Shown here one piece after another: positions 1 to 64,000 of a stretch of DNA of 64,000 bases; positions within the stretch are counted from its first letter, which is position 1, and each line of letters opens with the position of its first letter. Origin of the DNA: an uncultured candidatus Porisulfidus sp. Its GTDB lineage: Bacteria; Pseudomonadota; Gammaproteobacteria; Poriferisulfidales; Oxydemutatoraceae. The stretch covers positions 613,789 to 677,788 of the forward strand of contig OY843752.1 in NCBI GenBank assembly GCA_963693105.1. Reading direction: 5' to 3'. Made by a program: the position numbers and the translations under genes. The notes under the pieces were generated by a model, which ran no database searches, was not told the origin of the DNA, and saw nothing but the letters and a program-made list of their open reading frames with translations.

Positions 1-324
1 TCAGCGATCGAGCAGTTTCAGCTTGTCCGGTTTGCCGCGCCACTCGTCCGCATCGTGAGGCGGCTCTTTCTTGACCGTGATGACCGGCCATTCCTGCGCC
101 AGTTCGGCGTTGAGTTGAAGCAGGTGGTGCTGGTCTTCCTCGATGGCGTCTTCCGGAACAATCGCCTCGATCGGACACTCGGGTTCGCACAGCGAGCAGT
201 CTATGCACTCTTCCGGGTCAATGACCAGGAAGTTGGGGCCTTCGTGGAAGCAGTCCACCGGACAGACTTCAACGCAGTCGGTGTATTTGCATCGGATGCA
301 GTTTTCAGTTACTACAAAAGTCAT
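1..324 (-). CDS. fdxA: 7Fe ferredoxin (2x[4Fe-4S]-type cysteine motifs [14 protein letters not shown] / [12 protein letters not shown])
   Basis: 107 aa translation with two classic ferredoxin cysteine clusters; size and motif spacing typical of FdxA. Confidence 0.85.
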
Positions 325-463
325 CGTGGTTCCTGTTTTCCGGCGCCGTCGCCGGACGGCATCTATTGTAGTGGCAATGGCCGCGGCTGTGGTAGATTAA
401 CCGGATGCGGCGGACAAATCCACATCCCGTGAAACCGGAAACCGGTGCGCGCGGGCGGCGGGT

Positions 464-1096
464 GTGAACGTGCGCCGGGGGCGTCTTTTTGTCGTCTCCG
501 CGCCTTCGGGCGCCGGCAAGACCAGCCTGCTCAGGCGGTTGCTGGACGGCGACGGGCGCCTCAAGTTGTCGGTTTCCCACACGACGCGGCCGGGCCGGGC
601 CGGCGAGGCCGACGGGCGCGATTACCATTTCGTGGACGCGGAGACTTTCTCGCGGATGGCGCAAGCCGGCGATTTTCTCGAACACGCCAGAGTTTATGAT
701 TACCACTACGGCACTTCCCGGCGGTTTGTCGAACTCGAACTCGAACGCGGGTATGATATTGTACTGGAGATAGACTGGCAGGGCGCGAGGCAGGTCATGC
801 GCAGTTTGTGCGAAGGAGTCTCGGTTTTTATCCTGCCACCGTCGGAGGATGCCTTGCGCGAACGACTGACCAATCGCAATCTGGATTCCCGGCAGGTCAT
901 TGAACGGCGCATGGAGGAGGCGATGAAGGAGATGGGGCACTTTAAAGAATTTGATTACATCGTCGTCAACGACGATTTTGACCGCGCCTGCGACGATTTG
1001 CGGCGGATTTTTGCCGGGCAGGCGCCGGACGCCGAGGCGCAGGCGCGGCTCGGGCACACCCTGCAATCCCTGGGGCTTGGAGCGCGCGGCCAGTGA
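464..1096 (+). CDS. gmk: guanylate kinase
   Basis: P-loop SAPSGAGKTSL and full-length similarity to Gmk (…YHFVDAETF…DIDWQGA…). Confidence 0.9.
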   Translation: MNVRRGRLFVVSAPSGAGKTSLLRRLLDGDGRLKLSVSHTTRPGRAGEADGRDYHFVDAETFSRMAQAGDFLEHARVYDYHYGTSRRFVELELERGYDIVLEIDWQGARQVMRSLCEGVSVFILPPSEDALRERLTNRNLDSRQVIERRMEEAMKEMGHFKEFDYIVVNDDFDRACDDLRRIFAGQAPDAEAQARLGHTLQSLGLGARGQ

Positions 1097-1437
1097 CGCT
1101 GCCCGGCAAAGACGAGGTCATCCGGGTCACGGAGACCGCCGCCGCGCAGATCAGGAAATCGGCGGAGCAAAGCGGCATGCGGGACTGGCCGTTGCGCATC
1201 GCCGTGAGCCGCGACGGAGACGACGGCTTCCACTACAAGATGGGCTTTGACACCTCCGTTTACGAGGACGACCTTTCTTTCCGGAGCGGCGATGTCTCTC
1301 TGGTTGTCTCGAGCGGCATGTTGAGCCTGCTGAAGGACATGACGCTGGATTATGTGGAACTCGAAGCGGGGCAATTTCATTTTATTTTCATCAATCCGAA
1401 CGAGCCGGACCGGGTTCTTCCGAAGGAAGTGCAATAG
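1093..1437 (+). CDS. HesB/IscA-fold (Fe-S_biosyn-like) protein lacking the conserved cysteines; GTG start overlapping gmk stop
   Basis: 114 aa; pattern …IRVTETAA..I…LRI.V…GF.Y…D…L…DYVE…F.F.NPNEP matches the HesB fold, but the GCSG and C-terminal CGCG motifs are absent. Confidence 0.5.
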   Translation: MTLPGKDEVIRVTETAAAQIRKSAEQSGMRDWPLRIAVSRDGDDGFHYKMGFDTSVYEDDLSFRSGDVSLVVSSGMLSLLKDMTLDYVELEAGQFHFIFINPNEPDRVLPKEVQ

Positions 1438-1464
1438 GCGCCGCCCGCCGCCGGAGTTGCCTGG

Positions 1465-2991
1465 ATGAAGACCATGACGAGTGTTTTGCAGGAATCGGGC
1501 GCGCGGTTTGCGCGCAAGTCGCGCGCGCGCGCCTTCGGGCGGCCGGTTTTCGGCGCTCGCTCGTACCGCCGCATCCTCGCCGCTTTTGCGGCGCTGGTCG
1601 CGGCGTTGGCCGCGTTGCTGGCGGCGCAATGGAATCCCGGCGGTTACTTTCCCGCCGCCGCGGCTGCGCTGCTGTGGCTGCCGGTCGCCGTCTGTCTGGC
1701 GGCGACGGCCTGGTATCTGCGGCTGGACCTGGTCCAGCCGTCGCGTCATCTGCACACATGGCTGCAGCGGGTGCACGCCGGCGATCTGGCGGCGCGGCTG
1801 CCGAATCTGGGCGACAGCAGTTTTGCCGGCTTGTGTGACGATCTCAACACGTTCTGTACGATGCTTGAAACCCAGTCGCGCGGCGCCGAGAGCCAGCTGC
1901 AAAGACACGCCGGGCACCTGACCGAGAAAACGCGCTCGCTGGCGCTGCTCTACCGCTTCGCCGCCAGCCTCAACATGGCGCACAATCTGGACGAATTGCT
2001 TGAGCAGGTGCTGACGGGGCTGGAGGATATTTACGGCATCGGCGCCGTCGCCGTCCGTCTGCGCCTCGAGAACGGCGGCATGCAATTGCTGGCGAGTTCC
2101 GGCCTGCCGCCGGACAGTCCGCAGTTGAGCAAGTGCCTGGACGGCGACAGCGAATGGCTGCAAACGTCGGAGGCCGACCGCCGGCTGGCGGTGCCGATGA
2201 AATATCACGGCGAGACGCTCGGCGTGTGCATACTCAACCTCGACCCGGAAATTTTCGCCAACCGTTCGCAATTGAAGGAACTCTTCGCCAGTCTCAGCCG
2301 CCACCTGGGCATGGCCATCGAGAAGATGCGTCTCGACCGGGAGCGGCAGCGCCTGTCCATCGTCGAGGAGCGCACCTACCTTGCCCACGAACTGCACGAT
2401 TCACTGGCGCAGACGATTGCCGGTCTGCGTTTTCAGACCGGGGCGCTGGTCCAGACGCTGGGCGGCGGCGGCGGCAATGTCCGGCAGGTGCTGGAGCAGA
2501 TGGAGAATTCGATTGACGAGGCCAACCTCCAGGTGCGCGAATTGGTGCGCCATTTTCGCGCGCCGGTGGAGAAGGGCAGCCTGCTTCAGTCGGTGCGCGG
2601 GGTCGTCGAGCACTTTCGCCGCGACAATCCCGGCATCGAGGTGTTCTTCCAGGAAGAGTGGCCGGGCGTCGTGCTGCCGGATCCGTATGAACTGAATATT
2701 CTGAGAATCGTGCAGGAGGCGCTGATCAACGCGCACAAGCACAGCCGCGCCGATTTCGTGCGCATCCTGATGAGAGGGCGCGACGGGCGTTACCGCGTGC
2801 TGATCGAGGACAACGGTGTCGGCGTCGCCGACGCCGGGCCGTCGGAAGAACGGATCGGCGACGGGCATTTCGGCCTGGATGTCATGCGCGACCGGGCGCG
2901 GCGCATCGGCGGCGAACTGGACGTTGACAGCGCACCGGGGGAAGGCGTGCGCGTCGCGATGACTTTCAATTATCCGGGAGGCGCCGGGTAA
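1465..2991 (+). CDS. two-component sensor histidine kinase (2 TM, HAMP, GAF-like, HisKA_3 H-box ELHDSLAQ, HATPase_c)
   Basis: H-box ELHDSLAQTIAGL and C-terminal N/G-box motifs (…EALINAHKHS…GDGHFGLDVMRDRA…) typical of NarX/UhpB-class kinases. Confidence 0.8.
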   Translation: MKTMTSVLQESGARFARKSRARAFGRPVFGARSYRRILAAFAALVAALAALLAAQWNPGGYFPAAAAALLWLPVAVCLAATAWYLRLDLVQPSRHLHTWLQRVHAGDLAARLPNLGDSSFAGLCDDLNTFCTMLETQSRGAESQLQRHAGHLTEKTRSLALLYRFAASLNMAHNLDELLEQVLTGLEDIYGIGAVAVRLRLENGGMQLLASSGLPPDSPQLSKCLDGDSEWLQTSEADRRLAVPMKYHGETLGVCILNLDPEIFANRSQLKELFASLSRHLGMAIEKMRLDRERQRLSIVEERTYLAHELHDSLAQTIAGLRFQTGALVQTLGGGGGNVRQVLEQMENSIDEANLQVRELVRHFRAPVEKGSLLQSVRGVVEHFRRDNPGIEVFFQEEWPGVVLPDPYELNILRIVQEALINAHKHSRADFVRILMRGRDGRYRVLIEDNGVGVADAGPSEERIGDGHFGLDVMRDRARRIGGELDVDSAPGEGVRVAMTFNYPGGAG

Positions 2992-3644
2992 TGCCCGATT
3001 TGTCCGTTGTCATCATAGACGACCACAAACTGTTCAGGGACGGCCTCGAAGCGTTGCTGACCAGGCGCGGCATCCAGGTGGCGGCGTCGCTGGGCGAAGG
3101 CCTGCGCGGTGTCGAACTGGCGCAGAAGGCGCAGCCCGATGTGGTGCTGCTGGACGTGCGCATGCCCGACGTGGACGGCATTGAAATACTGGAGATGCTG
3201 AAAGAGCAGGGGTTCGCCAACTCCGTTGTCATGCTGACCACCAGCGAAGACTGCGCCGATCTGGCCGGCGCGATGATACGCGGCGCCAAAGGTTATCTGA
3301 TGAAGGACATCGCGCCCGACGACCTGGTGGCCGCTTTGCACAGCGTGGTGGAAGGTGAGACCGTCATTGCGCCGTCGTTGCGGGAGGAATACGAGAAACT
3401 CGATCTGAGCAAACCGCCGCCGTCGCGCTGCGGCAAACTGGTCGGCAAACTGACTCCGCGCGAGCGCGAGGTGCTGGCGCTGCTGGTCGAGGGACAGAGC
3501 AACAAGATGATCGCCAAAGTCCTTAAAATTTCCGATGGCACCGTCAAACTGCACGTCAACACCATTCTCAGGAAATTCGGCGTGCACTCGCGTGTCGAAG
3601 CCGCGATGATCGAGGTCGAACGCAATATCCACAAAGGGCGCTGA
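2991..3644 (+). CDS. NarL/FixJ-family response regulator (REC + LuxR-type HTH)
   Basis: IIDDHKLFRDGL…DVVLLDVRMPDVDG receiver domain; C-terminal LTPREREVLALLVEGQSNKMIAKVL LuxR HTH; start overlaps kinase stop. Confidence 0.85.
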   Translation: MPDLSVVIIDDHKLFRDGLEALLTRRGIQVAASLGEGLRGVELAQKAQPDVVLLDVRMPDVDGIEILEMLKEQGFANSVVMLTTSEDCADLAGAMIRGAKGYLMKDIAPDDLVAALHSVVEGETVIAPSLREEYEKLDLSKPPPSRCGKLVGKLTPREREVLALLVEGQSNKMIAKVLKISDGTVKLHVNTILRKFGVHSRVEAAMIEVERNIHKGR

Positions 3645-3669
3645 GCCGCTCTCTCCGGCACACCATTCG

Positions 3670-4647
3670 ATGAAACGCCGTGTCAAAATCAACTTCAAGG
3701 GGTTCTGGGACTTAAGCCTGGAAGAGAATCCTTTCTACAAACTGCTGTCGAAGCGGTTTGATCTGGAGATTTCCGACGACCCGGATTTTTTGCTTTATAC
3801 CGACTGCTATCTCGAAAAAAAGAAACACCAGAATTGCGTCCGCATCTTCTACACGGGCGAGAACACAAGGCCTGATTTTTATGATTGTGATTACGCCTTC
3901 AGCTTTGATTTGCCGGTGACTGAAAGACACTACCGCCTGCCGCTGTACTGGCTCTATGCCGACTACAACAGGCTGAAAGAGCCGAAAGACCCGGACAGGA
4001 TTCTGGCGCAGAAAAGCGGATTCTGCAGTTTTTTATATTCCCATGCGACTCCTGAAAGGGAGGACTTTTTCAAACAGATGTTGTCCTACAAGATGATAGA
4101 TTCCGGCGGCAGGTTCCTTAATACGCTGGGTTATACGGTGCCCGTCGGGAGGGCGTCGGAAGCGGATTTTATACGGCGGTATAAATTCGCCATCGCTTTT
4201 GAGAATTCCTCCCACCCGGGTTACACGACGGAAAAGATTGTAAGCGCAATGCTTGCCAATACGGTGCCCATCTACTGGGGCAATCCGCAGGTGGCGCGCG
4301 ACTTCAACCCCAAATCGTTCATCAACTGCCATGATTACGACAACTTCAGCCAGGTCATCGAGAAGGTCATCGAAATAGACAATGACGACGATTTATACAA
4401 GTCCTTCCTTTCACAACCCTGGTTGAACGGCAACCGCGGCCTGGATAGTCTGACGGAAGAAAGCCTGTTGGCCCGGTTTGAGAAGATTTTTTCCGGGCCG
4501 GGAATCATACGATACCGGAAATCTCCCCGGTTGCCCGCTCTTCCCTTGTCGGTACGCGTCAACCGGATGATTCACGACAAGCTGATGCCCTACCGGTTTT
4601 TCGCCCCCATTATTCTGAGGCTGATCCGGTGGAAGAATCGCTGGTAG
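3670..4647 (+). CDS. glycosyltransferase family 10 (alpha-1,3-fucosyltransferase-like)
   Basis: motif YKFAIAFENS matches the GT10 signature YKF(Y/x)LAFENS; overall length and architecture FutA-like; gene looks markedly AT-richer than its neighbours (by eye). Confidence 0.6.
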   Translation: MKRRVKINFKGFWDLSLEENPFYKLLSKRFDLEISDDPDFLLYTDCYLEKKKHQNCVRIFYTGENTRPDFYDCDYAFSFDLPVTERHYRLPLYWLYADYNRLKEPKDPDRILAQKSGFCSFLYSHATPEREDFFKQMLSYKMIDSGGRFLNTLGYTVPVGRASEADFIRRYKFAIAFENSSHPGYTTEKIVSAMLANTVPIYWGNPQVARDFNPKSFINCHDYDNFSQVIEKVIEIDNDDDLYKSFLSQPWLNGNRGLDSLTEESLLARFEKIFSGPGIIRYRKSPRLPALPLSVRVNRMIHDKLMPYRFFAPIILRLIRWKNRW

Positions 4648-4654
4648 CCGCCGC

Positions 4655-5023
4655 TCACTGGCCGCGTCCGCCGACATAGTGTTTGCGGTGGTGGCTGCGG
4701 GTGCCGGCCCGCTGCACGACAACGCCCTTGATGATGCCTGTGCCGGCAATCGCGATGCTTTCATAGCCGGGGTTCAGCGGCTTCAGCACGGGCTGGCCGT
4801 TTTCGACGATGAATTGCCTGAAGATGTATTCGCCGCCGGTTTCGGCGATGACGTACGAGCCGTTCTCAAAAGCGCCGCCGGGTTCGATGACGATGATGGA
4901 GCCGTCCGGGAATTCGGGCGCCATGCTGTCGCCCAGCACGCGCAGCGCGAAGGGCTCGCTGGCGGCGCAACCGGCGTCGTCGAGGCGTTCAATCTCCTTG
5001 TCGCTCACGCGAACAGCACCCAT
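4655..5023 (-). CDS. stand-alone S24 (LexA/UmuD-like) peptidase domain protein
   Basis: motif LGDSMAPEF…GSIIVIEP…, the LexA/UmuD C-terminal catalytic Ser region; no N-terminal DNA-binding domain. Confidence 0.6.
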   Translation of the reverse strand: MGAVRVSDKEIERLDDAGCAASEPFALRVLGDSMAPEFPDGSIIVIEPGGAFENGSYVIAETGGEYIFRQFIVENGQPVLKPLNPGYESIAIAGTGIIKGVVVQRAGTRSHHRKHYVGGRGQ

Positions 5024-5616
5024 GTCGTGGCGATGTATTTGACGCCTTGCAGCGGTTGCACGCCCCTGTGCTCGTGCGTCCAGAACGGCGGAAACAGCAG
5101 CAGTTTTCCCCGTTGCGGCCGGATGCTCACGTTCTGAACGAAAAATTCGGTCTCGCCGCCTTCCTCGATGTCGTTCAAATACCAGATTGCGACCAACTGC
5201 CTGTCGCTGAAACTGTGGCTGCCGCCGTCCACGTGCCAGTGGTAGAACTCGCCTTCGCGGGTTCGTTGTATGCCGTAACCCATGTCCCTGAAGCGCCCCT
5301 TGAAGTACGGAAACGCCTCGCGGAATTCATGCAGCGCCTGCTCCAGCGAGCGGAACAGGCTTTTGTCCACATCCTGCCAGTGCGGTTTGCCGCTGATGTA
5401 GAGGTCGGTCGAGCGCTTGATGGAGGCGTCCTCCTGCCGGGTCTGGCCGATGCGCCCCGGATACTGCTCTTCGGGCGCCTCCTCGAAACGCCGGATGATG
5501 TCGTCGCAGACGTCATCCGCCAGCGCCGCGGGTTTTTCGAACAAAAAGGTGTTGGGTTTGACCTCGTGGAGGGTCTTGAGCGGCGCGTGCAGCCTGTTTT
5601 CCGCGGCTGGAATCAC
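5005..5616 (-). CDS. 2OG-Fe(II) oxygenase superfamily protein (prolyl-4-hydroxylase-like)
   Basis: HWHVDGG … WTHEHRG resemble the HxD…H iron-binding facial triad and RxS 2OG site. Confidence 0.6.
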   Translation of the reverse strand: MIPAAENRLHAPLKTLHEVKPNTFLFEKPAALADDVCDDIIRRFEEAPEEQYPGRIGQTRQEDASIKRSTDLYISGKPHWQDVDKSLFRSLEQALHEFREAFPYFKGRFRDMGYGIQRTREGEFYHWHVDGGSHSFSDRQLVAIWYLNDIEEGGETEFFVQNVSIRPQRGKLLLFPPFWTHEHRGVQPLQGVKYIATTWVLFA

Positions 5617-6668
5617 AACGCCGCCTTTTCGCAGAGCGCTTCAATGCCGGGCGCGGCGTCGGCGCCGTGGCGTTCGAAGACTTCGAGCAGGCGGTTGGCG
5701 GTACGTTGCCAGTGCCGACGCGCCGGCGTCACCAGTTTTTCAATGGTCTCCAGGCTGTCGCTGCGCCGCCAGTCCTGATAGGCGTCGGTCAGCGCCGGGA
5801 ACATCTCCTTGCGCATCGCGCCGAGGTTGGCGACGTGAAAGTGCAGCGACGGAATCCTGCGTTCGCCGACCAGCGTCGGCAATACCGCGATGGAATCGGC
5901 AAGGTTGTCCTTGACCGCGCGCGCCATCATCTCGGCCCTGGAGCGCGGCAGCCGCGCGAGCATTTCGTACCATTTTTTGCCGAGCAGCCGGCCGGCCTCG
6001 ATTTCGCCGATTTCGTGCAGCGTGATGGTCTCGATTTCGTTTTCGGTCATCTGCTCCAGCGCCCGCTCCAGGTCGCCGTCGAAGTCGTAACACGACAGCG
6101 CGGTTCCCATCGTGTTGGGCGCGCGGTTCCAGCGCCATTCGTTGAGCCTCTCCCAGATCATTCTCTTGATGGATTCGCGCCGCACGAAAATCGTGTTGCC
6201 GAGAGACATCGCCGGTGGCGAGGCCAGGTCTCTCGCGCACTCGTCGGACGACACCAGCACCTCCAGCCCGCGCCGCTTTTTTTTCGACTCCAGCCTGCCC
6301 ATGAAAAAGTGGGGGGCGCCGCCGATGCCGAAGCCGCCCGAGTAAACGTAACCGCGCGGGTTCATCCAGCGGTTGATCGCGCCGGTCTCGAAGGGGTCGA
6401 ATTCGCGCCCGTCGGCGCACAGTGGCCGGTAAGGGCGCTGCTCCATGCTTTCCCACCAGGCCTCGCGTTCGCTCAGCCACTCGCCGAGGTCGTCTTTCGG
6501 CAGCAGATCGTCAAAGCCGTAGCCCTTCTCCCAGCGGTAGTATTCACGCATCTTGAGCAGATAAACGCACATCGTGTAATTGCAGGCGTGGCGGGCGTCG
6601 GATAAACCGCAGTTGTACTGCACCGTCTCGCACAGAGTGTCGGATTCGCGGTCGTGCGTCTCATTCAT
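5613..6668 (-). CDS. conserved hypothetical protein (351 aa), start overlaps the stop of the downstream oxygenase gene
   Basis: long uninterrupted ORF in operon-like arrangement (4-nt overlap with next gene); no recognised domain. Confidence 0.4.
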   Translation of the reverse strand: MNETHDRESDTLCETVQYNCGLSDARHACNYTMCVYLLKMREYYRWEKGYGFDDLLPKDDLGEWLSEREAWWESMEQRPYRPLCADGREFDPFETGAINRWMNPRGYVYSGGFGIGGAPHFFMGRLESKKKRRGLEVLVSSDECARDLASPPAMSLGNTIFVRRESIKRMIWERLNEWRWNRAPNTMGTALSCYDFDGDLERALEQMTENEIETITLHEIGEIEAGRLLGKKWYEMLARLPRSRAEMMARAVKDNLADSIAVLPTLVGERRIPSLHFHVANLGAMRKEMFPALTDAYQDWRRSDSLETIEKLVTPARRHWQRTANRLLEVFERHGADAAPGIEALCEKAAL

Positions 6669-6715
6669 GGGCGGCCCGTTATAATACTACACCGCAAACC
6701 CACGCCACCCGCACG

Positions 6716-7264
6716 ATGCCCCCGCGACTGAAAACCAGATGGAACCGCGCCGATTCGGCGCACGATTGCCGCGCCACCGCCGGCGCCATCGGCGTCAACC
6801 TCTGGCGGATTACGACCGAGTGCCTGTTGAATCTGGAAAACGAGGGGTTTGAAACGCGCGACAATGCACAGCGGCTGGACGCCATATCGGAGTTTGCGGC
6901 TTTCGCGCTGCACCTGCTCGACCGCCACGCGTACTCCAGGCTGGACGACATCGGGCGCGCGGCGCTGATCGAGGCGACGGCGCGGCGCTTCGGCGAAATC
7001 ATCGAGGACAACCGTCTCGACACTTCCGGCGGCGGCGACCACCTGCGGCGCTTCATTGACCTGGTCAACCGGCGCGCCGACGAGTACGCCGGGTGCGGTT
7101 ACGACGACGCCGAGGGTCCGGATTTTACGATGAAGTGCCTGCTCGGCAACCATCTGCGCGATGCGATGGACGAAAAGCACCGGCGCTGGATACCGGATTA
7201 CGTCATTGATATGGAAGCGCCGGCGTTGTACAAGGCATTGCGCCGCGCCGCTTCAATGATTTAG
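6716..7264 (+). CDS. hypothetical protein
   Basis: ORF only; divergent from the 5613-6668 gene. Confidence 0.3.
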   Translation: MPPRLKTRWNRADSAHDCRATAGAIGVNLWRITTECLLNLENEGFETRDNAQRLDAISEFAAFALHLLDRHAYSRLDDIGRAALIEATARRFGEIIEDNRLDTSGGGDHLRRFIDLVNRRADEYAGCGYDDAEGPDFTMKCLLGNHLRDAMDEKHRRWIPDYVIDMEAPALYKALRRAASMI

Positions 7265-7464
7265 CCCGCTTTCCCGGCCCACGTCCGGAAGTTGTCGGCG
7301 TTTTTCTCCTCTCCGTCTTTGCGCCCGGCGGTGTAGGCGTCGCCGGCGCGTTGCTCTTCACGCGCAGGATGTCCCAGATAGCCGCTTTGCCAGCCGAGAA
7401 CGTAGTCGGGATCGACGCCCGCTTCTTCCATCCGCGTCACCGCGTCTCTGTAAAATTGATTCAT
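7261..7464 (-). CDS. small hypothetical protein (67 aa from internal ATG with strong SD AAGGAGA)
   Basis: ORF 7261-7533; internal Met MNQFYRD preceded by GGAGAAAC 7 nt upstream. Confidence 0.3.
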   Translation of the reverse strand: MNQFYRDAVTRMEEAGVDPDYVLGWQSGYLGHPAREEQRAGDAYTAGRKDGEEKNADNFRTWAGKAG

Positions 7465-7502
7465 CGTTGTTTCTCCTTGACTGTGGGTGAACCGAATTCG
7501 GT

Positions 7503-8636
7503 TCAGGCGAGGGCCGCCTGAAAACGTTTCCATGCCTCGCCGTTGTCCAACTGCGCGGCGATGGCGTCGGCGGCGTTTTTCATCGAGGTGTGGCGCTGCA
7601 GGTGGGTCAGCACGATGGCGCCGCTGTAAATCAGGCAGTCGCGCGCCGCCCCCGGCTTGCCCTGCAAGGCGTCCATGCCGGCGTCGGCGGCGCTTTGCGA
7701 CAGCGCCCCGATGTCAACATCGGCGGCGATTGCATCGCCTTCCGCCGCCGCCGGCGGCAAATCGTCGGGCAGCGGCACACCGCGCGATGTCTGCCGGATT
7801 CCGATTGCGAGCGGGTCGAGTTCGCGCATCCGCTCTTCGCCCTCGCCGTGGTATTCGTGCAGTCTTGCCGGTTGCTTCAGCGACGGCGTGATGCCGCCTT
7901 CGCTGCCGCGCACGACGGCGGCGGAATCGAAACCGGCGAATTTCGCCAGGTCGAGATAAATCGGCGGATAGGCTTTGTGTACGTAGCCGGTAACCAGGTG
8001 TGTGCTGCGGCGCCCGCGTATCGGGCCGGTGAGCACCTCGACGGTCGTCAGCAGCGGGCGCTTGACAATCCGGGTGCGCAGCGATGTCAGGTCGTGCAGC
8101 GCCGGGCAGAAGCGGCTCTGATCCACGTAAGCCCAGCCGATGTCTTTCAGTTGCGCCGCCGCCTGTTGCGCCGACAGTCTGACATCCGCGCCGGCGGCGC
8201 GCAGAACCGTATGGTGGGTGGCGCCGTATTTCGGGCCGACGCACTCAAGGCCGTGGCAGAACGCGGCCACGTCGCAGGCCGCCAGCAGCGCCGGCAGAAA
8301 AGGCGCGACCGGCAGGCTGCGCAGGAAGCCGTCGTAGGGGTCGGCGATGTCCACCACCTGTTCAACGGGCGCGGTGACCGTGTCCGTCGTTTCACGAATC
8401 GCCTGCAGTACGCCCCGGTTTTCCTCGCGGGTCTCGCGCTTCATTCGAAGCGCAATCAGGAAAACCGCGGTCTGCACCGGGTCCGCTCCATTCTCCAGTA
8501 TCGACTCCATCGCCGCGCGGGCTTCCTCGAACGCAAGGTCCTTGCTGTATTCCGGGCCGGTCGCGACTTTCTGGATACAGTGGCGCAGAATCAGGCGCCC
8601 GGCGCGGCTTTCTTCAATCTCCATTCTGTTTGCCAT
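7503..8636 (-). CDS. anthranilate phosphoribosyltransferase (TrpD/glycosyl transferase family 3) paralogue
   Basis: 377 aa with TrpD-like architecture (N-terminal helical domain, …GTGGD-like region degenerate); not in a trp operon context. Confidence 0.55.
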   Translation of the reverse strand: MANRMEIEESRAGRLILRHCIQKVATGPEYSKDLAFEEARAAMESILENGADPVQTAVFLIALRMKRETREENRGVLQAIRETTDTVTAPVEQVVDIADPYDGFLRSLPVAPFLPALLAACDVAAFCHGLECVGPKYGATHHTVLRAAGADVRLSAQQAAAQLKDIGWAYVDQSRFCPALHDLTSLRTRIVKRPLLTTVEVLTGPIRGRRSTHLVTGYVHKAYPPIYLDLAKFAGFDSAAVVRGSEGGITPSLKQPARLHEYHGEGEERMRELDPLAIGIRQTSRGVPLPDDLPPAAAEGDAIAADVDIGALSQSAADAGMDALQGKPGAARDCLIYSGAIVLTHLQRHTSMKNAADAIAAQLDNGEAWKRFQAALA

Positions 8637-8637
8637 T

Positions 8638-9414
8638 TTATCGCAGTTGGTCCGACATCGTCTTGAACAATGCGGGGCCGGCGGCGAGAATGTTGCCGGA
8701 CTTCAGACAATCGCCGTCGCCGTCCGGCTCGCCGACCATGCCGCCGGCTTCGCGCACAATGACCATGCCCGCGGCGATGTCCCAGGGCCTGAGTCCGAAC
8801 TCCCAGAATCCGTCGAGCCGCGCGCAGGCGACATAGGCCAGGTCGAGCGCCGCCGCCCCCGCCCGGCGGATGCCGGCGGCCTCGCCCGCGATGCCGCGGA
8901 AGGTCCGGAGATAGGCGTCGAGGTCCTGGTCGTCGCGGTAGGGAATGCCGGTGCCGATCAGCGAGTCGTCGAGCCGCGGTCGCGACGACACCCGGATTTT
9001 GCGTTGGTTCAGGGTTGCGCCTTCGCCCTGCGCGGCCATAAACAGTTCGTTTTTGAACGGGTCGAAGATTGCGCCGACGACCGGCGCGCCCTTGTGCAGC
9101 AGCGCGATGGAAATGGCGCAATGAGGAAAGCCGTGGATGAAGTTGATGGTGCCGTCCAGGGGGTCTATGACCCACTGCCATTCACTATCCACCGCATCGT
9201 TGCCACCGCTTTCCTCGGACAGGATGGCGTGGTCCGGAAAGGCGTGTTGCAGTTCCTCGACGATCGCCCTTTCGCACTCCAGGTCCACATTGCTGACCGG
9301 GTCGTTGCGTCCCTTGTCATGCGTCCTGATTTCGTGCAGGCGTCCGGCGTGGCGCATGACAATCCGCCCCGCGTCCAGCGCCGCTTTCCCGGCAATGTTC
9401 AGGTATGGCTTCAA
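8638..9414 (-). CDS. suhB: inositol monophosphatase
   Basis: motifs …EESG…WVIDPLDGT…WD.AAG… characteristic of the IMPase family; 258 aa. Confidence 0.85.
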   Translation of the reverse strand: MKPYLNIAGKAALDAGRIVMRHAGRLHEIRTHDKGRNDPVSNVDLECERAIVEELQHAFPDHAILSEESGGNDAVDSEWQWVIDPLDGTINFIHGFPHCAISIALLHKGAPVVGAIFDPFKNELFMAAQGEGATLNQRKIRVSSRPRLDDSLIGTGIPYRDDQDLDAYLRTFRGIAGEAAGIRRAGAAALDLAYVACARLDGFWEFGLRPWDIAAGMVIVREAGGMVGEPDGDGDCLKSGNILAAGPALFKTMSDQLR

Positions 9415-9893
9415 CGGCCCCTTTTTTTGCGGCTTCCCGCTTCATAGGCAATCTGCCGTGCCAGTTCCATAAACAACTCCCGGATGACCGGCGACTTGAT
9501 TCTCCTGAACGTCCGGAGCAAATCCTCGGTGAGGAGGTTCTCAAGCTGGAGGGCGGAGACGGTACGCGGTTCGTAGTTCTCCTCCGGTTCCGTCACAACG
9601 GTGATATCCGGTTGCAACTCCCGTCGCTGCAAGCCGGCGAAGAACCACTGCAACGGCGTGTTCGTCGAAAACGCAATCAGAAAGAGCTGCGAAGCACGGA
9701 TGTTGTTGACGCCGTTCTCAAAATAGGAAATCTGCTGGCCGCCGACCCCGAGAATCCGGCCAAAATCGGCAAGCGCTTTTCCATGGTAGCTGCGCAGACA
9801 CTTGATTTGCTGCCCGATGTGGTGGTTGACCTTGCGCTGAACCGCGGAATTGGCCGGCTTCTTATATTTGTTTTTTTTGATTGTGATAGACAA
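9411..9893 (-). CDS. XRE-family HTH transcriptional regulator (probable TTG start; N-terminus uncertain)
   Basis: IGQQIKCLRSYHGKALADFGRILGVGGQQISYFENGVNNIRASQLFLIAFSTNTPLQW is a classic Cro/C1 HTH; no in-frame ATG upstream of the domain, so a TTG at 9891-9893 is the first plausible start. Confidence 0.45.
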   Translation of the reverse strand: MSITIKKNKYKKPANSAVQRKVNHHIGQQIKCLRSYHGKALADFGRILGVGGQQISYFENGVNNIRASQLFLIAFSTNTPLQWFFAGLQRRELQPDITVVTEPEENYEPRTVSALQLENLLTEDLLRTFRRIKSPVIRELFMELARQIAYEAGSRKKRGR

Positions 9894-12033
9894 TGTCGTC
9901 CTCCTTTTTTTGTTTGAGTAGTTGTTTTTTCTTGTGGTAAAGATGGTCCGCGAAAGACGCGGCCAGACCGGTGCGCCGCAGCAGCGGTATCGCCGGACGG
10001 GCGAAAGGCAGCAACGGCAACAACGCCCACGAACCATTGCGCGGCGAAGCCCGCCAGGCCAGCGATCTTTTGAAGCATTCGCCGGCTTCGCTGAAGCGTT
10101 CCAGCGCAATCATCTGCAGGCCCGCCAGGCGCCACAAGTCTCCCATCACCCGGCGGCGGATTTTTTTCGGAATGTGTCTGCGCGCACCGAACCGCTCAAG
10201 ACAGTCCTCGCGGATATGCGCCCATCTTTGCAGGTAGTCGTCGTACCTGCGGTGGAGGCGCTCGACGGCGTCTCCGTCGGTGAAGGTGACCGTGCATCGC
10301 GGCACATACAGCCATTCGCCGAGATGGGCGAGGCGCGTGAAAAGTTCGCTGTCGTGGCCGGTTGGCAGGGTTTCGTTGAAGCCGCCGAGTTCCCTGACGA
10401 AGCCGGCGCGAAACAACGTGCATGAAGCGATGCCGGCGCCTTCGGTGAAAAACCATTGCCACGGGTTTTCGGGCAGTTCGCTCTGGTCTATGAATTCCTC
10501 CGCCTGTCGCACGCCATCGGGCGCTGCAAGCGCGTAGCGTATCAGGCGGTCGGTGCTGGCCGCCACCGCGCGCGGCGCGGCGGCGAGCGCGGCGGAGGTT
10601 TTTTCGAGAAAAGACGGCGGCGGGGAATCATCGGAGTCGAGAAAATAAACCAATTCGCAGTCACCGGCTTGTGAGAAGCCATGGTTTCTCGCGGCTGCCG
10701 CTCCCCGGTTGAAGTCGTGCACCAGCAGCCGCGTCTCGAAGGGGCGCTCCGTTTGTTGCCGCCACCGGCGGACTTCTTCGGGCGTGCCGTCGTCTGAGCC
10801 ATCGTCCACGACGACGACCCGGTGAGGCGGTTGCGTCTGGGCGCCGATCCGGTCGAGCACCCGCCGAATCAGGCCGGCGCGGTTGAAGACGGGGACAATG
10901 ACGGCGATTTTCATGCGATCATCGGAGTGCGGTTGAGTCCGGCGGGCGCTTTTTTCCGCCGTTTGCCGCGGCAGTTCATCATTACGCTGTATCGCGGAAT
11001 CGGGCGTCGGCAATTTTTCGGTTTTTTGTTTGAGCAGCCGCTTTTTCTTGTGGCTGAAATGGTCCGCAAAAGTCGCGACCAGGCCGGTGCGCCGCAGCAG
11101 CGGCATGGCCGGGCGGGCCAGAGGCAGCAGTGCCAGCAGCGCCCACGAGCGGTTGCGCGGCGAGGTCCGCCAGGCCAGCGACCTTCTGAAACATTCGCCG
11201 GCCTCGCCGAAACGCTCCAGCGCAATCATCTGCAGGCCCGCCAGACACCAGGAATGTCCCATGATTTTGCAGCGGAGTTTTTTCGGGACATGCGCGCGTG
11301 CGCCGAAATGTTCAAGGCAGTCCTCGCGGACGCGGGCCCAGTCCCGCAGGTAGGCGTCGTGTCCGTGGTAGAGGTGCTTGTCGGCGTCTCCGCCGGTCAT
11401 GGTCACCGTGCATTGCGGCACATGCAGCCATTCGCCGAGATGGGCGAGGCGCGTGAAAAGTTCGCTGTCGTCGCAGGTCGGCAACGTCTCGTTGAAGCCG
11501 CCGAGTTCCCTGACGAAGCCGGCGCGAAACAACGTGCATGAAGCGATGCCGGCGCCTTCGGTGAAAAACCATTGCCACGGGTTTTCGGGCAGTTCGCTCT
11601 GGTCTATGAATTCCTCCGCCTGTCGCACGCCATCGGGCGCTGCAAGCGCGTAGCGTATCAGGCGGTCGGTGCTGGCCGCCACCGCGCGCGGCGCGGCGGC
11701 GAGCGCGGCGGAGGTTTTTTCGAGAAAAGACGGCGGCGGGCAATCATCGGAGTCGAGAAAATAAACCAATTCGCAGTCATCGGCTTGCGAAAGGCCGTGG
11801 TTCCTCGCGGCCGGCGGCCCCCGGTTGAAGTCGTGCACCAGCAGCTGCGTCTCGAAAGGGCGCTTTGTTTGTTGCCGCCACCGGCGGACTTCTTCGGGCG
11901 TACCGTCGTCTGAGCCATCGTCCACGACGACGACCCGGTGGGGCGGTTGCGTCTGGGCGCCGACATGGTCGAGCACCCGGTGAATCAGACCGGCGCGGTT
12001 GAAAACGGGGATAATGATGGCGATTTCTGGCAT
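9862..12033 (-). CDS. fused tandem-duplicated family 2 glycosyltransferase (two near-identical GT2 modules in one 723-aa ORF)
   Basis: both halves start M(P/K)IA(I/V)I(I/V)PVFNRAGLI…VVVVDDGSDDGT…LDSDD; the second module begins at Met encoded at 10915-10913 after a short linker; no stop between the modules. Confidence 0.7.
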   Translation of the reverse strand: MPEIAIIIPVFNRAGLIHRVLDHVGAQTQPPHRVVVVDDGSDDGTPEEVRRWRQQTKRPFETQLLVHDFNRGPPAARNHGLSQADDCELVYFLDSDDCPPPSFLEKTSAALAAAPRAVAASTDRLIRYALAAPDGVRQAEEFIDQSELPENPWQWFFTEGAGIASCTLFRAGFVRELGGFNETLPTCDDSELFTRLAHLGEWLHVPQCTVTMTGGDADKHLYHGHDAYLRDWARVREDCLEHFGARAHVPKKLRCKIMGHSWCLAGLQMIALERFGEAGECFRRSLAWRTSPRNRSWALLALLPLARPAMPLLRRTGLVATFADHFSHKKKRLLKQKTEKLPTPDSAIQRNDELPRQTAEKSARRTQPHSDDRMKIAVIVPVFNRAGLIRRVLDRIGAQTQPPHRVVVVDDGSDDGTPEEVRRWRQQTERPFETRLLVHDFNRGAAAARNHGFSQAGDCELVYFLDSDDSPPPSFLEKTSAALAAAPRAVAASTDRLIRYALAAPDGVRQAEEFIDQSELPENPWQWFFTEGAGIASCTLFRAGFVRELGGFNETLPTGHDSELFTRLAHLGEWLYVPRCTVTFTDGDAVERLHRRYDDYLQRWAHIREDCLERFGARRHIPKKIRRRVMGDLWRLAGLQMIALERFSEAGECFKRSLAWRASPRNGSWALLPLLPFARPAIPLLRRTGLAASFADHLYHKKKQLLKQKKEDDIVYHNQKKQI
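9862..12033. repeat. direct tandem duplication, about 1.1 kb per unit (about 9862-10915 and 10916-12033)
   Basis: the two GT2 modules are about 85-90% identical at protein level (by eye); six-frame shadow ORFs repeat with the same period. Confidence 0.7.
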
Positions 12034-12087
12034 GGATGCCTGGCAATAAAGCGATAATTCTACTTGATTTTCTGGAGGGTGGGCGGA

Positions 12088-12118
12088 TTGTTGACTAAAA
12101 TAGTCAGGTATAATATAT
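12088..12118 (+). promoter_or_regulatory. iscR promoter with IscR-type palindrome TTGACTAAAATAGTCAG overlapping -35 (TTGACT) and a -10 like TATATT
   Basis: perfect inverted repeat GACTAAAATAGTC 25-45 nt upstream of the iscR ATG; resembles type-1 IscR autoregulatory sites. Confidence 0.45.
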
Positions 12119-12140
12119 TACACCACAGCGAGGAGATGCC

Positions 12141-12638
12141 ATGAGATTGACGACCAAAGGACGCTATGCGGTCACGGCGATGACTGATTTGGCGCTGCAC
12201 CAGCATGAAAACGGCGGGCGACCGGTGTCGTTGTCCGACATCGCCGAACGACAGAGCATTCCGGCCGCTTATCTGGGGCGCCTGTTTGTCGGCTTGCGCA
12301 ATCACGGCCTGGTGGAGAGCCAGCGCGGGCCGGGTGGCGGTTACCGGCTGGCGAGAACCGCCGGCGAGATTTCAGTCGCCGATATGATTGCGGCCGTGGA
12401 CGAGAGAACGGACAACACCCGCTGCCGCGGACAAGTCAACTGCCAGGACAACCACAAGTGCCTGACCCACGTGCTGTGGAGTGATCTGAGCCGCCGCATC
12501 CAGAATGTGCTGTCCGATATCTGTTTGTCGGATGTCGTCTCCGATGCGCAGGTGCTCGCGGTGGCCGAGAGGCAGGACGCGATGGCGAAGAATCGCGGTG
12601 CAGCCGCCGCGGTGCAGTGGCACGAACAACCCTGCTGA
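12141..12638 (+). CDS. iscR: Fe-S cluster assembly transcriptional regulator IscR (Rrf2 family)
   Basis: [18 protein letters not shown]… Rrf2 HTH and Cys ligands (C…C…C) present. Confidence 0.9.
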
Positions 12639-12666
12639 CAGAACAGCACGGCAACAGGAACAAGCA

Positions 12667-13893
12667 ATGGCAAACGAAGTGAAATTACCGATTTATCTCG
12701 ACTACAGCGCGACCACGCCGGTGGACGAGCGCGTCGCCGGGAAGATGATGCGCTACATGAAAATGGGCGATGTTTTCGGCAACCCGGCATCGCGCAGCCA
12801 CTCGTTCGGGTGGCAGAGCGAGAAAGCCGTGGACGAGGCGCGCCAACAGGTCGCGGCGCTGGTGAACGCCGACCCGCGCGAGATCGTCTGGACCAGCGGC
12901 GCGACCGAGTCGGACAATCTGGCGATCAAGGGTGCGGCGCATTTTTACGGCAAGCGGGGCAAGCACGTCGTCACCGTCAAGACCGAGCACAAAGCGGTGC
13001 TCGACACCTGCCGCCAACTTGAAAAGGAAGGGTTCGAGGTGACCTATCTGGAGCCGCAGGACAACGGCCTGCTCGACCTGGACGCCGTATCGCAGGCGTT
13101 GCGCGACGACACCACGGTGCTGTCGGTGATGCACGTCAACAACGAAATCGGCGTGATTCAGGATTTGACCGCGCTTGGAGAGATTGCGCGTGAAAAAGGC
13201 GTCATCTTCCACGTGGACGCGGCGCAGAGCGCCGGCAAGGTGCCGATTGATTTGCAGCGGTTGCCGGTTGACCTGATGAGTTTCTCGGCGCACAAGATTT
13301 ACGGCCCCAAGGGCATCGGCGCGCTCTATGTCCGGCGCAAGCCGCGTGTGCGCGTCGAGGCGCAGATGCACGGCGGCGGCCACGAGCGCGGCATGCGCTC
13401 GGGCACGTTGGCGACGCACCAGATTGTCGGCATGGGCGAGGCTTTTGACATCGCCTCGAAGGAAATAGCGAACGAAAACGAGCGCATTCTTTCGCTCAGG
13501 AACCGCCTGTGGGAAGGCCTGAACCAGCTGGAGGAGGTCTATTGCAACGGCGACCTCGAACAGCGCGTCGCCGGCAATCTCAACGCCAGTTTCAATTTTG
13601 TCGAGGGTGAATCGCTGATTATGTCGCTGAAGAATATCGCGGTGTCGAGCGGTTCGGCCTGCACTTCCGCGTCGCTGGAGCCGAGTTATGTGCTGCGCGC
13701 GCTGGGACGCAACGATGAACTGGCGCACAGCTCGATTCGTTTTTCCATCGGCCGTTACACGACGGCGGCGGAAGTGGATTACACTGTGGACCTGGTCAAG
13801 GAGTCGGTCATCCGGCTGCGTGAATTGTCGCCTTTGTGGGAGATGTACCAAGATGGCGTGGACCTCGAAAAAGTCGAATGGGCTACCCATTGA
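12667..13893 (+). CDS. iscS: cysteine desulfurase IscS
   Basis: [20 protein letters not shown]…[16 protein letters not shown]…SSGSACTS motifs; the ORF in the track (12505) extends upstream of the true start. Confidence 0.9.
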
Positions 13894-13925
13894 CAACAAA
13901 AACCGGTATGGAGGAAAACTGAAAA

Positions 13926-14315
13926 ATGTCATACGGAAAAAAAGTTCTGGATCACTATGAGAATCCAAGGAATGTCGGCTCGCTCGACAAGGACGCCCCG
14001 AACGTCGGCACCGGCATGGTCGGTGCGCCGGCCTGCGGCGACGTCATGAAACTGCAAATCAAGGTGAACGACGACGGCGTCATCGAGGACGCCAGGTTCA
14101 AGACCTACGGTTGCGGTTCGGCCATCGCCTCTTCGAGTCTTCTGACCGAATGGGTGCGCGGTAAAACGCTGGACGAAGCGAGCAAAATCAAGAACATCGA
14201 GATTGTCGAGGAGCTGTCGCTGCCGCCGGTCAAGATTCATTGCTCGGTGCTGGCCGAGGACGCGATCAAGGCCGCAATCAAGGATTACAACGACAAGCAG
14301 TCCGGCGCCGGGTAA
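13926..14315 (+). CDS. iscU: Fe-S cluster scaffold IscU
   Basis: …[15 protein letters not shown]…[11 protein letters not shown]…LPPVKIHCS… invariant IscU motifs. Confidence 0.95.
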
Positions 14316-14323
14316 CCTCGCAG

Positions 14324-14647
14324 ATGGCCATTACCCTGACGTCCGCGGCTGCCGGCCGTGTGAAGAATTTTCTCAGGCAGCGCGGACGCGGCATCGGCGT
14401 GCGCCTCGGCGTCAAGACGACGGGCTGCTCCGGCCTGGCCTACACCATCGAGTACGCCGACCAGGTTGACGTGGACGACCAGGTGTTCGAGGACCAGGGC
14501 GTGAAGGTCCTGGTGGACGCCGCCAGTCTTGTTTATCTGGAAGGCACCGAAGTGGATTTCGGCAGAGAAGGGCTGAACGAAGGCTTTCAATTCAACAACC
14601 CCAACGAAAAAGACCGCTGCGGCTGCGGAGAAAGTTTCTCCATCTGA
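14324..14647 (+). CDS. iscA: Fe-S cluster insertion protein IscA
   Basis: …[11 protein letters not shown]… and C-terminal CGCGESFSI. Confidence 0.9.
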
Positions 14648-14708
14648 TTCACGGTTTTGTGCCTTGCGCCTGCGCCGGAAGTCTCCGGCGGCGGCGCGGA
14701 GTGAAAAG

Positions 14709-15257
14709 ATGCCTTCGCGGGACCAGCAGAGTTATTTTGAATTGTTCGATCTCCCGCCCGGCTTTTCGATAGACCCGGTCGCGGTCGAAAAAAAATACCG
14801 CAAATTGCAGGCGCTGCTGCATCCGGACCGCTACGCGGCGTCCGGCGAACAACAAAAACGCATCGCCATGCGTCACTCGGCGCTGATCAACGAGGCCTAC
14901 GGCGTGCTGACGGACGACTGCGCCAGAGCCGGTCATCTGTTGCAACTGCAAGGCATGGAGCTGAACGAAGAAACCGACACCACCAACGACGCCGGCTTTC
15001 TGGCCGAGCAGATGGAGTTCAGGGAGTGCTTGCAGCAACTGGATGAGCAGGCGGACCGGCGGGCGGCGGCGGCGCAAGCCGGGCAGTTGTCGGCGCAGGT
15101 GGCCGAGCGCGCCGCGCAAGTCCGCGACGGTTTCAGCCGGGCCTGGCGCCACGGCGACTTCGAGGCGGCGCGGGAGTGGCTTTTGAAGATGAAATTCATC
15201 AGCAGGCTGGATGCCGGAATCAAGGCCGCCACCGCGGAATTCCAGACGGAGAACTGA
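14709..15257 (+). CDS. hscB: co-chaperone HscB
   Basis: J-domain with HPD (…LLHPDRY…) and C-terminal helical domain. Confidence 0.85.
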   Translation: MPSRDQQSYFELFDLPPGFSIDPVAVEKKYRKLQALLHPDRYAASGEQQKRIAMRHSALINEAYGVLTDDCARAGHLLQLQGMELNEETDTTNDAGFLAEQMEFRECLQQLDEQADRRAAAAQAGQLSAQVAERAAQVRDGFSRAWRHGDFEAAREWLLKMKFISRLDAGIKAATAEFQTEN

Positions 15258-15258
15258 C

Positions 15259-17124
15259 TTGACCTTGCTGCAAATCACCGAGCCCGGGCAGCCGGCGGCG
15301 CGCGAACGCCGCCGCGCGGTCGGCATGGATCTGGGCACGACCAACTCGCTGGTCGCGGTGGTGCGAAACGGGCTGCCTGAAACGCTGTCCGGCGCGGTGC
15401 CGTCGCTGGTGCATTACCGTGCCGGCGACGCGCCGCTGGTCGGCGATGCCGCGCAGGATGCGTCGCTCGAAGACCCCGCCAACACGGTGGTTTCGGTCAA
15501 GCGCCTGATGGGCCGCGGCGGCGCCGATCTCGGCCACCTGCCGGACTGGTTCGGCTATCAATTGAACTGCGACAACCCCGGGGTGCCCAGGCTGCAAACC
15601 GCGGCGGGCGACAAGAGCGCGGTCGAGGTGTCGGCCGACATCCTGCGCGTTCTCAGGCACCGCGCCGAGCAGGCGCTCGGCGGCGGGCTCGACGGCGTTG
15701 TCATCACGGTGCCCGCCTATTTTGACGATGCCCAGCGCCAGGCCACGAAGGACGCGGCGCGCCTCGCCGGGCTGAACGTGTACCGCCTGATCAACGAGCC
15801 GACGGCGGCGGCGGTCGCCTACGGCCTCGACCACGGCGCCGACGACGAGTTGATTGTCGTGTTTGATCTCGGCGGCGGCACTTTCGACGTGTCCGTCCTG
15901 CGGCTCGACAAGGGCGTGCTGCGCGTTCTCGCGACCGGCGGCGACAGTCTGCTGGGTGGAGACGACCTCGACCGCGCGCTCGCCGATTATCTGGCCGGGC
16001 AGGCGCCGCCGTCGTCGTTTGAGCGCACGCCGCACACGTTGCGCTACCTGCTGGCCGCGGCGCGGCGCGCGAAGGAGGCGCTGAGCGGGTCGGATGCCGT
16101 CGAGTGCCTGCTGTCTCCGCCCGGTTGCGGCGATTGGCGCGTGAACCTGTCGCGCGCGCAGTTCGAACAACTCGCGGCGCCGCTGGTGGACACGGCGGTG
16201 GCCGTGTGCCGCCGCGTGCTGCACGACGCCGATGTGCGGCCCGCGCAGGTGCAAAACATTGTCCTGGTCGGCGGCTCGACGCGAATTCCGCTGGTGCGCG
16301 CGCGCGTCGGGGAGTTTTTTGGCCGCGAGCTGCTGACGGACATTGACCCCGACGAGGTGGTCGCGCTGGGCGCGGCCGTCCAGGCCGACACGCTGGCCGG
16401 CAACCGCGCCGACGGCGATGAAATGCTGCTGCTCGACGTCGTGCCGCTGTCGCTCGGCATCGAAATCATGGGCGGTCTGGCCGAGAAGATTATTCCGCGC
16501 AACAGCGTCATCCCGACCGCCAAAGCGCAGGAGTTCACGACCGGCAGGGACGGCCAGACCGGTTTGTCGGTGCATGTCGTCCAGGGCGAGCGGCCGCTGG
16601 TGTCCGATTGCCGCTCGCTCGCAAAATTCGAGTTGAAGGGCATTGCGCCGCGCAAGGCGGGCGCGGCCAGAATTGAAGTCACGTTCCGCGTGGACGCCGA
16701 CGGCCTGCTGTCGGTCGAGGCCGAAGAGCCGGCCTCCGGTGTGCGCACCGTGGTCGAGGTCAAGCCGTCCTACGGCCTTGCCGACGGCGAGGTCGAGCGG
16801 ATGATACTCGATTCCGCCGCGCACGCCGGCGAGGATATGCAACTGCGCAAACTGCGCGAGCAGCAGGTCGAGGGCGCGAGGGTGGTCGAGGCGCTTGCGG
16901 CGGCGCTCGCCGAGGACGGCGACACGCTGCTGGACGAGTCCGAGCGCGCGCCGATACTCGACGCCAGGCGGCGGCTTGAAAGCGAAATCGAGCGCGGCGA
17001 CGCCGATTCGATACACACCGCGATCGGGCATCTGGAAACGTGCAGTGAAACCTACGTGGCGCGGCGCATGAACCTCGGCATCCGCAAGGCCCTTGCCGGA
17101 CACGACACCGGCGAGTTCGAGTAG
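15259..17124 (+). CDS. hscA: Fe-S assembly chaperone HscA (Hsp70 family); probable TTG start 2 nt after hscB stop
   Basis: [10 protein letters not shown]… then [10 protein letters not shown]…, matching E. coli HscA N-terminus MALLQISEPG; Hsp70 ATPase and substrate-binding domains present. Confidence 0.85.
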
Positions 17125-17137
17125 GCTTCGGGACGTC

Positions 17138-17476
17138 ATGGCGAAGATTACTTTTCTGCCGCATTCCACAATCTGTCCGCAGGGCAAGACGGTGGAGGCC
17201 GAGGCCGGTGTCAGCATCTGCGACGCGGCGCTCGCCGCCGGCGTCGAAATCGAACACGCCTGCGAGAAGTCGTGCGCCTGCACGACCTGCCACGTTCATG
17301 TGCGGCAGGGCTACGATTCACTGGAGGAGCCCTCGGAGAACGAGGAAGACTACCTCGACAAGGCGTGGGGGCTGGATCCCGACTCCAGACTAAGCTGCCA
17401 GGCGAAAGTGGCGGATGAGGACCTTGTTGTCGAGATTCCGAAGTACACTATCAACCTGGTTTCCGAATCTCACTGA
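17138..17476 (+). CDS. fdx: [2Fe-2S] ferredoxin Fdx of the isc operon
   Basis: MAKITFLPH…[12 protein letters not shown]… adrenodoxin-type motif. Confidence 0.9.
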
Positions 17477-17490
17477 CAGGGGGACAATGC

Positions 17491-17691
17491 ATGAGTTTGA
17501 AATGGACCGACAGTCTGGAAGTCGCGCTCGCGCTCGACGCCGCGCATCCGGATGTGGATCCGCGTTATATCCGTTTTACCGATTTGCATGCCTGGGTTTG
17601 CGAACTGGAGGATTTTGACGACGAACCGCAACAATCCGGCGAGAAGATACTCGAAGCAATCCAGATGGCATGGATGGAGGAAAAGGAATGA
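17491..17691 (+). CDS. iscX: IscX (YfhJ)
   Basis: 66 aa [15 protein letters not shown]… acidic protein typical of IscX. Confidence 0.85.
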
Positions 17692-18116
17692 CGGAGCGCA
17701 CCTTGTCCATCCTGAAGCCGGACGCGGTTTCCAAAAACCTGATTGGCGAAATCAACTCGCGTTTCGAGCGCGGCGGCCTGTGCATCGTGGCGATGAAAAT
17801 GCTGCACCTGACGCGCCGCCAGGCCGAGAAGTTTTATGCGATTCACCGCGAGCGCCCCTTTTTCGGCGCCCTGGTCTCGTTCATGAGCTCCGGGCCGGTG
17901 GTGGTTCAGGTGCTGGAAGGCGAGGACGCGATTCGCCTGAACCGGCAACTGATGGGCGACACCGACCCGGCGGAGGCGGCGCCCGGCACCGTGCGCGCCG
18001 ATTTTGCCTCGACCATTGATGAAAACGCCGTCCACGGCTCCGACTCGCCCGAAACCGCCGAGGCCGAGATTGCCTTTTTCTTCGAACCGGACGAGATTTG
18101 CGAGCGCGTGCGCTGA
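17688..18116 (+). CDS. ndk: nucleoside diphosphate kinase
   Basis: [14 protein letters not shown]…NAVHGSDS active-site His motif; ATGA overlap with iscX. Confidence 0.9.
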
Positions 18117-18167
18117 CGGGCAATCGCATATCAATCCCGCTATACTTTCCAAATAAGGAGCACTGTC

Positions 18168-19610
18168 ATGGCAAAAGCACTCGATCTCGCAAAGGAAAAC
18201 CTGCTCGAATCCGCAGGACTGGATGAAAACAACATCGGCAGCGTTTTGTCGTCGCTGATGGCGCCCGGCATGGACGATGCCGAGTTGTATTTCCAGCACA
18301 GCCGCAGCGAGTCCTGGTCGCTTGAAGACGGCATCGTCAAGGAAGCCGGTTTCAACGTCGGGCGCGGCGTCGGTGTGCGCGCGGTTTCCGGCGAAAAAAC
18401 CGGCTTTGCCTATTCCGACGAAATCCTGTTGCCGGCGCTGATGGACGCGGGTGCGGCGGCGCGCGCCATCGTCCAGTCCGGCGGCAGCGGACAAATGCAG
18501 GCGTGGCGCAAATCCGGGGGCCGCGATCTCTATCCGGAGGACGACCCGGCGGTTTCGATGGACGCGCCGGAAAAAGTCGCGTTGCTGCGCGCGATGGACG
18601 AGGCCGGGCGCCGCGCCGATCCGCGCGTCAAGCAGGTCATGGTCTCGCTCGTCGGCACGCACGATGTGGTGCTGGTAGCCGCCGCCGACGGCACGTTCAC
18701 GGCCGATGTCCGCCCGCTGGTGCGTCTCAACGCCACCGTCGTCGCCGAGGACGGTGACCTGAAGGAGCGCGGCGTGTCCGGCGCCGGCGGACGCTACGAT
18801 TACCGAACGCTGCTCGACCGGCACGACCCGCGCGAACTGGTCGAGGAAGCCGTGCGTTACGCGCTGCTGAACCTGGAGGCGGTGCCGGCGCCCGCCGGCG
18901 AGATGGTGGTCGTGCTCGGCCCGGGCTGGCCCGGCGTGTTGCTGCACGAGGCCATCGGCCACGGCCTGGAGGGTGATTTCTGCCGCAAGGGCACGTCGGC
19001 TTTCAGCAACCGCATCGGCGAACGCGTCGCCGCCGCCGAAGTGACCGTCGTTGACGACGGCACGCTGCCCGGCCGCCGCGGCTCGCTCAACGTGGACGAC
19101 GAGGGCGTGCCGACGCAATGCACCACGCTGATTGAAAACGGCGTGCTCAAGGGCTACATACAGGACAAACTGAACGCGCGCCTGATGGGCACGGCGCCGA
19201 CCGGCAACGGCCGCCGCCAGTCGTACGCGCACCTGCCGATGCCGCGCATGACCAACACCTACATGCTGCCCGGGCGGCACGACCCCGAGGAGATCATCCG
19301 GTCGGTGGATCGCGGGATTTACGCGGCCAATTTCGGCGGCGGCCAGGTCGATATCACGTCGGGCAAGTTTGTGTTTTCGGCGTGTGAGGCCTACCGGATT
19401 GAGAAGGGAAAAATTACGCTGCCGGTCAAGGGCGTGTCGCTGGTCGGCAACGGCCCGGATGTGCTGACCCGCGTTTCGATGGTCGGCAACGACCTGGCGC
19501 TCGACGACGGCATCGGCACGTGCGGCAAGCACGGGCAAATGGTTCCGGTCGGCGTCGGCCAGCCGACGATGCGCGTGGACGGCCTGACGGTCGGGGGCAC
19601 CGGCTCTTGA
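18168..19610 (+). CDS. tldD: metalloprotease TldD
   Basis: 480 aa PmbA_TldD family with HEAIGHGLE zinc motif. Confidence 0.9.
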   Translation: MAKALDLAKENLLESAGLDENNIGSVLSSLMAPGMDDAELYFQHSRSESWSLEDGIVKEAGFNVGRGVGVRAVSGEKTGFAYSDEILLPALMDAGAAARAIVQSGGSGQMQAWRKSGGRDLYPEDDPAVSMDAPEKVALLRAMDEAGRRADPRVKQVMVSLVGTHDVVLVAAADGTFTADVRPLVRLNATVVAEDGDLKERGVSGAGGRYDYRTLLDRHDPRELVEEAVRYALLNLEAVPAPAGEMVVVLGPGWPGVLLHEAIGHGLEGDFCRKGTSAFSNRIGERVAAAEVTVVDDGTLPGRRGSLNVDDEGVPTQCTTLIENGVLKGYIQDKLNARLMGTAPTGNGRRQSYAHLPMPRMTNTYMLPGRHDPEEIIRSVDRGIYAANFGGGQVDITSGKFVFSACEAYRIEKGKITLPVKGVSLVGNGPDVLTRVSMVGNDLALDDGIGTCGKHGQMVPVGVGQPTMRVDGLTVGGTGS

Positions 19611-20950
19611 AGACGCAGGATTTCGACATCGAGGCGGCGAAGGGAAAAGCGTTGTCGCTGGTGGCGCGCGTGCTCGACGAGGCCGCGCGCTTGAAGGCCG
19701 ACGCCGCCGAGGTTTCGGTCGGGCGCAGTTACGGGTTTTCGACCACCGTGCGCATGGGCGAGGTCGAGACGCTGGAACACGAGAACGACCAGGACTTTGT
19801 GCTGACGGTTTATTTCGGCAAGAGGAAAGGTTCGGTCTCCTCTTCCGACCTGCGCGCCGAGTCGGTTTCGGACATGGTCGCGGCCGCCTGCGCGATTGCG
19901 GGCGAGGTCGGCGAGGACGAGTGCGCCGGTCTTCCCGACCCCGGCGACATGGTCGCCACGGTGGCCGACCTCGACCTCGACCGTCCGTGGTCTCTCGACA
20001 TCGGCGCCGCGGTTGAACTCGCCACCGAGTGCGAGGACACCGCGCGTGCGACGCCTGAAATCGTCAATTCGGAGGGCGCCTCGGTTCATACGATCCGCGG
20101 GCTGCACTGCTATGGCAACAGCCACGGTTTCAGCGACGCCTACTCCGGCACCCGCCACGGCATCAGTTGTCTGGTGGTGGCCGGGCGCAACGGCGGCATG
20201 CAGCGCGACGGCTGGTACAGCGTCAACCGCTACTCGCCGCGGCTTGAAACGCCGGCGCGGGTCGGCAGCCGCGCCGCCGAGCGCGCGGTGCGCCGCCTCG
20301 GCGCGCGCAAGATTGCCAGCTGCAAGGTTCCGGTGCTGTTCATTCCGGAGATGGCGCGCACGTTGTTCGGTTGTTTCATCGGCGCGGTCAGCGGCCCCGC
20401 GCTGTACCGCAAGACCACGTTTTTGCAGGACACTCTCGGCCAGCGCATTTTTCCGGAGTGGCTTTGCATGGACGAGGAGCCGCTGATTCAAGGCGGCTTG
20501 TACAGCGCGCCGTTCGACTTCGAGGGTGTCGGCACCTGCGCGCATGCCGTCGTTCGGGACGGCGTGCTCGACAGTTACGTGCTCGACAGTTATTCCGCCC
20601 GCCGCCTGGGTCTGCACACGACGGGCAACGCCGGCGGCATCAGGAACCTGGCTGTCAGGAGCAACGCGGGCGGTTTTGACGATCTCGTGGCGGCGATGGG
20701 CACGGGGCTGGTCGTGACCGAGTTGATCGGCTCCGGCATCAACCCGGTGACCGGCGACTACTCGCAGGGCGCCGCCGGTTTCTGGGTCGAGAACGGCGCG
20801 CTGGCGTACCCGGTCGAGGAGATTACGGTGGCGGGCAACCTCAAGACGATGTTCGATTCCATCGCTCTGGTCGGCGACGACGTGGACGAAAGATCGAGCA
20901 TCCGCTGTGGCTCGCTGCTGCTGTCGGAAATGACGGTGGCCGGGAAATAG
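19607..20950 (+). CDS. pmbA: metalloprotease PmbA (TldE); probable TTG start overlapping tldD stop (TTGA)
   Basis: PmbA_TldD family; homology to E. coli PmbA begins at …KTQDFDIEAAK…; the track ORF (19520) extends upstream into tldD. Confidence 0.8.
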   Translation: MKTQDFDIEAAKGKALSLVARVLDEAARLKADAAEVSVGRSYGFSTTVRMGEVETLEHENDQDFVLTVYFGKRKGSVSSSDLRAESVSDMVAAACAIAGEVGEDECAGLPDPGDMVATVADLDLDRPWSLDIGAAVELATECEDTARATPEIVNSEGASVHTIRGLHCYGNSHGFSDAYSGTRHGISCLVVAGRNGGMQRDGWYSVNRYSPRLETPARVGSRAAERAVRRLGARKIASCKVPVLFIPEMARTLFGCFIGAVSGPALYRKTTFLQDTLGQRIFPEWLCMDEEPLIQGGLYSAPFDFEGVGTCAHAVVRDGVLDSYVLDSYSARRLGLHTTGNAGGIRNLAVRSNAGGFDDLVAAMGTGLVVTELIGSGINPVTGDYSQGAAGFWVENGALAYPVEEITVAGNLKTMFDSIALVGDDVDERSSIRCGSLLLSEMTVAGK

Positions 20951-20958
20951 GAGGTTGC

Positions 20959-21735
20959 ATGATTGTCGTTCTGTCACCGGCGAAGCGGCTTGATTTCGAG
21001 GCGCCCGGTTTGCGCAAACACACCCAGCCCGAGTTTCTGAACGACGCGCAGAAGTTGGCCGGCGGCTTGAAAAAACTGTCGGCGCGGGACTTGCAGGAGT
21101 TGATGAATGTCAGCGTGAAGATCGCCGAATTGAATGTCGAGCGTTATCGCAAATGGAAAAAACCCTTTACGCCGGCCAACGCCAAACAGGCGGTGCTGGC
21201 TTTTCGCGGCGATGTTTATCAGGGGCTGGACGCCGACTCTTTCAGCGCCGCCGACCTGGATTTCGCGCAGCGCCACGTGCGCGTGTTGTCGGGGTTGTAC
21301 GGCGTGCTCAGGCCGCTCGATTTGATTCAGCCGTACCGCCTTGAAATGGGGACGCGGTTTGCCGCCGGCAACGGCGCGGACGACCTCTATGCGTTCTGGG
21401 GCGACAAGATTACGCGCCGTCTGAACGCGGAGTTCGGGGAGTCCGGGCGCGGCGGCGCGGCGGTGCTCGTCAATCTGGCCTCGAAGGAGTATTTCAGCGT
21501 GATTCGTCCGGACGGGCTGAAGGCGCGGATTGTGACGCCGGTGTTCAAGGAGAAAAAGAACGGCGGTTACAAGGTGGTCAGTTTCACCGCCAAACGCTCG
21601 CGCGGAATGATGACTTCATGGATTGTCAGAAACCGCGTTGGCGAGGTCTCGAAAATCAAGCAGTTCCGGGAGGGGGGATATGCTTTCAACGCCGGGCTGT
21701 CCGATGCGGCGGACTGGGTGTTCACGCGGAACTGA
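20959..21735 (+). CDS. yaaA: peroxide stress protein YaaA (UPF0246)
   Basis: MIVVLSPAKRLDF… N-terminus and length typical of YaaA. Confidence 0.85.
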   Translation: MIVVLSPAKRLDFEAPGLRKHTQPEFLNDAQKLAGGLKKLSARDLQELMNVSVKIAELNVERYRKWKKPFTPANAKQAVLAFRGDVYQGLDADSFSAADLDFAQRHVRVLSGLYGVLRPLDLIQPYRLEMGTRFAAGNGADDLYAFWGDKITRRLNAEFGESGRGGAAVLVNLASKEYFSVIRPDGLKARIVTPVFKEKKNGGYKVVSFTAKRSRGMMTSWIVRNRVGEVSKIKQFREGGYAFNAGLSDAADWVFTRN

Positions 21736-21754
21736 ACCCGCCTGACGGCGGGGC

Positions 21755-22306
21755 GTGACGGCGTCCGGCCGCGTGATGATGGCTCAGTGCATGCTGGTAT
21801 GGCGGTTGGCCACGTTCAGGGCCGCGCCCCAGGATTTTCCTGTCTCCGGCGTCTTGCTCACGGCCTTTTGCTTTCTGATGGTGGTCAGCGGCGTTTTGTC
21901 CGCCCGACTTGCCAATGTGCCGGACCGGATGTGGATAGACGCCGCCGTTGAACTGGTCTTTACGCTGGCCTTTGTTTACGTGCTGCTGCTGCTGTTCCGC
22001 TTTCCGGAACGTTTCCCGCAGACGATGACCGCGCTGGCGGGCAGCAACGCGCTGTTCAACGTGATTTTGATGCCGCTTAATTATTTCGCCGTGCAGTTGA
22101 GTTTCGACGCGGCGCCGGCGGGCGCGTCCACGCCGCCGTTCAGCGCCATGATGGCCCTGGTTTATCTCGCCGTCTTCATCTGGATTGTGCGGGTCACGGG
22201 ACATATTCTGCTGCACACGCTGGAGGTGCGGCTGTCGTTTGCAATCGGCATCGCGCTGCTGTACATGGCGGGCAATCTCGCGCTGTCTCTTTCCATCCAT
22301 GTTTGA
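21755..22306 (+). CDS. hypothetical polytopic membrane protein
   Basis: 183 aa, 5-6 hydrophobic segments; N-terminus uncertain. Confidence 0.4.
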   Translation: MTASGRVMMAQCMLVWRLATFRAAPQDFPVSGVLLTAFCFLMVVSGVLSARLANVPDRMWIDAAVELVFTLAFVYVLLLLFRFPERFPQTMTALAGSNALFNVILMPLNYFAVQLSFDAAPAGASTPPFSAMMALVYLAVFIWIVRVTGHILLHTLEVRLSFAIGIALLYMAGNLALSLSIHV

Positions 22307-23678
22307 GCGCCGCGTTTACCTGCTCGGCATCTGCGGCACCTTCATGGCGGGGCTTGCGTGCCTCGCGCGTGAACTCGGCTGCGAGGTCGGCGGTTGCGAC
22401 AAGGGCGCCTGGCCGCCGATGAGCGAGCAGCTGGCGAAGCATCGCATCACGTTTGATACGTCGTGTGGCGCCGACACCGGCGGCGGTTACGACCGTTACA
22501 TCATCGGCAACGCGTTGTCGCGCGGCGACGAACTGGTCGAGGCGCTGCTCGACCAACGCCTGCCGGTGGTGTCCGGGCCGCAGTGGCTGTACGAGGCGGT
22601 TTTGCACCAGCGCCGTGTGCTGTGTGTCGCCGGCACGCACGGCAAGACCACGGCCAGCGCGATGCTCGCCTGGATACTGGAGTTCGCCGGCATGGCGCCG
22701 GGGTTTTTGATTGGCGGCGCGCCGGTTGATTTCGACACTTCGGCGCGCCTCGGCCAGTCCGATCTTTTCGTCATCGAGGGCGACGAATACGATACCGCCT
22801 TTTTCGACAAACGCTCGAAGTTTGTGCACTACCGGCCGCAGGTGCTGGTGCTGAACAATCTTGAATTCGACCACGCCGACATTTTCGACGACCTTGAAAA
22901 AATCAAGACGCAGTTTCACCACCTGTTGCGGACGCTGCCCGGCAGCGGCCTGGTCATCGCCCGCGCCGGTGACGCAAACCTGCGCTCGGTGCTGGAACGC
23001 GGCGTGTGGTCGGAGTTGCAGACGTTCGGCCTGCAGGGCGAGGACGCCGACTGGCAGGCGCGCGCGTCGGGCGCCGGCGGTTTCGAGGTGTACCACCTGG
23101 GGGAATACGCGGGCGCATGCGATTGGTCCATGCCCGGCGACCACAACATCGCCAACGCAATCGGCGCCGTGGCCGCGGCGTACCGGGTGGGCGTGCCAGT
23201 GGCCGCTTCGCTGGAAGCGCTGGGGCGGTTTCACGGCGTGCGCCGCCGCCTGGAGGTTTTCGCCGAGGCCGGCGGCGTGACAATCTACGACGATTTTGCC
23301 CACCACCCGACGGAAATTCGCGCGAGTCTCGGCGCGGTGCGCGCCCGTCTGGACGGGGGCAGATTGCTCGCGGTCTTTGAGCCGCGCTCGAACACGATCA
23401 GGGCGGGGCTGCACAACGACCATCTGGGCGCATCGTTTGACGAGGCCGACCGGCTTTTCTTCTACCGCCCGCCGACATTGGAATGGGACCCCGAGGCGAT
23501 GCTCGCGCGGGCCGGATCGCGCTGGTCGGTGCACGGCGAAATCGGGGAGTTGGTTGAAGCGGTGGCCGGCGAAGCCGCGGCGGGGGACAGCGTGGTCGTG
23601 ATGTCAAACGGCGACTTCGGCGGCGTCCACGGACGGCTGGAGGCGCGGTTGCAGGCAGGCGGCGTTTCGGCGGGGTGA
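22299..23678 (+). CDS. mpl: UDP-N-acetylmuramate:L-alanyl-gamma-D-glutamyl-meso-DAP ligase (murein peptide ligase)
   Basis: near-colinear similarity to E. coli Mpl (…LGICGTFMAGLA…GTHGKTTA…NNLEFDHADIFDDL…); the track ORF (22185) has a spurious N-terminal extension. Confidence 0.85.
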   Translation: MFERRVYLLGICGTFMAGLACLARELGCEVGGCDKGAWPPMSEQLAKHRITFDTSCGADTGGGYDRYIIGNALSRGDELVEALLDQRLPVVSGPQWLYEAVLHQRRVLCVAGTHGKTTASAMLAWILEFAGMAPGFLIGGAPVDFDTSARLGQSDLFVIEGDEYDTAFFDKRSKFVHYRPQVLVLNNLEFDHADIFDDLEKIKTQFHHLLRTLPGSGLVIARAGDANLRSVLERGVWSELQTFGLQGEDADWQARASGAGGFEVYHLGEYAGACDWSMPGDHNIANAIGAVAAAYRVGVPVAASLEALGRFHGVRRRLEVFAEAGGVTIYDDFAHHPTEIRASLGAVRARLDGGRLLAVFEPRSNTIRAGLHNDHLGASFDEADRLFFYRPPTLEWDPEAMLARAGSRWSVHGEIGELVEAVAGEAAAGDSVVVMSNGDFGGVHGRLEARLQAGGVSAG

Positions 23679-23698
23679 GTGACAGTTTTTGCGTGGTG

Positions 23699-24424
23699 TT
23701 ATGGCATATCCCTGAAACGATAGTCTTCCATGCTTTTGCCATGCCAGTCAGCCAGGTTGTCGTAATTGATAAATTGGACTCGCTTCTTTATCTCTGCGTA
23801 CTCAGTACGCGATATTTTTTCGTCAAATTGCCGCTTTCTGACTTGGCTGGCAGCAATATAAAATTTTGTGTTGAAGTCCTGTAACGCAATATATTTGGAC
23901 AATGCCCCAGTGAAATCAGTTGAGTGCTCAACCTCAAAGGCGGCATACGGCATCCTGCGCTCCTTGTGGAACCAGATAACATCTATCATTCGGGCCCGCC
24001 TCACTGTTTCTTCATAACTGAACTGATAAATATCCTGCAAATCCCGCACTTTCCCCAAAGTGGCGCCAAGAAAATCTTTGTTTTTATCCTGGTTGGGCAC
24101 AAATGTTTTGTAGCCTTGGGCCTTTCCAATTTGAAGTAACAGTCCCTGATAGAAAGAGTGGTCTCGTTCCTCTATCTTTTTAGCGGGCTGATTTTCATCT
24201 GTCCAATGGACAAGTTTTTCCCGGCAAGCGTTCAACCCCCACAATCCCGGCTTTATTCTGAAAAAATATCTTTGGTTCTGAACAATGCGGCGAATAGATG
24301 CATAAGGCGTCTTTGTTTTCCAGTTGCTGACATCCACTTCTTTGTTCAGCCGTCCTAATGTGGCAACGCCACCCAGTCTTTCCATCACTTGAATAACCTG
24401 ATCGTGCTGATTCATAATTATCAA
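23699..24424 (-). CDS. hypothetical protein with Mrr_N-like winged-helix N-terminus (…RIKPGLWGL) and a C-terminal region with a PD-(D/E)xK-like motif (IDVIWF…AFEVEH)
   Basis: located in an AT-rich island, 4-nt overlap with the upstream mrr-like gene; domain assignment is by motif resemblance only. Confidence 0.4.
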   Translation of the reverse strand: MIIMNQHDQVIQVMERLGGVATLGRLNKEVDVSNWKTKTPYASIRRIVQNQRYFFRIKPGLWGLNACREKLVHWTDENQPAKKIEERDHSFYQGLLLQIGKAQGYKTFVPNQDKNKDFLGATLGKVRDLQDIYQFSYEETVRRARMIDVIWFHKERRMPYAAFEVEHSTDFTGALSKYIALQDFNTKFYIAASQVRKRQFDEKISRTEYAEIKKRVQFINYDNLADWHGKSMEDYRFRDMP

Positions 24425-25353
24425 TCCCCTTTTGGCATGGTATCGAGGAAAGCCACTAGTTTGATGGGCAGCAACCGCCGGCGTTTCTCAGGGATTTTTT
24501 CGTAATGCGCGACCCAGAGATCAAAGAAGCGTTTGGCGTCGATCAACACAAGATAGCGTTGTCCCCGGCGCGCTTCTTTATCAGCCTCTCTCGTGAATCC
24601 GCCGATAGAGACATAAAGACCTGTTTCCCGGTCTTTCAGAGTGTCCCGGAAGGAACGAATTGCATCAACGCTAAGCGCATCTTGCCTCCGTTTCACTTGA
24701 ACCTTGATGCGTTTTCCAGAGACACCAAGCGAATCGGTAGTGGCGTGAATGTCAATACCTCCATCCGGTCCGGGAGGCGCAACCCACTGCACGTGATGTC
24801 CCATCCCTTCAAGAAGGCCGGCTACTACCTCCTGAAAATCGAGCGGTTTCATTTCAGCCAGATAGTTCTCGACTTCCGCCCAGGCGTTTTCTTCAGATTC
24901 TTCTAGTGTTGCCGACGATGTTTCCGTGCCGTCTTGCTCAGGGTCACCGTCGGCGTTGTTTCCTTTCGGCGGCTGATCCTTTTTCCATTGTTTAAATCCC
25001 TCTATCGATTTTTTATGGAATTGCTCCGGGTCAGGGGTGCATTTATAGGCTTCTTTCCCTGCGTCCGTGAGAGACCACTGGCCACGTTCCTTGATTAGCC
25101 AGCCAGCCTTTGTGTAACTAATCGTTGCGAATCGGACCACCACTTCATAGCGACGAGTGCCGGGACGATTTGGGAAATCCCTTTTTTCAAAGGATGTCGG
25201 GGGAACCTCTGTTGCTAAAAGAGCGAGGACTTTTCTGGAAGGAAGGCCCTCCGGCTCATCGTGCAAAATCTTGAAAACACCCCGGACCAGTGTTCCGTTG
25301 CGCTCATGCGTGACTTCAGCCATCTTAATTCTCCTGTTTTTCGGTTGTTCCAA
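24421..25353 (-). CDS. mrr: Mrr-family type IV restriction endonuclease (Mrr_N winged helix + Mrr_cat)
   Basis: C-terminal …GPDGGIDIHATTDSLGVSGKRIKVQVKRR… matches the Mrr catalytic motif (GDGGIDG…QCKR); N-terminal …YTKAGWLIKERGQWSLTDAG is Mrr_N-like; alternative start at 25323 (MAEVTHE…). Confidence 0.75.
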   Translation of the reverse strand: MEQPKNRRIKMAEVTHERNGTLVRGVFKILHDEPEGLPSRKVLALLATEVPPTSFEKRDFPNRPGTRRYEVVVRFATISYTKAGWLIKERGQWSLTDAGKEAYKCTPDPEQFHKKSIEGFKQWKKDQPPKGNNADGDPEQDGTETSSATLEESEENAWAEVENYLAEMKPLDFQEVVAGLLEGMGHHVQWVAPPGPDGGIDIHATTDSLGVSGKRIKVQVKRRQDALSVDAIRSFRDTLKDRETGLYVSIGGFTREADKEARRGQRYLVLIDAKRFFDLWVAHYEKIPEKRRRLLPIKLVAFLDTMPKGD

Positions 25354-25537
25354 ATAGATTCCACCTTAAACTCAGCGAGGTTACATTTCCCATTGTCGGT
25401 AATGGAATGCTGAAAGGTGAATACTAAGAATCATCGAGTCTATGCCGCTTTGCCAAGTGAGACAAGGTGTGTGTAGTTTCTCAATCGCCATGTTTATCTG
25501 GTACTGATACACTGTTCCCCCAACTGGACAAACGCCC

Positions 25538-25900
25538 ATGCCCACAACCGAAATCACCGCCAAAAACTTTCAGCAGTCGCTGGAAGGAGACGGCATTCTG
25601 CTGCTCGATTTCTGGGCGGATTGGTGCGCGCCGTGCCGTTCTTTTGCGCCGGTCTTCGAGACGGTTTCGGACAACCACCCGGACATCGTGTTCGGCAAGG
25701 TGGACACCGAGAAGGAACAGGACATCGCCGCCGCCTACCAGATTCGCTCGATTCCGACGTTGATGCTGTTTCGCGAGCGCGTTGTGCTGTTTTCGCAGCC
25801 GGGGGCCTTGTCCGCGGCGCAACTCGAAGACCTCGTCGCCAAGGCCAGGGCGCTCGACATGGACGAAGTGCGCAAGGAAATCAGGAAGCAGGCGGAGTAG
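25538..25900 (+). CDS. thioredoxin (active site WCAPC)
   Basis: 120 aa; …LLDFWADWCAPCRSFAPVFE… thioredoxin fold with a CAPC rather than canonical CGPC motif. Confidence 0.85.
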   Translation: MPTTEITAKNFQQSLEGDGILLLDFWADWCAPCRSFAPVFETVSDNHPDIVFGKVDTEKEQDIAAAYQIRSIPTLMLFRERVVLFSQPGALSAAQLEDLVAKARALDMDEVRKEIRKQAE

Positions 25901-25935
25901 CGCCCGCGTCCGCGTCCGCGGCGCCCGACACCCCC

Positions 25936-27209
25936 TCAAACAAACGCCGCGCTCGCGGCGGTCAGCGTGTCGGCGATGTCGTCTTCCGAGTGTGCGGCGG
26001 ACACGAAGCCGGCCTCGAAGGCGGACGGCGCAAGATAAATCCCCTGCTCCAGCATCCGCCCGAAGAAACGCCCGAACTTTTCCGTGTCGCATTGCCGGAC
26101 CTGCGCGAACGAAGTCACCGGCGAATCCTTTGTAAAGAACAATCCGAACATCGCGCCGAGGCCGTCGCAGTAAAACGGCACGCCCGCCTTCGCCGCGCCT
26201 TCGCCCAGCCCTTCGACGAGCCGTTTTGTTTTGTCGGCAATCGAGTCGAACATGCCGGGTTGCAGCAACAACTCCAGGGTTTTCAGGCCCGCCGCCATCG
26301 CAATCGGGTTGCCGGACAGGGTGCCGGCCTGGTACACCGGGCCTTCGGGCGCCAGCTGGTCCATGATGTCGGCGCGCCCGCCAAAGGCGCCGACCGGCAG
26401 GCCGCCGCCGATGACCTTGCCAAGCGTCGTCAGGTCCGGCGTAATCCGGTACACCGCCTGCGCGCCGCCGGGCGCGACGCGAAAGCCGCTCATGACCTCG
26501 TCAAAAATCAGCAGCGCGCCGTGCGTGTGGCAACACTCGCGCAAGGTTTTCAGAAAATCCCGATCCCCCGGCACGAAGTTCATGTTGCCCGCCACCGGCT
26601 CGACGATTGCGCAAGCGATTTCCGCGCCCGCCTGTTCGAAAACCTCGCGCACCTGCGCCGCGTCGTTGTAGCGCAGCACCATCGTCTGCCGGCGAACGCC
26701 GCGGGCACGCCGGCGGAGTCCGGCACGCCCAGCGTCAGCGCACCCGACCCGGCGCCGACCAGCAGCGCGTCGGCGTGGCCGTGATAGCAGCCGTCGAACT
26801 TGATAATGCGGTCGCGGCCGGTGAAGCCGCGCGCCAGGCGGATGGCGCTCATCGTCGCTTCGGTGCCGGAGTTGACCAGGCGCAGTTTGCCGATGGAGGG
26901 CATCGCCTCGCGTATTTTCTCCGCCAGCAGAATCTCGGCCTCGGTCGGCGCGCCGAAGCTGAGCCCTTTCGCCGCCGCCTGGCGCACCGCGTCCACCACT
27001 TCCGGGTGAGCGTGGCCGAGTATCATCGGCCCCCACGAGCCGACGTAATCAATGTAGCGCCGCCCGTCCGCATCCAACAGGTGGGCGCCGGCGGCGCTGT
27101 CAATAAACAGCGGCTCGCCGCCAACCGCCTTGAAAGCCCTGACCGGCGAATGGACGCCGCCGGGTGTCGAAAGACACGCCCGTTTGTAGAGTTTCCGTGA
27201 AATGCTCAT
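25936..27209 (-). CDS. hemL: glutamate-1-semialdehyde 2,1-aminomutase, interrupted by a single-nucleotide frameshift near 26686-26693 (two ORFs 26580-27209 and 25936-27036)
   Basis: N-terminal ORF matches HemL to …[13 protein letters not shown] then leaves frame; the other frame continues …[19 protein letters not shown]… through the PLP-lysine region to the C-terminus. Confidence 0.8.
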
Positions 27210-27245
27210 CGGAACATCGCGGTTGATGCAGGCAGCAAGATTGAA

Positions 27246-27734
27246 CTACCCGGCTTCTTGTTCTTTGTTTTTTCTGCTACGTCTGTGACCACTAATGAGT
27301 TGGGCGGCGAGACCAACCAATGGTGCGGCAAGAAGCGCGATGCCTGCAACCGCGTAGCCTATGAAAGCCATGAAGGCGCCTCCTGAGATGACCATGCCGG
27401 AAATTAAGAGTGTGTACAGTTGTCCACGCTTTTCAAAATTGATGGCACTCTTGAGTGCGAGACTTTCCTTATCGTGTCTATGGTTTTGCTCTTTCTCAGC
27501 CATTGCCATAATCCTGTTTGGGAATTCCGCATCTATTTTTTGATAACCTTCCAACTGGGCAGCTGGAGGCAATGGTCCCGAAAAATAAGCAGAAGCGATG
27601 GTCACGGAGGATTCCCCTTCACTCCGGGCCAGTGCTTCTTTCAGGGCTGCCCGACGGTCGGCAGGGAGTTGGTCAATGAGTTCAGGAAGTGCATCAGGCT
27701 CCGAGAGGCCTGATTTTTCATTGTCTTCGGGCAC
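27246..27734 (-). CDS. DUF2335-like membrane protein
   Basis: …YFSGPLPPAAQLEGY…MAEKEQNHRH… followed by two TM helices; AT-rich gene. Confidence 0.45.
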   Translation of the reverse strand: MPEDNEKSGLSEPDALPELIDQLPADRRAALKEALARSEGESSVTIASAYFSGPLPPAAQLEGYQKIDAEFPNRIMAMAEKEQNHRHDKESLALKSAINFEKRGQLYTLLISGMVISGGAFMAFIGYAVAGIALLAAPLVGLAAQLISGHRRSRKNKEQEAG

Positions 27735-28101
27735 GCCTGTTCTCGATTGCTTGTGCTTCTTTCAGAAATGCCAGACAGAAATCTTCAAAGACATTCTGCC
27801 AGTCCGAGCGGATGGCTTTGTCTGGGTTGGATTCTATGCCGGCGTCTCGAAGATAGTCGTGTTGTGAGACTGGATGCATTAAACGGAAAGAGGACAGTAT
27901 TTCTGTGACAGAGGGCAATTGACTTCCATACCGCTGTCTTTTTGCCAGGAGGCGGTCGAGCTCTTTATTGTAGATTTCCAGCTTTTTGTTGGCATCATCT
28001 TCCGGGTCGGGGAATGAGAAGAGATCCAACTGTTTGTCCGATGCCGATTGAGCCACATGGCGGACAAGAAAATCCACAAGTTTGTCGGTGTTTTCTGTCA
28101 T
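27718..28101 (-). CDS. hypothetical protein (AT-rich; start taken at MTENTDK)
   Basis: ORF only, 16-nt overlap with downstream DUF2335 gene. Confidence 0.3.
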   Translation of the reverse strand: MTENTDKLVDFLVRHVAQSASDKQLDLFSFPDPEDDANKKLEIYNKELDRLLAKRQRYGSQLPSVTEILSSFRLMHPVSQHDYLRDAGIESNPDKAIRSDWQNVFEDFCLAFLKEAQAIENRRARRQ

Positions 28102-28248
28102 GATAGTAGAGCAATATTGTCGCCTGAAAGAACGATATTGCAACCAAGCTGATTATACCGCCAATCATCGCGTCTGTGTATAATAACAACTTGATGCGTC
28201 CGGGGTGGAACTGCGGGATGGGGCGCAAATCATAATGGTTGTATTGTC

Positions 28249-29607
28249 ATGCTAATCCGCCTCAAGAAAGGCCTCAATATTCCAATCCCGGGTGAGCCGG
28301 CGCAGCGCGTGGAAGAGGCGCCGCCCGTGTCTCGAGTCGCGCTGATGGCGAACGAATACCACGGCCTCGTGCCCCGCATGCAGACCGGGGTGGGCGATCA
28401 GGTCATCCTCGGACAACCCCTGTTCGTGGACAAGGCGCATCCCGAAATTCGCTATGCCTCGCCCGGCGCCGGCACCGTCGTCGAGATCAACCGCGGTGCG
28501 CGGCGTGTCCTGCAGTCCGTCGTCATCGAGCTGGACGGCGTCGGCAGCCACAAGTTCGGGCCGTATGACGCGCCGCGCGCGATGGAGCTGGAGCGCGAGC
28601 GCATCACCGAACGTTTGCTCAACGGCGGCCTGTGGCCGGCGTTCAGAACGCGCCCGTACAGCAAGACGCCGGCGCCGGACGCTGTGCCGCACTCGATTTT
28701 CGTCACCGCGATAGACACCGGGCCGCTCGCCGCCGACCCGCAGGTCGTGGTGGCCGCCGCCGCCGAGCACTTCGATCTCGGCTTGCACCTGATTGCAAAA
28801 CTCACCGACGGCCCGGTCTATGTCTGCGTCGCCGAGTCGTCGGGCATCACGACGGTGCGCGAAGACCCGCAATTTCACCGCGTCGAGTTCGCCGGCCCGC
28901 ATCCCGCCGGTCTCGCCGGCACCCACATCCACCACCTCGACCCCGTCCACGGCGACAAAGTGGTGTGGACGATTCATTACCAGGACGTCATCGCGATTGG
29001 TGAATTTTTCCTGACCGGAATCTATCCGACCGGGCGCATCGTCGCGTTCGGCGGACCCGCCGCCGACCGCCCGCGCCTGTTGCGCACGCGCCTGGGCGCA
29101 TCCATCGAGGATTTGTGCCGCGGTATGACGCGCGCGGGCGATGTCCGCCTCGTCGCCGGCTCGCCGCTGTCCGGCTACAAGGCCGAAGGCTGGTCGGCCT
29201 TCCTCGGCCGCTTTGAGTTGCAGGTCGCGGCGCTTTTTGGGCAAAGCGAGAACCCGTTTCTCGCCTGGATACGCCCGGGTTTGCGTCTGTTTTCAGCAAG
29301 CCGCGCGTTTTTGCCGATGTGGATGAGAAGAAGAAAAAACCGGCAGTTTTCGTTCAGCTGCATGCAAAACGGCAGCCAGCGCGCGATGGTGCCGATTGGA
29401 CTGTATGAACGGGTTTTCCCGTACGACCTGCTGGCGACGCAACTGCTGAAGGCGCTGCTGGTCATGGACACCGACAGCGCCCAGCAACTCGGCTGCCTTG
29501 AACTCGACGAGGAAGATCTGGCACTGTGCTCGTACGTGTGCCCCAGCAAACACGAGTTCGGGACGATGCTGCGCGACAACCTCGAAAAAATCGCGAAGGA
29601 AGGCTGA
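28249..29607 (+). CDS. nqrA: Na+-translocating NADH:quinone oxidoreductase subunit A
   Basis: MLIRLKKGLNIPIPGEP… canonical NqrA N-terminus; 452 aa. Confidence 0.9.
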   Translation: MLIRLKKGLNIPIPGEPAQRVEEAPPVSRVALMANEYHGLVPRMQTGVGDQVILGQPLFVDKAHPEIRYASPGAGTVVEINRGARRVLQSVVIELDGVGSHKFGPYDAPRAMELERERITERLLNGGLWPAFRTRPYSKTPAPDAVPHSIFVTAIDTGPLAADPQVVVAAAAEHFDLGLHLIAKLTDGPVYVCVAESSGITTVREDPQFHRVEFAGPHPAGLAGTHIHHLDPVHGDKVVWTIHYQDVIAIGEFFLTGIYPTGRIVAFGGPAADRPRLLRTRLGASIEDLCRGMTRAGDVRLVAGSPLSGYKAEGWSAFLGRFELQVAALFGQSENPFLAWIRPGLRLFSASRAFLPMWMRRRKNRQFSFSCMQNGSQRAMVPIGLYERVFPYDLLATQLLKALLVMDTDSAQQLGCLELDEEDLALCSYVCPSKHEFGTMLRDNLEKIAKEG

Positions 29608-30815
29608 TGGCGGGACTGCGGCGATTGATGAAGGCCAAGGCGCCGTTGTTTGAGGCGGGCGGACGCTGGCAGCGGTTTTACCCCATCTACGAGATGGTGG
29701 ATTCTTTCCTCTACTGGACTCCGAAGACCACCGCGCACGCGCCGCACATCAGAGACGGGCTCGATATCAAGCGGGTCATGAGCTACGTCGTCGTCGCGAC
29801 CGTGCCCTGCGTGCTGATGTCGTGGTTCAACACCGGCTACCAGGCGAACACCGCGTTGTCCGGGATGGGGCTGTCGGTGCTGCCCGGCTGGCGCGGCGCG
29901 CTGACGGCGGATTTCGGCGTCGCCCACGACCCGGCCAGCCTGTACGCCTGCCTGTGGCTCGGCTTTCTGCATTTTCTGCCGGCGTACCTGGTCACGCTGA
30001 TTGCCGGCGGCTTGTGGGAAGTGCTGTTCGCGACGGTGCGCGGACACGATGTCAACGAGGGCTTTTTCGTCACCTCCATTCTCTACACGTTGTCGCTGCC
30101 GCCCGACATTCCGCTGTGGATGGTGGCGCTCGGCATTTCGTTCGGCGTCGTCATCGGCAAGGAGGTGTTTGGCGGCACCGGCAAGAACTTTCTGAACCCG
30201 GCGCTGACCGGGCGCGCCTTCCTGTTCTTCGCCTATCCCGCTTTCATGAGCGGCGACGAGGTGTGGGTCGCGGTGGACGGCTACAGCGGCGCCACGCCGC
30301 TCGGCATCGCCGCGTCGGCCGGCATGGAGGGCGTGGTGCGCGAGGGCACGACCTGGTGGCAGGCGTTCCTCGGCGTGATTCCCGGCTCGCTCGGCGAGAC
30401 CTCGGCGCTCGGCTGTCTGCTCGGCGGAATCTTTCTGGTGTACACGCGAATCGCGTCGTGGCGCATCATCCTGGGCGTGTTCTTCGGCATGGTGGCGACC
30501 TCGCTGCTGTTCAACTGGATCGGCGCCGGCCCGATGTTTCTGGTGCCGTGGCACTGGCATCTGGTGCTCGGCGGTTTCGCCTTCGGCATGGTGTTCATGG
30601 CGACCGACCCGGTGTCGGCGTCGGCCACCGACGCCGGGCGCTGGATATTCGGTTTCCTGATTGGCTTCATGACGGTGCTGATCCGGGTCGTCAATCCGGC
30701 TTTCCCGGAAGGGATTATGCTTGCCATCCTGTTCGCCAACATCTTCGCGCCGACGATCGATTATTTCGTGGTGCGCGCCAACACCCGCAGGCGGATGAAA
30801 CGCTATGGCCAATGA
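29607..30815 (+). CDS. nqrB: Na+-NQR subunit B
   Basis: MAGLRRLMK… polytopic membrane protein, start overlaps nqrA stop (TGATG). Confidence 0.9.
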   Translation: MAGLRRLMKAKAPLFEAGGRWQRFYPIYEMVDSFLYWTPKTTAHAPHIRDGLDIKRVMSYVVVATVPCVLMSWFNTGYQANTALSGMGLSVLPGWRGALTADFGVAHDPASLYACLWLGFLHFLPAYLVTLIAGGLWEVLFATVRGHDVNEGFFVTSILYTLSLPPDIPLWMVALGISFGVVIGKEVFGGTGKNFLNPALTGRAFLFFAYPAFMSGDEVWVAVDGYSGATPLGIAASAGMEGVVREGTTWWQAFLGVIPGSLGETSALGCLLGGIFLVYTRIASWRIILGVFFGMVATSLLFNWIGAGPMFLVPWHWHLVLGGFAFGMVFMATDPVSASATDAGRWIFGFLIGFMTVLIRVVNPAFPEGIMLAILFANIFAPTIDYFVVRANTRRRMKRYGQ

Positions 30816-31599
30816 TTCGGTTTCCAAGACGCTGATCGTCATCTTCACGCTGTGCGTGCTGTGCTCGGTCGTGGTCTCGACGGCGGCGGTGATGTTGCGG
30901 CCGTTGCAGGAGCAGAACAAGCTGGCGGAACTCAACGCCAGCATCCGGCAGGTCGCGGGCCTGCCGCGCTCCGCCGATGACGACGTTGAATCCGGCACCG
31001 TCGTCGAGGCGCGCATCGTCGAGTTGGCGAGCGGTGAATATGTCACCGAACCCGAAGTCGCCGCCTTCGACATGGTGGATTCCGCGCGCGACCCGCAGTT
31101 GAGCACCGCGCTGGCGGACGGCGACGACATCGCGCGCATTCAGCGCCTGCCGCAGTTTGCCAAAATCTACCTGCTGAAACGCGGCGACCGGCTCGACAAG
31201 ATTGTGCTGCCGCTGTACGGCTACGGCTTGTGGTCCACTCTCTACGGTTTTATCGCGCTCGAAGCCGACGCCAACACGGTTTATGGGCTACAATTCTACC
31301 AGCATGGCGAGACCCCCGGGCTCGGCGGGCGCGTGGACGAACCGGCGTGGCGCGCGTTGTGGCGCGGCAAACGTGTGTATGAAAGCGGTGTCGGCGCGCC
31401 GGTGCTCGACGTCATCAAGGGCCGGGTCGGCGGCGGCGACAGCCGCGCGCCATACAAGGTGGACGGTTTGTCCGGCGCGACCATCACCGGCCGCGGCGTC
31501 GGCAACATGGTTCGTTTCTGGTTCGGCGAGCGCGGCTACAGGAGGTTTCTGTCGAAAAACTGGCCGGAACAGGCCGCCAAAGAATTGACAACGGGATGA
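30805..31599 (+). CDS. nqrC: Na+-NQR subunit C
   Basis: single N-terminal TM, FMN-attachment region …GLSGATITG…. Confidence 0.9.
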   Translation: MANDSVSKTLIVIFTLCVLCSVVVSTAAVMLRPLQEQNKLAELNASIRQVAGLPRSADDDVESGTVVEARIVELASGEYVTEPEVAAFDMVDSARDPQLSTALADGDDIARIQRLPQFAKIYLLKRGDRLDKIVLPLYGYGLWSTLYGFIALEADANTVYGLQFYQHGETPGLGGRVDEPAWRALWRGKRVYESGVGAPVLDVIKGRVGGGDSRAPYKVDGLSGATITGRGVGNMVRFWFGERGYRRFLSKNWPEQAAKELTTG

Positions 31600-31602
31600 T
31601 AA

Positions 31603-32256
31603 ATGGCATGGCGTGAAAACAAAAAGGTTCTGATCGACCCGCTGGTGGACGACAATCCGATTACGTTGCAGATTCTCGGCATCTGCTCGGCGCTTGCCGT
31701 GACCACGACGTTGGCGGCCTCTCTGATCATGTGTCTCGCGCTGACGTCGGTGCTGGCGCTGTCCAACGTCTCGATCAGCATGATCCGCCACCATGTGCCG
31801 ACCAACGTGCGCATCATCGTCCAGATGACCATCATCGCCTCGCTGGTCATCCTGGTGGACCAGATTCTGAAGGCGTATGTCTATGAAATCAGCAAGACGC
31901 TGTCGGTTTTCGTCGGCCTGATTATCACCAACTGCATCGTGCTCGGGCGCGCCGAGGCCTACGCGATGAAAAACCCGCCGCTGGCGAGTTTCTTCGACGG
32001 CCTCGGCAACGGCCTTGGTTACAGTTTCGTGCTGGTGGTGGTCGGCACCACCCGGGAATTGCTGGGTTCGGGCACGTTGCTCGGCTACCCGGTGCTGCGG
32101 CTGATTTCCGAGGGCGGCTGGTACCAGCCCAACGGTCTGATGTTGCTGCCGCCGAGCGCGTTTTTCATCATCGGCCTGATGATCTGGATCATCCGCTCGT
32201 GCAAGCCCCGGCAGGTCGAGCAGGCGGAGTTCCGCATCCGCGCGCAGGCCGCCTGA
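31603..32256 (+). CDS. nqrD: Na+-NQR subunit D
   Basis: …[18 protein letters not shown]… NqrD/RnfE family. Confidence 0.9.
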
Positions 32257-32263
32257 GCGAACC

Positions 32264-32872
32264 ATGGAAATTTATCTGCAACTGCTGATTCAGTCGGTTT
32301 TTGTCGAGAACCTGGCGCTCGCCTTTTTTCTCGGCATGTGCACTTTTCTCGCCATCTCGAAGAAGATCGAGAACGCGGTCGGGCTCGGTATTGCCGTCAC
32401 CGTCGTTCAGGCGCTGACGGTTCCCATCAACAACCTGATTTACCAGTTTCTGCTGAAGAAAGGCGCGCTGGCGTGGGCCGGTCTGGGCGCGATGGATTTG
32501 TCCTTTCTCGGCTTCATCAGTTACATCGGCGTCATCGCCGCGGTGGTGCAAATCCTCGAAATGCTGCTCGACCGGTTTTTTCCGGCGCTGTATAACGCGC
32601 TCGGTATTTTTCTGCCGCTGATTACGGTCAACTGCGCGATTCTCGGCGGTTCGCTGTTCATGGTCGAGCGCAACTACGATTTCGCCGAGAGCGTGGTCTA
32701 TGGTTTCGGCAGCGGTCTTGGCTGGGCCATTGCCATCCTGGCGCTTGCCGGAGTTCGCGAGAAACTCAAATACAGCGATGTTCCCGACGGACTTCAGGGG
32801 CTCGGCATCACGTTCATCACGGTCGGTTTGATGTCGCTCGGTTTCATGGCGTTTTCGGGGATTCTGTTCTGA
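32264..32872 (+). CDS. nqrE: Na+-NQR subunit E
   Basis: …[18 protein letters not shown]… NqrE/RnfA family. Confidence 0.9.
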
Positions 32873-32912
32873 GACATCCGGCGCCCGGGCGGCTCAGAAA
32901 CATTTGTCATAC

Positions 32913-32942
32913 TTGAATCAGGACGACGACATTGGCTATAAT
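32913..32942 (+). promoter_or_regulatory. candidate sigma70 promoter (TTGAAT-18-TATAAT) for divergent precursor gene 0
   Basis: TTGAAT at 32913-32918 and perfect TATAAT at 32937-32942, about 45 nt upstream of the ATG at 32989. Confidence 0.4.
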
Positions 32943-32988
32943 GAGCGTCACTCGGGACATTGACCAACAACATGAAGAGGTTTTAATT

Positions 32989-33312
32989 ATGGCAAAACAA
33001 GAAGACAACACGGTAACACTGCCAAGGATGCCTGAGACGGCATCCGCGGATTTGGCTGCCCGTTACCTCAAGGACGAGGATTTCCGCGCCGAGTTCGACA
33101 AGGACCCGAAAGCGGCGATTTCAAAGGCCGCTGGCCGGGAAGTGCCGTCCGATATGGAAGTCAAGATTCATCGCAACGACGAAAAATGCTGGCACATCGC
33201 GCTTCCGTCAAAGGCGCGGATTGACGCGTTGGGTGAAGAGGACATTGATGGCATATCCGGAGGTGTTGACAGGCGTACACAACACTGGGGCCACGGCTTG
33301 TGCTTCGGTTAA
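32989..33312 (+). CDS. NHLP-leader precursor peptide 0 (divergent; leader …EEDIDGISGG, short core VDRRTQHWGHGLCFG)
   Basis: …ADLAARYLKDEDFRAEFDKDPKAAISKAAGREVPSDMEVKIHRNDEKCWHIALP… is homologous to the leaders of the four downstream precursors; start at Met preceded by GAAGAGG. Confidence 0.6.
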   Translation: MAKQEDNTVTLPRMPETASADLAARYLKDEDFRAEFDKDPKAAISKAAGREVPSDMEVKIHRNDEKCWHIALPSKARIDALGEEDIDGISGGVDRRTQHWGHGLCFG

Positions 33313-33388
33313 GGACAGACTGCGTCTGTCCCCGGAGGCCGGCGAAGGCGCTGACGCGCCCATAACCGCCGGGCGGTCGGAACCCAGA

Positions 33389-33426
33389 CCCGCGGTGCGG
33401 CCCATGGTCGCCCGCGGGTTTTTTTA
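33389..33426 (+). terminator. rho-independent terminator (CCCGCGG…CCGCGGG + T8)
   Basis: GC-rich inverted repeat followed by TTTTTTTT. Confidence 0.6.
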
Positions 33427-33460
33427 TCCGCGCCAACCCGTTCAGAAACCCTTGTCAGTA

Positions 33461-33488
33461 TTGACACAAATATCCAGCCTTGTATATT
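33461..33488 (+). promoter_or_regulatory. sigma70-type promoter TTGACA-16-TATATT of precursor 1
   Basis: consensus -35 and near-consensus -10, about 52 nt upstream of ATG; conserved in every cassette. Confidence 0.55.
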
Positions 33489-33540
33489 CTGCGGCCCTGG
33501 TGCAATTTCGCACAATAACAATTAAAAAAGGAAACCTGTT

Positions 33541-34053
33541 ATGGAAAAACAACAAACCAGCAAGTTGACGATGCCGGTGACGCCTGAGGCAATCTCTGCA
33601 ACGTTGGCCATTCTTTACGCCGAAGATGCGGATTTTCGCGCTGCATTTGACAAGGACCCGAAAGCGACGGTTGCCAAAGTTTCTGGCCAGGAAATCCCGT
33701 CCGATGTGGAAATCGTGGTTCATCGCAACGACCCCAAACGCTGGCATATCACGCTTCCGGTGGAAGGAATGGATGTCGCACAACTGGGGGACAAGGAGAT
33801 GGGGGACGTAGCCGGAGGCGTGTCTTTTTTCACTGGTGCGGGCATGATTGGGTGCATCACTGGCAATATAGTTGCTGCGTTGTGTCCTGGTGCTTGCTGC
33901 TCCCAGGAGCCGGCGTCGGGTACTTCCGCTCCTACTGAGGCCCAGCAGGCGTTTGCCGCCGACCCCTTAGGGCCAATCATTGGCGCGTTGAGCACGATGC
34001 GCGATGCGCTGAACAGGGCAGGTGTCACCGGCTCAAGCGGAAGCGGCGGCTGA
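33541..34053 (+). CDS. NHLP-leader precursor peptide 1 (leader to …MGDVAGG; 77-aa Gly/Ala-rich core with 4 Cys: …IGCITGNIVAALCPGACCSQ…; Gly/Ser tail)
   Basis: leader …ILYAEDADFRAAFDKDPKATVAKVSGQEIPSDVEIVVHRNDPKRWHITLPVEGMD… matches the nitrile-hydratase-like leader peptide family ending in a double-glycine. Confidence 0.8.
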   Translation: MEKQQTSKLTMPVTPEAISATLAILYAEDADFRAAFDKDPKATVAKVSGQEIPSDVEIVVHRNDPKRWHITLPVEGMDVAQLGDKEMGDVAGGVSFFTGAGMIGCITGNIVAALCPGACCSQEPASGTSAPTEAQQAFAADPLGPIIGALSTMRDALNRAGVTGSSGSGG

Positions 34054-34078
34054 TTCGACCGTTTCGGTCTGAACCCAA

Positions 34079-34117
34079 CCCGCGGTGCGGCCCCATGGCC
34101 GCCCGCGGGTTTTTTTA
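34079..34117 (+). terminator. rho-independent terminator (same hairpin + T8)
   Basis: CCCGCGGTGCGGCCCCATGGCCGCCCGCGGG followed by TTTTTTT. Confidence 0.6.
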
Positions 34118-34151
34118 TCCGCGCCAACCCGTTCAGAAACCTTTGTCAGTA

Positions 34152-35247
34152 TGCAAAAGCTCAGACACCTTTGGCACTCTGATCTGCGAGGAGAGCCATG
34201 CAAATCCATCGTGTCGGATACCGCATCAAGGGGTATTCACAAGTAGTCAAATTAGGGCATCTTTGGGATATGACGAGCAAAGATGCCCTGCAACGTATCA
34301 AAATCCTTGAGTTCGCCGAGCGGCACGGACAGGGCGCCGCTATCGATGCCTTTGAAGTCAGTTCGCGTACGCTGTATCGCTGGCGCCGCGCGCTCAAACT
34401 TCACAACAACCGCATCAGCGCACTTACCCCCAAATCATGCGCGCCGCACCGCAAACGGCCGCCGGCCACCGCGCCCGCCGTGGCCGCGCAAATACGCGCC
34501 ATGCGATTCCATAAACACCACCCCAATATGGGCAAAGCCACTATCCACGCCAGCGAGGAGTTCCGGCGCTGGTGCCGCGAGAACCGGGTGGCGCTGCCGA
34601 GTGTGTCCACCATCGGGCGCATCATCGCGCGTGCGCCGGATAAAATGCGCCACGCCCCGCTACGACTCGGCCCGCGCGGACAGCCCAAATCCGTGCGCCA
34701 GCAACACAAAACACGCCGCATCAAAGGTTATCAACCGGCCCCGCTGGAACTCATCGCTGGCGATACCATCGTCCGAATGCGCGATGGCATCCGCCGCTAC
34801 CTCACCACCTTCATCGACCCCAACAGCCGCTTTGCCGTCGCCTTCGCCTCGCGCACCGCTTCCAGCCGTCAAGCCACCCTTACCCTCAACGCCCTCATCG
34901 ACCTGCTGCCGGCAGCCCCCAAATACCTGCTCACCGACAACGGCTCCGAGTTCATGGGCGACTTCCAAAAACGACTCGATGAACTCCATATCACCCACTG
35001 GTGGACCTACCCCAACTCACCCAAAATGAACCCTCACGCCGAACGCTTCAACCGCACCATCCAGGAGAGTTTCGTCGACTACCACGACGACCTCCTGTTC
35101 TCCGACCTGACCCTCTTCAACCAAAAACTCGCCGAATGGCTGGTCTTCTACAACACCCAAAGACCACACCATTCCCTCAAACGCCAATCTCCCATACAAT
35201 ACCTCTCACAACAACTTCCATACTGCCAAAGGTATTGGACTTGTACA
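34152..35247 (+). mobile_element. insertion sequence, IS481-like (about 1.1 kb, imperfect terminal IRs TGCAAAAG…CCTTTGGCA / TGTACAAG…CCTTTGGCA, 5-bp direct repeat CAGTA)
   Basis: interrupts the otherwise conserved spacer …CCTTTGTCAGTA|TTGACACAAG… seen intact in the other cassettes; CAGTA present on both flanks (34147-34151 and 35248-35252). Confidence 0.75.
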
Positions 35248-35256
35248 CAGTATTGA
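34198..35256 (+). CDS. DDE (rve/integrase-core) transposase, IS481-family-like; stop codon lies in the flanking -35 hexamer
   Basis: 352 aa with N-terminal HTH (…SSRTLYRWRR…) and rve core (…LLTDNGSEF…NPHAERFNRTIQ…) ; ORF runs through the right IR and terminates at TGA formed by TSD+TTGACA. Confidence 0.85.
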   Translation: MQIHRVGYRIKGYSQVVKLGHLWDMTSKDALQRIKILEFAERHGQGAAIDAFEVSSRTLYRWRRALKLHNNRISALTPKSCAPHRKRPPATAPAVAAQIRAMRFHKHHPNMGKATIHASEEFRRWCRENRVALPSVSTIGRIIARAPDKMRHAPLRLGPRGQPKSVRQQHKTRRIKGYQPAPLELIAGDTIVRMRDGIRRYLTTFIDPNSRFAVAFASRTASSRQATLTLNALIDLLPAAPKYLLTDNGSEFMGDFQKRLDELHITHWWTYPNSPKMNPHAERFNRTIQESFVDYHDDLLFSDLTLFNQKLAEWLVFYNTQRPHHSLKRQSPIQYLSQQLPYCQRYWTCTQY

Positions 35257-35280
35257 CACAAGTATCCAGCCTTGTATATT
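35253..35280 (+). promoter_or_regulatory. sigma70-type promoter TTGACA-16-TATATT of precursor 2 (immediately abutting the IS right end)
   Basis: same conserved promoter as the other cassettes; upstream terminator/spacer replaced by the IS. Confidence 0.55.
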
Positions 35281-35332
35281 CTGCGGCCATGGTGCAATTT
35301 CGCACAATGACAATTGAAAAAGGATATCTATT

Positions 35333-35794
35333 ATGGAAAAACAACAAGCTAGCACATTGACGATGCCGGTGACGCCTGAGGCGACCTCTGCGACGTTGGC
35401 CCTTCTTTACGCCAAAGACGCGGATTTCCGCGCTGAATTTGACAAGGATCCGAAAGCGGCGATTACCAAAGCTTCCGGCCAGGAAGTCCCGTCCAATGTG
35501 GAAATTGTGGTTCATCGCAACGACCCCAAACGCTGGCATATCACGCTTCCGGTGGAAGGAATGGATGCCGCGCTGGGTGACGCGGATATGGAGAACATAG
35601 CCGGAGGCACGGGAGCGCCGGGCGATATAGCTGGTGCCGCTCTTGGCTTCGCAAGTATGGCGCTGGGTATATGTGGTGGTGTTTGCGGGCAGCAGGATGA
35701 TCCTACCGGCGGACCGATGGGCGCGTTGATAGGGTTAGCCGCGGTGACGGCCGCGACGGCGGTTGCCGGCTCAAGCGGAACCACCGGCGGCTGA
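35333..35794 (+). CDS. NHLP-leader precursor peptide 2 (leader to …MENIAGG; core TGAPGDIAGAALGFASMALGICGGVCGQQDDPTGGPMGALIGLAAVTAATAVAGSSGTTGG)
   Basis: leader homologous to NHLP family; core Gly/Ala-rich with CGGVC. Confidence 0.8.
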   Translation: MEKQQASTLTMPVTPEATSATLALLYAKDADFRAEFDKDPKAAITKASGQEVPSNVEIVVHRNDPKRWHITLPVEGMDAALGDADMENIAGGTGAPGDIAGAALGFASMALGICGGVCGQQDDPTGGPMGALIGLAAVTAATAVAGSSGTTGG

Positions 35795-35820
35795 TCCGAC
35801 CGTTTCGGTCTGAACCCAAA

Positions 35821-35858
35821 CCCGCGGTGCGGCCCCATGGCCGCCCGCGGGTTTTTTT
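35821..35858 (+). terminator. rho-independent terminator (same hairpin + T7)
   Basis: inverted repeat + T-run. Confidence 0.6.
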
Positions 35859-35893
35859 ATCCGCGCCAACCCGTTCAGAAACCTTTGTCAGTA

Positions 35894-35921
35894 TTGACAC
35901 AAGTATCCAGCCTTGTATATT
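35894..35921 (+). promoter_or_regulatory. sigma70-type promoter TTGACA-16-TATATT of precursor 3
   Basis: conserved cassette promoter. Confidence 0.55.
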
Positions 35922-35973
35922 CTGCGGCCATGGTGCAATTTCGCACAATGACAATTGAAAAAGGATATCTATT

Positions 35974-36429
35974 ATGGAAAAACAACAAGCTAGTACGTTG
36001 ACGATGCCGGTGACGCCTGAGGCGACCTCTGCGACGTTGGCGCTTCTTTACGCCAAAGACGCGGATTTCCGCGCTGAATTTGACAAGGACCCGAAAGCGG
36101 CGATTACCAAAGCTTCCGGCCAGGAAATCCCGTCCAATGTGGAAATTGTGGTTCATCGCAACGACCCCAAACGCTGGCATATCACGCTTCCGGTGGAAGG
36201 AATGGATGCCGCACTGGCTGACACGGATATCGAGAACATAGCCGGAGGCACGGGAGCGCCGAGCGATATAACTGGTGCCGCTCTTGGGTTCGTAAGTATG
36301 GCGCTGGGTATATGTGGTGGTGTTTGTGAGCCGGACGGAGGCTACCGGATAGGCTCGTTGGCGGCGTTAGCCGCGGTGACGGGCGCGACGGCTGCTGCCG
36401 GGTCAGGCGGCGGCCCAAGCGGCGGCTGA
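35974..36429 (+). CDS. NHLP-leader precursor peptide 3 (leader identical in most positions to copy 2; core diverges after …GICGGVC: EPDGGYRIGSLAALAAVTGATAAAGSGGGPSGG)
   Basis: as above. Confidence 0.8.
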   Translation: MEKQQASTLTMPVTPEATSATLALLYAKDADFRAEFDKDPKAAITKASGQEIPSNVEIVVHRNDPKRWHITLPVEGMDAALADTDIENIAGGTGAPSDITGAALGFVSMALGICGGVCEPDGGYRIGSLAALAAVTGATAAAGSGGGPSGG

Positions 36430-36455
36430 TTCGACCGTTTCGGTCTGAACCCAAA

Positions 36456-36492
36456 CCCGCGGTGTGGCCCATGGTCGCCCGCGGGTTTTTTT
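36456..36492 (+). terminator. rho-independent terminator (same hairpin + T7)
   Basis: inverted repeat + T-run. Confidence 0.6.
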
Positions 36493-36527
36493 ATCCGCGC
36501 CAACCCGTTCAGAAACCTTTGTCAGTA

Positions 36528-36555
36528 TTGACACAAGTATCCAGCCTTGTATATT
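36528..36555 (+). promoter_or_regulatory. sigma70-type promoter TTGACA-16-TATATT of precursor 4
   Basis: conserved cassette promoter. Confidence 0.55.
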
Positions 36556-36607
36556 TTGCGGCCATGGTGCAATTTCGCACAATGACAATTAAAAAAGGAT
36601 ATCTATT

Positions 36608-37090
36608 ATGGAAAAACAACAATCTAGTACGTTGACGATGCCGGCGACGCCTGAGGCGACCTCTGCAGCGTTGGCCCTTCTTTACGCCAAAGACGCGGAT
36701 TTCCGCGCTGAATTTGACAAGGATCCGAAAGCGGCGATTGCCAAAGCTTCCGGCCAGGAAGTCCCGTCCAATGTGGAAATTGTGGTTCATCGCAACGACC
36801 CCAAACGCTGGCATGTCACGCTTCCGGTGGAAGGAATGGATGCCGCACTGGATGACGCGGATATCGAGAACATAGCCGGAGGCACGGCACCGGGCGCTAT
36901 GGCGACTGCTGTTGGGTTCATGGGTATGGCACTGGGTGTGTGTAGTGGTCTTTGCACGGAGGAGGAGGCTATTTCCAGCATGAGGGACGGCCAGGCGCCG
37001 CACGAATTCTTCCGACAAAATTTTGGCTTGTTTTTTGGAGCTGGGAGTGGTGGTTCTGGCGGCTCAAGCGGCAGCGCAAGCGGCGGCTGA
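36608..37090 (+). CDS. NHLP-leader precursor peptide 4 (leader to …IENIAGG; core TAPGAMATAVGFMGMALGVCSGLCTEEEAISSMRDGQAPHEFFRQNFGLFFGAGSGGSGGSSGSASGG)
   Basis: as above; core with CSGLC and Gly/Ser-rich tail. Confidence 0.8.
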   Translation: MEKQQSSTLTMPATPEATSAALALLYAKDADFRAEFDKDPKAAIAKASGQEVPSNVEIVVHRNDPKRWHVTLPVEGMDAALDDADIENIAGGTAPGAMATAVGFMGMALGVCSGLCTEEEAISSMRDGQAPHEFFRQNFGLFFGAGSGGSGGSSGSASGG

Positions 37091-37116
37091 TTCAACCGTT
37101 TCGGTCTGAACCCAAA

Positions 37117-46432: not shown

Positions 46433-48652
46433 ATGGCATCAAAATCGAAACGGAAGTCCGGAAAAGGACGCAAAAGAAAGCCGGTGCAACAGCCCGCCGC
46501 CGCGGGCGCGTCCAACGGCTCACCGCAAGAAAACCGTTCGGCAAACGGGTCGGCGTCGGACCGTCGCCCGAACCCGGTGCAAAACAACAAGACAGCGACG
46601 CACACTGTCAGCACCCATGCCCTGATGAGCGATGCCAGCATTCCCTACTGCTGGGCGTTCGGCATCTTTTTCGGCTTGACGGCAATTGTTTCACCCTACG
46701 GCCAGACGGTCAACGGTTTCAATCCTGATCTCCACATGGCCGGCTACCTGCAGGTGGGCGGGCTGGTGTTCATTCTGGTTTACCTGTTTCACTATCTGCA
46801 GCGCGCGCACAATGTGCTTTATATGCCGCGCACTCCCATGATATGGGTGGTATTCGCGCTTTATCTGTGGATGTTGATATCGCTGTTGTGGGCGCACAAC
46901 TCCTACGAGGCTTTTGTGAAGATTCTCGACTGGGGCGCCGCGATTTGTATTTTCGTGCTTTCCCTGCTGCTGATTCGGGACAGCCGCACGTTTTTCCCCG
47001 TTCTGCTGTGTTTTTACCTGGGCGGTCTTGCCGTTTCCCTGCTCGGAGTGGGCCAGTACCTGTTGGCGGTGGACTGGGTTCAGCAGCATCAGGCGCCGGC
47101 AGCCACGTTTGGCAATAAAAACATGGCGGGTGAGTACCTTGTGCTGGTGGCGCCGCTGGGTTTTTGTTTCCTTCTGAACAGCCGCCACAAGATCGCGCCA
47201 TGGCTTTACGCGTTGAGCGGTTCTTTTATCATCGCCTACCTGTTTTACGGTCGCACCCGCGCTTCGTGGATTTCCTTCATAGCCGAAGTGTTGCTTCTGG
47301 CGGGATTTTTCCTGTATTTCAAATTCAGGCACGGTTACAAGCCGCACTGGAACCGCAACAAAACGTATGCGTTTATCGCCTCGCTTGTTTTCCTCTTTGC
47401 GCTTGTGAACATGCATCCGGGCATGTTCAGCGACGGGACTCTCGGTATTGACTCGAGAATCAATCCGTCTGCGGGAACGACCAAGGCGGAATCACTCACC
47501 GGAACGTTGAAAGCCGCTCTGGGAGGGTTCGAGTCGAGCCGGAGTCAGCGCTACACCATGTGGCTCAACTCGCTTGCAATGTACAAGGACCACTGGTTGC
47601 TGGGAACGGGAATCGGCAACTGGATGGTTTATTACCCGGCCTATCAGATTGCCGTGGAAGTTGACCATATGCTGACCGGCAACCTGTACCATATCAATGC
47701 GCACAATGATTACATAGAATTTTTGTCCGAACTCGGTCTTGTCGGCGGTCTCATGATGCTCGTGCTGGTCTTCTTCATATTGCGGACGATTGGCCGTGTT
47801 GCGGCGAGTCGCGGTATCTCGGATGAAAATCGCGTCTTCGGCATTGCGGCGGGTATCAGTATTCTGGGAATCAGCGCCAACGCCACTTTCAGTTTCCCCC
47901 TCCAGCAGCCCGTGACGATTGCGATGTTCCTGTTCTATCTGGCCTTGATTGTCGTGGTTTCCAACACCCTGAACGAAGACGACCGGGACATGTATTCGCT
48001 TCGATTGCCGGCCCCGATTTACAAAATTTTCTTTATTGCGCTGATTGGCGTGGCGGCGACCTTTTTGTCTTTCATGCACTATCAGTGGTACTTGTCGGAG
48101 GCTCATTACCGCGTGGCGTCGGCTTCGATGAGTCTGGGCAGATACAAAGTGATGGACCAGTACGGCAGAATGGCATTAGAAGAAAACCCGATGCGCACGT
48201 ACCTGAATATCTTCCCGGCCACGTACTACGCGAAACAGTCAAACTATGCAAAAGCCGTCCACCATTTCGAGAAATTGCGCGCCGACTATCCCTGGCGCAT
48301 AGAGATTATGCAGAATCTGGGCGCGTCCTACTTGTACTCGGGCAGGCACGATCAGGCAAGGGAAGTGTTTAATCTGTGGGATAGTATGCAGCCTCACTCC
48401 AGAGGTTTACTCAAGGCCCACGGAATGATGCTGGCGCATGTCGGAGACAGGGAAGCGGCTATCGAGAGGTTGTCCCGGGCAGGAGAGCTGTTCCGGGAAG
48501 CCGTGCAGGACTCGATAGCAAGAGGCGACCAGAAACAGGCGCGTCGCCGGCAAACCAAACTGGAGCAGATTTACCAGGTACTTGCCAGTCTCGGTGTTCG
48601 GCCCGATTCCGGCGCCGCGAGTCCGGCGGCCGCAAAGCAGCCGAGCGGTTAG
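46433..48652 (+). CDS. O-antigen ligase (Wzy_C) domain polytopic membrane protein with C-terminal TPR repeats
   Basis: about 12 TM helices, …YYPAYQ…HAHNDYIEFLSELGLVGG… Wzy_C signature, C-terminal soluble TPR-like domain; Lys/Arg-rich N-terminus. Confidence 0.6.
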   Translation: MASKSKRKSGKGRKRKPVQQPAAAGASNGSPQENRSANGSASDRRPNPVQNNKTATHTVSTHALMSDASIPYCWAFGIFFGLTAIVSPYGQTVNGFNPDLHMAGYLQVGGLVFILVYLFHYLQRAHNVLYMPRTPMIWVVFALYLWMLISLLWAHNSYEAFVKILDWGAAICIFVLSLLLIRDSRTFFPVLLCFYLGGLAVSLLGVGQYLLAVDWVQQHQAPAATFGNKNMAGEYLVLVAPLGFCFLLNSRHKIAPWLYALSGSFIIAYLFYGRTRASWISFIAEVLLLAGFFLYFKFRHGYKPHWNRNKTYAFIASLVFLFALVNMHPGMFSDGTLGIDSRINPSAGTTKAESLTGTLKAALGGFESSRSQRYTMWLNSLAMYKDHWLLGTGIGNWMVYYPAYQIAVEVDHMLTGNLYHINAHNDYIEFLSELGLVGGLMMLVLVFFILRTIGRVAASRGISDENRVFGIAAGISILGISANATFSFPLQQPVTIAMFLFYLALIVVVSNTLNEDDRDMYSLRLPAPIYKIFFIALIGVAATFLSFMHYQWYLSEAHYRVASASMSLGRYKVMDQYGRMALEENPMRTYLNIFPATYYAKQSNYAKAVHHFEKLRADYPWRIEIMQNLGASYLYSGRHDQAREVFNLWDSMQPHSRGLLKAHGMMLAHVGDREAAIERLSRAGELFREAVQDSIARGDQKQARRRQTKLEQIYQVLASLGVRPDSGAASPAAAKQPSG

Positions 48653-48661
48653 GCGGGTGGC

Positions 48662-49516
48662 GTGGCGGACTTTACCCTGGGTGGATTGTCTTCGGGCCTG
48701 TCCGGCGCCGCCGCGGAAAGCCTGAACCGCAGGCTCGGCGTCCTGGCGGCGGTTGTGCTGCTGCCGTTTTGTTTTTACTCGTTGTCGGGTATGTTCTGGG
48801 ACCTGTATTACCCCGACCGTGTCGCCACCGGTTTCGATATCGCCGCGCCGAAAGCCGGCAAGGCGTCGGCGCGCGCGCCGAAAGCGACTTCGTGGGACTG
48901 GTTCACCGTGCGCGAGGCGCCGAAAAAGAAGGTGGTGCCGGCAAAAATCAACGCGCAATTGATGGGTGTGTTCGGTGTCGGCGACGAAGGGGTCGCGATG
49001 ATTTCGGTCAACCGCGGCAAACTACAGAATTTTCGCGTTGGCGATGAAATCACGGACGGCGTAGTCCTGGGGGAACTCGCGCAAAGCCACGTCATCCTGC
49101 TGCGCGGTGAAAGCGAGGAAATACTCGCGATGAAAAAGGCCAACCTGTTCCAGGCGAAGAAGGAAGACGGAATCATCATCGGCACCGGCCCGACCGGCAT
49201 CACCCGCGGTTATGTCCAGAAAATGATACGCGAGCAGCCGCTGCAACTGGCGCAAATGATCAAATTCGAGCCGACAGACACCTCCCGCTACGGGCGCGGC
49301 ATGAAGATTTCCGCGCGCCGCAGTGAAAACGAAAGCATGCTTTACAATATGGGCCTGATTCCTGGAGACATTCTTATAAGAGCCAATGGCAAGAGCATTG
49401 GCCATTTCCAGAAGAATCCGGGCTCATGGAGGCCCTTGCTCCAGGGCGGCAATATCCGCCTGGAGCTGGTAAGAAACGGAACACTACAAAATGTCACGCT
49501 TGAACTCGGCAGATAA
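48662..49516 (+). CDS. gspC: type II secretion system protein C (GTG start; N-terminal TM, C-terminal PDZ)
   Basis: position immediately upstream of gspD; C-terminal …GLIPGDILIRANGKSIG… PDZ domain. Confidence 0.6.
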   Translation: MADFTLGGLSSGLSGAAAESLNRRLGVLAAVVLLPFCFYSLSGMFWDLYYPDRVATGFDIAAPKAGKASARAPKATSWDWFTVREAPKKKVVPAKINAQLMGVFGVGDEGVAMISVNRGKLQNFRVGDEITDGVVLGELAQSHVILLRGESEEILAMKKANLFQAKKEDGIIIGTGPTGITRGYVQKMIREQPLQLAQMIKFEPTDTSRYGRGMKISARRSENESMLYNMGLIPGDILIRANGKSIGHFQKNPGSWRPLLQGGNIRLELVRNGTLQNVTLELGR

Positions 49517-51593
49517 GCCGCCGGCGGCGCCGGCCAACGGGCCGGCATGGCGCTGGCTTTCGGCTGCCGTACTGCTGGCGCTGACGCTGTGGTGGCAGCC
49601 GGTCGCAGTCGAGGCGGCGACGCTCAATTTCCGCGATGTGGACATCCGCCAGATTATCGAAAGCGTGTCCGAACTGACCGGCCGCAACTTTCTGGTGGAC
49701 CCGCGCGTCAAAGGCAAGGTGACCATCGTCGCGGCGTCCGAGGTGCCGGACAACGCCGTCTATGACATTCTGCTGACGGTGTTGGGGATGCACGGTTTTC
49801 GCACGGTGGATGCCGGCAACGGCCTGACCCGTGTCGTTCCGGCCAACGCCGCCGCGCGCTTTTCGCCGCTCGATGTGCCGGAGGGCCTGACCACTGAAAT
49901 TCTCAAGATTGATCATCTGAACGCCGCCGGCATCGTGCCGATGGTGCGCCCGCTGATGACCGGCGAGGCGCAGGTCACGGTACACAAGGAAACCAACAGC
50001 ATCATCGTCACCGAACTCGAAGCCAACCTGGAGAGAGTCAAGAGCATCATCGCCTCGCTCGACCGCAAGACCCTCGGCGATTACGAAATCATCGAACTGC
50101 AGGAAAGCAAGGCCAAGGATCTCGTCAATCTGGTGCAGCGTGCGCGCAATCAGCAGACCCGGCATCTGGTCGAGGTCATCGCCGACCCCCGCACCAACCG
50201 GATTGTGCTGGTCGGGCAGCCCGAACTGCGCCTGGCGCTGCGCGCGCTGATTGCCGAACTCGACACGCAGCCGACCGCCGCCGACAGCGGCCGCGGCGTG
50301 GTGCGCGTGCTGCACCTGAATTACGCCGACGCCGAGGCGATGAAGGAAATTCTGAAAGGCCTGCTGACCGAGCAATTCCTGGATCTGGCGCAGGAAGGCG
50401 CCGACGTGGATGATAAAAAGACGGACACGAAAGACGACAAGGACGAAGACAAAGACGATGACGATGCCGACGATGACAGCGACGACGACGACGATGATGA
50501 CAAGCGTTACACGGTGCAGGCCGACCCGGCGACTAACGTCCTGATTGTCAGCGGCCCGTCCAACATTGTGCAGGCGATTGAGAGCGTTGTGAAAGAACTC
50601 GACGTGCCGCGTCCGCAGGTGTTCATCGAGGCGATTATCGCGGAGATTTCGCTGAACAAGGCGGCACGGGTGCAGACACAGTTGTCCGGTGGGAGAGTTG
50701 CCAAATCTTTCCGATCCTTTGAAGCTCAAGAAGTAAGAACTAGGAGATTAACGGCATTTCCGGGTGGCGGTGCGGTTTCTGATCTGAGGGGGCTTTTTAC
50801 CGCGTTTGATTTTATCGGGACTCCGAGTGCGGGCACTTTTCTCGGCGGCAGGATAGACAATCTGAGCATCGGCCTGTTCATACAAGCCCTTAGAACCGAT
50901 CAAAACACCAACATCCTGTCGACGCCGTCGGTGATGACGTTGAACAATGAACAGGCGACGATCTCAATCGGCAGTGAAAGATCTTTTAATTTCGGCAATA
51001 TCATTGATCAAGGCGGCACAGTCAGGGCCAATGTCGAACGGCGCAATGTGGACACGGTGCTTGAAGTCACGCCGCAGATTACGAAAGGTGATGTCGTGCG
51101 CCTTGAAATCAAGCAGACAGTCAAGAGGGTCGAGGATGTTCCCGGCGAAACCGCCGACGCCGATCCTGTCTTCAGACGTGAAATTGAGACCGATGTCGTC
51201 GTCAACGACAAGGAAGTGGTCATTCTCGGCGGCCTGATTGAGGAGCAACGCAGCGACTCGAAAAACAAGGTGCCGCTACTGGGCGACATCCCGGTGATTG
51301 GCTGGTTCTTCAAGGGGCGCACGAGCAACCGCGACAAGACCAACTTGATGATATTCATCCGCCCGACGATTTTCCGCGAGCCAAACAAGGCCAGCGAAGA
51401 GGCGGTGAACCGCTACGTTCAACTGCGCCTGGATCAGCTTGAAAACCTGAAGACGGTGGACAGCCTGCTGAGCGAAGAGGAAAGATCCATGCTGCTGCCG
51501 GTGCTTGAGAAAGAGAAGGCGACCAAGCGCAAGCCCAAAAAGCGCAAAAAGCGCAAGCCCAAAACCCGCCGCTACGAAGACAGCCCGCAGTAA
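49491..51593 (+). CDS. gspD: type II secretion system secretin GspD with an Asp/Lys-rich low-complexity insertion
   Basis: N0-N3 domains, C-terminal secretin motif …VPLLGDIPVIGWFFKG…; insertion …DDKKTDTKDDKDEDKDDDDADDDSDDDDDDDK…. Confidence 0.85.
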   Translation: MSRLNSADKPPAAPANGPAWRWLSAAVLLALTLWWQPVAVEAATLNFRDVDIRQIIESVSELTGRNFLVDPRVKGKVTIVAASEVPDNAVYDILLTVLGMHGFRTVDAGNGLTRVVPANAAARFSPLDVPEGLTTEILKIDHLNAAGIVPMVRPLMTGEAQVTVHKETNSIIVTELEANLERVKSIIASLDRKTLGDYEIIELQESKAKDLVNLVQRARNQQTRHLVEVIADPRTNRIVLVGQPELRLALRALIAELDTQPTAADSGRGVVRVLHLNYADAEAMKEILKGLLTEQFLDLAQEGADVDDKKTDTKDDKDEDKDDDDADDDSDDDDDDDKRYTVQADPATNVLIVSGPSNIVQAIESVVKELDVPRPQVFIEAIIAEISLNKAARVQTQLSGGRVAKSFRSFEAQEVRTRRLTAFPGGGAVSDLRGLFTAFDFIGTPSAGTFLGGRIDNLSIGLFIQALRTDQNTNILSTPSVMTLNNEQATISIGSERSFNFGNIIDQGGTVRANVERRNVDTVLEVTPQITKGDVVRLEIKQTVKRVEDVPGETADADPVFRREIETDVVVNDKEVVILGGLIEEQRSDSKNKVPLLGDIPVIGWFFKGRTSNRDKTNLMIFIRPTIFREPNKASEEAVNRYVQLRLDQLENLKTVDSLLSEEERSMLLPVLEKEKATKRKPKKRKKRKPKTRRYEDSPQ

Positions 51594-51613
51594 CAACCAG
51601 CGACGGGCCGGCC

Positions 51614-53431
51614 ATGTACCAATCCTATTTCAATTTCTCGGAAGCCCCGTTCACGATTTCGCCCAACCCGCGGTTTCTGTACTTGAGCGAGCGCCACCGT
51701 GAGGCGCTGGCGCATTTGCAATACGGCTTGCAGGAAAACGGCGGCTTCATCCTGCTGACCGGCGAGGTCGGCACCGGCAAGACCACCGTCTGGCGGTGTC
51801 TCGCCAGCCAGATTCCCGACAACGTTCACCTGGCCGTTGTTCTCAATCCGCGCCTGACCGAGACCGATCTGGTCGAGTCCATCTGCGATGAATTCGGCGT
51901 GGCGTACGAGGCCGGTTGCGGCCTCAAGCGGCTGGTGGACGCGCTCAACCGCCATCTGCTCAAACTGCACGAGCGCGGCGAACGCGCGGTGCTCATCGTC
52001 GAGGAAGCGCAAAACCTCGGGGCCGCCCTGCTTGAACAGTTGCGCCTGCTGACGAACCTCGAAACCGACGAGAGCAAACTGTTGCAGATTGTCCTGATAG
52101 GCCAGCCCGAGTTGCTCGACAAAATTGACAGCCCGGATCTGCGCCAGTTACGCCAGCGCGTCACCGCGCGTTTTCATCTGACCTCGCTCGACGCCGCCGA
52201 AGTGCGCGCCTACATCACCCATCGCCTCAGTATCGTCGGCGCCGGCCCCGGCCTGTTCACCGACCGGTCACTGTTGCGTCTGGCGAAACGCAGCGGCGGC
52301 ATTCCGCGCCTGATCAACCTGATTTGCGACCGTGCGTTGTTAGGCTGCTTTTCCGAAAACAAGAACCGGGTGGATACACGTATTCTCGAACAGGCGTCGC
52401 GCGAAGTGCTGGGAGAAAAGACGCGCAAAGCGCAGGCCCGTGCGCCGGTCGGCGCACCGACTGCGCGCACGGGACTGGCCGCAGCAGGCCTCGCGCTGCT
52501 TGCCATCGGCATCTGGTTTTACGGCGGCCCGCGCCCCGGGTCGCCCGATGCCTCCGCACCGCCGCCGGTCCAGGCGCAAGGCCCTGCAATGAAAGGCGCG
52601 GTGGCGAACGACGAAACCCTGCTTGCCGAAGCGCCGCAGGCCGAAGCGTCGCCGCCATCGCCATCGCCGGCATCGCCGCCGATTGCCCACACGTTGTTGT
52701 TGCAGCCGCCCGCCGCCGGTACGCCGGTCACCGCGCCGCCCGCGATGCCGCACGCTCCCGCCGAGCCGGCGGCGCCTGCCGACTGGCGCGACAACGTGAC
52801 CGGGCGCGGCCCGGACAATGGGGCGGACAACGGGCCTTACCGCGCCTTGTTCGGTTTGTGGGACATTGATTTGCCGCGCGAGTTGACCGAATCGCCGTGC
52901 GAGTACGCGCTGCGCCACGGGCTGGACTGCTGGCATCGCCGTGGCGGTCTTGGCAGCATCGAGCGCGCCAACCGCCCGGCACTGCTGAAGATGGTTGCAA
53001 GACGGGACGGACATCCCTTCTACGCGGTGCTGGAAGGTTTCTCCGCAAGCGGGCTGGTGCGGCTCCATCTGGCGGGCGAGAAGATCGCGGTTGCGCGCAA
53101 CGAACTGGACGAGGTGTGGACCGGCGAGTACACCTTGCTGTGGCGCCGTCCGTCCGGCTATCTGAACACGCTTTACCCCGGCGACAAGAACGACACGGTG
53201 CGCTGGGTCGCGCGCCAACTGGCGACGTTGACCGGCGACCGGTCGCTGCTGCAACATGCCACGGTTTACACGGCCGCCCTTGAAAGCCGCATCCGGAATT
53301 TTCAGCGGCACTGCGGGCTTTTCGTGGACGGCCTGGTTGGCAAGGAGACCCTGATCCGGATTCATTCGCTGGTCAGCAAGGCGCCGCTTTTGCGCGACGA
53401 CATTTTGTCGTGCCGTTCGAGGCTGGGGTAA
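51614..53431 (+). CDS. gspA: ExeA/GspA-type AAA ATPase with C-terminal peptidoglycan-binding domain
   Basis: MYQSYFNFSEAPF…LLTGEVGTGKTT… typical ExeA N-terminus; Pro-rich linker; C-terminal PG-binding-like region. Confidence 0.8.
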   Translation: MYQSYFNFSEAPFTISPNPRFLYLSERHREALAHLQYGLQENGGFILLTGEVGTGKTTVWRCLASQIPDNVHLAVVLNPRLTETDLVESICDEFGVAYEAGCGLKRLVDALNRHLLKLHERGERAVLIVEEAQNLGAALLEQLRLLTNLETDESKLLQIVLIGQPELLDKIDSPDLRQLRQRVTARFHLTSLDAAEVRAYITHRLSIVGAGPGLFTDRSLLRLAKRSGGIPRLINLICDRALLGCFSENKNRVDTRILEQASREVLGEKTRKAQARAPVGAPTARTGLAAAGLALLAIGIWFYGGPRPGSPDASAPPPVQAQGPAMKGAVANDETLLAEAPQAEASPPSPSPASPPIAHTLLLQPPAAGTPVTAPPAMPHAPAEPAAPADWRDNVTGRGPDNGADNGPYRALFGLWDIDLPRELTESPCEYALRHGLDCWHRRGGLGSIERANRPALLKMVARRDGHPFYAVLEGFSASGLVRLHLAGEKIAVARNELDEVWTGEYTLLWRRPSGYLNTLYPGDKNDTVRWVARQLATLTGDRSLLQHATVYTAALESRIRNFQRHCGLFVDGLVGKETLIRIHSLVSKAPLLRDDILSCRSRLG

Positions 53432-53435
53432 GCCG

Positions 53436-54179
53436 GTGTCTTACATTCTCTCCGCGTTGAAGAAAGTCGAGCGCAAGCGCCAGAGCGAGCACTTGCCGGA
53501 CCTGCTGTCGATGCAGGTCGAGCACGCATCGGCGGACGCCGACCGCGGCGGCCGTGGCCGCGTGATACTCAAGACCATCGTCGTGACGGGTCTGCTGGTC
53601 GCGGTCGGCGGCTGGTTTTTGTCGCCCGTCTCCGGCGGGCGGACGATGGACTGGCTGGGCGAGCAATGGTCCTCCCTGCCATTTTCGCGGATGGCGCAAC
53701 CGGTGATTTCATCCGGCGAGACGCGCCGTGAAACCGCCGCGCCGGCCCAATCGGTTTACAGGACGGTCGAGGTGCGTGAATTTTCGCCGCCACTCACCGA
53801 TGCCTTCCAACCGCCCGCGAAGTTTCCCGAACCACTCGCCCGCGCCGCGCCGCCCGCGCCGCTGAGACCTTTGCCGCGCACCGCTTCTCCGCCCGCCGCC
53901 GCGGTGCCCGATGCGGCCCTGTCGGCGCGCGCCGCGCCGGTTGATTTCGACAACCTGCCGCCCGACACGCGCCGCCGGATACCGGTGTTTTCGGTTACCG
54001 GCCATTTGTATTCCAACCTGCGCCCGCAGGCCAACAAGGTCATCATCAACGGCGCCGCGTTGCGCGAGGGGCAATACGTCAGCGAGGACCTGATGGTCAG
54101 CGAGATTACCGACAACGGCGTGATCATGGATTTCCGCGGGCTGCATTTCCGCGTCGGCAAGGCGAGGATATTCCAGTAA
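53436..54179 (+). CDS. gspB: ExeB/GspB-like protein
   Basis: MSYILSALKKVERKRQ… N-terminus characteristic of GspB, single TM, Pro-rich periplasmic region; position between gspA and gspE. Confidence 0.55.
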   Translation: MSYILSALKKVERKRQSEHLPDLLSMQVEHASADADRGGRGRVILKTIVVTGLLVAVGGWFLSPVSGGRTMDWLGEQWSSLPFSRMAQPVISSGETRRETAAPAQSVYRTVEVREFSPPLTDAFQPPAKFPEPLARAAPPAPLRPLPRTASPPAAAVPDAALSARAAPVDFDNLPPDTRRRIPVFSVTGHLYSNLRPQANKVIINGAALREGQYVSEDLMVSEITDNGVIMDFRGLHFRVGKARIFQ

Positions 54180-55663
54180 TGGCCGAAGTGAGAGGGGCGC
54201 GGTTGCCGTTCGGCTTCGCCCAGAAGCACGGCCTCTACGTGGGCGAGGGCGACGAGGGCGTGTTGATGCTGTTCTGCCGCTCCGACGTGTCCATGAGCGC
54301 GCTCCAGGAAGTGCGCCGCATGTTCAACCGCGAGTTTTCGCTGCGCATTATGGGAAGCGGCGAGTTCGACCAGGGCCTGCAGAAAACCTACGCCAATCAG
54401 AGCGGCGGCCTGTCTTTCATGAGCGATGTCGAGGACCACGTGATGGGCATGGACGAAGTGGCCGCCGCTTTCGAGGAGCCGGAGGATTTGCTCAAAAGCG
54501 AGGACGACGCGCCGGTCATCAAGATGCTCAACGCGATCTTCTTCGAGGCGATACGCGAGAAATCCTCCGACATACACATCGAACCCTACGAACGCGAACT
54601 GCACATCCGCTTTCGCCTGAACGGCGTATTGCGCACGATGCTGACTTCCTCGGTCAAACTGGCGCCGCTGCTGGTGTCCAGGGTCAAGGTGCTGGCGCGC
54701 CTCGACATCGCCGAGAAACGCCTGCCGCAGGACGGCAGAATCACCGTGCGCCTCGGCGGGCGCAGCGTGGACCTGCGCGTCTCGACGCTGCCGTCGAGTT
54801 ACGGCGAGCGCGTGGTGTTGCGGATACTCGACAAGCAGACCGAGCAGATGCAGCTCGTTCAACTCGGCATGGAGCCGGAACTGCAAAAGCGCTTCCACAG
54901 CATGGTCAACCGTCCGCATGGCATCGTTCTCGTCACCGGCCCGACCGGCTCCGGCAAGACGACGACGCTGTACGCCGCGCTTGCCGAAGTGGACCGCCGC
55001 GAGCGCAACATCATGACCATCGAGGACCCGATCGAGTACGACTTCGAGGGCATCAGCCAGACGCAGGTCAACACCAAGGCCGGCATGACGTTCGCGCGCG
55101 GCCTGCGGGCGATTCTGCGCCAGGACCCCGACGTGGTCCTGATTGGCGAAATCCGCGACAGCGAAACCGCCGACATCGCGGTGCAGGCGAGCCTGACCGG
55201 CCACCTGGTGTTGTCCACGCTGCACACCAACACCGCCCTCGGCGCCTTGACCCGCCTGTGCGACATGGGTGTCGAGCCGTTTCTGCTGACCGCGACGCTG
55301 CAAGGCGCGCTGGCGCAGCGTCTGGTCAGAAAGCTGTGCCCCGAATGTCGCGAACCGTTCGACCCCGACCTGGATGAACTCAAATTCTGGGACGTGGAGC
55401 CGGAAATCTTCAAAGACCAGTCGGTTTACCGCCCCAAAGGCTGCGATGCGTGCCACCACACCGGCTATGTCGGGCGCTTCGGGTTGTTTGATTTTGTCAC
55501 GATGGACGACACGTTGCGGCAGATGATTCACGACGGCGGAACCGAACTCGCCATGGAGAAGCACATTCGCAAGACCCAGCCCAACCTCAGGACCCTCGGT
55601 CTGCAATACGCTTTCTCCGGCGACACTTCGCTTGACGAAGTCCTCGCCGTCACGCTGCACTGA
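54179..55663 (+). CDS. gspE: type II secretion ATPase GspE
   Basis: Walker A GPTGSGKTTT, tetracysteine CPEC…CDAC motif, N1E domain. Confidence 0.9.
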   Translation: MAEVRGARLPFGFAQKHGLYVGEGDEGVLMLFCRSDVSMSALQEVRRMFNREFSLRIMGSGEFDQGLQKTYANQSGGLSFMSDVEDHVMGMDEVAAAFEEPEDLLKSEDDAPVIKMLNAIFFEAIREKSSDIHIEPYERELHIRFRLNGVLRTMLTSSVKLAPLLVSRVKVLARLDIAEKRLPQDGRITVRLGGRSVDLRVSTLPSSYGERVVLRILDKQTEQMQLVQLGMEPELQKRFHSMVNRPHGIVLVTGPTGSGKTTTLYAALAEVDRRERNIMTIEDPIEYDFEGISQTQVNTKAGMTFARGLRAILRQDPDVVLIGEIRDSETADIAVQASLTGHLVLSTLHTNTALGALTRLCDMGVEPFLLTATLQGALAQRLVRKLCPECREPFDPDLDELKFWDVEPEIFKDQSVYRPKGCDACHHTGYVGRFGLFDFVTMDDTLRQMIHDGGTELAMEKHIRKTQPNLRTLGLQYAFSGDTSLDEVLAVTLH

Positions 55664-55667
55664 CAAA

Positions 55668-56867
55668 ATGCAGGCATACAATTATCTGGCCTACGACAGC
55701 GAGGGCAAAACCCGCAAGGGCGTTCTGGAGGCGGATTCAGAGCGCCACCTGCGCCAGCAGCTGCGCGAACAGAGCCTGACGCCGGTGGAAGTCTCGTCGG
55801 TCGGCGCCGCCCGGACGCTGTTTCAATTCCGCCGCCGCCTCGGACGCGGCGATCTGATGCTGATGACGCGCCAGCTGGCAACGTTGATCGGCTCCGGCAT
55901 GCCGCTCGAATCCTGTTTGCGCCTGATGGCGGAGCAGGCCGAGAACGTGCAGATCAAACGGCTGGTGTCGGCAATCCGCAGCCATCTCACGGAAGGCCGC
56001 ACGCTCGCCTACGCATTGCAGAACGCGCCCGCCGCGTTTCCGTCCGATTACATCGCCACCGTGTCGGCGGGCGAGGAAACCGGCCACCTGTCGCAGGTGC
56101 TCGAACGCCTCGCCGACGAGGTCGAGCAGTCGGGGCAGGCGCGCCAGTCGCTGATGACCGCGCTGATCTACCCGCTGCTGATGCTGACGGTGGCGACCGC
56201 CGTCATCATCCTGCTGCTGGTCAACGTCGTGCCGCAGGTGACCCGCGTCTTTGTGCAGATGAACCAGGAACTGCCGCCGCTGACCGCGGGGCTGATTTCC
56301 CTCAGCAACTGGTTGCAGAATTACGGCATCTACCTGCTTGTCTTTTTCACCGGCAGCCTGACCATTTTCCTGCTGATCCTGCGCAACCGCGACGCGCGCG
56401 AACGCTGGCACCACTTCCTGCTGCGGCTGCCGCGCTTCGGCTACTGGCTGGTGGTCGGCAACATCGCCGGCTGGGCGCGCAGTCTCGGCGTCCTGCTTGG
56501 CAGCGGCGTGCCCATCATGGAATCGCTGCGCATCGCCGCCGAACGTGTCGGCAACCTGGCGCTGCGCCGCAACCTGCACGACGTCGCCGAACGTGTGCGC
56601 GAAGGCGACGCCCTGCACCAGGCCCTGCTCAAGGGCAAACGCTTCCCGCCGTTCCTGATTCACATGGTCAGCAGCGGCGAATCCAGCGGCACGCTGGACC
56701 ACATGCTGGTCAAGGTCGCCGACTATTACGACCACAGGATACGCACGTTGGTGGACGCCGGCCTCAAAATGTTTGAGCCGCTATTGGTTATAATAATGGG
56801 CGGCATCGTGCTGCTGATTGTGATGGCGGTGCTGGTGCCGATTATCCAGATGAACCAACTGGTGTGA
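55668..56867 (+). CDS. gspF: type II secretion inner-membrane platform protein GspF
   Basis: two T2SSF repeats; MQAYNYLAYDSEGK… N-terminus. Confidence 0.9.
   Translation: MQAYNYLAYDSEGKTRKGVLEADSERHLRQQLREQSLTPVEVSSVGAARTLFQFRRRLGRGDLMLMTRQLATLIGSGMPLESCLRLMAEQAENVQIKRLVSAIRSHLTEGRTLAYALQNAPAAFPSDYIATVSAGEETGHLSQVLERLADEVEQSGQARQSLMTALIYPLLMLTVATAVIILLLVNVVPQVTRVFVQMNQELPPLTAGLISLSNWLQNYGIYLLVFFTGSLTIFLLILRNRDARERWHHFLLRLPRFGYWLVVGNIAGWARSLGVLLGSGVPIMESLRIAAERVGNLALRRNLHDVAERVREGDALHQALLKGKRFPPFLIHMVSSGESSGTLDHMLVKVADYYDHRIRTLVDAGLKMFEPLLVIIMGGIVLLIVMAVLVPIIQMNQLV

Positions 56868-64000: not shown

Follow-up and report, generated by a model that had tools for sequence, protein, structure and literature searches.

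The gene at nt 3670–4647 (+ strand) of the 64,000 nt stretch of DNA analysed here (the window) encodes a GT10 glycosyltransferase. The explanation we favour, and hold to be probable as a whole, is that the protein is a functional, inverting GT10 fucosyltransferase for an envelope glycan, peripherally bound to the membrane, encoded by the last gene of an operon and inherited vertically inside a small-genome gammaproteobacterial lineage. The assignment draws on Pfam, PDB, AF2 and Foldseek comparisons. In the ORF list the reading frame is intact, runs from ATG to TAG (325 aa plus stop) and has its ends exactly at these coordinates. Two Pfam domains were found: FucT_N (PF18025; 77.4 bits against a cut-off of 27.2, E 1.1e-21), matched over its full profile (1–91) by residues 7–96 (nt 3688–3957, + strand) and representing an N-terminal, acceptor-side Rossmann-like domain; and Glyco_transf_10 (PF00852; 75.1 bits against a cut-off of 23.9, E 7.3e-21), matched by residues 115–247 (nt 4012–4410, + strand), the predicted C-terminal GDP-fucose-binding domain. 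PF00852 is the family model that corresponds to CAZy GT10. These matches are far beyond chance and, judged by its sequence, the protein is a member of GT10. The earlier note had recognised a GT10 alpha-1,3-fucosyltransferase signature in the translation, and this signature is real: YKFAIAFENS occupies residues 171–180 (nt 4180–4209) and begins the longer alpha1,3-FucT motif YKFAIAFENSSHPGYTTEK (residues 171–189; nt 4180–4236, + strand), delimited by alignment to 2nzw, in a protein with both Pfam domains above cut-off. A scan with NCBIfam gave no model matches for the GT10 protein, and orthologues carry the NCBI name 'glycosyltransferase family 10 (domain-containing) protein' (e.g., MDD9807365.1, cluster P0002).

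The closest solved structure by sequence is the alpha1,3-fucosyltransferase of H. pylori (2nzw, E 6e-39, phmmer against the PDB), followed by Arabidopsis FUT11, human FUT9 and mango FucT13. The AF2 model of the window protein has a pLDDT of 90 and a pTM of 0.82, and when it was compared with the PDB by Foldseek the best match was 2nzx_C (TM 0.72, E 2.5e-22), with 2nzw also at the top and the best 18 PDB matches all being GT10 structures. As modelled, the protein is a GT10 enzyme of the GT-B fold that superposes on solved GT10 structures. With H. pylori FucT/FutA (2NZW, 2NZX, 2NZY, 5ZOI) it has both Pfam domains and the GT-B fold (TM 0.72) in common. The eukaryotic enzymes (human FUT9, 8D0O; Arabidopsis FUT11, 9S6A; mango FucT13, 7YRO) share the donor-binding domain and its motif (E 4e-9 to 7e-6) and the same fold (TM 0.54–0.63, Foldseek with the AF2 model), but are only 16–21% identical, are type II Golgi membrane proteins and differ in their acceptor-side domains.

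The catalytic and donor-binding residues are retained. The phmmer alignment to 2nzw places the YTGEN of the window protein, with E64 at nt 3859–3861, opposite the YTGEN of the H. pylori enzyme (HpFucT), so that E64 corresponds to Glu95; likewise, window residues R130, N179, Y185, E188 and K189 correspond to R195, N240, Y246, E249 and K250 of HpFucT. Thus the YTGEN glutamate, the donor-binding arginine and the FEN...GY.TEK motif are all conserved between the two proteins. Four of these HpFucT residues (R195, N240, Y246 and K250) reportedly bind the donor. In an alignment of 50 homologues, E64 and R130 are invariant, as are K172, F173, F177, E178, G184, Y185 and K189, while N179 and E188 are at least 90% conserved. 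For HpFucT, Glu95 has been proposed as the catalytic base, Glu249 stabilises an oxocarbenium-like intermediate, and mutants in either residue are virtually inactive (PMC4202792). In the proposed mechanism of the window protein, E64 would be the general base and R130, N179, Y185, E188 and K189 would hold the donor, presumably GDP-beta-L-fucose, from which L-fucose would be transferred to a sugar of an envelope glycan, forming an alpha (most likely alpha1,3) bond.

The C-terminal tail (residues 276–325; nt 4495–4644, + strand) is strongly basic, with 12 K+R against 1 D+E. Two helices are predicted in it (293–305 and 312–324; pLDDT 65–73 in the AF2 model), the last of which is strongly amphipathic (hydrophobic moment 0.70–0.72 over residues 311–325). 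No hydrophobic stretch of transmembrane grade was found anywhere in the GT10 protein (maximum KD19 0.77). In alignment, the tail falls opposite the C-terminal ...LLRAIRRWVKK of HpFucT, which resembles the window protein in lacking a transmembrane segment and in its basic amphipathic C-terminus with a ...LR.IRRW... ending. Two amphipathic helices anchor the H. pylori enzyme to the membrane (PMC4202792), and the anchor-like tail seen here agrees with that arrangement. It is probably a peripheral membrane anchor, its basic amphipathic helices attaching the protein to the membrane much as they do in H. pylori FucT. Taken together, the matching residues, the fold and the tail lead to the proposal of a peripheral inner-membrane GDP-fucose:glycan alpha-fucosyltransferase, of which we infer the donor, linkage, acceptor and membrane anchoring, as well as the co-transcription described below. 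Linkage and acceptor are extrapolations, because no characterised enzyme is more than about 30% identical to the protein.

The resemblance to the Helicobacter enzyme has clear limits. Identity is low (~30–33%), and in an alignment to an HpFucT sequence that we take to be 458 aa long, against 325 aa for the window protein, the latter is without an inter-domain stretch of ~50 residues (presumably about 127–177 of HpFucT). The DDLRVNY heptad repeats of HpFucT (DD/NLRV/INY) are likewise absent and fall in a gap of the alignment, and nothing in the window protein corresponds to the C-terminal segment by which the H. pylori enzyme chooses between type 1 and type 2 acceptors. Poly-C tracts occur in the fut genes of H. 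pylori; the window GT10 gene has no phase-variation tract, its homopolymers reaching at most A7 and T6 and its C or G runs staying below 6 nt. With an identity of about 30%, and with the heptads, the inter-domain insertion and the phase-variable tracts all missing, the Lewis-antigen type suggested in the earlier note is unproven. In architecture and length the window protein is closer to uncharacterised GT10 proteins of environmental bacteria (FucT_N plus Glyco_transf_10, ~300–340 aa), which are 43–77% identical to it among the matches listed.

The GT10 family is very large and widespread in bacteria, and its members are already named correctly in the databases. A word-index protein search with the GT10 protein returned 4,645 matches, and an exhaustive HMMER search of 1.84 billion cluster representatives (50% identity) returned 10,515 at E ≤ 1e-3, 3,814 at E ≤ 1e-10 and 1,171 at E ≤ 1e-30. 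With 10,515 clusters spread over many phyla, the idea that such proteins hardly occur beyond a few lineages has to be abandoned. GT10 loci in genomes came from at least 10 phyla, CPR bacteria among them. Members at 28–54% identity, among the matches listed, belong to Planctomycetota, Chloroflexota, Bacteroidota, Verrucomicrobiota, Bacillota, Acidobacteriota, Spirochaetota, CPR phyla and several gammaproteobacterial orders. The nearest taxon-named homologues outside the lineage (50–54% among the matches listed) are from Chloroflexia, Planctomycetota, Bacteroidota and Geomonas; the other gammaproteobacterial GT10 proteins (Chromatiales, Oxydemutatoraceae) are, among the same matches, just 37–38% identical to the window protein. 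Very few bacterial fucosyltransferases have been characterised (PMC8698959), and a search for literature on GT10 in sponge symbionts, and on characterised bacterial GT10 enzymes other than those of Helicobacter, found nothing directly usable.

Upstream of the GT10 gene, and on the same strand, are genes for guanylate kinase (gmk, 464–1096), an ErpA-like Fe-S assembly protein (1093–1437), a HisKA_3 sensor kinase (1465–2991) and a NarL-type response regulator (2991–3644), all identified by Pfam. From gmk to GT10 the junctions are, in order, a 4-nt overlap, 27 nt, a 1-nt overlap and 25 nt. A scan of the spacer between regulator and GT10 (3645–3669) detected neither terminator nor promoter, and the three terminator-like sites inside the GT10 ORF do not stand out from background (8.4 expected, 11 found). 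No obvious Shine-Dalgarno-like sequence precedes the GT10 ATG. These five co-directional genes probably form one transcription unit with GT10 as its last member. The unit ends there: a convergent gene for an S24 (LexA/UmuD-like) peptidase (4655–5023, − strand; PF00717) has its stop codon 7 nt from that of GT10. The kinase resembles the transmitter core of NarX/NarQ (188 bits, below the NCBIfam cut-off); the match begins only at position 163 of the profile and leaves out the periplasmic part that senses nitrate. The regulator also has a NarL-like NCBIfam match below cut-off.

The same gene order was found around two orthologues of the window protein, one 77% identical (cluster P0002 of 27 members; loci L024–L026) and the other 74% identical (locus L001, from a gammaproteobacterial MAG that is a species representative in the genome collection). 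The shared order comprises ferredoxin, gmk, erpA-like, HisKA_3 kinase, NarL-type regulator and GT10, followed by the convergent S24 peptidase, which is kept in both L001 and L024, and then by a 182-aa ORF, a TrpD-like gene, inositol monophosphatase, a GT2-GT2 fusion, iscR, iscS and iscU. The orthologues have the same length as the window protein (325 aa). Between regulator and GT10, the spacer shows no sequence conservation and has a length of 25 nt in the window, 32 nt in L001 and 10 nt in L024. A position directly after a NarL-type two-component system was seen only in the window, L001 and L024–L026, and in none of the 25 other loci; a tblastn search with the window kinase and regulator gave no matches in these 25 non-orthologous GT10 loci, so the linkage to the two-component system is specific to this lineage. 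The next-closest homologues (L027–L029, 55–59% identical), two of which are paralogues on one 2.38-Mb contig, are solitary among housekeeping genes and have a GC content ~7 points below their flanks, so isolation is typical of this GT10 subgroup.

Proteins of the orthologous loci are 74–77% identical for GT10 and 72–97% identical for its neighbours, so the divergence of GT10 is ordinary. Its dN/dS is 0.15–0.18 against the two orthologues (neighbours 0.03–0.28), and the gene is under purifying selection. Its dS (0.94–0.98) is about twice the median of the neighbours. The gene was already present in the common ancestor of the window lineage and the two orthologue lineages, and the same position in two other gammaproteobacterial lineages, together with the dN/dS, means that any horizontal acquisition must be old.

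The absence of LPS or capsule genes around GT10, as described in the earlier note, is broadly true of the flanks, although two glycan-related genes lie further off: a GT2-GT2 fusion 5.2 kb downstream and a gene for a Wzy_C/O-antigen-ligase-like protein with TPR repeats at 46433–48652, recognised by domain match. No LPS or capsule cluster adjoins GT10 in the window, nor in the 10 kb further upstream seen in L024. The downstream flank carries the S24 peptidase, a 2OG oxygenase, DUF6866, a TrpD-like gene, inositol monophosphatase and isc genes. One gene in this flank (7503–8636), which matches Glycos_transf_3, was considered as a glycan glycosyltransferase and rejected; it encodes a phosphoribosyltransferase-family protein of the TrpD/YbiB type. 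The GT2-GT2 fusion (723 aa; 9862–12033, − strand; PF00535 twice), with synteny kept in L001 and L024, is the sole other sugar-polymer enzyme nearby and a possible candidate partner of GT10. Its two halves are ~80% identical in DNA (an internal repeat), and all of its NCBIfam matches are far below cut-off. GT2 genes also adjoin more distant GT10 homologues in other phyla (L002, L007, L009 and L023). Genes for GDP-fucose synthesis (gmd, fcl/wcaG, fkp) were not found within the 64-kb window, which counts against the explanation we favour, as do the lack of acceptor-building genes demonstrably tied to the GT10 gene, the NCBIfam scan without a match and the lack of an obvious Shine-Dalgarno-like sequence before the ATG.

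The remainder of the window is mostly housekeeping: isc/hsc, tldD, a Mur ligase, nqr, a dinB-like polymerase gene and a full type II secretion system. Between nqrE and nqrF, five tandem genes resembling NHLP-type RiPP precursors are inserted, with an IS element among them, and this array is a more unusual feature of the window than the GT10 gene.

The GC content of the gene, judged by eye in the earlier note to be lower than that of its neighbours, is indeed so on calculation: 0.504 against 0.612 for the whole window (z = −2.5 relative to sliding windows of equal length), and at most two of the 65 predicted ORFs have a lower value. The further calculation gave a divided answer. Total GC is low and codon usage deviates mildly (z = −2.0 by log-likelihood, rank 2 of 49 genes for atypicality), but GC3 is just 1.2 sd below the local mean (0.684 against 0.770, sd 0.070; z = −1.2), and the deficit lies mostly in the first two codon positions (GC1 0.47, GC2 0.36). 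When the same protein was re-encoded with the codon preferences of the window, the expected GC was 0.541, so that ~7 of the 11 missing points (about two thirds) are due to amino-acid composition and ~3.6 to codon choice. F, Y, N and K each occur in the GT10 protein at about twice their frequency in the neighbours, and A, G and V at about half. GT10 genes have a lower GC than their flanks in 22 of the 25 loci examined. The low GC is therefore chiefly that of a family sequence rich in F, Y, N, K, I and D in a 61% GC genome, with a mild codon deviation in addition.

The two orthologues show a similar deficit in total GC (−0.08 to −0.10), yet their GC3 (0.78–0.80) is host-like. The window copy has a GC3 10–12 points lower than theirs, a difference that is 0–5 points for neighbouring genes. 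Across the window gene and its orthologues, GC1 is 0.47–0.53 and GC2 0.36–0.37; the corresponding values are 0.42–0.48 and 0.28–0.35 for GT10 genes in low-GC hosts, and 0.66 and 0.44–0.47 in high-GC Planctomycetes. Such a composition suits a gene that is weakly expressed, or one that was transferred long ago and has since largely ameliorated. What is mildly unusual about the locus is the conserved place behind a two-component system and the synonymous AT shift confined to the window copy.

Horizontal acquisition, as proposed in the earlier note, can be read in two ways that differ in age. If a low-GC island gene had been imported recently, bringing a novel Lewis-like fucosylated surface to this strain, then the low total GC, the atypical codon usage and a family tree discordant with taxonomy (the nearest homologues, among the matches listed, being in other phyla rather than in Gammaproteobacteria) would be expected. 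Strong evidence against this is that two other species-level lineages carry the gene at the identical position and with a divergence like that of the neighbours; a GC3 within 1.2 sd of the local mean, the share of the deficit owed to amino-acid composition and the dN/dS also speak against it. In addition, there is no tRNA gene in the entire 64-kb window, no IS within 29 kb of the GT10 gene, and no integrase, IS or repeat was found at the gene borders. A recent import is thus largely refuted by synteny, and we regard it as very improbable; the same spot in relatives and a mostly amino-acid-based GC deficit indicate an ordinary gene, with no fresh foreign import. Of the original proposal, only an old transfer stays plausible: one from a lower-GC donor into the ancestor of the lineage, after which third positions ameliorated while the constrained first and second positions did not. 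To this we give somewhat less than an even chance. It would account for GC1 and GC2 values in the window gene and orthologues that resemble those of GT10 genes in low-GC hosts, for the host-like GC3 of the orthologues and for an identity pattern that departs from taxonomy; against it, no donor can be named, and the amino-acid bias of the family could by itself yield low GC1 and GC2. Such an ancient transfer is compatible with vertical inheritance of a functional fucosyltransferase, the explanation we favour, and is partly contained in it. A purely vertical and uniform history does not fully explain the drop in GC3 and the doubled dS of the window copy.

These last two features, a GC3 below that of the orthologues and a dS about twice that of the neighbours, would also suit a decaying, non-functional relic in a reduced genome, as would the lack of a clear ribosome-binding site. 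A gene in decay would hardly keep a full-length ORF of the same 325 aa as its orthologues, all of its catalytic residues, a confidently predicted fold and a dN/dS of 0.15–0.18, and we consider a relic extremely improbable. A non-canonical role is also unlikely, though less so: the protein might fucosylate proteins (cf. FUT10/11), use another GDP-sugar, or act on a small acceptor in the cytoplasm or outside the cell. Neither here nor in its closest relatives is the gene embedded in a glycan cluster, which would agree with such a role. To our knowledge, all characterised bacterial GT10 enzymes act on oligosaccharide acceptors, the anchor-like tail suits lipid-linked substrates, and the distant homologues found beside GT2 genes point the same way. 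It may nonetheless be said for a non-canonical role that few bacterial fucosyltransferases have been characterised (PMC8698959), and that GT10 includes protein O-fucosyltransferases, the eukaryotic FUT10/11 being described as such (PMC11949838). An envelope-glycan fucosyltransferase continues to be the reading we prefer, and putative fucosylated surface glycans in this organism may reasonably be expected.

The gene is one more uncharacterised member of a very large and correctly named family, and has little discovery value. It carries a caution: a 10-point GC drop in one gene of a high-GC genome can stem mainly from amino-acid composition, and since composition alone can yield such a drop, GC3 and synteny should be checked before a recent horizontal transfer is called. 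The compact, 325-aa GT10 protein without a heptad region may interest makers of fucosylated oligosaccharides. The genome of the window is carried on a 1.83-Mb contig, and the metagenome sample names of its relatives suggest marine sponges as their source. A bolder idea, to which we assign a low probability, is that the solitary GT10 gene has been wired in as the terminal gene of a NarL-type two-component operon, so that surface fucosylation would be switched by a signal from the envelope or the environment and serve in host recognition or in the evasion of phagocytosis by the host. If true, this would be a regulated analogue of the Lewis mimicry of Helicobacter, and the AT-shifted synonymous sites and doubled dS of the window copy would reflect lineage-specific evolution of the fucosylation trait. 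If the link to the two-component system is functional, the locus would offer a testable case of surface fucosylation under signal control, in a bacterium that is uncultured and probably associated with a host.

The GT10 gene (window 3670–4647, + strand) was compared with its orthologues at two loci of related gammaproteobacterial lineages (L024:10001–10975 and L001:7302–8270). Its GC3 is 0.683, against 0.80 and 0.78 in the orthologues, whereas the GC3 values of neighbouring genes differ by only 0–5 points between the window and the orthologue loci. The window's GT10 copy also has a dS (0.94–0.98) roughly double the value for the genes around it, and its dN/dS is still low. Possible explanations for this shift in GC3 and dS are relaxed codon selection, a local mutation bias, or gene exchange among relatives.

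The lowest GC of the window lies elsewhere, at 23699–25353 (− strand) and about 27000–27750. As candidates for recently acquired DNA, these stretches are stronger than the GT10 gene. The former contains an ORF of 241 aa (GC 0.44, GC3 0.50) that has no match in Pfam or NCBIfam and is adjoined by a gene for an Mrr-type restriction endonuclease. In the latter, GC is about 0.49 around 27200–27450.

A lineage-specific insertion of two genes is found 360 nt 3′ of the GT10 gene (5005–6668, − strand). One encodes a 2OG-Fe(II) oxygenase of 203 aa; the product of the other has 351 aa and belongs to the DUF6866/Sfum_1244 family (NCBIfam score 445 bits). Both genes are missing from L001 and from three further related loci (L024–L026), which are otherwise perfectly syntenic with the window. 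The GC of the pair is normal (0.61–0.63).

A single ORF of 723 aa (9862–12033, − strand) carries two GT2 glycosyltransferase modules that share about 80% DNA identity across 300 nt; this is an internal tandem duplication, and the fused state is kept in L001 and L024. The 739 aa product of the gene at 46433–48652 (+ strand) combines a Wzy_C membrane domain (O-antigen ligase/polymerase-like) with C-terminal TPR repeats. This gene has a reduced GC (0.55) and atypical codon usage, and is directly followed downstream by the type II secretion gene cluster. At 63482–63608, a 33 nt unit occurs in at least three tandem copies (84–93% identity). The ORF containing these copies (63378–63797, + strand; 139 aa) has a low GC of 0.52 and no significant family match, and the repeats translate to an 11-residue repeat.

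Between nqrE (32264–32872) and nqrF (37125–38387), a unit of about 630–690 nt is present in five tandem copies (32904–37190; 61–98% identity). Each unit encodes one protein of 126–170 aa (+ strand; 32932–33312, 33541–34053, 35333–35794, 35974–36429 and 36608–37090). All five match the RiPP precursor family TIGR03793 (NHLP, for nitrile-hydratase-like leader peptide) with E values of 1e-11 to 1e-12, at scores (42–48 bits) slightly below the cut-off of 50.9. They share a conserved leader terminating in IENIAGG, followed by variable cores rich in Gly, Cys and Ser. The annotated ORFs of the window include no recognised modification enzyme. An IS-type transposase ORF (34198–35256, + strand; rve integrase core and HTH_32) sits in the array, and therefore within the nqr operon. 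The placement of a RiPP precursor array within a respiratory operon is odd.

Follow-up and report, generated by a model that had tools for sequence, protein, structure and literature searches.

A fused two-module family 2 glycosyltransferase with an old internal duplication and regional gene conversion in an uncultured gammaproteobacterium

Introduction

Multi-domain glycosyltransferases are common, and their origin and divergence are rarely visible. Two tandem GT-A domains, each with a DxD motif, are present in the E. coli K4 chondroitin polymerase K4CP (2Z86), in the Pasteurella heparosan synthase PmHS2 (8VH7) and in human LARGE1 (7ZVJ). The capsule-linker beta-Kdo transferase KpsC also contains two tandem homologous glycosyltransferase (GT) domains, which have different linkage specificities; we know of no report of ongoing gene conversion between them. 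Paralogous genes for surface glycans or adhesins may undergo gene conversion, as is documented for futA/futB and babA/babB of Helicobacter pylori, and phase variation of glycosyltransferases by simple-sequence repeats is a known mechanism. A literature search for a described precedent of the fusion treated here returned nothing relevant.

The gene in question lies in a stretch of 64,000 nucleotides, referred to as the window, and encodes two GT2 modules in one chain, as in the tandem GT-A enzymes named above. The kind of enzyme is ordinary; its evolutionary history is instructive. The locus keeps the whole series from a single-module ancestor with an XRE-like partner, through a fused gene, to apparent reversions. 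At the stage of the fused gene, the donor-binding half is still homogenised and the acceptor-side segment has diverged and been conserved; the apparent reversions are seen in near-identical strains, as alleles that are homogenised or reduced to one module.

Results and Discussion

Open reading frame and repeat structure

The coordinates of all features are given in Table 1. In a sequence-only reading of the window, two GT2 modules had been proposed to be fused into one ORF with no stop codon between them, and this description holds for the 723-aa ORF. Its direct repeat has a period of 1116 nt (372 codons), in agreement with the copy length of about 1.1 kb given at that time, but the copies are not nearly identical as then stated: modules 1 and 2 are 81% identical in protein sequence and 86% (codon-aligned) or 88.9% (blastn, 1009 nt) identical in DNA sequence. 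What had been described as a long, almost perfect repeat comes down to one perfect tract of 252 nt, and near-identity does not extend over the whole copies. Two details were amended: the Met of module 2, formerly placed at 10915-10913, is codon 374 (10914-10912), and the linker comprises 36 aa instead of 35. The motifs DDGSDDGT and LDSDD in both modules, and the difference between TCDD in module 1 and TGHD in module 2, were found as previously read.

Table 1. Positions of the glycosyltransferase gene, its motifs and its neighbours (numbering of the window).
Feature	Positions	Strand	Remarks
Two-module GT2 ORF	9862..12033	-	723 aa; stop codon 9862-9864; Pfam GT2 on both halves
Module 1	11023..12033	-	aa 1-337; GT-A core and helical C-terminal subdomain; derived TCDD type
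Linker	10915..11022	-	aa 338-373; low complexity, predicted disordered
Module 2	9865..10914	-	aa 374-723; ancestral TGHD type; Met at 10914-10912
DDGSDDGT	11899-11922 (module 1), 10783-10806 (module 2)	-	both copies
LDSDD, module 1	11743..11757	-	DxD metal/donor-binding motif; D94, S95 and D96 invariant in 118 homologues
LDSDD, module 2	10627..10641	-	DxD motif; aligned residues invariant in 118 homologues
TCDD, module 1	11467..11478	-	invariant putative catalytic-base Asp189, after derived C187/D188
TGHD, module 2	10351..10362	-	invariant Asp561, after family-typical G559
Perfect tract, copy 1	11489..11740	-	252 nt, aa 98-182 of module 1; gene-conversion tract
Perfect tract, copy 2	10373..10624	-	252 nt, module 2
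XRE-like HTH gene	9411..9893	-	160 aa; TTG start 9893-9891
AAGGAGG ribosome-binding site of XRE-like gene	9900..9906	-	inside GT coding tail
iscR (Rrf2 family)	12141..12638	+	divergent, conserved upstream flank; synteny
suhB-like inositol monophosphatase	8638..9414	-	Pfam Inositol_P E=7.9e-71; conserved downstream flank

Orthologous loci

The comparison of orthologous loci that had been suggested as a check was carried out, and the fusion was found in at least three further lineages, all of them uncultured gammaproteobacterial: P0002 (P2, 733 aa), P0003 (P3, 743 aa) and P0004 (P4, 740 aa) match with 98% query cover and 72-75% identity. The gene order iscR | GT - suhB - trpD-like is shared by the fusion lineages, the suhB flank was seen at all related loci, and the linker is in frame in all four lineages (111, 135, 135 and 132 nt, all multiples of 3). 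The presence of the same two-module ORF at the same locus in P2, P3 and P4, together with purifying selection on both modules, supports the genuine fusion that had been one of the options considered earlier.

Misassembly is a well-known hazard of long direct repeats, and an assembly collapse or expansion had accordingly been another of these options. A false expansion, or a sequencing error that erased a stop codon between two genes, can hardly be credited for this window. Differences between the copies were counted at about 114 of 984 aligned sites (the codon-aligned identity corresponds to about 14% of sites), in a module-specific pattern common to the orthologues. The fusion and its open in-frame linker recur in four lineages and in numerous assemblies made independently; the P2 fusion alone was obtained from six contigs, with 0-4 nt differences among the five that were compared. 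The exact window protein (P0001) is carried on a contig of 1.48-1.83 Mb, and the style of the contig name, taken by itself, points to a long-read assembler. For annotation, the long ORF is to be taken as real, and splitting it or flagging it as a misassembly is unwarranted.

The window neighbours of the GT gene are iscR-iscSUA-hscBA, the XRE-like gene, suhB and the trpD-like gene. The GT gene does not lie in a cluster for the synthesis and export of a capsule or polysaccharide, no gene for polysaccharide export or for a polymerase adjoins the locus in the window, and a GT10 fucosyltransferase about 5 kb from the ORF is the one further GT in the vicinity. In a more distant relative, L098, the place between iscR and suhB is taken by GT2-GT25-GT2, and both GT2 genes are of this family. 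Assignment of the N-terminal domain of the relatives P0005-P0007 to GT25 was also considered and was dropped, there being no such Pfam match.

The XRE-like gene and the ancestral state

The XRE gene had been reported to overlap the 3' end of the GT ORF, and an overlap of 32 nt was confirmed; its stop codon in turn overlaps the suhB start. The family name stands for the orthologues (33 bits on Pfam HTH_3, PF01381, for that of L092, above the 23-bit cut-off; a precomputed HTH_31 match for P0122, which shares 55% identity with the window protein), but not for the window protein itself, which scores 19.0 bits on HTH_3, below that cut-off. In the outgroups L090, L092 and L093, which are placed outside the two-module clade by their flanking genes, the order is OMP - single GT (335-337 aa, TGHD type) - XRE - suhB. 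Since the single module of these outgroups has an XRE-like gene directly behind it, that gene is apparently an ancestral partner of the GT that has since been lost in some lineages. On the same comparison of sequences, the single-module TGHD type is ancestral and TCDD is derived.

A promoter and terminator scan detected no minus-strand terminator among the GT, XRE and suhB genes, and its site counts were at the level of shuffled sequences; the three genes might be co-transcribed, with which the arrangement is weakly consistent. Local alignment of the linker with the XRE 5' end, evaluated against shuffled sequences, gave p=0.02 within the window and p=0.004-0.005 for P2 and P4 versus L093; most of the 16 comparisons were non-significant, and the likeness is not robust. 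If the linker did come from the XRE 5' end, the duplication unit would end within XRE.

Conserved residues and predicted fold

The Pfam profile Glycos_transf_2 (PF00535) matched the protein with E=1.8e-52 and 178 bits (cut-off 23.3) in two stretches, one per half. Both modules contain VVDDGSDDGT, the residues D38, D39 and S41 of which are invariant among 118 homologues, and D189 and D561 align to an Asp that is 100% invariant in the same set. In the AlphaFold models, this Asp stands before the helix that follows the core sheet; Asp189 and Asp561 are the putative catalytic bases. Where conservation among the 118 homologues reaches 90% or more, the family residue is kept by module 2 in 42 of 42 cases and by module 1 in 41 of 42, the sole departure being G->C187 (a position with 91% Gly). 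The resulting TCDD is common to module 1 of the window, P0002 and P0003.

Module 2 was modelled by AlphaFold with a pLDDT of 93 and a pTM of 0.89. In the model of the full protein, both modules consist of a GT-A core and a helical subdomain, module 1 is fully folded, and residues 328-370 in the linker region have a pLDDT below 50. The pTM of the full model (0.61) reflects low inter-domain confidence, so that the model does not fix how the two modules are placed with respect to each other. Searches with the module model in Foldseek returned SpsA, TarS/TarP, K4CP and AvpGT at probability 1.0. By profile, Asp motif, DxD motif, base Asp and fold, both modules belong to the GT2 / GT-A glycosyltransferases. 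The NCBIfam search gave no equivalog above cut-off, and the protein is left without a specific product name. When metagenome contigs were searched for the family-specific peptide ENPWQWFF, a single match was obtained, by chance, within a folD-like gene. A scan of genome contigs with peptide patterns from the module alignment, which were generic GT2 motifs, yielded, among the matches listed, relatives that were at most 45% and mostly about 30% identical.

Duplication, gene conversion and selection

The perfect 252-nt tract of the window gene amounts to a run of 88 concordant polymorphic sites, which was matched in 0 of 5000 permutations (p<2e-4). In P3, a run of 31 sites was likewise matched in 0 of 5000; the same test was non-significant in P2. 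The two halves of the modules gave incongruent phylogenies, as is expected of gene conversion. In the N-half tree, modules 1 and 2 of the window cluster together (100% bootstrap); in the C-core tree, module 1 of the window, P2 and P3 form one clade (98% bootstrap). The substitution rates agree with the trees: N-half dS is 0.13 within the window genome versus 0.44-0.60 between orthologues, and C-core dN is 0.06-0.16 for orthologous versus 0.20-0.25 for paralogous comparisons. Between the donor-binding halves of the two modules, protein identity is 93% and part of the DNA sequence is the same, which would favour a common donor; outside the converted tracts (C-core and tail), the window copies differ by dS of about 0.5. 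All 20 species-diagnostic co-changes fall at residues 4-198, and the nine module-diagnostic columns within residues 187-261, with residue 332 in addition. Purifying selection acts on both modules (omega 0.18-0.36), the lowest values (0.18-0.25) being those of module 1 in the segment after the catalytic Asp.

Because residues specific to module 1 or to module 2 are common to species separated by dS of about 0.5, these alignments show an old duplication, older than the split from at least three related lineages, with partial gene conversion that is still ongoing. The high similarity of the modules is attributed to this conversion and not to recency. A recent tandem duplication still awaiting divergence, as had also been envisaged in the sequence-only reading, would accommodate the overall similarity and the 252-nt perfect tract. 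It is very improbable in view of the dS of about 0.5 between the copies outside the converted tracts, and of module residues shared with orthologues in which the flanking proteins have no more than 82-85% identity to those of the window. Confinement of the conversion to the N-terminal half might be due to C-core divergence blocking recombination, rather than to selection protecting the C-core.

The course of events was as follows: a single-module gene between iscR and suhB, with an XRE-like gene after it, underwent tandem duplication and in-frame fusion. Intragenic gene conversion then repeatedly homogenised the N-terminal half (DDxSxD and DxD motifs) within each genome, the 252-nt tract being the most recent such event in the window, and the segment past the catalytic Asp (about 187-261) has retained module-specific residues across species.

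Proposed function

In GT-A enzymes, as a general rule, the N-terminal half binds the nucleotide-sugar. Both modules are probably active inverting transferases; from this rule and the map of differences between them, we infer that they share one nucleotide-sugar donor, or use two closely similar ones, and differ in their acceptors. The protein, a genuine single-chain, two-module GT2 glycosyltransferase that arose by an old duplication and was subject to conversion of its N-terminal half, probably performs two successive transfers. Two sugars would in this way be attached one after the other, on the cytoplasmic side of the inner membrane, to a glycan of the cell envelope, most plausibly an LOS/LPS-type oligosaccharide. 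The GT2-GT25-GT2 arrangement of L098 and the GT10 gene near the ORF speak for such a glycan context; the lack of a polysaccharide export or polymerase gene beside the locus speaks against it. The nine diagnostic positions, of which G/C187 and H/D188 beside the catalytic Asp come first, would amount to a natural experiment on the acceptor-specificity residues of a GT-A enzyme.

That one module, most likely module 1, is instead an inactive pseudo-enzyme domain with a carbohydrate-binding, scaffolding or regulatory role is suggested by its departure, alone of the two, at the Gly of PTGxD (G186/C187), two residues before the putative base. We consider this improbable: the other conserved residues of module 1 are intact (both DD motifs, DxD and Asp189 included), purifying selection acts on it at least as strongly as on module 2, and its donor-binding half is continually overwritten from the other module and therefore cannot have decayed.

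Allelic variation

Differentiated, homogenised (742-900 nt identical) and single-module alleles all occur among strains whose flanks are 97-99.5% identical. Four types were distinguished: differentiated two-module, TGHD/TGHD, TCDD/TCDD and single-module. Two essentially identical modules are present in P0004, P0394, P0395 and P0396; the allele of P0400 is a mosaic and could be an assembly chimera. The single-module alleles combine a module-1 5' end with a module-2 body and occur in strains with about 99% identical flanks. These alleles lend some support to the earlier proposal of copy-number variation by homologous recombination, at the strength that short-read data allow, as all homogenised and single-module alleles come from short-read metagenome assemblies. 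Their occurrence in close relatives suggests that a function specific to module 1 may be dispensable.

The same alleles bear on a reading in which both modules catalyse the same reaction, the fusion either tethering the dimer of the single-module relatives or doubling the number of active sites, and the differences between the modules are nearly neutral. Loss of the module-1 core seems to be tolerated in near-identical strains, and the modules are 81% identical and share all conserved residues but one. Nevertheless, we hold a single-chain homodimer or a dosage effect to be rather unlikely. The module-1 residues, including G->C187 beside the catalytic Asp, are kept in three lineages; the low omega of module 1 in that segment is unexpected under neutral drift; and conversion has left these residues in place in the window, P2 and P3 despite a dS of about 0.5 since the split.

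The long direct repeat would also make the GT gene recombinationally labile, and the locus is a candidate case of recombination-driven glycan variation. As a tentative and rather unlikely extension, the tandem repeat might be an inbuilt switch that alters the surface glycan by recombination: alleles would arise by gene conversion and unequal crossing-over at appreciable frequency within one species, and each of the four allele types would yield a different oligosaccharide. If true, an uncultured and probably host-associated gammaproteobacterium would vary its glycan by module shuffling, a path different from the phase variation of glycosyltransferases by simple-sequence repeats.

Comparison with known systems

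Among structures, K4CP, PmHS2 and LARGE1 are the best matches of the full model by E-value, and K4CP matches by sequence too. The window protein has two catalytic-type GT domains in one chain, as do enzymes of the K4CP, PmHAS, PmHS2 and LARGE type; superposition of the full model on K4CP-type enzymes gives a TM of 0.27-0.33 and an rmsd of about 26 Å, values to be read against the model's own pTM of 0.61. The domains of K4CP, PmHS2 and LARGE1 are anciently diverged, use two donors and make an alternating polymer, whereas the window modules share 81% identity and have donor-binding segments that are the same. Unlike the loci of the bifunctional polymerases, that of the window is without capsule or glycosaminoglycan genes.

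Taken singly, each module resembles the single-module inverting GT2 enzymes SpsA (1QG8), TarS/TarP (5TZE, 6H4M), AvpGT (9JN3), CgT/GalT1 (5HEA) and PcManGT (6YV7), which consist of a GT-A core with a C-terminal extension (Foldseek probability 1.0, TM 0.5-0.65). Their nucleotide-binding Asp cluster, DxD motif and base-position Asp align with those of the modules; the identity is only 15-23%, and substrates are therefore not transferable. The helical C-terminal subdomain with ECF(R/K)(R/K)SLAW is specific to the sub-family of the window protein.

In mechanism, KpsC resembles what is proposed here, namely an internal GT duplication whose copies divide acceptor or linkage roles between them in successive transfers of the same sugar; it belongs to another GT family and fold, and its domains are far more diverged than the window modules. 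The H. pylori genes resemble the locus in that recombination between paralogues creates alleles within a host-associated bacterial population. There, the partners are separate loci, whereas in the window donor and recipient are the halves of one ORF and conversion is regionally confined.

Gene architecture and conservation of the fusion

Across the ORF runs a direct repeat that recurs every 1116 nt (372 codons), and both halves of the ORF were matched by the Pfam GT2 model (E=1.8e-52); the sequence-only reading of one frame holding two GT2 modules without a stop between them was thereby confirmed, as was its observation that DDGSDDGT and LDSDD are kept in both modules, which differ in TCDD (module 1) versus TGHD (module 2). 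The description of the modules as nearly identical was too strong: protein identity was 81%, DNA identity was 86% (codon-aligned) or 88.9% over 1009 nt (blastn), and the similarity was very uneven, the perfect tract lying within a region of >93% identity and the 3' third falling to 67-78%. Module 2 does possess its own Met, one base away from the position first assigned to it. All features are collated in the table.

Features of the window around the two-module glycosyltransferase gene
Feature	Position	Strand	Remarks
Two-module GT2 ORF	9862-12033	-	723 aa, no internal stops
Perfect 252-nt tract, two copies	11489-11740 = 10373-10624	-	aa 98-182 of each module
Met of module 2 (codon 374)	10914-10912	-	
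Unique linker (aa 338-373)	10915-11022	-	
XRE-like ORF	9411-9893	-	TTG start preceded by AAGGAGG; overlaps GT tail by 32 nt
XRE-like stop (TGA)	9413-9411	-	overlaps suhB TTG start (9414-9412)
20-nt inverted repeat flanking GT-XRE block	9359-9378 and 12072-12091		17/20 complementary; suhB 5' end and iscR-GT intergenic region
GT10 alpha-1,3-fucosyltransferase-like gene	3670-4647	+	FucT_N + Glyco_transf_10
HisKA_3 histidine kinase and LuxR-type response regulator	1465-2991 and 2991-3644	+	beside GT10
Anthranilate phosphoribosyltransferase-related protein	7503-8636	-	377 aa; Glycos_trans_3N and weak Glycos_transf_3 match

The exact protein (P0001, referred to as W) lies on a 1.48-1.83 Mb contig. 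Orthologues from other uncultured gammaproteobacterial lineages, P0002 (P2, 733 aa), P0003 (P3, 743 aa) and P0004 (P4, 740 aa), were aligned at 98% query cover and 72-75% identity and share the two-module layout. All four loci are syntenic: the GT gene and iscR-iscSUA-hscBA-fdx are transcribed away from each other, and behind the GT gene come suhB and a trpD-like gene, which is conserved immediately after suhB at every related locus. P0002 was recovered in six contigs from different metagenome assemblies (0-4 nt differences across the gene among the five compared), and the linker was open and in frame in 4/4 lineages (111, 135, 135 and 132 nt). A genuine fusion, one of the alternatives proposed earlier, is supported by the shared layout and slot; because fusion and open linker are conserved in all four lineages, assembly expansion or a stop lost only in the window is excluded for practical purposes, and the suggestion of an assembly collapse or expansion was set aside.

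The sub-family, collected by exhaustive HMMER search (201 clusters at E<=1e-30), consists mostly of single-module proteins of 300-340 aa. Since several other two-stretch proteins occur in it (P0124, P0125, P0142, P0149 and P0156), fusion is recurrent in the sub-family. In P0125 (1295 aa) a whole unit of a ~300-aa N-terminal domain plus GT2 is tandemly repeated; in P0124 (682 aa) a TGHD-type module is joined to one of the TTED type, the type also seen in the second GT2 of the more distant relative L098.

Age of the duplication and gene conversion

Proteins were cut into modules and aligned codon by codon, and two segments (codons 0-215 and 215-285) gave contradictory histories. In the N-half (codons 0-215), modules of the same genome were each other's closest relatives: the two W modules shared 93% protein identity (W modules to P2 modules, 72-76%) and grouped together with 100% bootstrap, and dS was 0.13 within the genome versus 0.44-0.60 between orthologues. 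In codons 215-285 (TCDD/TGHD motif to WCLAG), module 1 from W, P2 and P3 formed a clade (98% bootstrap), and orthologous dN (0.06-0.16) was well below paralogous dN (0.20-0.25). The 20 columns in which both W modules jointly differ from both P2 and both P3 modules all fall at residues 4-198, and the nine columns separating module 1 from module 2 in W, P2 and P3 fall at residues 187-261 plus residue 332. In a Sawyer-type permutation of polymorphic sites, concordant runs of 88 sites in W and 31 sites in P3 were each reached in 0/5000 permutations; the run in P2 was not significant. The tree conflict, the column distribution and the permutation runs thus indicate that the duplication is older than the split of the W, P2 and P3 lineages, and the striking inter-module similarity is a trace left by gene conversion that acted recently within the gene. 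A recent duplication awaiting divergence, as had been considered, is ruled out as its cause by the module-specific segment shared across species together with conversion of the N-half.

XRE-like gene and ancestral state

The regulator reported over the 3' end of the GT gene does overlap it, and its HTH_3 score is 19 bits, under the Pfam cut-off of 23 bits. Given the start/stop overlaps and the finding of no terminator-like site on the minus strand between the GT, XRE-like and suhB genes, translational coupling and co-transcription of the three are suggested. There is a weak resemblance between the linker peptide (KLPTPDSAIQRN) and the XRE-like N-terminus (KKPANSAVQRK; 9840-9893), a hint that the end of the duplicated unit may have lain within the XRE gene; the results of shuffling were marginal and inconsistent. 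By rough estimate, the inverted repeat is about what chance would give in 4 kb of GC-rich DNA.

A word-indexed search returned a sole homologue of the XRE-like protein, P0122 (55% identity), on a contig with the order OMP - GT2 (337 aa, single module, TGHD type) - XRE - suhB. With module 2 alone as the query, more single-module orthologues were found (64-67% identity). Two of these lie at the outgroup loci L092 (2.38 Mb contig) and L093 (0.79 Mb), which carry iscR, then OMP - GT - XRE - suhB - trpD-like, and the L092 XRE copy passes HTH_3 with 33 bits. By SuhB and the TrpD-like protein, the single-module genomes fall outside the clade of W and P2-P4. In P2-P4 the XRE-like gene is absent, and there the stop codon of the GT gene overlaps the start of suhB. 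The simplest history would be an ancestor with a single TGHD-type GT followed by an XRE-like gene, a later step in the forebear shared by W and P2-P4 that duplicated the GT gene in tandem and fused the copies in frame, and retention of the XRE-like gene in W with loss in P2-P4; module 2 has retained the ancestral TGHD, and the TCDD of module 1 is derived. L092 (6131-7963) and L093 (6131-7933) have, directly ahead of the GT and in its orientation, a gene whose product of 600-610 aa contains two OMP beta-barrel domains; the window lacks this gene, its iscR-GT gap being only 107 nt.

Allelic variation

Cluster members of the orthologues were surveyed in strains with 4-kb flanks 97-99.5% identical, all from short-read assemblies. 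The P2 population was found to contain a differentiated two-module allele (L002-L006), alleles with both modules TGHD (900 nt identical in L008; P0394 and P0395 similar), one with both modules TCDD (L096, 742 nt identical) and a single-module allele (L097). The P3 population contains a two-module allele (L007) and a single-module allele (L094/L095, one JGI and one Logan assembly). The latter starts module-1-like and changes to module 2 at ~codon 38, the structure expected from unequal crossing-over between the repeats. In the single-module P0400 (353 aa, 3.3-kb ENA contig) the TGHD motif is followed by a module-1-type core (NAYLRDWARVREDCLARFGARAHIPKKLRCKVMGHSWCLAG), an order that one crossover could not produce; either a double recombination or a chimeric assembly of short reads would explain it. 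As every variant allele comes from short-read assemblies and P0400 may be a chimera, the allelic series is graded as probable, unproven. The copy-number variation by recombination suggested earlier is supported by the single-module alleles of the two populations, all from short-read assemblies.

Module integrity, inferred function and relation to known enzymes

Omega between orthologues was 0.18-0.36 in both modules, the lowest values (0.18-0.25) being those of module 1 in the diagnostic segment. Among 42 alignment positions conserved in >=90% of 118 homologues, module 2 keeps 42/42 and module 1 keeps 41/42, its sole departure being Gly to Cys187, two residues ahead of an invariant Asp at the alignment position of the GT-A catalytic base. 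In the AlphaFold model of module 2 (pLDDT 93, pTM 0.89), residues 1-215 form a GT-A core, joined by a helical subdomain; in the full protein (pLDDT 85.7) both modules were fully folded and residues 328-370 disordered, and the pTM of 0.61 leaves the relative module position undefined by the model.

In the GT-A fold the nucleotide-sugar is bound by the N-terminal half, and the acceptor site is formed partly from the region after the catalytic base. From an interchangeable donor half and a post-catalytic segment kept distinct, we infer that both modules use the same donor, or similar ones, and act on different acceptors, in two successive transfers. In L098 (9001-11800; ctg194515_28x_l, 2.05 Mb) three genes, GT2 - GT25 - GT2, stand separately in the slot between iscR and suhB. 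The two GT2 genes are members of the same sub-family, with 42% identity between them and also with module 2, and a small glycosyltransferase islet of variable content seems to occupy this slot. GT25 (Pfam PF01755) is an LPS/LOS glycosyltransferase family. The GT10 gene lies ~5 kb from the two-module gene in the window and the P2-P4 loci; the GT10/kinase/regulator trio is also present in P2-P4 and in locus L091, and GT10 was absent from the inspected stretch of L092 and L093. With GT25 in the slot of the distant relative and GT10 nearby, the glycan product is probably an LOS/LPS-type oligosaccharide.

No NCBIfam equivalog model names the two-module enzyme. Foldseek matched generic inverting GT2 enzymes only (AvpGT, TarS/TarP, SpsA, CgT and PcManGT; 15-23% identity), and the protein is a bona fide GT2/GT-A member. 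The best E-values for the full model were those of the two-domain K4CP, PmHS2 and LARGE1, with poor global superposition (TM 0.27-0.33); W resembles these mechanistically as a single-chain two-GT enzyme. Since its locus has no capsule genes, both modules probably take the same donor and the modelled arrangement of the domains superposes poorly, W does not demonstrably belong to the alternating-copolymer polymerases. It goes slightly beyond the ordinary in its clean, regionally confined concerted evolution within one ORF and a possible recombination-generated allele series. KpsC is an internally duplicated enzyme, and in mechanism W would be closest to KpsC-like enzymes of this kind.

Follow-up and report, generated by a model that had tools for sequence, protein, structure and literature searches.

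The window analyzed here, a stretch of 64,000 nucleotides (64 kb) from an uncultured candidatus Porisulfidus sp., carries between mpl and trx a short islet of two intact minus-strand genes, one encoding a 300-aa Mrr-family protein and the other a 238-aa protein (Table 1). The sequence-only reading had judged this segment by eye to be AT-richer than its flanks, and the calculation bears this out: its GC content of 0.479 lies below the 0.616 ± 0.032 of equally long, non-overlapping windows (z = −4.36), and no other such stretch of the 64 kb has a lower value. The GC content at third codon positions is 0.50 to 0.51 in both islet genes versus 0.81 to 0.83 in mpl and trx, and the GC skew, proposed earlier as a check, changes sign to negative inside the segment. 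Both open reading frames contain the motifs that had been quoted for them, GPDGGIDI...KVQVKRR in the Mrr protein (300 or 310 aa, depending on the start chosen) and RIKPGLWGL together with IDVIWF...AFEVEH in its neighbor (238 or 241 aa). The two genes had been described as overlapping, a description that depends on TTG starts. The probable starts are ATG 25323 for the Mrr gene, with AGGAGA 6 nt upstream, and ATG 24415 for the 238-aa gene, with GGGGA ∼10 nt upstream; they are the likelier ones because they match the homologue N-termini and the gene calls of L001, a locus of the same species with 98.5% nucleotide identity to the window over 16.7 kb. With ATG rather than TTG starts, 5 nt lie between the stop codon of Mrr and the ATG that follows it, an operon-like spacing without overlap. 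The divergent intergenic region upstream of the Mrr gene is presumed to be the promoter region of a two-gene transcript; no strong sigma-70 consensus match was found in it, and its mismatch density versus L001 is 5.1 per 100 nt. Neither a convincing sigma-70 promoter nor terminator enrichment was seen. Searches for significant direct or inverted repeats (att sites, transposon ends) at the islet flanks, for an integrase at the islet, and for tRNAs between 15 and 35 kb of the window were negative.

Table 1. Features of the islet between mpl and trx (window positions).
Feature	Position	Strand	Remarks
AT-rich islet	23679..25537	.	mpl stop (23678) to trx start (25538)
238-aa restriction-type nuclease (HARE-HTH-like winged helix + NmeDI_C PD-(D/E)xK)	23699..24415	-	stop 23699-23701
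C-terminal NmeDI_C / PD-(D/E)xK domain, residues 78-238	23702..24184	-	
Invariant nuclease residues	D145 23981-23983; E161 23933-23935; E163 23927-23929; K174 23894-23896	-	plus Q109-D110-x-N112
N-terminal winged helix (HARE-HTH-like), residues 1-72	24200..24415	-	recognition helix ASIRRIVQ, wing RIKPGLWGL
Spacer, 5 nt, Mrr stop to ATG of the 238-aa gene	24416..24420	-	read from sequence; L001 gene calls identical
Mrr-family restriction endonuclease, 300 aa	24421..25323	-	stop 24421-24423
Mrr sub-features	Mrr_N ∼25045-25287; Mrr_cat ∼24517-24861; PD 24763-24768; QVK 24691-24699	-	
AT-rich divergent intergenic region, 214 bp, Mrr start to trx start	25324..25537	.	position only

The upstream gene had been called an Mrr-family type IV restriction enzyme, and the analysis supports that assignment. 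Mrr_cat (PF04471) was detected in the 300-aa protein with a Pfam E value of 1.5e-21 (77 bits against a cutoff of 21), and Mrr_N with an E value of 1.6e-5, its 25.4 bits lying just under the cutoff of 29.5. Precomputed domain tags for both PF14338 and PF04471 are present on P0241, a protein 100% identical to the window Mrr, and PF14338 is present on most homologues, which bear the name "Mrr restriction system protein". The D...QxK motif can be read directly as GPDGGID...QVK. In PADLOC, named earlier as a check, the protein matched PDC-S02 (E = 1.5e-36) and mREase_IV (E = 1.2e-11); PDC-S02 is a candidate label of that database that appears in surveys, and we found no mechanistic literature for it. 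By these signatures, the gene encodes a canonical Mrr-family, type IV-like enzyme.

The 238-aa protein, whose C-terminal half the sequence-only reading could only liken to PD-(D/E)xK nucleases, proved to have a recognizable architecture. Its AlphaFold2 model, computed from a 42-sequence alignment (pLDDT 93.7, pTM 0.91), allows us to assign with confidence a predicted N-terminal winged helix, as had been suspected, followed by a C-terminal PD-(D/E)xK nuclease fold built on the residues of IDVIWF...FEVEH. The conserved acidic catalytic set forms a D...ExE site resembling that of BamHI, and the protein carries every residue that is invariant in its family. Both the nuclease fold and the compositional outlier, whose joint absence was to have counted against the sequence-only reading, are thus real. 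Among the matches listed for the 1557 homologues, 120 of 120 carry the PF27126 (NmeDI_C) tag, as does P0001, which is 99% identical to the 238-aa protein; this assignment comes from precomputed tags, the NmeDI_C model being absent from the local Pfam copy. PADLOC matched the protein to REase_II (E = 9.5e-7), and no NCBIfam match was obtained. The winged helix had been labeled Mrr_N-like, a label that we withdraw: the domain gave no Mrr_N match and no BLASTP similarity to the N-terminal domain of the neighboring Mrr, and the sole recurrent Pfam signal for this part of the family is HARE-HTH (E = 0.043 for the window protein), with scores below threshold in 16 of 42 members. A homologue is entered in one source as "HTH HARE-type domain-containing protein". 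The winged helix is most likely HARE-HTH-like and is not Mrr_N.

Horizontal acquisition of the islet, proposed in the sequence-only reading, is further supported by its position. Three relatives (L084, L085, and L086), whose Mpl proteins are 93%, 79%, and 77% identical to that of the window, keep the synteny upstream and carry different cargo directly after mpl, with homology to the window stopping at 23632-23664, within the last codons of mpl. The cargo in L084 consists of DUF4007, a BrxC/PglY-like gene, and PAPS_reduct, which we take to be an Ssp/Dnd-like phosphorothioate module; L085 carries a RadC-D12 methyltransferase, an RE_AlwI endonuclease, an IS605 TnpB, and an N6_N4 methyltransferase; and L086 carries unrelated genes. 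The GC content of genes homologous to that of the 238-aa protein is likewise below that of the host locus in 78 of 82 loci. The islet is a mini defence island, gained by horizontal transfer, and occupies a hotspot of variable integration downstream of mpl.

The proposal that the two genes form one two-component module fared less well. When the window Mrr was used as the tblastn query against 83 loci containing the 238-aa gene family, a match was obtained in L001 only, so that the pair recurs in just one of 82 other loci, and that one is of the same species. We looked up the three next-closest other Mrr homologues (75%, 68%, and 66% identity); all three stand alone, two of them with dnaK on one side and dnaJ on the other, and the window DNA is homologous to these copies only up to the limits of the Mrr open reading frame. 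Between the window and L001, mismatches per 100 nt amount to 7.3 in the Mrr gene (11 in its 5′ half), 0.56 in the 238-aa gene, and ∼1 in the flanks, a ∼13-fold difference between the two genes. Within the Mrr gene, the overall pS between the two strains is 0.12, and pN/pS differs by domain, at 0.77 for the winged helix versus 0.12 for the catalytic part. The uneven mismatch density and these ratios indicate that the Mrr allele was exchanged or diversified independently of its neighbor. The comparisons indicate that the Mrr and the 238-aa protein are independent single-gene nucleases and not a conserved two-component module.

A one-genome-per-species scan found the 238-aa family in at least 568 species, from which 80 loci were fetched; it is widespread in bacteria and archaea, with a patchy distribution that crosses phyla. 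No homologue was found in the phage collection, and the single full-length member on plasmids stands alone. The family member has a same-strand gene ≤30 nt upstream of it in 22 loci, and the recurrent partners are two types of adenine-N6 methyltransferase: a beta-class N6_N4 enzyme with the DPPY motif (L010) and D12/Dam-class enzymes (L039, L040, L078, and L036). All five loci have the classical type II arrangement of a cognate methyltransferase adjacent to the endonuclease, and in the first four of these both genes are intact and 0 to 5 nt apart. The window lacks this arrangement: tblastn of the 64 kb revealed no D12- or beta-class methyltransferase, and the gene upstream of the nuclease is Mrr. 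Of the two partner types, the D12 enzyme most resembles DpnM, the GATC methylase M1.DpnII (E = 5e-51), and retains equivalents of EcoDam K9, L122, R124, P134, and Y138, residues whose roles we take to underlie a GATC reading. The beta-class partner is closest to CcrM, of the GANTC type. The nucleases paired with the two classes are 72 to 75% identical and share an invariant recognition helix, ASIRRIVQ, the window protein included, which speaks for one shared specificity. In the three intact methyltransferase-nuclease loci long enough to test, the host flanks strongly avoid GATC, with observed/expected counts of 3/26, 3/14, and 1/19. In keeping with a restriction-modification ancestry, a MutH/Sau3AI-family gene adjoins the nuclease gene in L044. 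The host DNA of the window contains 139 GATC sites versus 298 expected (ratio 0.47); although depleted, the sites that remain there speak against a GATC-type nuclease that is tolerated through protection in trans, a possibility taken up below. We also considered GANTC as the target, as the likeness to CcrM would suggest, and hold it to be less likely; in the host DNA of the window, GAATC occurs as often as expected and the other three GANTC pentamers show slight depletion (observed/expected 0.68 to 0.80), and the nucleases are closely similar across the two methyltransferase classes. On the basis of methyltransferase similarity, the avoidance in three loci, and the presumed residue roles, GATC is the preferred but not proven target of the family. 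We found no biochemically characterized member of exactly this HARE-HTH plus NmeDI_C family in the literature.

Loss of the methyltransferase is the rule in this family. Intact adjacent methyltransferases are found in ∼10% of the loci (intact coupled copies in at least five), and ∼85 to 90% lack one. About 18 loci keep just the first 45 to 137 residues of a beta-class methyltransferase, abutting the nuclease start; most of these remnants share one common junction and several have different junctions, which indicates that the deletion happened more than once. We examined and rejected the possibility that the remnants are halves of a split gene, as the open reading frames downstream of the nuclease are unrelated (MutH-like, NIF3, and metabolic). 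The nuclease genes of methyltransferase-less lineages are under purifying selection (dN/dS 0.04 to 0.21), and 77 of 82 copies are intact, the other 5 having a stop or frameshift; these values suggest that the orphan copy is functional. The remnants themselves gave dN/dS values of 0.02 to 0.27, with dS mostly saturated. The clade of the window (the window, L001, L002, and L003) has no methyltransferase trace and differs from the rest of the family by conservative substitutions only.

Taken together, these results lead us to favor, at about even confidence, an islet of two independent nucleases at a hotspot in which the 238-aa protein is an orphan, probably GATC-type, m6A-blocked restriction nuclease protected in trans. 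Both genes would be single-gene nucleases of a small defence cargo, brought into an operon arrangement by chance. The N-terminal winged helix of Mrr would read modified DNA and its PD...QxK domain would cut; in the 238-aa enzyme, the HARE-HTH-type winged helix would read a short site and the NmeDI_C domain, with its BamHI-like D...ExE center, would cut. R.NmeDI of Neisseria meningitidis recognizes RCCGGY and cuts 12/7 outside the site on both sides (PMC2095814), so distal cutting by the 238-aa enzyme is plausible and, by analogy, the enzyme may cut a set number of nucleotides away from its site. As its ancestral context, the family would have had a type II restriction-modification operon with an adenine-N6 methyltransferase, and the target would most probably be GATC, with cleavage blocked by m6A. 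Because the window contains no linked cognate methyltransferase, the nuclease is presumably tolerated via an unlinked Dam-like methylase. The 238-aa enzyme would restrict unmethylated incoming DNA and Mrr would attack foreign-modified DNA.

A different view of the 238-aa protein, which we regard as unlikely, makes it a type IV nuclease that acts alone and depends on modification, with HARE-HTH binding m6A or another mark and NmeDI_C cutting nearby; the islet would then comprise two type IV enzymes that work independently and differ in the modifications they attack. The prevalence of solitary members, the repeated truncation of the methyltransferase next to a nuclease under purifying selection, and the location of the window copy beside a type IV enzyme are all in keeping with such a role. 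Winged-helix fusions that are modification-dependent show the same pattern, and the methyltransferase-free fraction matches the 87% on which Helbrecht et al. (2024, PMC11037411) based their case for assigning these fusions to type IV. The Aravind group proposes a modification-discriminating role for HARE-HTH, making it a candidate reader of modified DNA. However, intact adenine methyltransferases of two classes are translationally coupled to intact nucleases that are closely similar to each other, a linkage that would be lethal if the nuclease depended on m6A and matched the methyltransferase in specificity. Moreover, the recognition helix and the catalytic residues are the same in methyltransferase-linked and orphan members, and the substitutions in the window clade are conservative.

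We consider it improbable that the host tolerates the 238-aa gene as a silent or harmless relic, or has domesticated it for a role outside defence, for instance as a MutH-like nickase for strand discrimination or as a regulator that binds DNA. The orphan status, the disrupted copies, and a MutH-family gene beside the nuclease gene in some CPR loci (a MutH/Sau3AI-family gene directly after it in L044) would fit this description, but the invariant catalytic residues and low dN/dS would not, the patchy cross-phylum spread and the GC content below that of the host locus are typical of mobile defence genes, and the gene is placed here in a defence hotspot. Least probable is a co-operating module of the two proteins (e.g. 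a sensor paired with an effector, or a nuclease of two different subunits): the same-strand, closely spaced arrangement suggests co-transcription and is kept in L001, and both proteins combine a winged helix with a PD-(D/E)xK domain, but each is complete alone with its own reader and cutter, each gene travels alone, and the context described above has already largely refuted this reading.

Both genes belong to known kinds, Mrr on the one hand and the HARE-HTH-endonuclease fusions of adenine restriction-modification systems, with a Pfam-defined nuclease domain, on the other. In the Porisulfidus genome, the analysis identifies a small defence island and the recombination hotspot that follows mpl; more broadly, it points to a large uncharacterized family of restriction nucleases in bacteria and archaea, and the enzyme itself may prove useful as a compact nuclease guided by its winged helix. 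The nuclease usually outlives the methylase in this family, the reverse of the usual order of restriction-modification decay. A bolder interpretation, which we hold to be doubtful, is that the HARE-HTH/NmeDI_C nuclease repeatedly escaped its methyltransferase in a real functional switch under purifying selection across phyla, with independent deletions leaving a conserved 75- to 90-aa DPPY micro-ORF or, as in the window, nothing. If that were so, it would describe an evolutionary route from type II restriction-modification to a stand-alone defence nuclease, by way of modification-dependent cutting, strict reliance on the methylation laid down by a resident orphan Dam, or control by a methyltransferase-derived micro-protein, and the Mrr-plus-orphan-nuclease operon of the window would be one endpoint. 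Current concepts are unchanged unless this switch is real, and any specialist interest would lie only in the recurrent methylase loss with the nuclease kept and the conserved remnant micro-ORF.

Among known systems, the upstream gene is readily compared with E. coli Mrr, a protein of ∼304 aa, and with the Mrr family, with which it shares size, the Mrr_N plus Mrr_cat architecture, the PD...QxK motif, and the lack of a cognate methylase; what sets it apart is an N-terminal reader domain that varies to an unusual extent between two strains that are otherwise nearly identical. The 238-aa protein has the C-terminal NmeDI_C nuclease domain in common with R.NmeDI, and the 351-position PADLOC type II endonuclease model, equal in length to R.NmeDI, matches it at positions 176 to 286. 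Its N-terminal domain is a 72-aa HARE-HTH-like winged helix, however, rather than one of ∼175 aa, and it totals 238 aa versus 351 aa. The methyltransferase of the NmeDI system is a C5 enzyme, whereas the partners of the 238-aa family are adenine-N6 methyltransferases and no methylase is linked in the window. The resemblance to the BamHI/BglII catalytic center is confined to the active site, with no sequence homology. The GATC restriction-modification systems of the DpnII/MboI type (DpnM alpha, DpnA beta, and the endonuclease) are similar in that the family has a DpnM-like D12 or a beta-class DPPY methyltransferase upstream of the nuclease and in the strong GATC avoidance of hosts with an intact system, but the nuclease is unrelated, with no PF04556 signal, and the beta-class partner scores best against CcrM. 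DpnI and the winged-helix fusion enzymes that depend on m6A likewise join a winged-helix reader to a nuclease and mostly stand alone, some near inactivated methyltransferases; inactivated m6A/m4C methyltransferases adjoin some DpnI-like genes (Helbrecht et al. 2024, PMC11037411). In the present family the domain order is reversed, the winged helix is of another, HARE-HTH-like subtype, and intact coupled methyltransferases also occur. HARE-HTH domains fused to endonucleases are reported to serve as restriction enzymes in N6A-modifying restriction-modification systems (Iyer et al. 2016, PMC4738411; see also Aravind & Iyer 2012). Those fusions were described computationally, and the window copy is an orphan whose HARE-HTH Pfam score is sub-threshold, but the 238-aa protein appears to have exactly their architecture, with operonic adenine-N6 methyltransferases in some genomes.

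Divergence between the window and L001, a locus from the same species, peaks locally in the Mrr gene; elsewhere the two strains are 98.5% identical. Their Mrr proteins share 89% identity, with differences clustering in the winged-helix domain and the linker (pN/pS of 0.77 and 0.39, respectively) rather than in the catalytic domain (0.12). The pattern suggests allele exchange or diversifying selection acting on the reader domain of Mrr. Close homologues of the enzyme (66-68% identity) were located in two other loci as insertions into dnaK-dnaJ, a chaperone operon that is normally conserved.

A second mismatch hotspot relative to L001 lies inside another AT-rich islet of the window, with 27 differences in 27600-27899 against a background of approximately 3 per 300 nt. 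The 162-aa ORF of this islet encodes a membrane protein with a DUF2335 match (Pfam E = 4.9e-13); its 141-aa ORF gave no family match. Three more low-GC stretches of the window may be other foreign insertions. In this gammaproteobacterial lineage, the site directly 3' of mpl is a hotspot for defence genes or cargo. Among the mpl-bearing relatives, the cargo at this site is what we take to be an Ssp/Dnd-like module in L084, an R-M system of the AlwI family in L085, where an IS605 TnpB sits between its genes, and a set of unrelated genes in L086.

The 238-aa family of R, the second nuclease of the mpl-trx islet, has spread across domains, since a full-length member is present in Halobacterium hubeiense; the gene, carried on a haloarchaeal megaplasmid, has a "hypothetical" annotation, and the genes listed near it include no methylase. 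The MutH/Sau3AI-family gene found in L044, which ORFs of two Patescibacteria loci (L017 and L020) resemble, is another GATC-associated nuclease adjoining orphan R in Patescibacteria loci. In the host DNA of the window (64 kb minus the islet), the observed/expected ratio of GATC was 0.47 (139 observed versus 298 expected), and the palindromes CTAG, AGCT, and GGCC were also avoided (0.17, 0.46, and 0.68, respectively).

Coordinates of the features discussed.
Feature	Locus	Position	Remarks
Mrr gene	window	24421-25323
Mrr gene	L001	7090-7995
Close Mrr homologue	L088	6001-6888	single-gene insertion between dnaK and dnaJ
Close Mrr homologue	L089	2479-3369	single-gene insertion between dnaK and dnaJ
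Second AT-rich islet	window	27246-28143	minus strand; between hemL and nqrA; GC 0.47-0.52
Low-GC stretches	window	~3300-3900, 47000-47700, 62600-63200	GC ~0.50-0.53 vs window mean 0.61
Post-mpl cargo	L084	7516-12769
Post-mpl cargo	L085	7454-12975
Post-mpl cargo	L086	from 7410 onwards
Archaeal R-family member	L090, plasmid pSTJ001	244995-245723	46% identity
MutH/Sau3AI-family gene	L044	5587-6102	just downstream of orphan R; Pfam E = 6.4e-11
Similar ORF	L017	8828-9277
Similar ORF	L020	1649-1921
Disrupted R	L058	7138-8720
Disrupted R	L007	8001-8710

Several R-family loci (L012, L016, L017, L020, L030, L042, L044, L055, L071, and others) possess a conserved micro-ORF of 70-90 aa, situated ~80-270 nt 5' to the start of R. 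It corresponds to the N-terminal part of a beta-class adenine methylase, includes the DPPY motif and terminates at the R start. The start codon is retained and dN/dS is below 0.3, both of which are unexpected for a dead remnant; the micro-ORF could serve in translational coupling or encode a new small protein. One in-frame stop or a frameshift was present in 5 of the 82 R copies (L007, L031, L058, L059, and L073) when read in the standard genetic code. R-M systems usually decay R first, and L058, in which the D12 methylase is intact and R has a premature stop, follows that usual course, whereas M-first loss is far more frequent in the 238-aa R family.

Follow-up and report, generated by a model that had tools for sequence, protein, structure and literature searches.

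A new insertion sequence from an ISKpn28-like IS481 subgroup that appears to choose the upstream edge of sigma-70-type promoters

Members of the IS481 family have TG...CA termini, usually TGT...ACA, and duplicate 2 to 15 bp of target DNA, mostly 6 bp. ISKpn28 was placed in this family by Zaman et al. It is carried on plasmids and prophages of Klebsiella and other enterobacteria. It has been described as a cargo-less insertion sequence (IS) that can disrupt mgrB or lie upstream of a holin gene. An insertion within mgrB at +91 was reported under colistin selection, and 59% of the distinct ISKpn28 sites in a published survey were intergenic. The ISKpn28 papers examined mention neither a promoter target nor a missing stop codon. 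No description of -35 or promoter targeting by IS481-family or ISKpn28-like elements was found in the openly searchable literature; ISfinder or TnPedia may hold such a rule.

Defined targets have been described for other elements. IS1202 falls within IS481 in a published tree, and the transposases are distantly related. The ISAba32 subgroup of the IS1202 family targets XerCD recombination sites, and the idea of a safe haven has been discussed for it (Siguier et al., bioRxiv 10.1101/2022.12.17.520857). IS870 and ISMt1 have a preferred target that supplies the stop codon of the transposase (Fournier et al. 1993, cited in PMC13630536).

We analyzed an IS in a 64-kb stretch of DNA (the window). 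The IS contains 1,096 bp (34152-35247, + strand) with TG...CA termini. It interrupts one spacer of an array of NHLP-precursor genes between nqrE and nqrF. Its limits were given by in silico excision and by a natural empty site. The target-site duplication CAGTA is present at 34147-34151 on the left and at 35248-35252 on the right. In silico removal of 34152-35252 (1,101 bp) gave a spacer of 178 bp, which aligned over its full length with the neighboring spacers of 178-179 bp. The uninterrupted motif CTTTGTCAGTATTGACACAAG was found at 35883 and 36517, and a copy with two mismatches was found at 33450; the chance expectation is 0. A 6-bp duplication, CAGTAT, was possible from the window sequence alone and was rejected. 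The relatives always start with TG and duplicate 5 bp, so the duplication in the window is CAGTA.

The left inverted repeat is TGCAAAAGCTCAGACACCTTTGGCA (34152-34176, + strand), and the relatives have homologous left ends. The right inverted repeat (35224-35247, - strand; reverse complement TGTACAAGTCCAATACCTTTGGCA) also encodes the last eight residues common to all copies, CQRYWTCT. The repeats are imperfect. Aligned with one gap, TGCAAAAGCTCAGACACCTTTGGCA and the reverse complement TGTACAAG-TCCAATACCTTTGGCA agree at 19 of 25 positions. The core of the repeat, ACCTTTGGCA, occurs at two places only in the window, and these are the two IS ends. A promoter at the circle junction was looked for, as expected of copy-out-paste-in elements. 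The outward -35 of the right end and the -10 of the left end gave weak matches only (TGGACC-16-TAAGTT, 6-nt spacer, 7/12).

The transposase gene (34198-35256, + strand) encodes 352 aa with an N-terminal HTH and a DDE domain. It is a single ORF without a programmed frameshift. The product matches rve, rve_3, HTH_32, HTH_28 and HTH_23, with a weak match to LZ_Tnp_IS481. The DDE triad (D189, D247 and E282) is intact and is invariant in the alignment. The gene does not contain a stop codon inside the IS. The frame passes through the right end and into the right CAGTA, which gives codon 351 (CAG) and two bases of codon 352 (TAT). It terminates at a TGA (35254-35256) within the TTGACA -35 box of the next promoter. 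Twelve transposase products from the host lineage part ways after the shared CQRYWTCT. Annotation pipelines call such genes pseudogenes "missing C-terminus" or fuse them with downstream genes. Neither a sigma-70 region-4-like DNA-binding domain nor a known polymerase-binding domain was found in the transposase, and its N terminus consists of ordinary transposase HTHs. A leader hairpin that hides the RBS was visible in Nitrospirales and ISKpn28 copies, where it was not significant against shuffles, and was weak in the window copy (z = 0.5).

The best NCBIfam match of the transposase is IS481 (NF033577) with 164.2 bits, which is below the curated cut-off of 224. IS3 comes next with 92 bits. NF033577 spans residues 32-335 and includes neither the N-terminal extension of ~31 aa nor the tail that the right end encodes. 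The transposase is 42% identical to that of ISKpn28 over the full length (residues 1-352). PGAP labels the latter "IS481-like element ISKpn28 family transposase," and NCBI gives the relatives no name beyond "integrase core domain-containing protein." Because the amino acid identity to ISKpn28 is only 42%, the window element, from an uncultured gammaproteobacterium, is a different, unnamed IS. It has the features of the IS481 family: a single-ORF DDE transposase with rve and HTH domains, TG...CA termini (TGC... and ...ACA), and a 5-bp duplication that is within the family range. ISKpn28 shares with it a length of ~1.1 kb, TG...CA termini, an inner inverted-repeat core ~20 nt from each end, a 5-bp duplication (GAGTA or CAACA), and a frame that runs through the right end. 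We define here an ISKpn28-like, promoter-abutting subgroup. The window copy is a member by its layout, its orientation and its open frame.

The same site is uninterrupted in a sister genome (L051) with flanks that are ~98% identical. The promoter is present there without the IS. The two window alignments overlap on L051 at 11885-11890, CAGTAT. At least six copies of the IS are present on the same 1.83-Mb contig as the window. The sister assembly contains six copies, each exactly 1,096 bp, that are 96.3-98.5% identical in nucleotide sequence to the window IS. The first-pass annotation had described an IS481-like insertion of about 1,096 bp with a CAGTA duplication, imperfect inverted repeats and a transposase stop taken from the flanking TTGACA. 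All of this held. It had also proposed a search for a named relative, for other copies in the genome and for an empty site in a related strain, and each of these was found.

The IS abuts the promoter of the next precursor gene. The -35 hexamer is TTGACA (35253-35258, + strand) and contains the transposase stop. The -10 hexamer is TATATT (35275-35280, + strand), 16 nt after the -35 hexamer, and the promoter has 11 of 12 matches. Identical promoters are present at 33461, 35894 and 36528, before other cassettes. The targeted promoter belongs to an NHLP-leader precursor gene of 153 aa (35333-35794, + strand; TIGR03793, below cut-off). The upstream NHLP-leader precursor gene encodes 170 aa (33541-34053, + strand). 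Its intrinsic terminator (34077-34116, + strand) consists of a stem-loop at 34077-34111 and an overlapping U7 tract at 34110-34116. The terminator and the spacer had been thought to be removed by the insertion. This was not the case. The terminator is intact (-31.8 kcal/mol, z = -5.5), lies ~35 nt to the left of the IS, and aligns with the terminators of the other spacers. The full spacer is also intact. Both have been shifted 1.1 kb away from the promoter, whose core was left unchanged by the insertion.

An 18-mer, GTTCAGAAACCTTTGTCA (34131-34148, + strand), is similar to the inner core of the inverted repeat of the IS. It is identical to the left-end core of the window IS at 15 of 18 positions and to that of the relatives at 17 of 18. 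A copy is present before every promoter of the array, with 6 hits in the window against 0.03 expected. The sister genome, in which this site is empty, contains the 18-mer as well. The insertion parted this copy from its promoter. For the window, this means that a recent insertion has come between one of five peptide-precursor promoters and its upstream 18-bp element. That the upstream element of the array promoters has the sequence of a transposase-binding core hints at a possible cross-talk of transposase-type DNA-binding proteins with the regulation of peptide genes. The array contains five cassettes in the window and seven in the sister genome. Unequal crossing-over between tandem repeats explains this difference without the IS. 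Because the duplication is intact, an IS-mediated deletion of two cassettes is indistinguishable from ordinary unequal crossing-over. The insertion had also been taken to mark the array as recombination-active, a reading that we do not retain; its position follows the general preference of the group for promoter edges.

We pooled 114 distinct insertions from many taxa, with flanks that are otherwise unrelated. The discovery set contained 39 copies from Nitrospirales, Zeta-, Beta- and Gammaproteobacteria, a CPR bacterium, and others; 24 of these were from one genome. The replication set contained 67 independent metagenomic sites, for which the IS ends were set by a rule blind to the flank. The sites share one layout. 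A 5-bp duplication is followed immediately by a TTGACA-like hexamer and, 16-18 nt on, by a TAnnnT hexamer. The window copy reads CAGTA and then TTGACA-16-TATATT.

The discovery set (n = 39) had T36 T32 G35 A26 C26 A/T at +6 to +11 past the IS end and T23 A25 nnn T25 at +29 to +34. Both hexamers matched at four or more of six positions at 19 of the 39 sites, compared with 0.19% of random positions. Both were present at 40 of the 67 replication sites, compared with 0.53%, and the signal was found at offset 0 only among offsets -4 to +4. The pooled value was 62 of 114 sites at four or more of six positions for both hexamers, compared with 0.2-0.5% of random positions. Exact 5-bp duplications were present in 23 of 37 discovery copies. 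The promoter signal is on one side only, and the right end and the transposase 3' end face the promoter. The left flank, read outward, had promoter matches in 0 of 37 discovery copies. No stop closes the transposase frame before the IS end in 113 of the 114 copies, and a TGA stop is present at +7 to +9 in 61 of the 114.

Other loci fit the same layout. A copy of ISKpn28 upstream of a phage holin gene reads GAGTA and then TTGAAA-17-TAAATT. A Nitrosophilus relative and an E. coli relative follow the target rule. Co-directional tRNA genes start 39-81 nt past the IS end in 6 of 57 loci, compared with 0.04 expected, and homologous hok/sok-type promoters were hit independently. About a quarter of the sites have a weak -35. 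No recognizable promoter was found at L060 (upstream of catA2), L062, L113 or L116. Because such sites and the mgrB insertion exist, the targeting is a strong preference and is not absolute. The median stop-free span was 155 codons at insertion points compared with 368 at random positions, a crude measure in GC-rich genomes that carries little weight; calling the downstream genes from ORFs is just as crude. The exact fit to the -35 box and the borrowed stop recur systematically in the group. The first-pass annotation saw them as one-off curiosities and overlooked this. The 114 insertions suggest that, as a rule, these elements insert at the upstream edge of a promoter, in a single orientation, and often take their stop codon from it.

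Many IS carry outward-facing promoters, and a single case cannot separate an accident from a rule. The window copy could on this basis have landed beside a -35 box by chance, or the promoter could belong to a longer element. The 114 sites have the same arrangement in otherwise unrelated flanks. The duplications stand between the IS end and the -35 hexamer, the sister genome contains the promoter without the IS, and identical promoters are present before other cassettes. The chance and own-promoter readings are already refuted, and we give them almost no weight. It is also very improbable that the 18-mer, similar to the transposase-binding left-end core and located 3 nt from the -35, recruited the transposase in place of the promoter. 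The resemblance is close, and the 18-mer adjoins the insertion point, which overlaps its last two bases. However, the array contains four or five equivalent sites without an IS. A sequence like an IS end was found at 1 of 43 group sites, that of the window, and cannot explain the general rule; it was rejected as a general feature of the targets. The 18-mer may at most be an added factor at this locus.

A further reading is that the transposase itself reads TTGAC beside the cut site. Insertions at intragenic TTGAC would be purged, leaving intergenic words, many of which are real -35 boxes. The read-out may perhaps stem from likeness to a TGGAC/TTGAC motif inside the element's own right end, which has TGGAC, TGGCC or TTGAC 7 nt from the terminus. 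The -35 positions (T105, T98 and G93, followed by A74 and C68; n = 114) are more conserved than the -10 positions (T65, A70 and T71; n = 114), which favors such a read-out. One copy is inside a gene, at TTGCGC-17-AACAAT. All sites are also fixed insertions and are filtered by purifying selection to some degree. Selection cannot, however, set a position to the single nucleotide; an insertion anywhere between -40 and -200 would do no more harm, but the signal is found at offset 0 alone. The termini of the Nitrospirales copies are identical, as would fit a recent burst, and these copies already follow the target rule. Sites with a -35 unlike TTGAC keep a near-consensus -10 at 16-18 nt, which is impossible for a reader of TTGAC only. 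Among 31 sites with a poor -35 (three or fewer of six positions), 13 have a -10 with at least five of six at 16-18 nt, compared with 1.26% by chance (p = 3e-17). The -10 score does not drop with the -35 score (Spearman 0.10). We regard direct read-out of TTGAC with selection as unlikely.

The best overall explanation is that the window contains a recent, probably active copy of a new IS from a promoter-choosing, ISKpn28-like subgroup of IS481, and we consider this probable. Members of the subgroup choose sigma-70-type promoters as targets. The cut would be staggered by 5 bp and would lie immediately before the -35 hexamer. The element inserts in a single orientation, with the right end and the transposase 3' end toward the promoter. 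The transposase frame leaves the element, and in about half of the copies, that of the window included, it stops two codons on at the TGA of TTGAca. The core promoter is kept, and the downstream gene retains its -35 and -10. That gene loses everything upstream of -36, here an 18-bp element, and would be exposed to read-through from the transposase gene. The data show directly the anatomy of the window copy, its empty site, the presence of several copies, and the target rule together with its orientation.

The spacer between the -35 and -10 is 17 nt at 52 sites, 16 nt at 16 sites and 18 nt at 14 sites. From the well-placed -10 at sites with a poor -35, and from the tRNA promoters among the targets, we infer that the element recognizes the RNA polymerase holoenzyme-promoter complex, or a DNA distortion at its upstream edge, and not TTGACA alone. 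The benefit to the element would be a harmless landing site that brings a stop codon. We propose tentatively, and with slightly less than even confidence, a broader version of this reading. A widespread IS group, from Klebsiella and E. coli to Nitrospirota, Campylobacterota and CPR bacteria, may dock on promoter-bound sigma-70 holoenzyme and integrate at the upstream edge of the -35 in a fixed orientation. Since the -35 hexamer usually provides a stop codon, the group may have given up its own.

If the rule holds experimentally, these elements would be bacterial DNA transposons that pick functional promoters with single-nucleotide precision and fixed polarity. It would then have to be asked how a DDE transposase detects a transcription complex. 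It would also explain how high copy numbers are tolerated; at least 24 copies are present in one 2.7-Mb genome, and the group is found in ~20% of complete E. coli genomes. Each insertion would sever a promoter from upstream activator, repressor or UP elements and subject it to transcription that reads through from the transposase gene. ISKpn28, a common IS on clinical Klebsiella plasmids, belongs to this group. The flanks of the elements could serve as a free, organism-independent promoter marker in uncultured bacteria. The ability to place DNA exactly upstream of promoters could also make the enzyme useful as a tool.

The window IS resembles IS481 and ISLxc2 in its single IS3-related DDE gene, its length (~1-1.1 kb) and its TG...CA termini. 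ISLxc2, a canonical IS481-type element, duplicates 6 bp at NCTAGN, whereas the window IS duplicates 5 bp and has a promoter target. Elements of the ISAba32 subgroup are always oriented, as is the window IS, and their distance to the protein-bound site is that of their own 5-6 bp duplication. Their left end abuts the XerC arm of a XerC/XerD site, whereas the right end of the window IS abuts the -35/-10 of a sigma-70 promoter. The transposases of the IS1202 family are also larger (54 kDa for IS1202 itself). IS870 and ISMt1 have, like the window IS, a transposase frame that is open at the element end and is closed by the flank. The C termini of IS1239 vary with the flanks, and its open frame is closed by flanking DNA in the same way. 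IS870 obtains a TAG from CTAG, whereas the window group uses the TGA of the -35 in about half of the copies, as a by-product of targeting a functional signal instead of a 4-bp word. No CTAG was found at the junctions.

The yeast retrotransposons Ty3 and Ty1 use an integrase that places the element at a fixed distance upstream of polymerase III start sites through the transcription machinery, and genes are spared. If docking on RNA polymerase is true, the window group would be a bacterial counterpart of this targeting. The likeness is a functional analogy only. Ty3 and Ty1 are eukaryotic LTR retrotransposons with an RNA intermediate, and their partners were shown by experiment, whereas the role of RNA polymerase in the window group is one that we infer. 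Genes for tRNA are among the targets in both.

Between nqrE and nqrF, five NHLP-leader peptide precursor genes form an array, and the IS481-like element lies within it. The element comprises 1,096 bp between two copies of CAGTA (34147-34151 and 35248-35252). The left end is TGCAAAAGCTCAGACACCTTTGGCA, and the right end, as the reverse complement, is TGTACAAGTCCAATACCTTTGGCA. These inverted repeats are identical at 19/25 positions with one gap, and both contain the core ACCTTTGGCA, which has no other copy in the 64-kb window. The transposase, a 352-aa product of the ORF at 34198-35256, has rve, rve_3, and HTH matches and an intact DDE triad (D189, D247, and E282). The stop codon of the ORF, the TGA at 35254-35256, is outside the IS, within the -35 hexamer TTGACA (35253-35258). 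With the -10 hexamer TATATT (35275-35280), this hexamer forms a sigma-70-type promoter (11/12), and identical promoters are present at 33461, 35894, and 36528. In silico excision of 34152-35252 leaves a 178-bp spacer that aligns over its full length with the spacers of the neighboring cassettes. The unbroken sequence CTTTGTCAGTATTGACACAAG is found in other array spacers, with a chance expectation of 0. The duplication, the imperfect inverted repeats, the stop codon supplied by the flank, and the uninterrupted spacer of the other cassettes had all been claimed in the first-pass annotation and are borne out. In the transposase mRNA leader of relatives (L002, 2952-3015; ISKpn28 copy L059, 1440-1515), the inner inverted-repeat core, GGCACTCC, is predicted to pair with GGAGTGCC in the Shine-Dalgarno region. 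Such pairing is a classic way of keeping read-through transcripts from being translated. The stem predicted for the window leader (34172-34196) is interrupted by an A-A mismatch and falls short of significance.

The best NCBIfam model for the window transposase is IS481, with 164 bits versus 92 bits for IS3. This score is below the curated cutoff of 224, and the model spans only residues 32-335, leaving out an N-terminal extension of about 31 aa that is specific to the group. The nearest named relative is ISKpn28, an IS481 family element by published classification. It has the same architecture, and its transposase is 42% identical over the full length. ISKpn28 is present on 2,244 plasmid records, and its right end (...TGTGGTGGACCCATACA) is identical to that of one Nitrospirales relative. 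Duplications are 6 bp, at NCTAGN, in canonical IS481-type elements and 5 bp in this group. We place the window IS, as a new element, in the ISKpn28-like branch of IS481.

Many taxa harbor relatives at about 56% identity, and one 2.7-Mb Nitrospirales MAG (OZ245029.1) has at least 24 copies. The termini of these copies are identical, which points to a recent burst. Two of them (L013) share an orientation and are separated by about 1.7 kb. Another relative, about 75% nucleotide identical to ISKpn28, is present in 1,089 of 5,426 complete E. coli genomes. The three E. coli chromosomal copies fetched (L142 to L144) are in the galF-yegH intergenic region, with yegH 73 nt downstream. The duplication there is imperfect (TTGCC/TTGCA), and the -35, TTTTAG, is a poor match.

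An NqrE identical to that of the window is encoded in the sister genome (ENA ERZ22155170), whose seven-cassette array contains no IS. Window positions 31000-34152 match its array locus (L051, 8737-11890) at 98.4%, and the window from 35248 onward aligns from L051 position 11885. The two alignments overlap by CAGTA and one ambiguous T, so L051 is a natural empty site. The first-pass annotation had named an empty site in related strains and copies elsewhere in the genome as points to check, and both were found. The window transposase (P0121) is encoded on a 1.83-Mb contig. It is identical through ...CQRYWTCT to five further products of this contig and six of the sister assembly. Past this point, the products are wholly different (QY, CT, GG, or IHSD followed by a stop, RDRPAAAG..., and others). 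The six sister-genome copies fetched are each 1,096 bp and 96.3 to 98.5% identical to the window copy, and four have a perfect 5-bp duplication. Given these near-identical copies and the empty site, the window IS is multicopy, with its DDE triad intact, and was inserted in the array after the two genomes diverged.

L056 and L058 are sister-genome copies on contig ctg25695l. The left flank of L056 terminates in GGTGC, the right-hand duplication of L058, so flanks were exchanged between the copies. This indicates recombination between IS copies, probably an inversion. Such recombination likely explains many of the copies without matching duplications in other genomes. The transposase frame of the L056 copy (product P0124, 3001-4749) reads through into a small downstream gene for a different GG-leader peptide (...LSPLTQEQLANISGG...); thus, a second peptide-precursor promoter of the lineage was targeted. 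At L057 (4074-5294), a sister-genome copy adjoins an IS605-type TnpB (OrfB) gene on the opposite strand, and the target of this copy has a poor hexamer, TTCCGA, followed by TACAAT at 17 nt.

In the right flanks of the relatives, as in the window, 5 nt separate the IS end from a TTGACA-like hexamer, and TAnnnT lies about 17 nt further on. The discovery set contained 39 copies, and flanks were not realigned. Base counts were T36 T32 G35 A26 C26 A/T at +6 to +11 and T23 A25 nnn T25 at +29 to +34. Both hexamers matched at 4/6 or better at 19/39 sites versus 0.19% of 20,000 positions drawn at random from these loci. Read outward, the left flank gave 0/37, which is the random level; insertion is therefore polar. 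All left ends start with TG, and 23/37 copies, from several taxa, have an exact 5-bp duplication. The replication set contained 67 distinct metagenome-contig sites that had no role in pattern discovery, with IS ends placed by a flank-blind rule. Both hexamers matched at 40 of these sites (0.53% expected), and TTG was present at +6 to +8 in 49. When the test window was slid from -4 to +4, the signal was found at offset 0 only. The 114 pooled sites gave T105 T98 G93 A74 C68 for the -35 and T65 A70 ... T71 for the -10, and the last duplicated base was C in 67. At the sequence level, this target rule almost certainly holds for the group.

The transposase might recognize the word TTGAC alone. A reader of that kind could not find the correct -10 distance where TTGAC is absent. 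Yet of the 31 sites whose -35 scores 3/6 or less, 13 (for example, TACCAT-17-TATGAT, TACGGT-17-TATAAT, and GGGAAT-17-TGaTATAAT) have a -10 of at least 5/6 at 16 to 18 nt. The chance level is 1.26% (p = 3e-17). The spacer was 17 nt at 52 sites, 16 nt at 16, and 18 nt at 14. Selection alone could not yield single-nucleotide precision, with signal at offset 0 only. A codirectional tRNA gene begins 39 to 81 nt past the IS end in 6/57 loci (0.04 expected), which places the IS on tRNA operon promoters without disruption. These loci are L007 (Gln), L023 (Arg-Lys), L028 (Phe), L045 (Asn), L053 (Glu), and L117 (Met-Met); L053 is a sister-genome copy of the window's own IS. Homologous hok/sok-type promoters were targeted four times independently, in E. 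coli beside hokD (L145) and in metagenomes (L073, L076, and L083). The target is TCTCC or CCTCC, then TTGCCT or TTGCAA, and TAnnCT after 17 nt. It faces away from hok and could be that of the antisense sok. Insertion also cuts hok off from its own upstream region. In a published comparison, ISKpn28 was upstream of a holin gene in several prophages.

Judged by sequence, the targeted promoters are real and often strong. The independence of the -10, the single-nucleotide precision, and the tRNA and hok/sok targets argue that the whole promoter is recognized. We favor a mechanism in which the transposase would recognize the RNA polymerase-promoter complex or a DNA bend at its upstream edge. A domain search found no sigma-like or known polymerase-binding domain in the transposase. 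Polymerase docking taken alone is tentative, at slightly less than an even chance. The full explanation, including polymerase-dependent recognition, is probable against its rivals.

The transposase frame, which ends in a terminal ACA codon, is open to the IS end in 113/114 copies. In 61/114, as in the window, the frame is closed by the TGA of TTGAca, two codons past the IS end. In the 19 discovery-set copies without that TGA, the frame extends 5 to 197 codons further. Because of the target rule, the borrowed stop is a property of the group. The open frame misleads annotation, producing false pseudogenes and fusion proteins. For the common E. coli copy, the PGAP label of pseudogene "missing C-terminus" is an artifact of the open-ended frame. 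Gene callers also yield fusions, and P0124 as called is such an artifact (582 aa).

The first-pass annotation was largely right in its overall interpretation. Its claim that the upstream terminator and spacer were lost does not stand; both are intact and merely displaced 1.1 kb from the promoter. The terminator is a stem-loop at 34077-34111 with a U tract (-31.8 kcal/mol; z = -5.5). Its inference, from the IS, of a recombination-active array is not supported either. For the third precursor gene (35333-35794), the core promoter survived the insertion unaltered. All DNA upstream of -36 is now IS sequence, and the 18-mer GTTCAGAAACCTTTGTCA of this promoter is displaced to a distance of 1.1 kb. 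With no terminator separating the transposase gene from this promoter, transcription may read through into the precursor gene.

The array (32932-37090; L051, 10726-14970) contains NHLP-leader (GG-motif) genes in tandem within the Na+-NQR operon. Every gene is served by a TTGACA-16-TATATT promoter of its own and by a strong terminator. The window has five cassettes and the sister genome seven; the window cassette that follows the IS is most similar to the fifth of the sister genome. The host is an uncultured gammaproteobacterium, as its NqrF is 93% identical to that of Gammaproteobacteria MAGs and 72% to that of Arenicella. The 18-mer is at 32892-32909, 33440-33457, 34131-34148, 35873-35890, and 36507-36524, with seven copies in L051. 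It lies 3 nt ahead of the -35 at every array promoter, including the first despite its unrelated surroundings, and is kept in the IS-free array of the sister genome. It is identical at 17/18 positions to the inner left-end core of related ISs and at 15/18 to the window IS core. Only 1/43 insertion sites of the group has such a neighbor. The 18-mer resembles a conserved upstream promoter element whose specificity would be that of a transposase-binding site.

A published survey placed 59% of distinct ISKpn28 sites in intergenic regions and drew no conclusion about the target. Full-text literature searches turned up no description of promoter or -35 targeting in the IS481/ISKpn28-like family; ISfinder and TnPedia were outside this search. 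The oriented, single-nucleotide-precise association of this branch with sigma-70 promoters, together with its borrowed stop, appears to be an undescribed variant of IS behavior. IS870 and ISMt1 are precedents for a stop codon supplied by the target, theirs being TAG from CTAG (Fournier et al. 1993, as cited in PMC13630536) and that of the window IS being TGA from TTGACA. IS1239 is a precedent for transposase C termini that vary with the flank. The closest mechanistic precedent for the targeting is the ISAba32 subgroup of IS1202, which falls within IS481 in a published tree and is a distant relative of the window IS. Members of this subgroup insert in one fixed orientation, at a distance from a XerCD site equal to their 5- to 6-bp duplication (bioRxiv 10.1101/2022.12.17.520857).
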